Assembly: GCA_964496765.1 (NCBI GenBank) | Contig: CAZCAP010000003.1 | Location: forward strand, 36,854 to 68,853 | Origin: an uncultured archaeon | Lineage (GTDB): Archaea > Iainarchaeota > Iainarchaeia > Iainarchaeales > CSSED10-239 | Direction: 5' to 3' | DNA: 32,000 bases | Translations under genes and position numbers: made by a program | In this document: positions 1 through 32,000 of the stretch, piece after piece | How the letters are laid out: each line of letters opens with the position of its first letter | Position numbering within the stretch: position 1 is the stretch's first letter | Notes under the pieces: generated by a model | The model's database searches: none | What the model saw: the letters and a program-made list of their open reading frames with translations, nothing else | Told to the model about the DNA's origin: nothing

Positions 1-998
1 TTTAAAATCTTTTCTTCAATATGGTTTGCAAAAGATAGATAAAATGTTGGATAAACTATTTCAAACTTCTTTAAATCAATATCCTTTGAAAAAAAACCAC
101 TTTCCAAATCTCCCTTTATTCTAATTCTTACAAAAGGATCTTTCTTATGTTCTTTTAGCTTTATTTTTTCAAGCTCCTCATTTACTTTTGCTTCAATATC
201 TTTTGGATTTGATTTTTTAAAAGAAAGATCAATATATATGACTGGTCTTGTTTCTTTAAGTTCACTAAATCTTAGTTCTTTTGTTTCTGTGTCAAGGATG
301 TAGAATCCCTTTGGAGTATCTGATTCTAGCTTTTTATTTTGAGTAGCAATGGTTGAACCTGGCATAATAAAGGTTCCACCCTGTTCAAGCTTTTCAAGAG
401 CTTTCCAATGAAGGTGGCCATTAACTATTAAATCAAATCCACTAGGGAGATTAGCAAGTGTTAAAATGTTATCATCATCAAATGGAAGAAATTCTTTAAA
501 TGATTGATGAATAAGAAGAATATTATAATTGTTAGGTGTAGGTGTTGGGTTCCATTTCTTTAAAACCTCTAAAGCATATTTATCTGGAATTCCAGACAAC
601 CCAAACACACTTATATTATTAATTGTAAATAAATCTCCATGTAGGTACTTAATAAAGCCCATTACCTCTAGGAGTTCAATTGTGCTCTTATATTCCTTTC
701 CTCTGTATTCATGATTTCCAGGAATACCTATCATTGGTATCTTTAGGATTTGATCTCCAATCTTGAGATTTAGTTTATTTTCTATTTTTACTTTATTTAA
801 TAAATTAATTGCTTCAAAAAAAACTTCGGGGGTAGGTGTTTGCTTATCAAATAAATCTCCAGAAACTAAAATCAAATCAATCTTTTCTTCTTTCATTATT
901 GTGAATGCTTCCGATAGATGAGTAAATGAATCAATTTCTAGTTTTGGATCTCCCCAAAGGTATCCAAGATGCCAATCAGATGTTATTGCTATCTTCAT
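1..998 (-). CDS. mre11: Mre11-type double-strand-break repair nuclease (metallophosphoesterase); its 3' end runs off the window
   Basis: Absent from the ORF track because no stop lies inside the window. My minus-strand translation from the ATG at 998-996 gives MKIAITSDWHLGYLWG..LVSGDLFD..IPGNHEY..LLIHQSF..VNGHLHW..MPGSTIATQ..PKGFYILD. These are the ordered phosphoesterase motifs (DxH, GDLFD, GNHE, H, GHxH) in Mre11/SbcD arrangement. Confidence 0.8.
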   Translation of the reverse strand, partial: MKIAITSDWHLGYLWGDPKLEIDSFTHLSEAFTIMKEEKIDLILVSGDLFDKQTPTPEVFFEAINLLNKVKIENKLNLKIGDQILKIPMIGIPGNHEYRGKEYKSTIELLEVMGFIKYLHGDLFTINNISVFGLSGIPDKYALEVLKKWNPTPTPNNYNILLIHQSFKEFLPFDDDNILTLANLPSGFDLIVNGHLHWKALEKLEQGGTFIMPGSTIATQNKKLESDTPKGFYILDTETKELRFSELKETRPVIYIDLSFKKSNPKDIEAKVNEELEKIKLKEHKKDPFVRIRIKGDLESGFFSKDIDLKKFEIVYPTFYLSFANHIEEKIL

Positions 999-1085
999 AA
1001 AATCTCTTTTTTTGTTTTAAAGGGTAACAAATATAAATACGTCTATAATTAAATATATATAGTAGTAACTTAATATAATAGTTAT

Positions 1086-1156
1086 GCCTCGGTGGCAGAT
1101 AGGCTATGCATCCGCCTGCAGAGCGGAAGAGTGGGGTTCGATTCCCTACCGAGGCT
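1086..1156 (+). tRNA. tRNA-Cys (anticodon GCA)
   Basis: The 71-nt sequence folds as a cloverleaf. Acceptor GCCTCGG/CCGAGGC, anticodon stem TCCGC/GCGGA with loop CTGCAGA, T arm TGGGG-TTCGATT-CCCTA, discriminator T. AT-rich TATA-like box at about 1051-1060. Confidence 0.9.
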
Positions 1157-1184
1157 TTTAATTTAAAACAATGAAGTTTCAATA

Positions 1185-3347
1185 TTAAATTGAAAGCAAG
1201 TTCTTTAATATTTCTTTTTCTTGTTTGTGTATTATTTCTTTGTATCTTATTTGATCTTTATTCACAAGAACAGCATTTATTTTTAATTCAACCAGATTTT
1301 TAATTACTTCTTCTGTGTAATCATTTTTAATGTCAAAGATTCTTTGTATCTTGCTATTTTTACACATACTAATTACTGCTCTTAGTTTATCGAAGTAATC
1401 TATCTCTGGAACATCAAACACAATAAAATCAGAGCCTGCCTCAAGATACTGTTTTAATATGTGTGGTTTATTTAAATCATTTATTGATACTCCTGTTTGA
1501 CATTCAGTTTCTTTTTTAACAGAATTAAATTCCTCAGTTGATTTTATATTTTCTATAATTATGTTTATATTTTTGTGTTTCTTATTAATATCAATCAATG
1601 CTTCTATTTCTAAATGTGATAGGTTTTCATCAACCAAATTATCTTGGTGTAGATTTAATAAATAATAGATGGTTTTATCTGGTAATGCCATCATTAATGT
1701 TTTTATTTTTTTACTAAGGTTAGGAATTACCTGTTCTTTGTTAGTTAGCATTGTATATATTTCATCACTAGTAAACAATGATTTGAAATTAATTAGAAGA
1801 CCATTAACATCTGCGAAATTAACTTCACTTAATTCTGTTGGTTTTCTTAATTTAAAAATTATTTTTGTAATTGTTTCTGGATATTCTGGTTCTCTTTCTT
1901 GTATTTCTCCAATTATTGTTGAAATATCTTTCTCTTCTTGTATTTCTTTATATGCTGCATTTACACTTCCTACTGGCTTTAGTCCAGTAAGAGCATAAAC
2001 TGCACCAGTTGTTCCATTAATTTGGATATAATCCCCATTCTTCAAAGTAGTGGTTGCTTTTCTAGTGTTAACAATACAGGGTAATGAATATTTTTCAGCA
2101 ACAAGAGCGGCATGGCAAATAGCAGATCCAACATCAGTAATTATTCCACAGCCATCCTTAATAATATCAGTCATGAATCCATTAGTCATTTTTGTTACAA
2201 TTATTGTTTTTTCATTTATGTCCTTCAGATCTGTTTTAACATCTTTGATAATTTTAACATATCCGTTTGTAACCCCTGAGAATACAGGAACTCCTTCAAG
2301 AACAAGATCTTTCTTAAAAGCATCTATTTTTTCTTGAAAATATACTTTTTTCTTTTTCTTTGCTTCTTTGATTTTACAATCTAGTGGATCTGCAGAAATA
2401 ATGAAAATTTCTGCTTTTTCAAAAGCCCAATCAATACAAAATGCACATTTAAATTGGGATTCTAGTTTTTTCGCTAATGATGTTAACTCTTTTAGGTATG
2501 CTGTTTCTAATTTTTGTTTATCCTGGTCTTTCTTTTCAATATTCTCTTTAACTGTTTTTCCAAGAACTCTTTTCAGTTGCCATTCTTGAGGTGCTTTGTT
2601 TTTTTTAATAACATCTAAATTTTTTTTTGACATTTCATAATGATCTGGTGTTATTTCCTTAACAATTGTTGATCCACCAATTCCCCAAACAGCTTCAATA
2701 ATTGTGTTCTTTTCTCCAACTTCTTTACTTGTGATCATTATTCCAGATATTTTTGCATTTACCATTTTTTGTATAATAATGCACACTCCGATTTTCGTAA
2801 AGTCTAATTTTCTTTCATGTAGATACTCTAAAACTTCTGGAGAAAACATTGTAAAATAACATTCTTTAATGTGTTGGATTACGTTATCAAATCCCTTTAT
2901 ATTTAAATATCCACATTGTTTTTCTAAATAATCTAAATCAGTTTGTGAAACCTCTTCAGAAGTAAGTGATACTCTCACAGCAACGAAATCATCTATTTTA
3001 CTGTTAAGCCAACCAACTTTTGTTTCCCCAACCTTGTTATACATTTTTTCAAGATCAGATCTTAAATCATCTGTTTCTTTATTTTTAAAAAATAGTTTTC
3101 TAATTTCATTAGATTTTAATTGAATATCATTTCTGCTTTTGTAATCAATTGTTCTTATAATTTCTGTGATTCTTTCCTTAAGATTATTTTGTTGAAGATA
3201 ACTATAGTATACTTTTGAACTAATTGCAAATGCTCGCGGAATTGCATATTTTTCTCTTGTTAGTTCAGCAAGGTGTGTTGCCTTATAACCTAAAGTGTAT
3301 ACATCATTGTCATTGATTTCTTTTAGCCATTTGATTAGTTCTTCCAT
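1185..3347 (-). CDS. PEP synthase / pyruvate,water dikinase-like enzyme with a divergent C-terminal domain
   Basis: 720-aa ORF. The N-terminal ATP-grasp signature is GYKATHLAELTREKYAIPRAFAIS (compare GGKxxxLxEL..PxGF). The central swivel phospho-His domain is GIITDVGSAICHAALVAEKYSLPCIVN (compare GGxTSHAAIVARExGIPxVV). The last ~230 aa only weakly resemble the PEP/pyruvate TIM-barrel domain. Confidence 0.7.
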   Translation of the reverse strand: MEELIKWLKEINDNDVYTLGYKATHLAELTREKYAIPRAFAISSKVYYSYLQQNNLKERITEIIRTIDYKSRNDIQLKSNEIRKLFFKNKETDDLRSDLEKMYNKVGETKVGWLNSKIDDFVAVRVSLTSEEVSQTDLDYLEKQCGYLNIKGFDNVIQHIKECYFTMFSPEVLEYLHERKLDFTKIGVCIIIQKMVNAKISGIMITSKEVGEKNTIIEAVWGIGGSTIVKEITPDHYEMSKKNLDVIKKNKAPQEWQLKRVLGKTVKENIEKKDQDKQKLETAYLKELTSLAKKLESQFKCAFCIDWAFEKAEIFIISADPLDCKIKEAKKKKKVYFQEKIDAFKKDLVLEGVPVFSGVTNGYVKIIKDVKTDLKDINEKTIIVTKMTNGFMTDIIKDGCGIITDVGSAICHAALVAEKYSLPCIVNTRKATTTLKNGDYIQINGTTGAVYALTGLKPVGSVNAAYKEIQEEKDISTIIGEIQEREPEYPETITKIIFKLRKPTELSEVNFADVNGLLINFKSLFTSDEIYTMLTNKEQVIPNLSKKIKTLMMALPDKTIYYLLNLHQDNLVDENLSHLEIEALIDINKKHKNINIIIENIKSTEEFNSVKKETECQTGVSINDLNKPHILKQYLEAGSDFIVFDVPEIDYFDKLRAVISMCKNSKIQRIFDIKNDYTEEVIKNLVELKINAVLVNKDQIRYKEIIHKQEKEILKNLLSI

Positions 3348-3559
3348 ATTTTATCAATTTATTTCACAAGTTTTTAAAGCAGAAAAATATAAATATATTG
3401 TTTTTCACTATTATAATATATAGAAACCTATTTATACTTTATTGGTTCGGTTAATGTGTAAAAATTCCAAAAGACCAACCTAAACCTCAAAAAGAGTTAG
3501 GTTTAAAAGAGCTATCCACCGAATATATCTGGAAAAGTATACTTAATTAACGTGCTGCT

Positions 3560-4720
3560 ATGCTGAAATATAAAAAAAATGAAAATAATTTGCAAATCTA
3601 TATCATTATTGGTTTATTAGCTATTATTGCGCTTTTGATTTTTTCCATTAATTCACGAATAAATAAATATGATGAATTATCCTATGATTATTATACATTA
3701 GAACTAGATAACAATAAAAATATTCAACTAAATAGCGATTATAATAGTTTACTAATTAATGAAATTAATAAGTTTATTGATTTGCACTCTAAGTATCTTG
3801 TTTTAGAATATGATAATTTTGTAAATATAGAAAAAATAAAAAATTTAACAAAAGACAAAAACACACTTACTGCTGACTATAATACACTTAGTAATGAATA
3901 TACTTCATTAATGACAGAAATTAATACATTTAAAACACAAATAACCCAATCAATGGATTGGTTTAAAGCTAACTCAACAATAGATGATATTAGTGATTCT
4001 GATAGATTAAAATCACACCTACGTACCTGTGTTAGTTGTAATGAAGAAACATGTATAATCAAAACAGCGTGCATTGATTGGTTTGTAAATGAAAGAAAGT
4101 TCAATTTAAAGTACGCAGATGATAATACAATTTCGAATAAGGAAGACAAACTTCAATCTCTAGATTCTTTTTTATTGAATGAAGCAGGAGATTGTGAAGA
4201 TTATTCTTTATTATTCACTGCTGAAATAAAATATTTGGTGGATTATATAATTGTGGAAAGGCAAAGAACACCAGTGATAGAAGCAATGATTAAAACAAAC
4301 ACAACAGTTGATTATAAAATTGTTGGAGATTGGTATTATAATGAAGGTATAGAAGCCTATCCTTTAGATAAAGATTATATTTATCCAACAGTTGCCTGTG
4401 GTGATTTATTTGACCCCCAAACTAATGAATATAATGGTCATTGTGTGATAATGATTACAAATAAAGATATTGATTCTGTTTCTGATTTATCTAAATTAAA
4501 TAAAATTTATTTAATTGAACCTCAATTTGGGGATTTTATTGGTTTTGCTAAGTATGATGGAGTAATAAAAACAGATGATAATTCAAGAATTGATTTACTT
4601 ATTACTAAAAAAGATCTTTATATGCACGAATCAAGATTTTATGTTAATTCAAATTATACTAATGCTAATTGGTATGGCTATGAGACCTTTTTAAATGAGA
4701 TAAATAGTATCCAAAAATAA
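3560..4720 (+). CDS. Membrane-anchored coiled-coil protein with a C-terminal transglutaminase-like (Cys-His-Asp/Glu) domain
   Basis: 386-aa ORF. It has an N-terminal TM helix (IYIIIGLLAIIALLIFSI) and an N/K-rich heptad-like region. Next come EAGDCEDYSLLF (GxCxxY/F nucleophile motif of transglutaminase-like proteases), NGHCVIMI (His) and YLIEPQ (acidic residue). Confidence 0.45.
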   Translation: MLKYKKNENNLQIYIIIGLLAIIALLIFSINSRINKYDELSYDYYTLELDNNKNIQLNSDYNSLLINEINKFIDLHSKYLVLEYDNFVNIEKIKNLTKDKNTLTADYNTLSNEYTSLMTEINTFKTQITQSMDWFKANSTIDDISDSDRLKSHLRTCVSCNEETCIIKTACIDWFVNERKFNLKYADDNTISNKEDKLQSLDSFLLNEAGDCEDYSLLFTAEIKYLVDYIIVERQRTPVIEAMIKTNTTVDYKIVGDWYYNEGIEAYPLDKDYIYPTVACGDLFDPQTNEYNGHCVIMITNKDIDSVSDLSKLNKIYLIEPQFGDFIGFAKYDGVIKTDDNSRIDLLITKKDLYMHESRFYVNSNYTNANWYGYETFLNEINSIQK

Positions 4721-4894
4721 CCTAATTTTGCTTGGACACGCACCCCCCCGAAAAGGATATATAAACTAACATTGTATATATTTATGATAGAAACCAGAAG
4801 TTAACCTAACTTCTTGGAAACTGAATTGTGAGGCGAGAAACACAAGAAATAAAACGCAAAATATAAAGAAAATATAGGAAAAAGGTGAATATAC

Positions 4895-5977
4895 ATGAGT
4901 AGAGTAAATAAAAAACAAGACGAAGAGTATGTAGAAACTTCTGAAGACATTAAAGAAGTAGAAGATACAGATACAAATGAAGATGATTTTTCTGAAAAAA
5001 AGAAAAAATTAAAGATAGATGATGATATTATTGATAAAATTAAACCAAAAGACATATCTGATCTTCCTGGAATCGGAGCTACTTCTGCAGAGAAACTAAG
5101 AGCAGCAGGATATGATACCTATGAAGCAATTGCTGTTGCCTCACCAATGGAACTTGTTGCTGTTGCAGGTCTAGGAGATGGAACTGCAATTAAAGCAATT
5201 AAGGCAGCTCGTGATTCTCTTGAAATGGGTTTCGAATCTGCTGAAAAGATATTAGAAAAAAGAAAAACAATCTCAAGAGTATCAACTGGTTCTGAAAACA
5301 TTGATGAACTTCTTGGTGGAGGAATTGAATCCCAATCAATCACAGAGGTTTATGGTAAGTTTGCTTCTGGTAAATCACAATGGTGTTTCCAACTATGTGT
5401 AATGGCTCAAATGCCTGTTGATAAGGGTGGGCTTGGTGGAAATGTATTGTATATAGATACAGAAAACTCATTTAGACCAGAAAGAGTACAGGACATTGCA
5501 AGATATAGAGGAATGGATCCTGAAGAGGTTGTTAAGAATGTATTTGTTGCAAGAGCATACAATAGTAATCACCAAATGCTTCTTGCTGAAAAAGCAGCTG
5601 AGCTTATTAAAGAAAAAAATGTTAAATTATTAATTGTTGATTCTTTGATGGGGCAGTTCAGGTCAGAGTTTACTGGAAGAGGAACGTTATCCGACAGGCA
5701 ACAGAAGATTAACACACACATGCGCCTTCTTCAGAAGTTATCTGAATTATATAATATTGTAATCTTTGTAACTAATCAGGTTATGTCAAGGCCAGATGTA
5801 TTATTCGGAGATCCAACTGATGCAGTTGGTGGTAATGTTGTAAAGCATGCTTCAAAAACAAGAATTTATTTAAGAAAGGGAACAGGAACAAAGAGAATTG
5901 CAAAGCTTGTTGATTCCCCAGGGCTCCCTGATGGAGAAACAGTATATAACATCACAGAAGATGGTGTACTAGATTAA
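4895..5977 (+). CDS. radA: RadA recombinase
   Basis: The HhH module is DLPGIGATSAEKLRAAGYDTYEAIAVASPMEL. Walker A is GKFASGKSQ and Walker B is KLLIVDSLM, followed by the RadA/Rad51 C-terminal core (VIFVTNQV..GGNVVKHASKTRIYLRKG). An AGGTGA Shine-Dalgarno motif lies 7 nt upstream of the ATG. Confidence 0.95.
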   Translation: MSRVNKKQDEEYVETSEDIKEVEDTDTNEDDFSEKKKKLKIDDDIIDKIKPKDISDLPGIGATSAEKLRAAGYDTYEAIAVASPMELVAVAGLGDGTAIKAIKAARDSLEMGFESAEKILEKRKTISRVSTGSENIDELLGGGIESQSITEVYGKFASGKSQWCFQLCVMAQMPVDKGGLGGNVLYIDTENSFRPERVQDIARYRGMDPEEVVKNVFVARAYNSNHQMLLAEKAAELIKEKNVKLLIVDSLMGQFRSEFTGRGTLSDRQQKINTHMRLLQKLSELYNIVIFVTNQVMSRPDVLFGDPTDAVGGNVVKHASKTRIYLRKGTGTKRIAKLVDSPGLPDGETVYNITEDGVLD

Positions 5978-5981
5978 AGGT

Positions 5982-6016
5982 GAAGGATAAACTTCCTTCT
6001 TCTTTTCTTCCTTTTT
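5982..6016 (+). terminator. Stem-loop plus T-rich tract downstream of radA
   Basis: GAAGGA (5982-5987) pairs with TCCTTC (5994-5999) across a 6-nt loop. The T-rich run ttcttttcttccttttt follows. It starts 5 nt after the radA stop. Confidence 0.4.
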
Positions 6017-6051
6017 ATATGCCGTAAGAGGTTCAAATCCCCTCTGGAGCT
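6017..6051 (+). other. tRNA 3'-half-like fragment (T arm plus acceptor 3' strand) with no matching 5' half nearby
   Basis: AGAGG-TTCAAAT-CCCCT forms a T arm with one mismatch. The loop is identical to that of the tRNA-Arg(UCG) in this window. A 7-nt CTGGAGC and then T follow. No GCTCCAG partner or D/anticodon arms occur upstream. Confidence 0.3.
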
Positions 6052-6122
6052 GACTGCACAAAACCCCCTAATTTGTGCACTCGAAACACACATTTAAAAA
6101 TATATTTATTCATATATATAAT

Positions 6123-7385
6123 ATGGATAAACAATATTTAGAACAAATAGTTTTAGATCAAAAGGAAAGATTGTCTAAACTGAAAGATGGGTACCCAAGA
6201 AACAAACTTGCGGATTTATCTGATTTAATAAAACATAAAATAAACATAGTTGTGACGGGTCATAGAAGAAGTGGTAAATCCACATTTTTATTACAATGGA
6301 TGAATAAATATTATAATTCTGATTTTTATTATTTAGATTTTTCTGATGAAAGGTTAGTGGATTTCAAAACAACTGATTTCCAATTATTATATGAAATATT
6401 TTTAGAACACTTTGGAGAAAAAAATATTTTTTATTTTGATGAATTACAAGGAAAGAAATATGATTGGAATAAATTTGTAAATAGACTCTACTCCGAAGGG
6501 AAAAGATTTTTTATAACTGGTTCTAATGCCGATTTATTAAGTAAAGAAATATCCACTTATTTAACTGGTAGGCATTTTGATATAACGATATACCCTTTTT
6601 CTTTTAAAGAATACTTAGGGTATAATAATTTTAATAAAAATTATAAATCAACATCTGGTAAAGTAGAAGTTATAAAATATTTTAATAATTATATAAAACA
6701 AGGTGGTTTTCCAGAAGTTATTGTTTATAAAACTACAGATATATTAGATAATATATACCAAGATGTAATAAATACAGATATTTTGAATAGGTATGATATA
6801 AAAGAGGATACTGAATTTAAAAAAATGACTTTGTTTTTAATATCTAATTTTGGGAGAGAATTTTCATATACTTCTTTAAAGAACAATTTTAATTTAGGCA
6901 GTACTCATACAGCTATAAAATATGTGTCTTATTTAACAAATACCTATTTGTTATTTGAATTAACCAAATATGATTATTCTTTAAAAAAGCAGGATACTTA
7001 TTCTAAAAAGATATACTGTATAGACACTGGTTTGGTAAATAAGATTTCTTTTAATTTTTCAGAAAATATAGGTAGATTATATGAAAATTTAGTATTTATA
7101 GAATTAAAAAGAAGAAATAAGAATATTTATTTTTGGAAAGATAAATTGGATTTAGAAGTTGATTTTTTAATTGTGGAAAAAAATAAGGTAGCTTCTCTAA
7201 TACAAGTAACTTATGATATAAGTAATCTTAAAACTAAAGAAAGAGAAATAAAAGGTTTGCTTTCTGGATTAAATGAATTTAAGCTTAAAGAAGGAATAAT
7301 AATAACAAAAGATTTAGAAAAGGAAGAGAAAATAGATAATAAGATAATTAAGTATATTCCCATATGGAAGTGGTTATTGGAATAA
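6123..7385 (+). CDS. AAA+ superfamily ATPase (COG1373 / DUF4143-type)
   Basis: P-loop VVTGHRRSGKSTFLLQ. Walker B and family motifs are IFYFDELQ..W..FVNRLYSEGKRFFITGSNADLLSKEISTYLTGRHFDITIYPFSFKEYL. I prefer the ATG at 6123 (MDKQYLEQ) to the track's GTG at 6075, because 6075-6122 is an AT-rich promoter-like sequence containing a hairpin. Confidence 0.85.
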   Translation: MDKQYLEQIVLDQKERLSKLKDGYPRNKLADLSDLIKHKINIVVTGHRRSGKSTFLLQWMNKYYNSDFYYLDFSDERLVDFKTTDFQLLYEIFLEHFGEKNIFYFDELQGKKYDWNKFVNRLYSEGKRFFITGSNADLLSKEISTYLTGRHFDITIYPFSFKEYLGYNNFNKNYKSTSGKVEVIKYFNNYIKQGGFPEVIVYKTTDILDNIYQDVINTDILNRYDIKEDTEFKKMTLFLISNFGREFSYTSLKNNFNLGSTHTAIKYVSYLTNTYLLFELTKYDYSLKKQDTYSKKIYCIDTGLVNKISFNFSENIGRLYENLVFIELKRRNKNIYFWKDKLDLEVDFLIVEKNKVASLIQVTYDISNLKTKEREIKGLLSGLNEFKLKEGIIITKDLEKEEKIDNKIIKYIPIWKWLLE

Positions 7386-7409
7386 TCTTCTTGAATTAGA
7401 ACCACTAAG

Positions 7410-7425
7410 ATATATTTAAATATAT
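7410..7425. promoter_or_regulatory. Perfect 16-nt palindromic TATA-like element
   Basis: ATATATTTAAATATAT reads the same on both strands. It sits about 25-30 nt upstream of the first stem-loop of the structured intergenic region. Confidence 0.3.
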
Positions 7426-7444
7426 GTTATGCCATAATATTTGC

Positions 7445-7624
7445 ACTAACCTCCCTGTCATTGTCGCGAACAAGGGTAGGTGTACTAACCTATTTTTATG
7501 ACGTGGATAATTTCATATTATTTATGGTTAGGGTAACAATTAAAATCAGCTTTGTTACCCCAACAACTTTGTATTACTCAAATATGATTAATATTGCCGA
7601 TATTTGTTAGTTGTGAGTAATACA
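7445..7624 (+). other. Cluster of three stem-loops; candidate small structured RNA(s), strand uncertain
   Basis: Hairpin A (7449-7481) is ACCT-CCC..GGG-t-AGGT, flanked by the direct repeat ACTAACCT (7445-7452 and 7484-7491) and then ATTTTT. Hairpin B (7531-7560) is a perfect 9-bp stem GGGTAACAA/TTGTTACCC. Hairpin C (7570-7624) has a perfect 11-bp stem TGTATTACTCA/TGAGTAATACA plus an inner 5-bp stem. Confidence 0.35.
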
Positions 7625-7654
7625 TAATAAATTAGAGTTTTTTATAGGGCAAAA

Positions 7655-7692
7655 CCAGGAGCTTTTTCACTTTAGGGTAGAAGCTCCTCTGG
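7655..7692 (-). terminator. Stem-loop downstream of the hydrogenase-like gene
   Basis: CCAGGAGC (7655-7662) pairs with GCTCCTCTGG (7683-7692) with a 2-nt bulge. It lies 22 nt past the stop at 7715. On the minus strand it is followed by TTTT. Confidence 0.4.
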
Positions 7693-7714
7693 AGCTAGTA
7701 ATTTTCAAAATAAG

Positions 7715-8596
7715 TTAACTTTTTTTTCGTTTTAGATCTAGTCTTTTGCTATATTTGTATTCCCCTTTGTGAATACCCATTTTTGTTTTCTTTTGATTAT
7801 CTCTATATTTTATTACTCTATCTTCTCTGTATTGTTGTAAATCATTGGAAATAACTCCTGGTCCACCTATGCACCCACCCTTGCAAAAAAGAATGTCTAT
7901 GAACTTGATTTTTTTGTTTTTTTCCATTTCTTTTACTGCCCATGCAATGTTTTTTGGACCATCTACAATTAACACTTCATCAGGAGATAAGATATTTCTC
8001 ACATGCATTGTTTCAGCAACTGCTCCAGATAATGGGTAAATTTTTGTATAGTCATTATACACTTTATCAAAATCTATATCTTTTGTTTTAATATTTGATT
8101 TTTTAAATAATTTGTTTTTTTTAAAATAGTTTATAATTTCAACAAGTTCTGAAAAGGTAATTGCAAAATCTATATCTTTTTTGTTGTTGATTGCTTCTTG
8201 TTTTTTTGCTAAACAAGGGCCAACAAAGATTCTTTTTTGGTTTGGAAGCTCTTTTTTTAAATATCTGCCCATTATAACCATTGGTGATGCAATCTCAATA
8301 AGTTTGTTTTTGTGATGTGGATATTTGTTCTCAATTACTGTTATAATTGTTGGGCAGTTCGAACAAATAAATTGTTTTTTATCTTTTTTTTTAATGCTTT
8401 CCTTAATTATCTCGTGATATTTTCTATTAATAAGCTTTGCTGCAAAGGTTAGTTCTACAATCTTATCAAAACCAATCCCCTTGAGGTCAAAAAGAATGTC
8501 AGGATATTTAAAATCAACAGGAAAAGAAGGAGCAAGAAGGCAAACACACTTCTCAGTTTGTAATGTGTTAACAATATCTAATAAATCTTTATTCAT
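7715..8596 (-). CDS. Stand-alone [FeFe]-hydrogenase H-cluster-domain-like (HydA/Nar1-like) protein
   Basis: 293 aa. Collinear matches to the Fe-only hydrogenase large-subunit core are: LLAPSFPVDF; LKGIGFDKIVELTFAAK (compare LGFDkVFDt.fgAD); FICSNCP (compare TSCCP); ASPMV (compare KSPQQ); VGPCLAKKQEA (compare MPCxxKxxE); SGAVAETMH (compare GGVMEAALR); ILFCKGGCIGGPG (compare MACPGGCxxGGGQP). It has no N-terminal ferredoxin-like domain. Confidence 0.7.
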   Translation of the reverse strand: MNKDLLDIVNTLQTEKCVCLLAPSFPVDFKYPDILFDLKGIGFDKIVELTFAAKLINRKYHEIIKESIKKKDKKQFICSNCPTIITVIENKYPHHKNKLIEIASPMVIMGRYLKKELPNQKRIFVGPCLAKKQEAINNKKDIDFAITFSELVEIINYFKKNKLFKKSNIKTKDIDFDKVYNDYTKIYPLSGAVAETMHVRNILSPDEVLIVDGPKNIAWAVKEMEKNKKIKFIDILFCKGGCIGGPGVISNDLQQYREDRVIKYRDNQKKTKMGIHKGEYKYSKRLDLKRKKS

Positions 8597-8603
8597 AGTT
8601 TAT

Positions 8604-9569
8604 CTATTTTATAAATTTATTATATTTACTCTTCTTATTTTTTAATAACACAATTCTTGATTGTGGCACATCATCAATAATTTTAAAAAGCTTGGATTCT
8701 TTTTCAAGAAGATGTGCATAGTTAGATACATCAGTAAAACTTGGCATATTATCTATTTTTAAATTATTTCTTGATTCTCCAAGAAACATGTATGATTTTA
8801 CTTCAAGAAAATCTGCATTACTTTTCTCAAATAGTTTAATGTATTTTTTAACATATACAGGATTATCATTAAGTCCTTTAATTAAAGTAAACCTAATTAC
8901 TCTTCTTGTTTTTAATTTTGAAACAATGGTCATGGTTTTAAGTAATCTTTCCCAGGCATTCTTTATTTTTGGTCTATTTATTTTTTTGTGGGTTTCTTTG
9001 TCTGGTGCAGAAACAGAAATATATAATTGAGTAGGAAGTGCTTTTTCCTTTTCTAGTTTTTTAAACATCTTTGGTTCTTGCCCATTTGATACAAGGAATA
9101 TACTTTTTATTTCTTTTTTGGTTTTAAGATATTTAATCATTTCTGGTAAATGAGGATAGATTGTAGGTTCCCCAGCAAGAGATATTGCAACATGACTTGG
9201 AATAACTGATTCCTCAAGTAATCTTTTGTTGGAACCATGATATCCAAAAAATCCAGAAAGCAGTTTTTCACGTTCTTTAAATAAACCATCAATTATTTCT
9301 TTTGGGTCATCAAGTTTTTCTTTTATTTCTGGATGTTTCATATTTTCTGCTGGTCTCCAACAAAAAACACAATTTTGATGACACCAGAGTACTGCTGGGG
9401 TTATTTGAGCACATCTATGACAATCAACGTTATAGAATCTTTGTTTATAGCATACTCCTTCGTTTCTTAGTGCTTTTTTGTTCCATTCACATATTTCTAC
9501 AGCAGAATGAGATCCAAAAATACCATAGTGTTTGTGTTTTAAATCTTTAAAAACTTCCTCTTTATTCAT
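8604..9569 (-). CDS. taw1: Radical-SAM tRNA 4-demethylwyosine synthase (Taw1/TYW1)
   Basis: GSHSAVEICEWNKKALRNEGVCYKQRFYNVDCHRCAQITPAVLWCHQNCVFCWRP matches the TYW1 auxiliary-cluster Cys residues plus the CxxxCxxC radical-SAM motif. I prefer the ATG at 9569 (MNKEEVF). The track's 29 extra N-terminal residues translate AT-rich promoter-like DNA. Confidence 0.85.
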   Translation of the reverse strand: MNKEEVFKDLKHKHYGIFGSHSAVEICEWNKKALRNEGVCYKQRFYNVDCHRCAQITPAVLWCHQNCVFCWRPAENMKHPEIKEKLDDPKEIIDGLFKEREKLLSGFFGYHGSNKRLLEESVIPSHVAISLAGEPTIYPHLPEMIKYLKTKKEIKSIFLVSNGQEPKMFKKLEKEKALPTQLYISVSAPDKETHKKINRPKIKNAWERLLKTMTIVSKLKTRRVIRFTLIKGLNDNPVYVKKYIKLFEKSNADFLEVKSYMFLGESRNNLKIDNMPSFTDVSNYAHLLEKESKLFKIIDDVPQSRIVLLKNKKSKYNKFIK

Positions 9570-9704
9570 ATTTGTTTTCCTAGAGTAAATTAAAATAGTA
9601 TTACTATATATAATATGATAGAAATTATTTAAAATAGGGTATGTTTTTAAATACATTTGTGTATTTATATATTATTTTATGGTGATAAATAAAGTGGTGA
9701 TATT

Positions 9705-11225
9705 TTGAAAAAGAAAATTACAAAAACAAAGATTAAAAGACCTATTGCAAAAGTGGCTAGGAAGAGTTCAAAAAAAGTAATCCCACACAAATCTATCAAA
9801 AAGCATGTTTTAGTAAAGCCTGTTGAACATATTCCATTGAAACCAAAACTTGAAAAATTGCACGTTAAGCATAGAGGACTTACAAAAACGCAAAAATGGT
9901 TATTTTCTGGGGTAGTGTTTCTTGTGATCATTATTATACTTCTTGCGTTTCTAATACCACCAACTACTTTTGTAAATCCAGTAATTGATGAAAATATAAC
10001 CACTGATTCAATAGACACTAATTTTTCACCAATAGATTCCAATCAGGTAATGAGTATTGAGCAATTTCAAAATATTTCTTTAGATCTTCAACAGAGGGTT
10101 TATGGTGAAATAAAATCAGAGCAACAAAAGATTATTGCATCACACTATCAGGAGCTTGGCCTTAATTCAGAACAAATAAATTCTTGTGTTTATTTAAATG
10201 ATTTCACAAGATCTGATGTTAATGTTGAAAATTCAAAAATATTATTGAAGATCCAAAAGGACACATATATTGCTCCAATCCTTGGAATATCAGAAGCACC
10301 AGGTATGTTTGTTAATGGTTATTATTTATCAGGAGAACCAACCTATGCTCAACTTAAGGAAAAAATTGATTTTGCATTAGCTGATAGCCCTATTTCTTGG
10401 AACTATGATAATAATAATTATGTATCTAATACAATAGCAAGTCCAACAATCACTATTATCTACAATGAAGACCATGAATTAATTAAAAATAAAACACTAG
10501 ATTTTATTAATTACCTAAAAATATCTGAATCATTAACACCAGAGCTTAGATCTTTCTTTACTGATTTGTTTAAAGAAATTCCAGTTAATTATTATTCATA
10601 CACATCAACAAAGGGAATTAATCTAATTGAGGCACTTGATATTCAGGTAATTCCTGTTATTTATATTGAAGGAGATATAAGTCAACTTCAGGTTATTTCG
10701 AATGTAAATAATAATGAATTGTTTTCATATCTTTTCCTAAAAACAGATGCTGGTGGATATATATTAAACCAGAAAATTGCCTATGATATACTTGTAACAT
10801 CAAAAATTGATTCAGTACATCAGATTATAGATTACTCATTAATTGCAGATAAGGATGATTATATAATTGGAAATAAAGATGCAAAGGTTACACTTTATTT
10901 ATTCTCCAATTATGATTGTCAGGCCTGTGCTGATTTTGAAAACACAAATTTAAATAAATTAATGACTGACTATGTTAACACAAATAAAATAAAATTTGTT
11001 AAAAAGGACTTTATTGTTCGTGAGATGGCTTCTCTCTATCCAACTATATTTGTGAGATGTGCACAGGAGCAAAATAAATATCTTGAAACAAATAAATTGT
11101 TATTTGATTTGAGTGCTGAACTTGGAACTGATGGATTTGTTAAAACTGTTATGGATAGACACCAATCAGAGATAGATTATCTTACAACTGAGTATCAAAA
11201 GATAATTGATGCCCAAAAGAAATGA
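9705..11225 (+). CDS. Membrane-anchored extracytoplasmic protein with several thioredoxin-fold (DsbA-like) modules and one CxxC site
   Basis: 506 aa with a TTG start 4 nt after GGTGA. It has a basic N-terminus and a TM helix (WLFSGVVFLVIIIILLAFLI). The C-terminal module KVTLYLFSNYDCQACADFE carries the DsbA-type CxxC. Earlier modules show LGISEAPGMFVNGYYLSGEPTYAQLKEKI and IQVIPVIYIEGD (cis-Pro strand motifs) without catalytic Cys. Confidence 0.55.
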   Translation: MKKKITKTKIKRPIAKVARKSSKKVIPHKSIKKHVLVKPVEHIPLKPKLEKLHVKHRGLTKTQKWLFSGVVFLVIIIILLAFLIPPTTFVNPVIDENITTDSIDTNFSPIDSNQVMSIEQFQNISLDLQQRVYGEIKSEQQKIIASHYQELGLNSEQINSCVYLNDFTRSDVNVENSKILLKIQKDTYIAPILGISEAPGMFVNGYYLSGEPTYAQLKEKIDFALADSPISWNYDNNNYVSNTIASPTITIIYNEDHELIKNKTLDFINYLKISESLTPELRSFFTDLFKEIPVNYYSYTSTKGINLIEALDIQVIPVIYIEGDISQLQVISNVNNNELFSYLFLKTDAGGYILNQKIAYDILVTSKIDSVHQIIDYSLIADKDDYIIGNKDAKVTLYLFSNYDCQACADFENTNLNKLMTDYVNTNKIKFVKKDFIVREMASLYPTIFVRCAQEQNKYLETNKLLFDLSAELGTDGFVKTVMDRHQSEIDYLTTEYQKIIDAQKK

Positions 11226-11300
11226 ATTAATTTCATTTCTTTTTAATTTTTTAATAAGAAATACCTCTTTTTAAAGTTTCTTATTCTTATATTATATAGT

Positions 11301-11373
11301 GGGCCCGTAGCCTAGTGGATAGGGCAACAGCCTTCTAAGCTGTAGGTCGTGGGTTCGAATCCCACCGGGCTCG
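11301..11373 (+). tRNA. tRNA-Arg (anticodon TCT)
   Basis: 73-nt cloverleaf. Acceptor GGGCCCG/CGGGCTC with one G-U pair, anticodon stem ACAGC/GCTGT with loop CTTCTAA, T arm GTGGG-TTCGAAT-CCCAC, discriminator G. Confidence 0.9.
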
Positions 11374-11416
11374 CTTTTAATTTCGTTTTAATTAAATAAG
11401 GGAATAATGTGGAAAA

Positions 11417-13129
11417 ATGATTGATTACAAGTTAGAGTTTGCAAAGCTTCTAGAAAAAGCAATTTTAAAAGATGAATTTGATTCCTTTAGATTAATTGCA
11501 TTAATTGAAAGACCACCAGAAAAAGCAATGGGTGATTTTTCTTTCCCAACATTTACTTTAGCTAAAGTTTTTAAAAAAACACCTATACTAATATCTGAAG
11601 AATTTGTAAATAAATTAAAAGAAGATGAAGGTACGTTTATTTTTTCTTCTGTTGCTGGTTATATAAATGCGAAAATAAAATCAGAACTTTTATTCTCAGA
11701 AATAATAACAGAAGTAATTTCTAAGGGTAAAGATTATGGAAAACAAGAGCTTGATAGTAATCAATATGTTATTGATACATTTAATGCTAATCCTCTAAAG
11801 GTATTACACATCGGGCATCTTAGAAATATAGTTACTGGTGATGCAATCTATAGATTATTAAAGTTTGTGGGTGCTGATCCAATTCCAGTATCCTATGGAG
11901 GAGATATAGGTACTCACATAGCTAAATGGTATTGGTATTATCAAAAACTAACTCCCGAAGAAAAGAATATTCCAAAAAAGAACGTTTCTAAATGGTTTGG
12001 AAATATATACATCAAAGCTGGACTTCTTTTAGAAACAAATGAAGAGGTTTACAAGAAAGAAATAGATGATCTTCAGGTTAGGATTATGAATGATGAAGCT
12101 CTTCAAAATGAAATAAAAATACTAGTTAAAGAAAGTCATGATGCATATATGGAAGTTGGTTGTGAACTTGGAGTTTATTTAGCAAATAGCTTCTTTGAAT
12201 CAACTGCAGAAAAGGAATTCATGGAAATGAAGGATTTTTTATATAATAACTATAAGGATTTATTTATTGAGAGTGAAGGTGCAATTGTTGCGGATCTAAA
12301 GGACCCAGAGCTTGGTAAATTCATATTAATTAAACAGAATGGAGCACCTCTCTATGGTGCAAAAGATATTGGGCTGGTTAAATTAAAGATGAAGGCATAC
12401 CCTAATTGCCATGATTTTCTATATATCATTGCATCTGAACAGGATTTTTATCTAAAGCAATTATTTGCATTATTTAAATTAATTTATCCAAATACAAATC
12501 ATCAACACATTAGTCATGGGCTTATAAATAGTTTAGAAGGTAAAATGAAATCAAGAGAAGGCAGTATAATTCTCTATGAGGATTTTAGAGATGAACTTTT
12601 TTCTCGTGTCAAGGATGTGTTAGTGGAAAATGGTCTTGATATTGATGAAGAAATTGTTAAGGATATTTCCTTTGGAGTAATTAAATTTGAGATGTTGAAA
12701 ATAGGTGTTAATAAAAACATAGTATTTGATATTGATTCTGCTCTTGATTTGCAAGGAGATTCTGCACCCTATATACAATATAGTGGAGTGAGAGCGAAAA
12801 GCATACTTAAAAAAACAGGAAATACAACAATTAAGATATCTAAGAATGTTGGACAAATTGATTTTAAACAAGAAGAAAGAGATCTTCTATCTGAAATCAG
12901 TTTGTTTAGGGAAAAGGTTGAAGAGGCCCATAGGGAATACAAACCAAATGTGATTGCTACCTATTGTCTATCTTTATCAAGAAACTTTAATAAATTCTAT
13001 GCAGCTTGTCAGGTTTTAGATGAGGATGAGCTAATTAAAAATAATAGGTTATTATTAACAAAGACCTTTTTAATTACCCTAACAAATGCTCTAGCAATAC
13101 TTGGAATAAACATTCCTGATAGGATGTAA
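11417..13129 (+). CDS. argS: Arginyl-tRNA synthetase
   Basis: 570 aa. Class I HIGH region NANPLKVLHIGHLRN. The ArgRS N-terminal additional domain is present, as is a C-terminal DALR-type anticodon-binding domain ending ..PDRM. Confidence 0.9.
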   Translation: MIDYKLEFAKLLEKAILKDEFDSFRLIALIERPPEKAMGDFSFPTFTLAKVFKKTPILISEEFVNKLKEDEGTFIFSSVAGYINAKIKSELLFSEIITEVISKGKDYGKQELDSNQYVIDTFNANPLKVLHIGHLRNIVTGDAIYRLLKFVGADPIPVSYGGDIGTHIAKWYWYYQKLTPEEKNIPKKNVSKWFGNIYIKAGLLLETNEEVYKKEIDDLQVRIMNDEALQNEIKILVKESHDAYMEVGCELGVYLANSFFESTAEKEFMEMKDFLYNNYKDLFIESEGAIVADLKDPELGKFILIKQNGAPLYGAKDIGLVKLKMKAYPNCHDFLYIIASEQDFYLKQLFALFKLIYPNTNHQHISHGLINSLEGKMKSREGSIILYEDFRDELFSRVKDVLVENGLDIDEEIVKDISFGVIKFEMLKIGVNKNIVFDIDSALDLQGDSAPYIQYSGVRAKSILKKTGNTTIKISKNVGQIDFKQEERDLLSEISLFREKVEEAHREYKPNVIATYCLSLSRNFNKFYAACQVLDEDELIKNNRLLLTKTFLITLTNALAILGINIPDRM

Positions 13130-13152
13130 TTTTGGTGTGATTTATTTTGAAA

Positions 13153-13779
13153 ATGAAAACTGAATTTACTGATTTTATATTTGAGGAAATCATAGATAAA
13201 GAACCAATTGACAATCTAGTTAATACATTAACTTCTTTATCAATTAAAACTGTTTATGTGATGAGAGAAATTAAAAATAAATCTGATTTAGCTTTAGAAT
13301 ACATGCTTCCTCCATCTACCACTATTAATTTCAAAAAAGCATACTTATTCTATGATATTTCTTTAATTCCATTTTTCAAAACTAGGAATGAGGATGGAAA
13401 TAAACCATTAATACTTGCCTATGGTGGAGATGTTAAAAAAAACTCAATAATTCTTGAAAAAGAAAGAGGGATAAATATATTACTTAATCCACTTTCAGAA
13501 AAATTATCCTTTGATACTGCATCAACTAATCTTGCAAAAGTAAATAAAATAATTATTGGGTTTAATCTTAATTTGTTTAGAGATAAACCCTATTCTTCAA
13601 TTAAACAAGCAAGATTTATAATTTCTTTACTTATAAAAAATAAGATAGATATGAGATTTTGTTCCTGTGCTAGAAGATTGATTGATCTGGTGGATCCACA
13701 AATCACTGAATCCCTATTATTAAATTTCAAATTAGAAAAGGAAACAAGTAAAAGATTCCTTATGGGTGGGGGATATTAG
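13153..13779 (+). CDS. rnp3: RNase P protein component 3 (Rpp30 family)
   Basis: About 208 aa. The C-terminal pattern IDMRFCSCARRLIDLVDPQITESLLLNF resembles the Rpp30 SSGA..R.P.D motif. It sits immediately upstream of Pop5 in the conserved superoperon. ATG at 13153; the track gives TTG at 13147. Confidence 0.65.
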   Translation: MKTEFTDFIFEEIIDKEPIDNLVNTLTSLSIKTVYVMREIKNKSDLALEYMLPPSTTINFKKAYLFYDISLIPFFKTRNEDGNKPLILAYGGDVKKNSIILEKERGINILLNPLSEKLSFDTASTNLAKVNKIIIGFNLNLFRDKPYSSIKQARFIISLLIKNKIDMRFCSCARRLIDLVDPQITESLLLNFKLEKETSKRFLMGGGY

Positions 13780-13784
13780 ATAAT

Positions 13785-14126
13785 ATGAACTCAAAGAAAA
13801 AGAAGTTGAATGTAATTCCTCCAACATTGAGAGATAAAAAAAGGTATGTTTCATTTAATGTTTCAAGAATAGGACCTGAGATTCAAAATGAAAATGATGT
13901 TTTCAGAATAATTATTAAGAACTTTGAAAAAGTTCATGGATTATTTAAATCAGTTTCTGCAAATATAACAATAATCTCATTTAATAAACAAGAAAAAGAA
14001 ATACTTCTAAGAGTTAATAAGGATAATCTTGATGATTTATTAACTAGCATGTTCTTCCTAAAGGACCAGTTCTCGTTAATTAGCATAAAAACCATTAGCC
14101 AAACAATAAAAAAGAGCAAAAAATAA
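13785..14126 (+). CDS. rnp2: RNase P protein component 2 (Pop5 family)
   Basis: The N-terminal IPPTLRDKKRYVSFNV matches the archaeal Pop5 signature LPPTLRxKKRYIxFxV. Size is 113 aa. Confidence 0.8.
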   Translation: MNSKKKKLNVIPPTLRDKKRYVSFNVSRIGPEIQNENDVFRIIIKNFEKVHGLFKSVSANITIISFNKQEKEILLRVNKDNLDDLLTSMFFLKDQFSLISIKTISQTIKKSKK

Positions 14127-14308
14127 TCATTTCTAAGAATTAATTCAATTCTTCTCTTTGTTACACAAAAATCTAATTTAGGTAAGCTTTTTAATGATTA
14201 TCTCCCATATTATATATTATATAAAGACTATTTTGGTTATTTTAACTAATTTAATTAATTTAAGGAAAAAAGGTGAATAATTTGTTTTCAGTTTCTCAAA
14301 ATAATAAC

Positions 14309-15007
14309 ATGGCACAGGCATATGATAGGTCGATCACAGTTTTTAGTCCTGAAGGACACTTGTATCAGGTTGACTATGCGTCAAAGATTATTGAAAAGGG
14401 GTCTCCAGTAGTAGCAATTTCATATAAGGATGGAATTATTATTGTTGCAGACAAGAAAATATTTTCTTCTCTTATAATTCCTGAATCTGTTGAAAAAGTA
14501 TTTAAGATAGATCAACATGTTTGGGTTGCATGTTCAGGATTAATTGGAGATGGAAGAAGGCTTGTTGATTTTGCAAGACAAATTGCACAGGAGAACAAGA
14601 CCTACTATGATGATCCCATTGAGATTGAAACACTTGTTAAAAAAGTTGCTTCCATTGTTCAATATTATACACAATATGGAGGAGCAAGACCGTTTGGAGT
14701 TTCGATAATTACTGCGGGAATTGATACTCTTGGCAAGCATATCTATGAAACAGAACCAAGTGGAGCAACAACTGCATATAAGGCTGTTGCAATTGGTCAA
14801 AACAAACAAAAATTAATGGCACATCTTGAAAAAAATTATAAAGTAAACATGTCATTTGATGATGCACTTAAGCTTGCAATTAAAACTCTTACTTTAAATT
14901 TAGAGCCAAAGCAAAAGCTTGAAGCAAATAATATAGAAGTAATAAATATTACAGAAGATGAAAGAAAAGCAATAGTTTCACAGGATAAATATTCTAAGTT
15001 GATTTAA
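14309..15007 (+). CDS. psmA: Proteasome alpha subunit
   Basis: MAQAYDRSITVFSPEGHLYQVDYA is the alpha-subunit N-terminal signature. The start is uncertain: ATG 14309, TTG 14282 (6 nt after AAGGTG) or GTG 14273 as in the track. Confidence 0.9.
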   Translation: MAQAYDRSITVFSPEGHLYQVDYASKIIEKGSPVVAISYKDGIIIVADKKIFSSLIIPESVEKVFKIDQHVWVACSGLIGDGRRLVDFARQIAQENKTYYDDPIEIETLVKKVASIVQYYTQYGGARPFGVSIITAGIDTLGKHIYETEPSGATTAYKAVAIGQNKQKLMAHLEKNYKVNMSFDDALKLAIKTLTLNLEPKQKLEANNIEVINITEDERKAIVSQDKYSKLI

Positions 15008-15030
15008 ACATAAATATGAGATGATGTATT

Positions 15031-15519
15031 ATGCCAGGACCAAAACCAGCAACTAGACCAAAATATAGATTAAAAGAAAATTCAAATTTTTTATTAACAA
15101 AGAATTTAGTGAAATCAAGTTCAAAAGTTATTAAAAAAATGAAGGATGTACAAATGAAAACTCCAGAGGGAAGAATTCGTTTGAACAAAACTATTGAGCA
15201 ATCATCACATGCAAAAGCAACTTTGAGAGATTTTATTTTAAGAGATTATCTAAAAGAAAGACTTAAAAAAGCAAATAAATTATATGTGGAAAAAGTATTT
15301 CATGAAATAAATCAAATTCATTTAATTAAAGAAAAATTTATAACTAAAAATAAAGCTAAAGCATATAATGATGTTATAAAAAAAACATTTAAGGATTTAA
15401 GAGGATTCGAGAGTGGTTCAGGGAAAAGTGGTAAATTAATTAGAAAGGAACCAATTGCGGATAATAAAATTTGTGAGTATCTTAGAGAAAGAAGAATAAT
15501 ATTAGAACATACAAATTAG
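15031..15519 (+). CDS. Hypothetical highly basic protein (orphan) inserted in the exosome superoperon
   Basis: 162-aa ORF, MPGPKPATRPKYRLKEN.., K/R-rich and apparently helical. It is co-directional with its neighbours and separated from them by short gaps (23 nt and 29 nt). I recognise no family motif. Confidence 0.5.
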   Translation: MPGPKPATRPKYRLKENSNFLLTKNLVKSSSKVIKKMKDVQMKTPEGRIRLNKTIEQSSHAKATLRDFILRDYLKERLKKANKLYVEKVFHEINQIHLIKEKFITKNKAKAYNDVIKKTFKDLRGFESGSGKSGKLIRKEPIADNKICEYLRERRIILEHTN

Positions 15520-15548
15520 TGAACTAAAAATTTTAATGGGTGATGATT

Positions 15549-16274
15549 ATGTTTTATAAGGGTGAAAAAAATAATGGAAATCTAGAAAACACAGTTGTTG
15601 CTAAATTTAAGAAAGATGGTCACAATTTTGAAATTTTAGTTTATCCTTTTATTGCATGGGATTATAGGCACAATCATCCTGGAGTCACCATTGAACAAGT
15701 TATTGCCTATGATGAAGTATATTCAGATGTTCAAAAAGCAAACACTGCTTCAAAGGAACTATTAATGGAGTGTTTTAATACAGCTGATATTAATAAAATC
15801 GCAGAAAAAATAATTAGAGATGGAGAGGTTCAATTAACAACCGCTCAAAAACAACAATTAACAGAAAAAAAAGAAAAAGAAATAATTGATTACATTGCAA
15901 AGAATGCACATGATCCAAAAGCAAAAACTCCAATCCCTCCACAGAGATTAATTAATGCTTTTGCTGAATTAAAAATAAAAATAAATCTTAATACTCCAAA
16001 AGAAAAAGAAATACAGGAAATACTTGATAAGTTAAAAAGGATTATGCCAATTTCTGTTGAAAAAATAATTGTTGAGGTTGAAGTTCCTGCTCTATATACA
16101 GGAAAGGCATCTGCTGTTATTTTCAAATATGAGGTTGCTGAACAAACCTGGTTAGCATCTGGAGATTTGTTTTGTAAAATAAAAATACCAGCAGGAACTA
16201 AGCAACAGTTGGTGTCTGATCTAAATAACGTAACCCATGGTAACATCGTTATTAGGGTTGAAGGTGCTCAGTAA
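15549..16274 (+). CDS. sdo1: SBDS-family ribosome maturation protein
   Basis: VVAKFKKDGHNFEILVYP matches the FYSH-domain N-terminus, and the length of ~240 aa fits. The ATG at 15549 lies 5 nt after GGTGA. The position before rrp4 is conserved. Confidence 0.8.
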   Translation: MFYKGEKNNGNLENTVVAKFKKDGHNFEILVYPFIAWDYRHNHPGVTIEQVIAYDEVYSDVQKANTASKELLMECFNTADINKIAEKIIRDGEVQLTTAQKQQLTEKKEKEIIDYIAKNAHDPKAKTPIPPQRLINAFAELKIKINLNTPKEKEIQEILDKLKRIMPISVEKIIVEVEVPALYTGKASAVIFKYEVAEQTWLASGDLFCKIKIPAGTKQQLVSDLNNVTHGNIVIRVEGAQ

Positions 16275-16305
16275 ATATTTAAAAAAAATAAGAAGGTTAT
16301 AATTT

Positions 16306-16920
16306 ATGGACAAAAAAATAGTAGTACCAGGAGATTTACTTACTCTTGAAAAAAAAAAGTTAGGACAAAATACCTTTCTTGAGAATGATAAGGTTTATAG
16401 TTCAGTTATTGGATTAGTTACTGAAAATACAGAATACATTTCAGTCATTGCATTAAATGGGCCATATCTACCTGTTGTTGGAGATGCAATACTTGGAATT
16501 GTTAAATCTGAAATAGTTAATGGATATTTCTTGGATTATCATTCTCCTGGAGAAATATATTTGCCAAAATCCACGCTATCAAAGGAACTAAAGATTGGTT
16601 CAGTAATTTTTGCAAAAATTAGAAATATAACTGAATCAGATTCAATTGAACTTGAAAACGTAAATGTACTCCCACAGGGATATATTTTTAATACATCTCC
16701 AGTTAAAGTTCCAAGACTAATAGGTAAGAATGATTCTATGTTAAACTTGTTTAAGCAGTATACAGAATCTAGTATTGTTATTGGCAAGAATGGATGGGTT
16801 TGGTTTGTTTCGAAAAAACCACAACTACTTGAAAAAGCAATGAGTTTAGTTGTTAATAATTCACAAAAATCAAATCTTACAAATACAATAAAGGAATATC
16901 TAGAAAAAAACACAAAATAA
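16306..16920 (+). CDS. rrp4: Exosome RNA-binding subunit Rrp4 (S1 plus KH)
   Basis: N-terminal VVPGDLL, an S1-like middle region and a KH motif VPRLIGKNDSMLNLF..VIGKNGWVWF. It sits upstream of rrp41 and rrp42. Confidence 0.8.
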   Translation: MDKKIVVPGDLLTLEKKKLGQNTFLENDKVYSSVIGLVTENTEYISVIALNGPYLPVVGDAILGIVKSEIVNGYFLDYHSPGEIYLPKSTLSKELKIGSVIFAKIRNITESDSIELENVNVLPQGYIFNTSPVKVPRLIGKNDSMLNLFKQYTESSIVIGKNGWVWFVSKKPQLLEKAMSLVVNNSQKSNLTNTIKEYLEKNTK

Positions 16921-16964
16921 AATTATTATAATAAAACTAATAAAATAAAAAAAAGTGATAAAAT

Positions 16965-17669
16965 ATGAATGAAAGAATTGATGGTAGAAAGAATGATGAA
17001 CTTCGCCCAATTAAAATAAAGCTTGGTGTTGTTAAATCAGCAGATGGTTCATGCTATCTTGAATGGGGGAAAAATATTGTTGTTGCAACAGTACATGGTC
17101 CAAGACCAATTTTTCCAAAGCACCTAGCAGATGCTGAAAGATCAGTTATTGATTACAGATATAGAATGGCACCTTTTTCTGTAACTGATAGAAAATCACC
17201 AGTCCCTGCAAAAAGAGATAAGGAAATATCTCTAGTTTCTGGTAATGCTTTAGAATCAGTAATCCTAATTGAAAAATTTCCAAATACAGTAATTAATATT
17301 GATGCAATGATCTTGTCGGCTGATGCTGGTACTAGAGTTGCTGCACTTACTGCTGCAACCCTAGCCTGTGCTGATGCAGGACTTCCAATGAGAGGACTTG
17401 TTTCTGCAGTGTCTGCTGGTAGAGCAAATGGAAATCATATATTAGATTTAACAAAGGAGGAGGAAGATGCAGAAGATGCTGTAGATACTGCTGTTGCTGT
17501 TCTAATGCCTCAAAAAGAAATTGTTCTTCTTCAAATGGATGGATTTGTTGAAAAGGAAGAATGGAAAAAAATAATAAATATGGGAATTGTTGGCTCAGAG
17601 AAGATTTATGATCTTCAAAAGAAAGCACTTCTTGAAAAATACCCTATAGATGGTGATATTAATGAGTGA
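16965..17669 (+). CDS. rrp41: Exosome RNase PH subunit Rrp41
   Basis: RIDGRKNDELRPIKIKLGVVKSADGSCYLEWGKNIVVATVHGPR is the RNase PH domain 1 signature. Size is 234 aa. Confidence 0.9.
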   Translation: MNERIDGRKNDELRPIKIKLGVVKSADGSCYLEWGKNIVVATVHGPRPIFPKHLADAERSVIDYRYRMAPFSVTDRKSPVPAKRDKEISLVSGNALESVILIEKFPNTVINIDAMILSADAGTRVAALTAATLACADAGLPMRGLVSAVSAGRANGNHILDLTKEEEDAEDAVDTAVAVLMPQKEIVLLQMDGFVEKEEWKKIINMGIVGSEKIYDLQKKALLEKYPIDGDINE

Positions 17670-18456
17670 AACTTTAAAAATTGTAAATTCAGAAAACATA
17701 CTTTCAAAGATGAAGGAAGGACAAAGACTTGATGGAAGAGGGCTTAATGACTATAGAGATATTGAAATAAAAGTTAATAATATTAAGTCTGCTGATGGTT
17801 CATCATGGGTAAGGATTGGGAACACAGAGGTTGTTTGTGGAATTAAGTTTATAATTGGAACTCCCTATCCAGATTCTCCTGATGAGGGTAACATGAGTTT
17901 TAATCTTGAGCTAACTGGACTTTCATCACCAGAGTTTAGTACAGGGCCTCCACAGATTGATGCACTAGAGTATGGAAGAGTTGCTGATAGAGCAATAAGA
18001 CATGCTAATGCTATTGATTTTAAAGAACTTGCGATTATTCCTGGAGAAAAAGTATTTACTATGTTTATTGATTGCTATGCAATTAATGCTGATGGAAACC
18101 TAATTGATGCAACAGAAATTGCTGCTCTTGCTGCAATAATGAACGCACACATCCCTAAGCTTGATGAAAAGAATGTAATAATCTATGGTGAGAAGGATAG
18201 AAAAATTAATTTGAAAACATTCCCTTTGTCTTTTACTTTTGAGAAGATTGGAGATAAAATTGTTCTTGATGCAACTGAAATTGAAGAGTTTACATCATCA
18301 ACTAGATTTTCACTAGGGATATACAAAAATACAATCCTTTCTTGCCATAAAAGCAAAGGTGGGGTATTTACATCTGATGAAATTAATTATATGATTGATG
18401 TTGCTACATCAAAATATAATGAACTTGAGAAAAAAATAAAAGATGCAATAAAATAA
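17662..18456 (+). CDS. rrp42: Exosome RNase PH-like subunit Rrp42
   Basis: GQRLDGRGLNDYRDIEIKVNNIKSADGSSWVRIGNTEVVCGIK. I prefer the ATG at 17662, which is 5 nt after GGTGA and overlaps the rrp41 stop. The track starts at 17650. Confidence 0.9.
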   Translation: MSETLKIVNSENILSKMKEGQRLDGRGLNDYRDIEIKVNNIKSADGSSWVRIGNTEVVCGIKFIIGTPYPDSPDEGNMSFNLELTGLSSPEFSTGPPQIDALEYGRVADRAIRHANAIDFKELAIIPGEKVFTMFIDCYAINADGNLIDATEIAALAAIMNAHIPKLDEKNVIIYGEKDRKINLKTFPLSFTFEKIGDKIVLDATEIEEFTSSTRFSLGIYKNTILSCHKSKGGVFTSDEINYMIDVATSKYNELEKKIKDAIK

Positions 18457-18489
18457 TATGATTATTGGAGTTTAAAAAAGTGATTGTTT

Positions 18490-18711
18490 ATGACCACAAA
18501 AAAAGTTAAGGTTACTGGTAAGCATGGAGTAAGAGCAGGAGTAGGAATTAGAAAAAAATTTCTTCTTGCTACTACAACTGATAAATCAAAATATGTTTGT
18601 CCAAAGTGTGGATTCTTAGGAAAGATATCAAGAACAGCAAAGGGAATCTTTAAATGTTCTAAATGTAAAACAATGATATCTGGTGGAGCCTACAAGCTTA
18701 AAACCAATTAA
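18490..18711 (+). CDS. rpl37ae: Ribosomal protein L37Ae (eL43)
   Basis: TKKVKVTGKHGVRAGVGIRKK followed by the zinc ribbon CPKCG..CSKCKTMISGGAY. ATG at 18490, 7 nt after AGTGA. Confidence 0.9.
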   Translation: MTTKKVKVTGKHGVRAGVGIRKKFLLATTTDKSKYVCPKCGFLGKISRTAKGIFKCSKCKTMISGGAYKLKTN

Positions 18712-18750
18712 AAGATAATAAATTAATTAAAAAGTAAAGGTGAAAAATAA

Positions 18751-18879
18751 ATGTATACCTGTGCAAGATGTAAAGAAAATTATGAAGAACTTCCGGAAAA
18801 TAATAAGTGTAGATCCTGTGGGTCTAGGATATTTTATAAGAAGAGAGAACCAATTTTAAAGAAAGTAAAAGCCTACTAG
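18751..18879 (+). CDS. rpoP: RNA polymerase subunit P (Rpo12/RpoP)
   Basis: Below the ORF-track size cutoff. My translation is MYTCARCKENYEELPENNKCRSCGSRIFYKKREPILKKVKAY. This is a CxxC..CxxC zinc ribbon followed by the basic K.R tail typical of RpoP. AGGTGA precedes the ATG, and the position after L37Ae is conserved. Confidence 0.8.
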   Translation: MYTCARCKENYEELPENNKCRSCGSRIFYKKREPILKKVKAY

Positions 18880-18889
18880 GTAGTTAGAA

Positions 18890-19387
18890 ATGTATGTAAC
18901 AGTATCCAGAAAAGCAGATAATTCTGTTAAAAAATTCTCTAAATATTTATCTCTTTTCATAGATGATATAAAATACATTCCACGAGGGAAGACTGCACTT
19001 AGTAAGATTTTCGAGTCTGCTATATTTCTTGGACACAATTACTTCCTAATCTCCAGAAAACAAGAAAAAGATCAGATTTCACTTTTAGTTTATAAAATAA
19101 ATTACAAGGAAAAAGCATTTTCCCCAGATAAAGAAATTATTTTTAGAATTCTGGATCTGAATTCAATTCTATCCAAAAAAGAATTAGATAAATTAAAGAA
19201 AGAAAATGATTTCACAGATGGAAATAAATTGTTTTATTTTCTAACTAGTAAAAAGAAAGGAGACTATGGTGTTTTCGTTGATGATAAAAAAGAAAGAAGA
19301 TATTCATTTAAGATGAATGCAAAAGATCTTGGTTTCTTTTTGATTCACATTGAAACAAAAAAATTCAAGGAGATGAAACTTGCTTGA
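18890..19387 (+). CDS. Brix/Imp4-domain ribosome biogenesis protein
   Basis: MYVTVSRKADNSVKKFSKYLSLFIDDIKYIPRGKTALSKI matches the archaeal Brix pattern (iTTSRkps.r.r.f.k.L......y..RGk..l). Size is 165 aa and the superoperon position is conserved. Confidence 0.75.
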   Translation: MYVTVSRKADNSVKKFSKYLSLFIDDIKYIPRGKTALSKIFESAIFLGHNYFLISRKQEKDQISLLVYKINYKEKAFSPDKEIIFRILDLNSILSKKELDKLKKENDFTDGNKLFYFLTSKKKGDYGVFVDDKKERRYSFKMNAKDLGFFLIHIETKKFKEMKLA

Positions 19388-19629
19388 TTGGTCAAATCAT
19401 ATCTAATGTAATTCTAATTAAAACAAATGATCCCAATAATCTAAAGAAGCTTCTTGATCTTGAATTTGAAAGGAAGAAATATAATAGATCAGAATCAAAA
19501 ATCACAATCACAAAAGAAGGACTAAAAATAGAAATAAAAGCAAAAGATATTATTGCATTCAAAGCAACTGTTAATAATTATATTAATATTTTAGAACTAA
19601 TAAAGAAAACTTATGAGGTGGATTTATGA
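19384..19629 (+). CDS. pcc1: KEOPS complex subunit Pcc1
   Basis: 81 aa. RSESKITITKEGLKIEIKAKDIIAFKATVNNYINILELI parallels the archaeal Pcc1 core (RSE..f....k.i.l.I.A.D..AlR.tvNsYlrwi). The TTG start overlaps the Brix stop. Confidence 0.75.
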   Translation: MIGQIISNVILIKTNDPNNLKKLLDLEFERKKYNRSESKITITKEGLKIEIKAKDIIAFKATVNNYINILELIKKTYEVDL

Positions 19630-19991
19630 ATAAAGATAAAAATGTAAAAGATAATTCAGGGGCAGTAAATGCCTATAGACAACAATTAATGTACATAACC
19701 AATCAAAAACAACAGATGCAGTTTCAATCAAATATTTTAGATTCCACAATAAAGGAACTTGAGACCACTAAAGAAAAAAAGGTTTACAAGGGAACTGGTA
19801 ACATCTTTATCTCAAAGAATGTGGAAGATGTTTTGAAAGAAACAAAAGAAACAAAAGAAACAATTGGATTAAGAATTAAAAATATTGAAAAACAAGAAAC
19901 TGATCTTGTAAAAAAATTAAATGAGATTACAAGAAAGGATGATAAAGATAATACAAAAGAAATTGATGATAATGTGGAAGGAATTGCTTAA
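19626..19991 (+). CDS. pfdB: Prefoldin beta subunit
   Basis: Coiled-coil / beta-hairpin / coiled-coil pattern QQLMYITNQKQQMQFQ..IKELE..KKVYKGTGNIFISK..IKNIEKQETDLVKKLNEI. ATGA overlap with the pcc1 stop. Confidence 0.85.
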   Translation: MNKDKNVKDNSGAVNAYRQQLMYITNQKQQMQFQSNILDSTIKELETTKEKKVYKGTGNIFISKNVEDVLKETKETKETIGLRIKNIEKQETDLVKKLNEITRKDDKDNTKEIDDNVEGIA

Positions 19992-20005
19992 AATATAAGC
20001 AATAT

Positions 20006-20443
20006 CTATTTCAAATAAATTATCTTATTTCCATCTTTTATTTTCTTCTTCTTTGATTTCTTAATTAAATAGTGAATAGTTGATTTTGGGACCCCCAATT
20101 TATCTGCAAGATCTCTATAGGAAAAGTCCTTGTGCATTTCAACTATCTTTTGCATTTTATCGATTGGAATATCAATGGGTCTCCCCTGCTCTGTTTTAAT
20201 ATAAAAGTTAATTCCCTTATTCTTTATTAGCTTCTTTGTTCCTTCAGAAATTCTATCTTTTGTTGATTTGGATACTGTCATAGTTTTTATCTTTTTACAA
20301 GATAAAAGAATTTTTTGCATGTTCTTTTTAGAAACAGCAACTGTTAAATGTAATTCATCACAATCCTTGTTAATTGATTTGATTCTATGTATTGAGTTTA
20401 AACATTCTTTCATATTTTTCTTCACACCTTTATTTTTGTCCAA
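20006..20443 (-). CDS. Small helix-turn-helix DNA-binding protein, family unknown
   Basis: 145 aa. The C-terminal HTH is FSYRDLADKLGVPKSTIHYLIKKSKK. The N-terminal ~90 aa are unrecognised. Confidence 0.5.
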   Translation of the reverse strand: MDKNKGVKKNMKECLNSIHRIKSINKDCDELHLTVAVSKKNMQKILLSCKKIKTMTVSKSTKDRISEGTKKLIKNKGINFYIKTEQGRPIDIPIDKMQKIVEMHKDFSYRDLADKLGVPKSTIHYLIKKSKKKKIKDGNKIIYLK

Positions 20444-20545
20444 GAAATATATCTACTTAATTATTACTTATTATCTAACTACAATATATTTATAAATTAT
20501 ATTGTTTTCTATAATACTGTAATATGTATTAGGTATGAGTAAAAT

Positions 20546-22267
20546 ATGGAAGCTGCATTTTCGTCCTTTTTAATTTATTTTTCAATAATTGTTTTGTCTG
20601 CGACAGTTATGACCTACATATTTAATAGATTACGTCAACCATCAATTTTAGCTTTTATCCTAACCGGAATATTGATTGGGCCAATAGCGTTAGGGGTTGT
20701 ACCCCACACTCCAGAAATCCTAATGCTATCAAAGATTGGAATAGCTTTTCTTCTATTTTCTGTTGGGCTAGGAACTGATCTCAACACCTTAAAGAAGCTA
20801 AACCTAACTGTTTTTATTCTTCCCATAATAAATATTCTAATTATATTTATTTGCATAACCCTATTAAAAAACGTTATTGGTCTAAATCTAATACAATCTC
20901 TTTATTTATCTTTGATAATCTCATTTTCTTCAACCATGCTGGTTGCAAAGATCTTAATTGATAACTTTGAAATGGGGTCATTAAATGCTCAAATATGTGT
21001 TGGTATTCTGTTAGTTGAGGACCTGATTGCAATCCTAGCAATCCCTATTCTTGCTGATTTTTTAACAATTTCCGCATCCCTTGTGTTAATCGTAATCTTT
21101 AAGGTTATACTCTTAATTATTTTTGCATATCTTATCAATAAATGGGTATATCCAAGATTAATTAAACACACCTTCAAATCCACTCAGGGTTTTTTTCTTT
21201 TAACAATTGCAAGTTGTTTCCTATTTATTCTAATATCTCAGTTATTAAAGTTTGATATTGCGGTTGGTGCATTTATTGGTGGACTTGCGATATCCATCTT
21301 TCCTTATAATCTTGAGATTTCTAATAATATATCCGGAATTAGAAATCTCTTATCAATGATATTTTTTGTATCTTTAGGTATGCAACTAACTTTCAATTTT
21401 GCTAGTGGATATTTATTATTAATTGTTCTTTTTATATTTGTGTTTGTTTTAAAACCATTGATTCATTTTATTATTTTAGTTTTTTCTGGTTATGGAAGAC
21501 GGTTATCAGTTACCAGTTCTCTTTATTTAGCTCAAATATCTGAATTTTCTCTAATTCTTGCAATGCAGGGATTACTATTAAATCATTTAACTAGCGATCA
21601 ATATTCTGCGATTGTTATTGCTACCTCTGTTTCTATGTTGTTAACTCCATATATAACTGAACATTATGATTCTCTATATAAGTTTGTTAGGCCTTTACTA
21701 GGTTATTTTAAAAGAAAAGCATACTATTCAAGAAAAATAGATAAGCTAACTAATCTTTCTGAAAAAATGGAAAATCATTTTATTTTAGTTGGGTCTGATG
21801 TTGTTGGAGATGCTATTTTAAAGGTTCTATCAAGGGATAAGCACATTCCAATATTAATAATAGATCAAAATCCAGAAAAGATTGCTCCATTAATTAGAAA
21901 AAAAATAAACTGTGTTTGTGGGGATGTGAATAATGACGAAATTATACATTCCATTGGTTTAGATAAGGCAAGATTAATTGTATCAACTGTTCCTAGATTC
22001 GATGTAACCATGAGATTCCTAACTAAGGTTAAGTCTATTAATCCAAATCTTAGATTTTATGCAATTGCACACACAAATGAGCAGGCACTTAAGTTATATG
22101 AAGAGGGTGCTGATCTTGTTATTTTGCCAAAGGTACTTGAATCAAATTTCCTTTTAGAAAAAATAAATATATTTAACGATAAATTAGAAAATACATCTTT
22201 TATCAAGGGAGCATATGTTAGTTATTTGAAAGGGGAAGTTGAACAACCAAAGAAAAAGAAAAAATAA
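20546..22267 (+). CDS. CPA2-family monovalent cation:proton antiporter (Kef-type) with a C-terminal TrkA-N/RCK domain
   Basis: 573 aa. There are about 11-13 hydrophobic helices, then a Rossmann motif HFILVGSDVVGDAILKVL and an RCK-like fold (PILIIDQNPEK..VCGDVNNDE..LIVSTV). Confidence 0.8.
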   Translation: MEAAFSSFLIYFSIIVLSATVMTYIFNRLRQPSILAFILTGILIGPIALGVVPHTPEILMLSKIGIAFLLFSVGLGTDLNTLKKLNLTVFILPIINILIIFICITLLKNVIGLNLIQSLYLSLIISFSSTMLVAKILIDNFEMGSLNAQICVGILLVEDLIAILAIPILADFLTISASLVLIVIFKVILLIIFAYLINKWVYPRLIKHTFKSTQGFFLLTIASCFLFILISQLLKFDIAVGAFIGGLAISIFPYNLEISNNISGIRNLLSMIFFVSLGMQLTFNFASGYLLLIVLFIFVFVLKPLIHFIILVFSGYGRRLSVTSSLYLAQISEFSLILAMQGLLLNHLTSDQYSAIVIATSVSMLLTPYITEHYDSLYKFVRPLLGYFKRKAYYSRKIDKLTNLSEKMENHFILVGSDVVGDAILKVLSRDKHIPILIIDQNPEKIAPLIRKKINCVCGDVNNDEIIHSIGLDKARLIVSTVPRFDVTMRFLTKVKSINPNLRFYAIAHTNEQALKLYEEGADLVILPKVLESNFLLEKINIFNDKLENTSFIKGAYVSYLKGEVEQPKKKKK

Positions 22268-22353
22268 TTTAAACTTTGCGAATTAACTAGCAAGGTATAT
22301 ATTTGTATTGGTTCAGAAAATATTTATAATTAATTAAAAGAGAGGAGAATACA

Positions 22354-23433
22354 ATGGCAAAAAAACTAAATTTTAAAGATAAACAATCATTAATAAATTG
22401 GATTGTGAGCCACCCCAAAACAGTTGGCACTGTTGTTGGTGCTGGTCTTTCACTTCTTGTTGCAGGAAAACAATTATCTGCTCAAGAACTTGTGGGGATA
22501 AGAGATTTATCAATTACTCCTCTTATGGAACCAACAGGTCACTCAATTCATACAAATACTTTCTTCTTAGATAATCTAGATGGTAAAACAAAAGACTTTC
22601 TTCAGCAATCTCTTGAATATAGATATGGTGGGGAATTTAAGGGTAGAAAATTAGAAGGAAATTATAATGTTGGAGTAGAAGTTGGATCAAACAATTTTAT
22701 GATTAATAATAAACTAGTTTCTGATAAACTTTATGAACAAATTCATTTAGTTTTTGGTTTATCAAAAATATTTAATACTCCAATACAAATTAATTTAGGT
22801 TATTCTCCAAAGTTTGGAGCAAAGGGTGGAGAGTATTATTTAGATGGAATGCAGTTTGCTGGTAACGTGAAGGTTAAAAGATCAGGAACTGGTGGAGTAA
22901 TAAATATAAAGGATGGTAAAATTGCTTCCTATGAAGGAATACAGGAAGTAACCTTTGGTAAGAAATTTACTGGAGCATTAAGATTCTATAATGAAGCTGG
23001 TAAAAGCATGAAGGATGCATACTATAATGTTTATGGAATTGTAGATATGAGTTCAAAGGAGCATATTTTTATACCATACCTCTCAGCAGCAGCAACCAGA
23101 GAAAACTTGAAGAAAGGTCTTGTTGACTATGGACTCGGTATTTTCTTTAAACCATTAACTGGTAAAAAGAAAGGAAGATTCTATGCCTATGCAGAAGTTG
23201 GAGTAAATAAAAACAATAAATGGAGTTTTTTTACTAGGTTAAACTATAGAATAACAACACCCGCTGCAAAAGCCGTAAAAGCTGCAAAAGATGTATTATT
23301 AAAAGATGCATATGAAAAAAGTGTGAAAGCAAAAGAAAAAGCGGTTAGAGAGAAAACGATTGGTCAAAAGAAAGTAACTGAAAGGAAAAGTATATTCAAA
23401 CCAAGAAACAACCTGAGACCAAGAGCAAGATAA
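22354..23433 (+). CDS. Hypothetical beta-strand-rich protein with an N-terminal hydrophobic segment and a basic helical C-terminal tail
   Basis: 359 aa with a GAGAGGAG Shine-Dalgarno motif upstream. After the hydrophobic TVGTVVGAGLSLLVAG come a dozen or so alternating aromatic/Gly strand-like segments (YRYGGEFKG, NYNVGVEVG, IQINLGYSP, YYNVYGIVDM, YGLGIFFKP, FYAYAEVGVNK, WSFFTRLNYRIT). A K/A/R-rich tail follows. Confidence 0.5.
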   Translation: MAKKLNFKDKQSLINWIVSHPKTVGTVVGAGLSLLVAGKQLSAQELVGIRDLSITPLMEPTGHSIHTNTFFLDNLDGKTKDFLQQSLEYRYGGEFKGRKLEGNYNVGVEVGSNNFMINNKLVSDKLYEQIHLVFGLSKIFNTPIQINLGYSPKFGAKGGEYYLDGMQFAGNVKVKRSGTGGVINIKDGKIASYEGIQEVTFGKKFTGALRFYNEAGKSMKDAYYNVYGIVDMSSKEHIFIPYLSAAATRENLKKGLVDYGLGIFFKPLTGKKKGRFYAYAEVGVNKNNKWSFFTRLNYRITTPAAKAVKAAKDVLLKDAYEKSVKAKEKAVREKTIGQKKVTERKSIFKPRNNLRPRAR

Positions 23434-23510
23434 GTTCAATCTTATCTTCTTTTTATTTCTTTTTAACTCTTATTTTTAAACCTTTTGTAAACTAATTTAT
23501 TTTGATATTT

Positions 23511-24080
23511 ATGCAGATATTAATTTGTGGGTTTTCTGGTTCTGGTAAGAGCTATCTTGCTGAAAACCTTGGAAAAAAAATAAAATACAAGGTTATTCAT
23601 TCATCAGCAATCTTTAAACAACTTCAAGCTAAACAAAAAGTAGATTTTTCCAAAACAAATATGAACAAAGGCTGGTATGAACTATCTAATTTTGACAATG
23701 TAAGAAAAAAAGATGAATCTCTTGATAAATGCCTTGATAAACATCTTCTTGAACTTATAAAAAAAGAAAAAAATATTATAATTGATTCATGGACTCTTCC
23801 ATATCTAACAAAGAAAGGAATTAGAATTTGGTTAATAGCAGGAAAGGAAGAGAGAGCAAAAAGGTTATCATTGAGAGATAAGATCTCCTACAAAGAAGCA
23901 ATTGATGTTGTTAAAAAGAAGGATGCCTTTTCCATTAAGCAATATAAGAAACTTTATGGATTTAAGTTTGGAACCAATCTAAGAACCACTTTCGATTACA
24001 GAATAAACACAAATAGGCTAACAATTCCAGGCGTTTGTGATGAAGCCTATAGATTAATAAAAGAGAGATTAAAGAAATAA
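23511..24080 (+). CDS. P-loop nucleotide kinase, archaeal cytidylate kinase-like (COG1102-type)
   Basis: P-loop ILICGFSGSGKSYLAENLG. Later IIIDSWTLPYL..IRIWLIAGKEERAKRLSLRD..YKKLYGF..FDYRINTNRLT parallels archaeal Cmk. The ATG at 23511 is preferred to the track's TTG at 23502. Confidence 0.55.
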   Translation: MQILICGFSGSGKSYLAENLGKKIKYKVIHSSAIFKQLQAKQKVDFSKTNMNKGWYELSNFDNVRKKDESLDKCLDKHLLELIKKEKNIIIDSWTLPYLTKKGIRIWLIAGKEERAKRLSLRDKISYKEAIDVVKKKDAFSIKQYKKLYGFKFGTNLRTTFDYRINTNRLTIPGVCDEAYRLIKERLKK

Positions 24081-24086
24081 GTTAAT

Positions 24087-24935
24087 TTATTCTCTTTTTC
24101 TTTCTAGTTCTCTTACTATCTCTTCACTAGATTTTGCTTTTCCTAGAATACAATCTTTGTGAACACTAGTTCCATGAAAATCTGAACCCGCTGTTTCCAC
24201 TAAATCTAGATCTTTACAAACAACTCTTATTCTATCTATTAATTCGTGGCTTTCTTCTCTGAGATCCTCAGGAATTGAACCTTTTGTTTCTACACCAACA
24301 AGACCATACTTTGAAAGCTTAACAATAAAATTCTCAATACTTTCCTTTTGATCAGCTCTTAATAACCATGGATGAGGAAGAACAGAAACCCCACCAGCAA
24401 TCTTGATTGTCTCAATAACCTTCTTTGCTTTTAGGGGTTCAGTATCTAATCTAACTTTGATCTTTTTAAGATATTTATTATAAATGTCATGAACGCTTGT
24501 TCCATATCCTCTTTCTATTAAAACTGCTGCAAGATGAGGAAGCATTGTTTGATGGCAATGCATTTTTTTCGCGTAGTCATCAACCTCATGGAAATCAACA
24601 TCAACATTTAGGTCTGCTAACCCTTCAATCTTTCTCTTTAGATGCTCAAGCTTGTTTTTTTGATTAACCTCAAGCAATGCATTTAACTCTGGTGATGCGA
24701 TATCAATAAAGTATCCAAGTATCTCTACCCCATACCCCTGAATCTCAACTCCAGGAATTAATTCCATTCCAATTTTCTTAGCATATTTGATACCCTCTGG
24801 TAATCCAAAAATAGAATCATGATCAGTAATAGATATTCCTGCTAGTCCCAACTCTTTTGCAAGATCTAAAAGCTCTTTTGGAGAATGAACCCCATCAGAA
24901 TAGGTTGAATGGGTGTGCAAATCAAAATATTTCAT
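24087..24935 (-). CDS. PHP-domain metal-dependent phosphoesterase
   Basis: FDLHTHSTYSDGVHSPKELLDLAKELGLAGISITDHDS is the canonical PHP N-terminal motif. A later GSDFHG motif is also present. Size is 282 aa. Confidence 0.8.
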   Translation of the reverse strand: MKYFDLHTHSTYSDGVHSPKELLDLAKELGLAGISITDHDSIFGLPEGIKYAKKIGMELIPGVEIQGYGVEILGYFIDIASPELNALLEVNQKNKLEHLKRKIEGLADLNVDVDFHEVDDYAKKMHCHQTMLPHLAAVLIERGYGTSVHDIYNKYLKKIKVRLDTEPLKAKKVIETIKIAGGVSVLPHPWLLRADQKESIENFIVKLSKYGLVGVETKGSIPEDLREESHELIDRIRVVCKDLDLVETAGSDFHGTSVHKDCILGKAKSSEEIVRELERKRE

Positions 24936-24959
24936 TTTCTGTTCCTTCTAAATGTGGAT

Positions 24960-25169
24960 TTATTGCATTGTCTTGGTAGCAAGCTTAATGTCTTCACCAG
25001 TAACCGTTTTTCTTTTAGCATGAAGAGCAAGCTCAATTGCTTGTTTTGAAATATCCTGTGCAACCTCTCCTAGTATTTTTGATAATTCTTCAGCAGCATC
25101 CTCTGAAACCCTTTCAGCACCTGCTTTTCTAATAAGTCTGTCAACAGCAGCAATTGGTAATTCACTCAT
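24960..25169 (-). CDS. Archaeal histone (HMf family)
   Basis: 69 aa. MSELPIAAVDRLIRKAGAERVSEDAAEELSKILGEVAQDISKQAIELALHAKRKTVTGEDIKLA is a complete histone fold with the RKTV loop. A strong GGAGGGAG Shine-Dalgarno motif lies upstream. Confidence 0.95.
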   Translation of the reverse strand: MSELPIAAVDRLIRKAGAERVSEDAAEELSKILGEVAQDISKQAIELALHAKRKTVTGEDIKLATKTMQ

Positions 25170-25354
25170 AAATCTCCCTCCGATTTAAAAATTAGCTTAA
25201 TATATATCTTATTTACCAGAAATCCTTTTAAATTAATCTTTTTTAAAAAATAAAGCGTTTTTAACGATTTTCTCTATTTTTATTAAAATGTTAATAAATA
25301 TATATATTTCTATATACTAATTCTATATGGTTTAATTAACCAGAGAGTGATTAA

Positions 25355-26251
25355 ATGGTACTTCAAGATTCTATTCTTCTACAAATAAGTCAAAAGCAAA
25401 CTAACTATAATGATCTACTACTTAGAATGACCCCTAATTATAAATCCAGTGATTCAGCAAAGGCTGCGCTTTCCCGTGCTCTAAAGAACCTAATTTCCTT
25501 TGGAGAGATTGAAAAAAAAGAAGACTTATATATTTTAACAGAGAAGGGTAGGCATACCGTTGATTCAAAATTAAAAAATAAGATATTAATAGTTATTAAT
25601 GATTTATTATCCAAATCCAAAAAAACAAATTCACTTCAATACATAGACGATATTATAAAAAACATACATGTATTTATAGAAAAATCAAAAACTGATCCTT
25701 CATTAATTAAAGTTGCAAAAACAAGTTCAACTTTTTATATATCTGATCTTCACTATTTAAAAGAAGATATTGAAAAAAAAGTAACCCATTATCATCATCT
25801 TCTTGAGATCCTTGAGAAGCAAGTAAACATATTACAGGATGAAAACTTTGAAGACTTTTATTCAATTAATCTTGATGAAAAAGCATTTGCACATGTTGTA
25901 AACTTTTGTAAACTAACTAATCTAACTGATATTACAATTGATTGTGATAAGGATAGTCCAGAAACCATTCTTTTATTTGTTAAAAATAATAAGTTTACTA
26001 GAAAATCAGAGTGTGTTTTTTCAACACCACTAACCAATATGCCTGAACTTAAAAAAATACTTTTATCTAATTTTGAAAACACAATTCAAGCTAAATTTAA
26101 AATTTATTTAAATGATATATTAATTAAAACAAATTTTGGTAAGCTTTATTTCTTTGGACCCTTTAATCTTATTTCAAAGATAAAAGAAGAAATTAATAAA
26201 AAAGAAAAAAAACCAAAAATTGTTAAAAAGAAACTAGAAAAAAAGAAGTGA
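25355..26251 (+). CDS. Hypothetical protein with a probable N-terminal winged-helix domain and a poly-Lys C-terminus
   Basis: 298 aa. The N-terminus YNDLLLRMTPNYKSSDSAKAALSRALKNLISFGEIEKKEDLYILTEKG looks like a wHTH (helix-turn-helix plus wing). The rest is unrecognised. It is divergent from the histone gene. Confidence 0.4.
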   Translation: MVLQDSILLQISQKQTNYNDLLLRMTPNYKSSDSAKAALSRALKNLISFGEIEKKEDLYILTEKGRHTVDSKLKNKILIVINDLLSKSKKTNSLQYIDDIIKNIHVFIEKSKTDPSLIKVAKTSSTFYISDLHYLKEDIEKKVTHYHHLLEILEKQVNILQDENFEDFYSINLDEKAFAHVVNFCKLTNLTDITIDCDKDSPETILLFVKNNKFTRKSECVFSTPLTNMPELKKILLSNFENTIQAKFKIYLNDILIKTNFGKLYFFGPFNLISKIKEEINKKEKKPKIVKKKLEKKK

Positions 26252-26261
26252 GGTAATTTAT

Positions 26262-26924
26262 ATGTTTATTAAATATCTAGGGCATTCCTGTTTTGCTATA
26301 AATGATGAAAAAGTAAATTTACTTCTTGATCCATTTATTTCTGGAAATGCTTTATCCCTGGTTAGTCCTTTTGATTTAGCTCCTGATCTAATCCTTGTTT
26401 CCCATGATCATGGTGATCATCTAGGAGACACAGTTGCAATTGCAAAGAAGAGCAATTGTGATGTTTTATGTGTTGCTGACTTAGGTAATGAACTAGCAAT
26501 GCAGGGTTTATCTGTGATTGCAGGAAATCTAGGTGGAACAATTGATTACAAGCACATAAAAATAACCTATGTGAAGGCAGAGCACACCTCTAAGTTTGGA
26601 ACGCCTGTTGGCTTTGTTATTAAACTTTCAAATCACGTGATTTATTTTGCTGGGGACACTAATATATTTTCTGATATGCAATTAATTAAAGAACTTTATA
26701 ATCCAGATATAGTTCTACTTCCAATTGATGGGCACTATAATATGGGTCCCTATGAAGCAAGTCACGCAGTTAGATTACTTGATCCAAAGATAGTTATTCC
26801 AATGCACTATGGAACTTTTCCTCTACTCGGAGGCACTCCAGAACAATTTGTGCAAGAACTTAAAAAACAAAATCTAGATACTAAGGTGATTATTTTTAAA
26901 ATAAATGAAGAAAAAGAGTTTTAG
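26262..26924 (+). CDS. UPF0173-family metal-dependent hydrolase (metallo-beta-lactamase fold)
   Basis: MFIKYLGHSCFAI..LLLDPFISGN..LILVSHDHGDHLGD..IYFAGDTNIFSDM..LLPIDGHYNMGPYEA..IPMHYGTFP matches the family pattern along its full length. Confidence 0.8.
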   Translation: MFIKYLGHSCFAINDEKVNLLLDPFISGNALSLVSPFDLAPDLILVSHDHGDHLGDTVAIAKKSNCDVLCVADLGNELAMQGLSVIAGNLGGTIDYKHIKITYVKAEHTSKFGTPVGFVIKLSNHVIYFAGDTNIFSDMQLIKELYNPDIVLLPIDGHYNMGPYEASHAVRLLDPKIVIPMHYGTFPLLGGTPEQFVQELKKQNLDTKVIIFKINEEKEF

Positions 26925-26937
26925 AAAGGGAAATCCT

Positions 26938-27696
26938 ATGCAAATACCAACTCCAATAATAAACGTTCCAACCAAAGAACAAGAAAAGATGTTACAGCAA
27001 ACGTTTGTTAATAACTATTCTTTTGCAAGAAATGTTTTTGCAATAATGCCATTTGAACTATCTTTTGAGGACAAAATAAGATCCATTAAAGAAAATCTAA
27101 TATTCAAAAAAAAAAATTCTCTTCAATTTTCTCAATTTCAACAAAAAGGACATTCTGTTTTGATGAGTAAAGATAGAAGAGATGATGAATCCCCTATGCA
27201 ATATGAGATTAAAAATCCAAAAGGAGAAAGAATTGCTGTATTTAATTTCTTTTTAGTGTCTGAAAAAGACAATCTGTCCGTTAGAATAAATAATCATAGA
27301 GGCCTTTCAGGAAAAAAATATTTAATTCAACTAAACAATTTGAATAAAAAGATTGGTGAAGATTGGAGAGCACTTTTACTTAAAACCATAAAAAATTATT
27401 TTGAAAAAAGAAATATTAAAACAATTGCTGAAATGCCCAGAAGATTCACATCCACTTCTGCTGAATATCTAAGATACAGCAAATATTATTTTAATACAGC
27501 AGTTAATGCTGGTATTTCTTTAGAAAATATTGATTTTAGGTATGTTCCTGATAAAAATTTAAAAAATCTATTTATTGCAAAAAAGAATATTATCCATGAA
27601 GCAAACCTCAAACTAGACAAAAAAAGATTAAAGGAAGCAAAAACAAAGCACAATGAACTTAAGAAAGTGAGTGCGTTTTTAAAACGTAGACTTTGA
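26938..27696 (+). CDS. Hypothetical protein (orphan), basic coiled C-terminus
   Basis: The ORF runs 26905-27696. I prefer the ATG at 26938 (MQIPTP), which avoids a 20-nt overlap with the upstream gene. I recognise no motif. The stop lies 4 nt from the convergent tRNA-Arg. Confidence 0.45.
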   Translation: MQIPTPIINVPTKEQEKMLQQTFVNNYSFARNVFAIMPFELSFEDKIRSIKENLIFKKKNSLQFSQFQQKGHSVLMSKDRRDDESPMQYEIKNPKGERIAVFNFFLVSEKDNLSVRINNHRGLSGKKYLIQLNNLNKKIGEDWRALLLKTIKNYFEKRNIKTIAEMPRRFTSTSAEYLRYSKYYFNTAVNAGISLENIDFRYVPDKNLKNLFIAKKNIIHEANLKLDKKRLKEAKTKHNELKKVSAFLKRRL

Positions 27697-27700
27697 GGAA

Positions 27701-27775
27701 AGGGTTTGGTGGGATTTGAACCCACGACCTATTGGTCCGAAGCCAATTGCACTATCCAGGCTATGCTACAAACCC
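27701..27775 (-). tRNA. tRNA-Arg (anticodon TCG)
   Basis: The reverse complement gives a 75-nt cloverleaf. Acceptor GGGTTTG/CAAACCC, D stem GCAT/GTGC, anticodon stem ATTGG/CCAAT with loop CTTCGGA, T arm GTGGG-TTCAAAT-CCCAC, discriminator T. Confidence 0.9.
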
Positions 27776-27920
27776 ATGGAACTATTTTAACTTAGAAAAC
27801 TTAAGCTTTTTAATAGGATTGTTTCCTATATATATAATAGATTTGTTGTATTTTATTAGTATCTATTTAACAAATTAAATGAAAATTTATACTTGAATTT
27901 AAAACTAGAGGTGTACCATC

Positions 27921-28076
27921 ATGGAATCATGTACCAGTTGTAATAGAGAAGTCAGAGAGGACTATACCACATTAAAATGTCCTGCCTGCGGTAAAGCAAA
28001 AATACTAAGATGTGATAGATGTAAGTCTATTTCTAAGTTATATAAATGTCCAGAATGTGGTTTTGTTGGACCTTAG
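27921..28076 (+). CDS. Small double zinc-ribbon protein (COG2888-type, translation-associated)
   Basis: Below the ORF-track cutoff. My translation is MESCTSCNREVREDYTTLKCPACGKAKILRCDRCKSISKLYKCPECGFVGP, with four CxxC pairs. A GAGGTG Shine-Dalgarno motif lies upstream. It sits immediately upstream of aEF-1beta, the usual neighbourhood for this family. Confidence 0.6.
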   Translation: MESCTSCNREVREDYTTLKCPACGKAKILRCDRCKSISKLYKCPECGFVGP

Positions 28077-28122
28077 ATAAAAAATCTATTTTATATATTT
28101 ATTTATGGGAGTTGTTTAAATT

Positions 28123-28398
28123 ATGGGTTATATAATGTCTGTATATAAAATCTATCCAGAAGATCCAGAAGACATAGAAAGAATTGTTGAATCTTTAAAA
28201 AAAGAGTTTCCTGAACCATTTAAGGTTCAAACTAATGATATAAGGATTGAACCAATAGCTTTTGGTTTGAGTTTAATTAGAGTAGGAGTTGTTTTTCCTG
28301 ATAAGATTGATGGTTTACTTGATAAGCTTGAAGAAATCTTGAAAGAAATCCCTGGAGTAAGAGAACTTGAGGTTGAAGTTTCTACATTAATCTCATAA
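28123..28398 (+). CDS. ef1b: Translation elongation factor aEF-1 beta
   Basis: VYKIYPEDPEDIERIVESLKK..IRIEPIAFGLSLIRVGVVFPDKIDGLLDKLEEILKEIPGVRELEV matches aEF-1beta (..PiAFGLkal...). The start could be the ATG at 28135 (MSVYKIYP). Confidence 0.85.
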   Translation: MGYIMSVYKIYPEDPEDIERIVESLKKEFPEPFKVQTNDIRIEPIAFGLSLIRVGVVFPDKIDGLLDKLEEILKEIPGVRELEVEVSTLIS

Positions 28399-28477
28399 TT
28401 TCTTTTTTTTCTTTTTTTAAAAACGTTTTTAAACCCTTTTAATATATTTATAGTATCCAAAGAAAGGGTAAATTAAC

Positions 28478-28933
28478 ATGATTAAATCAAATAAAGCTCA
28501 AGGATCAGTAGAAATACTTATTGGTATTTTTTTTATAATCTTTTTTATATATATATTTAATATACTTGCAGCAAATACTGTTGAAACTCTTGAAATAAAT
28601 AAAATAAAAGAACAGGAACAGGAGATTGTATTATCCCTATCTGATTTTCTATATTCTGGAGTAAATGTGCTTGAGGAAGGATATAACATTATTGCCTATG
28701 ATGCAACCTACAGGATACCATTAATTATGGTTCCTTCTCAAAATCCAACCTGTACAGTAACCATTGATAAATTTGATATAAGTATTGTAACAGAATACAA
28801 TGATAGAAACGTAAGTTACTCAATTGCAAATATAATCCCACAGGATAGCTATAATCTAAGTTCTCCAATAGTTACAAACTGTGGAAGTGAGCTTTCCTGC
28901 ACAATTGATACTGGTAAATTGGAGTGTAGTTAA
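28478..28933 (+). CDS. Type IV pilin-like protein with class III signal peptide (1 of 4)
   Basis: MIKSNKA|QGSVEILIGIFFIIFFIYIF has a basic n-region and a small residue at -1. Q is at +1 and E at +5, followed by a ~20-aa hydrophobic helix. The polar N/T/S-rich domain carries 4 Cys. Confidence 0.65.
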   Translation: MIKSNKAQGSVEILIGIFFIIFFIYIFNILAANTVETLEINKIKEQEQEIVLSLSDFLYSGVNVLEEGYNIIAYDATYRIPLIMVPSQNPTCTVTIDKFDISIVTEYNDRNVSYSIANIIPQDSYNLSSPIVTNCGSELSCTIDTGKLECS

Positions 28934-29451
28934 TGAACTATAAATTAAAAAACAAAAAGGGTCAGGTAATGGTTCTTGATGTTATGTTTACCATAGTTCT
29001 AATAATACTTATTCTCTTTTTATTATTTCGTTGGGCAGAGGTTAAGACCTATCAGAGCATAAACGATAGGCAAACAGCAGAACTAAATTATATAAGCAAA
29101 ACAGCATTTGTTTCATTAACTGAAAATCATTCAATTAATTGTTATGCATTTGACAATGATAATAATTATCTAATTTCATCCTGCTTTGGAGGAGATTCAG
29201 TTGTTTCTAAGAATGATTTAGGAATTCCTGTAAATTATAAGTGTAACTTCAGTATAGATGGATTTGCAATAGGGACAAATGATTGTGATGATGTCTTTGT
29301 TCCAGCAAATGTAGATAATTATTTTAGTGTTGATTTTAATGTAATTACAAATACTGATAGGTATATTAAAAAAAGTATTTATCTTACAAACATTCTTGAC
29401 AAGGTAGATACATTTACTGAACATGAAGCTACTTTGGTGATTTGGAAATGA
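28933..29451 (+). CDS. Type IV pilin-like protein with class III signal peptide (2 of 4)
   Basis: MNYKLKNKKG|QVMVLDVMFTIVLIILILFLLF. The start overlaps the previous stop (TAATG). The extracellular-looking domain has 4 Cys. Confidence 0.65.
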   Translation: MNYKLKNKKGQVMVLDVMFTIVLIILILFLLFRWAEVKTYQSINDRQTAELNYISKTAFVSLTENHSINCYAFDNDNNYLISSCFGGDSVVSKNDLGIPVNYKCNFSIDGFAIGTNDCDDVFVPANVDNYFSVDFNVITNTDRYIKKSIYLTNILDKVDTFTEHEATLVIWK

Positions 29452-29747
29452 AGAAAGGATTTATTTTAACAATCTCAGCATTATATTATGTTGCTTTATT
29501 TATTTTATTTCTTTCTCTTCTTGTTTTCATGTCTTTTAGAACTACTCATTTTGGTTCAGAAACAATAGAAAGTCAAGTGAATAATTATAAGTTTATTAAT
29601 GGTGATGCATCAACTAATCCAATAACAACAGAGTATTGGTGTTCTAATTACATGTCCAACTATGATGCAAATGTAGATCTTGGATCTCAAACACCAATTA
29701 ATTATAAAAAATATTGTGTGATATATAATGGAAAAAGGATTATTTAA
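29442..29747 (+). CDS. Type IV pilin-like protein with class III signal peptide (3 of 4)
   Basis: MEMKKG|FILTISALYYVALFILFLSLLVF resembles the G|FTLxE-type prepilin junction. It overlaps the upstream gene by 10 nt and has 2 Cys. Confidence 0.6.
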   Translation: MEMKKGFILTISALYYVALFILFLSLLVFMSFRTTHFGSETIESQVNNYKFINGDASTNPITTEYWCSNYMSNYDANVDLGSQTPINYKKYCVIYNGKRII

Positions 29748-30216
29748 TTCATTGTTTATATTGATTATGCTTGTGATGTTTGTTCCAAGCATCTCCCTAA
29801 TGACAAAAACACAAAATATAATGGATGCCAAGTATCAGATTGAAGAAGTTGCTTTTTCTTCAGATTCAGTTATTGCTGATGCACTATCTGATCAAACCTA
29901 CTCCAATAGCTGTAGCTTAGATTCTGAAGCAAACTATGATTTTAAAGTAAATGGATATCTTATGTTTTTTGAGATTCAAAGAAGAAATTATTCAACAGTA
30001 AATTGTTTATATTCTAATTTTATAACTAATCTTGCTGGAAGCACCTATTCTGGATCAATAGACATTTCATGTAGTTCATTAAATGATGTAACTTCTGTTA
30101 ATATAACTAAGGTTATTTATTTTGATAAAGACATAAGCGCAACATTAGGTGCAACCTGTGATATTGTAATTATGGATAATCTTATGGCTGCAGAACAAGT
30201 GAACCTAAGCAAATAA
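29728..30216 (+). CDS. Type IV pilin-like protein with class III signal peptide (4 of 4)
   Basis: MEKG|LFNSLFILIMLVMFVPSISL. It overlaps the upstream gene by 20 nt. The S/T/N-rich domain has 4 Cys. Confidence 0.55.
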   Translation: MEKGLFNSLFILIMLVMFVPSISLMTKTQNIMDAKYQIEEVAFSSDSVIADALSDQTYSNSCSLDSEANYDFKVNGYLMFFEIQRRNYSTVNCLYSNFITNLAGSTYSGSIDISCSSLNDVTSVNITKVIYFDKDISATLGATCDIVIMDNLMAAEQVNLSK

Positions 30217-30217
30217 T

Positions 30218-31999
30218 TTATAAAGTATAATAATATTTATTTTCCTTCTTTTGTTCCTGATCTTTTTGAGATCCTGGTTTATTTGCTCTTGGTCTTTTTG
30301 TGTCAGGATCCTTTCTAAATGTTATGTTCTGTTCGCTTAGGAACTTATTAAATGAATTTTCTATTGTGTCAACCTGGTTTGCTATACCCTGGTGACCAGG
30401 AATTCCTTCAAACAATAGTACCCTATCGGATATATAATCCACAAAAAGTAGATCATGATCAACAACAAATGCACTTCTTTCTGTTTTACTAATTACACTT
30501 TTAATCACACTAGCAATTACAAGTCTTTGTTCAATATCAAGGAAGGCACTTGGTTCATCAATTAAATAAACATCACATATCTTTGATAATACGTTTGCAA
30601 TAGCAACCTTTTGAAGCTCTCCACCAGATAGTTCACTTATCTTTTGTTCCATTAGTGGTTCAAGCTCAAGTTGACTTTTAATTTCAGAATTAAAAATATC
30701 ATTATCTATGTCCTTACCCATGAACAATTCAAACACCTGTTTATCGTTATCAAAATTAATATATTGTGGTTTGTAGGCAACCTTTAATTTTGTATCTATT
30801 TTTGTGTTTTCTGGTTCTATTTCTCCTGCAATTAATTTAATGAAAGTTGTTTTTCCAATTGCATTTGCTCCCAGAATACCAATAACTTCTGAGGTTTTAA
30901 TATTTCCTGGTTTAACTTCTAAACTAAAGGATCCTAACTTCTTTTTTAATTCTGGATAGGTAAACAAAATTTCTTTTTTGATTAATGTTTCTTCCTTTAG
31001 GGATCTAAATTCAATCTCATGATCTCTAATTCTTATGTTTTCTTCCTTTAGGAATCCACCTAGAAATTCATTTATTCCTTTCTTTGTAGTCTTCTTATTT
31101 GAAGAGATACCATAGGCACCCTTGGTTCCAAACATAACTTGGACAAAATCAGAAGTGTAATCCAGTATTGCTAAGTCATGCTCAATTAGCATAATTGCAT
31201 TATCCTTGTTTGTTCTTTCGTGAAGAAGTCTTGCAATCTTGAATCTTTGTTTAATATCTAGAAAGGTTGTGTATTCATCTAGGAAATAAATGCTAGCTTT
31301 CTTAAGAAGGGTTGCAGCAATAGATACTTTTTGTAGTTCTCCACCAGATATTTCCTTTGGTCTTTTTTCAAGAATATCTTTTAAATCAAGCTCATTAATA
31401 ATTTTTTCAAGTTCATCTTTTCCTGGCGAGACAGATTCAAGTAGTTCAACTATTTTTTTATCAAAGTACTTAGGAATTTCTTCAACCTTTTGTATCTTGT
31501 AAGCAATTGTGACCTCTTTGTTTTTTAGGTCTTGAAAGTGTTTCTGAATTGCTTTCCCCCTATAGTATTCAATTACTTTATCTATATCTCCTGGTTGATT
31601 ATAGTTTCCTAGATTTGGAATTAGTGCTCCAGATAATATATTAATTGCAGTTGATTTTCCAGAACCATTTCTTCCAATAATTCCTGTAATGTATCCTTTT
31701 TCAGTAAATGGTAATGAATAGAGTCTAAATGAGTTCTTTCCAAACTGTTGGATAGGTTCACTCATTTTCACCCCTATGTTTATTATCTTTATTGCTTTGG
31801 TTGGGCACTTGTTAGGACATATTCCGCATCCAGTACAAAGGTTTTCATTAATGATTGGTGTCTTGTAAGCCTTTTCATCAATAACTATTGCATCTTCCCC
31901 CATTCGCACAGGAGGGCAGGATCTATAGCAGAGATAGTTACAGTTCTTTGGTTGGCACTTATCCTTATCTATGATTGCAATTCTTGTATATTCAGTCAT
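30218..31999 (-). CDS. abce1: ABCE1 / RNase L inhibitor-type ribosome recycling ATPase
   Basis: 593 aa. The N-terminal 2x[4Fe-4S] domain is IAIIDKDKCQPKNCNYLCYRSCPPV and CTGCGICPNKCP. Two ABC cassettes follow, each with a P-loop, signature and Walker B: GIIGRNGSGKST with ISGGELQK and IYFLDE, then GILGANAIGKTT with LSGGELQK and VYLIDEPSAFLD. The conserved C-terminus is KRPRANKPGSQKDQEQK..YYY. Confidence 0.95.
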   Translation of the reverse strand: MTEYTRIAIIDKDKCQPKNCNYLCYRSCPPVRMGEDAIVIDEKAYKTPIINENLCTGCGICPNKCPTKAIKIINIGVKMSEPIQQFGKNSFRLYSLPFTEKGYITGIIGRNGSGKSTAINILSGALIPNLGNYNQPGDIDKVIEYYRGKAIQKHFQDLKNKEVTIAYKIQKVEEIPKYFDKKIVELLESVSPGKDELEKIINELDLKDILEKRPKEISGGELQKVSIAATLLKKASIYFLDEYTTFLDIKQRFKIARLLHERTNKDNAIMLIEHDLAILDYTSDFVQVMFGTKGAYGISSNKKTTKKGINEFLGGFLKEENIRIRDHEIEFRSLKEETLIKKEILFTYPELKKKLGSFSLEVKPGNIKTSEVIGILGANAIGKTTFIKLIAGEIEPENTKIDTKLKVAYKPQYINFDNDKQVFELFMGKDIDNDIFNSEIKSQLELEPLMEQKISELSGGELQKVAIANVLSKICDVYLIDEPSAFLDIEQRLVIASVIKSVISKTERSAFVVDHDLLFVDYISDRVLLFEGIPGHQGIANQVDTIENSFNKFLSEQNITFRKDPDTKRPRANKPGSQKDQEQKKENKYYYTL

Positions 32000-32000
32000 A

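Follow-up and report, generated by a model that had tools for sequence, protein, structure and literature searches.

The window analysed here is a 32,000-nucleotide stretch of DNA from an uncultured Iainarchaeota-type DPANN archaeon. It encodes the archaeal markers histone, RadA, exosome, proteasome, ABCE1 and aS21, and an Rfam scan of it returned three tRNAs only. On the minus strand, a gene for the radical-SAM enzyme Taw1 is followed by a gene for a 293-residue protein with the catalytic domain of [FeFe] hydrogenases (Table 1). The taw1 frame, read from the sequence, runs from an ATG at 9569-9567 to a TAG at 8606-8604, and the co-directional arrangement with a 7-nt spacer described in the initial annotation is exact in its coordinates. 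Gene callers start the taw1 ORF at 9656 (350 aa), and the extra 29 residues find no support among homologues. The 7-nt gap is nothing special in this genome, since 11 of the 19 co-directional pairs of neighbouring ORFs in the window are at most 25 nt apart or overlap.

Table 1. Genes and other features at and around the taw1-hydrogenase locus (positions within the window)
Feature	Position	Strand	Basis
taw1 / TYW1, archaeal 4-demethylwyosine synthase, 321 aa	8604..9569	-	TIGR03972, Pfam and PDB matches
Spacer between taw1 stop codon and hydrogenase ATG, 7 nt	8597..8603	-	Read from sequence
Asn-type group E "ultraminimal" [FeFe] hydrogenase, H-domain only, 293 aa	7715..8596	-	PF02906, CpI alignment, identity to Forterrea enzyme, AlphaFold2/Foldseek, residue census
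AT-rich divergent intergenic region between taw1 and thioredoxin-like gene; presumed promoter(s) of the taw1-hydrogenase transcript	9570..9704	.	Position only, inferred
3' flank of hydrogenase gene, T-tract then hairpins; likely terminator of the taw1-hydrogenase transcript	7652..7714	-	Fold, terminator-like match, conservation
Thioredoxin-fold (DsbA-like) protein, 506 aa, divergent from taw1	9705..11225	+	Pfam Thioredoxin_4; NF041057, E 1.7e-13
ABCE1	30218-31999	-	Encoded in window

The presumed promoter region showed no surplus of sites in a scan with a sigma-70 model, a type of model that carries no information for archaea. In the flank behind the hydrogenase gene, the hairpins are AGCTCC-AGA-GGAGCT and GGAGCTT...AAGCTCC. 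The RNA fold of 7386-7714 has a z-score of -3.95, and a terminator-like match at 7682-7696 was called on the plus strand, its palindromic stem being able to form in either transcript. In one relative, L088, this flank is also the only part of the sequence after the hydrogenase gene that is conserved (91% over 43 nt).

The identification of taw1 in the initial annotation holds. The product scores 360.8 bits against TIGR03972 rSAM_TYW1 (cut-off 317.95), carries the Pfam domains Radical_SAM (PF04055) and Wyosine_form (PF08608), and matches in the PDB the TYW1 of P. horikoshii (2yx0, E 1.3e-82) as well as 2z2u and 6djt (both ~7e-65). C27, C40, K42 and C53, together with C63, C67 and C70, do not vary among 14 members of the clade. 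From a residue mapping to the M. jannaschii enzyme, we take C63/C67/C70 to be the radical-SAM CxxxCxxC motif, and C27/C40/C53 with K42 to be the auxiliary-cluster triad and the catalytic lysine. Judged by its sequence, the taw1 product is a radical-SAM enzyme with two predicted [4Fe-4S] sites and no flavodoxin domain. Eukaryotic TYW1 has such a domain and archaeal Taw1 does not (PMC8941971).

An H-domain-only member of the group E family

The only Pfam domain matched in the 293-residue protein is Fe_hyd_lg_C (PF02906; E 4e-42, residues 17-246). Its best NCBIfam model is TIGR04105 (B1) at 134.9 bits, below the cut-off of 450, and the group A model TIGR02512 gives 79.5 bits against a cut-off of 405.95. 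Identity to the clostridial enzyme CpI is about 20%. In the HMMER alignment from which the residue equivalences were taken, FICSNCP pairs with FTSCCP of CpI (N80 = C299, C81 = C300), VGPCLAKKQEA with VMPCTSKKFEA (C128 = C355, K131 = K358, E134 = E361), ILFCKGGC with VMACHGGC (C238 = C499, C242 = C503) and IASPMV with AKSPQQ. [quoted passage not shown] In the second sphere, C299, M353 and M497 of CpI are replaced by N80, G126 and L236; the sensory enzymes of group C are altered at precisely these three positions (PMC10055695). The proton pathway of group A is not preserved: the equivalents of C299/E279/S319/E282/R286 are N80, K59, I100, E62 and S67. The whole protein has seven cysteines, four of them the H-cluster ligands, lacks an F-cluster domain, and ends in ...LDLKRKKS.

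The AlphaFold2 model of the protein (pLDDT 85.9, pTM 0.87) finds only [FeFe] hydrogenases among its top Foldseek matches in the PDB (query-normalised TM-score 0.72-0.77, E down to 6.5e-17), and its PDB sequence matches at E <= 0.1 are true hydrogenases throughout. In a census of 77 archaeal and bacterial relatives, the four cluster cysteines are invariant, as are A230, P231, S232, P301, S323, P324, P354, K358 and E361 (CpI numbering), which points to selection on the [2Fe] pocket. The C299 equivalent is N in 52 relatives, V in 14, P in 8, A in 2 and T in 1, and is never Cys, Asp or Ser. C17 and C19 near the N-terminus are not conserved (Cys in 5/77 and 33/77 relatives). The Pfam lists of all called genes in the window, which include several ORFs with no Pfam match, hold no further radical-SAM domain and no HydF-type GTPase domain, so that HydE, HydF and HydG are not evident there. 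The initial annotation is borne out in the H-domain match, the four retained ligand cysteines, the Lys and Glu of PCxxKxxE, the missing N-terminal F-cluster domain, the lack of hydE/F/G genes among the Pfam matches in the window, and four substitutions (TSCCP to CSNCP, MPC to GPC, KSPQQ to ASPMV and MAC to LFC), all of which are correct against CpI.

The nearest relatives of the protein belong to Iainarchaeota or Diapherotrites. It shares 54% identity over 291 residues (E 8e-116) with the enzyme of Ca. Forterrea multitransposorum (P0016, locus L007), and both fall in a clade with 100/100 bootstrap support in a neighbour-joining tree, which we call Asn-type after the residue at the C299 position. 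The next-nearest relatives are proteins of 560-1035 aa with ~30% identity, in which the match begins near residue 70. With its single H-domain, its ligand and [2Fe] residues, its clustering with the Forterrea enzyme and its DPANN host, the 293-aa ORF is, by sequence, an additional member of group E, a known family that was published and biochemically validated in 2024. The suggestion of an "ultraminimal" DPANN hydrogenase in the initial annotation was therefore right, and this headline is not new. The Forterrea enzyme, the group E representative, binds the H-cluster and turns over H2 after maturation with [2Fe]adt, with 4.2 Fe per protein and FTIR bands of the H-cluster, and it works in both directions while favouring H+ reduction, in contrast to T. 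maritima HydS (PMC11216029). Group E is reported to be sister to group C.

Radical-SAM neighbours in archaea and CPR bacteria

The pairing with taw1 is not unique to this genome. taw1 lies directly upstream on the same strand in 18/18 archaeal GTDB species representatives with an Asn-type enzyme, Forterrea included, and it holds this place in 46 of the 48 loci of the clade that were anchored on taw1. Spacer length has a median of 7 nt and does not exceed 20 nt in 37/51 loci; gaps are often 0 nt, or the genes overlap by 4 nt. ORF calling and the choice between genetic codes 11 and 25 were crude in this comparison, three archaeal loci being assigned code 25, and the taw1 of locus L034, overlooked by the ORF caller, is intact by tblastn. 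The gene for arginyl-tRNA synthetase (ArgRS) and the thioredoxin-like gene accompany taw1 with a conservation close to that of the hydrogenase gene; the family of the thioredoxin-like gene (cluster c4) occupies position -2 in most clade loci. This gene is a member of an ArgRS-Trx-Taw1-Hyd synteny block and has no known functional tie to the pair. In two sub-lineages, an ORF (258 aa and 192 aa) is inserted between taw1 and the hydrogenase gene. These ORFs have no Pfam or NCBIfam match, and they are dissimilar to the small ORFs beside the bacterial genes described below, so a small accessory gene common to both hosts was discarded. Because ArgRS and the thioredoxin-like gene are conserved too, because ORFs are inserted and because the 7-nt gap is ordinary, the adjacency is no proof of selection on the pair itself.

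The two genes also occur apart. In the L113-L115 sub-lineage taw1 remains but the hydrogenase gene is gone, most archaea have Taw1 without this hydrogenase, and Nanoarchaeota have the hydrogenase without Taw1. Neither at the 14 loci with room that encode a Taw1 of less than 53% identity nor at four other DPANN taw1 genes did we find an adjoining hydrogenase or a recurrent redox partner. A Rosetta-stone fusion was sought and discarded: the best 120 Taw1 relatives all have the PF04055 + PF08608 architecture and 321-400 aa, and the best 150 hydrogenase representatives include no fusion either.

The Asn-type clade also includes UGA-recoded (code-25) CPR bacteria of the Absconditabacteria and Gracilibacteria, so that group E is not restricted to archaea. 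In these code-25 loci, the Asn-type gene mostly lies between two radical-SAM genes. One encodes a MiaB/RimO methylthiotransferase (TIGR00089, 303.6 bits against a cut-off of 251; Radical_SAM + UPF0004) and stands, depending on the genome, upstream or downstream; the second is HemW-like (Radical_SAM + HemN_C). The gaps are looser than in archaea, mostly 27-190 nt. The non-Asn subtypes, from Nanoarchaeota and code-11 bacteria, have no radical-SAM neighbour. In the literature searched, which for the Cell 2024 paper means the main text, we found no link between Taw1/TYW1 and a hydrogenase in archaea. The role given to group E there is fermentative, and neither taw1 as a neighbour nor members from CPR bacteria are mentioned (PMC11216029); the taw1 placement, the CPR membership and the radical-SAM neighbours go beyond that main text.

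Proposed function and its alternatives

We think the protein is probably an Asn-type group E hydrogenase reduced to its H-domain, which disposes of electrons as H2 and is encoded by the second gene of a clade-specific taw1 operon. In the proposed mechanism, C81, C128, C238 and C242 would bind the [4Fe-4S] cubane, and C242, by homology with C503 of CpI, would bridge it to the di-iron [2Fe] subsite, held by K131, E134, A22-P23-S24 and S104-P105. F-clusters being absent, a small carrier of low potential would trade electrons with the exposed cubane without an intermediate. From what is published on the Forterrea enzyme, this carrier would be a ferredoxin reduced by pyruvate:ferredoxin oxidoreductase (PFOR); PFOR and ferredoxin are encoded by the Forterrea genome (PMC5905446). 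Since the canonical proton relay is absent, protons must take another route, presumably as in the sensory-type enzymes of the sister group C. The gene would be co-transcribed with taw1. The putative operon is itself conserved but is part of a bigger block that is conserved as well, so we interpret the pairing as co-expression within a compact genome, which may also suit two Fe-S enzymes that are sensitive to oxygen. Several points weigh against this account. HydE, HydF and HydG are missing from the closed Forterrea genome and not evident in our window, activity is known solely after artificial maturation of the Forterrea homologue, and the C299 equivalent is never Cys, Asp or Ser. It would be odd for a fermentative enzyme of supposedly high flux to be tightly coupled to a tRNA-modifying enzyme of low abundance. 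In addition, a reading in which taw1 is a neutral neighbour does not predict that the bacterial Asn-type genes also adjoin radical-SAM genes.

This last point bears on a different role, in which the Asn-type protein would be a dedicated donor of low-potential electrons to the cluster of a radical-SAM enzyme, Taw1 in Iainarchaeota and, in Absconditabacteria and Gracilibacteria, an enzyme of RimO or HemW type. H2 would supply the electrons, or they would just pass through the exposed [4Fe-4S] cluster. The role would be like that of the fused flavodoxin domain of eukaryotic TYW1, which archaeal Taw1 lacks (PMC8941971). The near-constant and often gapless position behind taw1, the flanking radical-SAM genes in the CPR loci with the RimO-type gene on either side, and the want of such neighbours in the non-Asn subtypes all fit this role. 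We nevertheless regard it as unlikely. The pattern comes from two independent host lineages only, with a chance probability of ~0.01-0.03 by a rough estimate that allows for post-hoc choice of category; ArgRS and the thioredoxin-like gene accompany taw1 almost equally; unrelated ORFs separate the pair in two sub-lineages; L113-L115 have lost the hydrogenase gene alone; no fusion was found among the best 120 Taw1 relatives and the best 150 hydrogenase representatives; taw1 has no hydrogenase neighbour in other DPANN and other archaea; and the CPR gaps are loose. In its general form, that Asn-type group E enzymes (CxNCP, GPC, LxC) are not primarily fermentative and supply electrons, as dedicated donors, to radical-SAM enzymes with modification targets in the translation machinery, the proposal is one we hold to be rather improbable. 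Here H2 or the exposed cubane would replace flavodoxin or ferredoxin systems that reduced genomes may lack. If true, it would explain why the gene moved between domains and landed by a radical-SAM gene in both hosts, and it would close a long-standing gap by showing what physiologically reduces archaeal Taw1 in this clade.

The initial annotation had also considered a Nar1/NARF-like Fe-S protein. Spelled out, such a protein would carry only Fe-S clusters in vivo, for want of HydEFG, and act as carrier or insertion factor for clients including Taw1 and ABCE1, its H2 activity in vitro being an artefact of the synthetic cofactor. Both of these clients are encoded in the window, no maturases were seen, as stated above, and the four cubane cysteines are kept as in site 1 of Nar1, whose cavity can hold other clusters (PMC12621388). 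In Forterrea-like genomes, SufU-like and SufB/D genes lie convergent and downstream of the hydrogenase gene; this adjacency is confined to one sub-lineage and is on the opposite strand. Nar1 has an N-terminal ferredoxin-like four-Cys site (site 2) and a C-terminal Trp used for docking to the CIA targeting complex (PMC12621388), and both are absent from the seven-cysteine protein ending in KRKKS. The residues that hydrogen-bond the CN ligands or shape the [2Fe] pocket, invariant in the 77 relatives, are hard to explain without the cofactor, and all sequence and listed fold matches in the PDB are true hydrogenases. On domain architecture and these invariant residues we reject Nar1 identity, and consider a Nar1-like function very unlikely.

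A stripped-down relative of groups C and D that reports H2 or redox state and carries no metabolic flux would agree with the sister relation to group C, with the changes at C299 (to X), M353 (to G or S) and M497 (to X) and the loss of the proton pathway in common with that group, and with the long multidomain proteins as next-nearest relatives. A PAS or other output domain is absent, no regulator is conserved beside the gene, and the Forterrea enzyme favours H+ reduction where HydS does not, so that a sensor seems highly improbable. Finally, the neighbouring radical-SAM enzymes might form an alternative pathway to the H-cluster in hosts without HydE and HydG, themselves radical-SAM enzymes, and the Asn-type gene does have radical-SAM neighbours in each of the two host lineages. 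The archaeal neighbour, though, is an orthodox Taw1, above its equivalog cut-off, with invariant catalytic residues and 2yx0 as a close match; the neighbours differ between the two lineages; and no HydF-like scaffold is encoded nearby. We give this substitute maturation hardly any credence.

Two facts of context matter beyond this locus. The archaeal Asn-type enzyme, including the model enzyme from Forterrea, is always the second gene behind taw1, and the enzymes most closely related to it come from UGA-recoded CPR bacteria, where the gene again adjoins radical-SAM genes. Together they make two questions testable: what reduces archaeal Taw1 in vivo, and whether the maturase-less "ultraminimal" enzymes truly act as hydrogenases in the cell. 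If the link to taw1 is one of synteny only, the finding is an ordinary one.

Comparison with known systems

The protein resembles the group A enzymes CpI and C. reinhardtii HydA1 in fold, in its four cysteines, in K358 and E361 and in the APS motif, and, like HydA1, it has no F-domain. It differs from group A at C299, M353 and M497 and in its low score on the group A model, and it is ~160 residues shorter than HydA1, with condensed loops. T. maritima HydS, of group C, similarly keeps the H-cluster ligands and CN-binding residues and lacks the canonical proton pathway (PMC10055695), and C299/M353/M497 are replaced by A, G and S there and by N, G and L here. HydS additionally carries F-clusters at its N-terminus, a further cluster at the C-terminus and a PAS domain, all absent here, and identity to it is ~28-30%. 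With Nar1/CIAO3 the protein shares a hydrogenase-like fold, the four site-1 cysteines, a host without evident HydEFG and, judged by the eukaryotic system, clients that include Fe-S enzymes of translation; here, however, conservation of the [2Fe]-pocket residues is complete, the host is prokaryotic, and no CIA partners were seen in the window. Eukaryotic TYW1 also ties a radical-SAM wyosine synthase to a low-potential redox module, by fusion there and by a putative operon here; the present link is one of gene adjacency and the module is an H-domain, not an FMN domain (PMC8941971). The closest parallel is the Forterrea enzyme, of 286 aa against 293 aa here. Both proteins consist of the H-domain only and have the CxNCP, GPC and LFCxGGC motifs, and both loci have the gene order ArgRS-Trx-Taw1-Hyd in a setting where HydEFG are not evident. 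The species differ, and SufU/SufBD genes lie downstream in Forterrea where an AAA_14/DUF4143 gene and RadA follow the hydrogenase gene here.

The gene pair and its products

The 293-aa protein is a further member of a known family, described only recently (2024). Fe_hyd_lg_C is its sole Pfam domain (residues 17-246, E 4e-42), and the database search returned 942 relatives, nearly all of 285-300 aa with the same single domain. Among them is P0016, the protein of Ca. Forterrea multitransposorum (Fm; CP045477.1, locus L007), which represents group E in published biochemical work. Group E comprises 'ultraminimal' [FeFe] hydrogenases of DPANN archaea, with a mean length of 286 aa (PMC11216029). We assign the window protein to group E because it is 54% identical to Fm across 291 residues, and this identity bears out the initial annotation's first reading, an ultraminimal DPANN [FeFe] hydrogenase. 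Fm contains one [4Fe-4S] cluster and takes up synthetic [2Fe]adt, giving H-cluster FTIR states; on an electrode it is bidirectional with a bias to proton reduction, and group E activity was seen solely after synthetic maturation (PMC11216029). The AlphaFold2 model of the window protein, with 29 relatives in the alignment (pLDDT 85.9, pTM 0.87), has only [FeFe] hydrogenases as its top PDB fold matches (query-normalised TM-score 0.72-0.77). Of 1.84 billion cluster representatives searched, just 31, mostly of 250-310 aa, reached E <= 1e-30; the next tier comprised 560-1035-aa proteins with ~30% identity, in which the match begins near residue 70. One cluster-search match, P0264, is a 4122-aa predicted protein made up mostly of tandem complete group-A-like hydrogenase H-domains (seven copies, the first six at 444-aa spacing; motifs TSCCA, MPCTVKKTEA and MMCEGGC), and resembles a polyprotein of eukaryotic style.

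The gene upstream encodes a genuine archaeal Taw1. Its product scores 360.8 bits against TIGR03972 (cut-off 317.95), carries Radical_SAM and Wyosine_form domains with no flavodoxin domain in the Pfam search, and is matched by the crystallised P. horikoshii TYW1 (E 1.3e-82). Across the clade, the cysteines of the radical-SAM and auxiliary clusters do not vary, nor does the adjacent lysine. Gene callers give a 350-aa protein (ORF 8604-9656, start 9656); alignment with 13 clade homologues backs the 321-aa form that starts at 9569. As the initial annotation had read, the two genes are co-directional and 7 nt apart, Taw1 and ABCE1 (30218-31999 in the Pfam list) are both encoded in the window, and no HydE, HydF or HydG is evident there: the Pfam lists of the called genes, in which several ORFs have no match, contain no other radical-SAM or HydF-like GTPase domain. 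Such a gap is ordinary for the genome: in the window, 11 of 19 co-directional neighbouring ORF pairs overlap or lie within 25 nt of each other. Elsewhere in the window, ArgRS and tRNA-Arg(TCT) sit just upstream of the exosome/proteasome superoperon. Just beyond window position 1, about 9 kb downstream of the hydrogenase gene, a row at L001:18818-20882 encodes an ArsR-type HTH protein, a class-V aminotransferase/cysteine-desulfurase-like protein and a 366-aa radical-SAM protein (Fer4_12).

Coordinates of the gene pair, of ORFs inserted between its members in other loci, and of the neighbouring superoperon
Feature	Position	Strand	Basis or remark
taw1	ATG at 9569 to TAG 8606-8604	minus	sequence reading
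Hydrogenase ORF, 293 aa	ATG at 8596 to stop 7717-7715	minus	sequence reading
taw1-hydrogenase spacer, 7 nt	8597-8603	minus	sequence reading
Inserted ORF, 258 aa	L058:3153-3922; L086:1019-1791; also L088		begins 1-4 nt past taw1
Inserted ORF, 192 aa	L098, L099, L136 (about 4958-5543)		4-nt overlap with taw1 stop
Archaeal exosome/proteasome superoperon	13147-18456 and about 18490-19991		Rpp14, proteasome alpha subunit, SBDS, Rrp4, Rrp41, Rrp42, L37ae, Pcc1-like, prefoldin

Recurrence of the pair and its wider synteny

The adjacency, for which the initial annotation knew no precedent, recurs in related DPANN genomes and is limited to one clade. Among GTDB species representatives, taw1 lies directly upstream on the same strand in 18/18 archaeal loci of the Asn subtype (Asn at the C299 position of the C. 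pasteurianum enzyme, CpI), Forterrea included, and in none of the Nanoarchaeota, Woesearchaeota, Pacearchaeota or bacterial hydrogenase loci. For the converse count, a metagenome scan with the clade alignment was combined with the GTDB set, keeping loci with Taw1 identity of at least 53% and at least 900 nt downstream; the hydrogenase gene follows taw1 in 46 of these 48 loci, which overlap in part between the two sets and are not all independent. The two exceptions (L114, L115) retain ArgRS, Taw1 and RadA and have lost the Trx-like and hydrogenase genes, a pattern of the sub-lineage L113-L115, whose Taw1 is 61% identical. No hydrogenase gene lies near the more distant Taw1 genes (0/14 loci) or near four other DPANN Taw1 genes of 54-56% identity. 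From taw1 stop to hydrogenase start the median distance is 7 nt, with at most 20 nt in 37 of 51 loci and 288 nt in one locus.

This recurrence means less than it first seems because synteny extends over the entire block ArgRS(-) Trx(-) Taw1(+) Hyd(+). The divergent Trx-like gene and ArgRS upstream of taw1 are conserved nearly as well as the hydrogenase gene, and only the downstream side varies (SufU/SufBD, RadA, small toxin-like ORFs and others). In two sub-lineages, one of them the window's closest relatives (L058, L086-L088; Taw1 84-92% identical), the pair is interrupted by unrelated ORFs of 258 aa or 192 aa, with no Pfam or NCBIfam match. Two loci, L015 and L109, keep the pair although the upstream block is broken. 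Gene order thus establishes a conserved, predicted taw1-hydrogenase operon, but this conservation does not demonstrate that the pairing as such is selected. In Forterrea-like genomes (L005-L008 and L010, positions +1 to +3; L110, L112, L116), the hydrogenase gene is followed closely by a convergent SufU/NifU-like scaffold gene and SufD/SufB, 3 nt apart or overlapping, an arrangement absent from the window.

Bacterial members of the Asn-type clade

The Asn subtype is also found in CPR bacteria, at 34 loci mostly labelled SR1, Absconditabacterales, Gracilibacteria or 'Peribacteria' (within L013-L057, plus L082 and L083; for example L025:6001-6876 and L052:6001-6828). These homologues are 45-53% identical to the archaeal group E enzyme. 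In their database translations, Trp stands where Gly is conserved, as in CEWWCIGGPW, which fits UGA read as Gly under code 25, the code that best accounts for the coding density of these loci. Together with the 18 archaeal Asn-type sequences they form one clade (100/100 NJ bootstrap), inside which neither domain is monophyletic (12/100, 3/100). Iainarchaeota and CPR sequences share a mean identity of 0.52, versus 0.40 with the other subtypes.

The usual CPR gene order is UvrB, RimO-type, Hyd, HemW-like and NusA; other loci show a second arrangement, with the RimO-type gene on the downstream side of the hydrogenase. The RimO-type product (Radical_SAM and UPF0004 domains) scores 303.6 bits against TIGR00089 (cut-off 251) and 337 bits against the RimO model, and is a MiaB/RimO radical-SAM methylthiotransferase. 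The HemW-like product is a radical-SAM protein with Radical_SAM and HemN_C domains. In both Asn-type host lineages, then, the hydrogenase lies beside two-cluster radical-SAM enzymes (Taw1, RimO-type). The non-Asn subtypes are flanked otherwise (Sm, RNase Z, Hyd, GlyRS in Nanoarchaeota; HPF, Hyd, an unnamed ORF, SecA in code-11 bacteria), with no adjoining radical-SAM gene found in the compared loci. Taking radical-SAM genes as ~1% of genes, a rough estimate, this adjacency, which represents at most two independent events, has a rough chance of 0.01-0.03 after post-hoc category choice; it is suggestive, not conclusive.

Active site, mechanism and alternatives

According to HMMER alignments to CpI, residues N80, C81, G126, C128, K131, E134, L236, C238 and C242 correspond to CpI C299, C300, M353, C355, K358, E361, M497, C499 and C503, and S104-P105-M106 to S323-P324-Q325, which confirms every H-domain motif and substitution in the initial annotation. 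Among 77 full-length relatives, taken from 80 genomes of species representatives (CpI numbering), the four Cys, A230, P231, S232, P301, S323, P324, P354, K358 and E361 are invariant. The C299 position is N in 52, V in 14, P in 8, A in 2 and T in 1, and Cys, Asp or Ser in none of the 77; M353 is replaced by G, S or A, and M497 by L, T, N or V. The signature C78-x-N80-C81-P82 with G126 and L236 holds in 49 of 52 Asn-subtype sequences. Because the [2Fe]-pocket residues are completely conserved, the alignments argue for a real H-cluster and not a degenerate, Nar1-like role. The initial annotation's second reading, a Nar1-like Fe-S carrier, is accordingly improbable: the N-terminal four-Cys site and C-terminal Trp that define Nar1 (PMC12621388) are both missing from the window protein. 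The three altered second-sphere positions, C299, M353 and M497, are those that set sensory group C apart from prototypical enzymes (PMC10055695). This likeness would suit a remnant of an H2 sensor, which we consider very improbable.

The radical-SAM neighbours in both Asn-type host lineages, and their absence beside non-Asn subtypes, would also suit a dedicated reductant for Taw1, RimO-type and HemW-type enzymes. With so few independent events, a block that is syntenic as a whole and no Taw1-Hyd fusion among the top matches of either family, this is rather unlikely. No HydEFG is known for group E host organisms; it seems extremely improbable that the radical-SAM neighbours stand in for these maturases.

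The published reading, a stand-alone H-domain hydrogenase, is the best supported. Such a protein would expose its [4Fe-4S]-[2Fe] cluster to a small carrier, whose electrons would be released as H2; PFOR and ferredoxin are encoded in the Forterrea genome (PMC5905446). Protons may reach the H-cluster via a non-canonical route, and the proton-pathway residues E279, E282, R286 and S319 are unconserved among the 77 relatives. The hydrogenase gene would be expressed from a putative taw1 promoter region (9570-9704), and a T-tract and hairpin directly 3' of the gene probably terminate its transcript. This hairpin, beside the stop codon, is the sole part of the 329-nt downstream spacer kept in a relative (L088). 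The spacer (7386-7714) lies between convergent genes, is unusually long for this compact genome, folds much better than shuffled sequences (z -3.95, hairpins of 11-13 bp) and has no Rfam match.

The operon and the CPR radical-SAM context justify a specific, cheap biochemical test. The conserved taw1-hydrogenase operon, the bacterial clade members and their radical-SAM neighbours add modest new context to group E, which the Cell 2024 paper describes in its main text as archaeal, with CPR members unmentioned there (PMC11216029).
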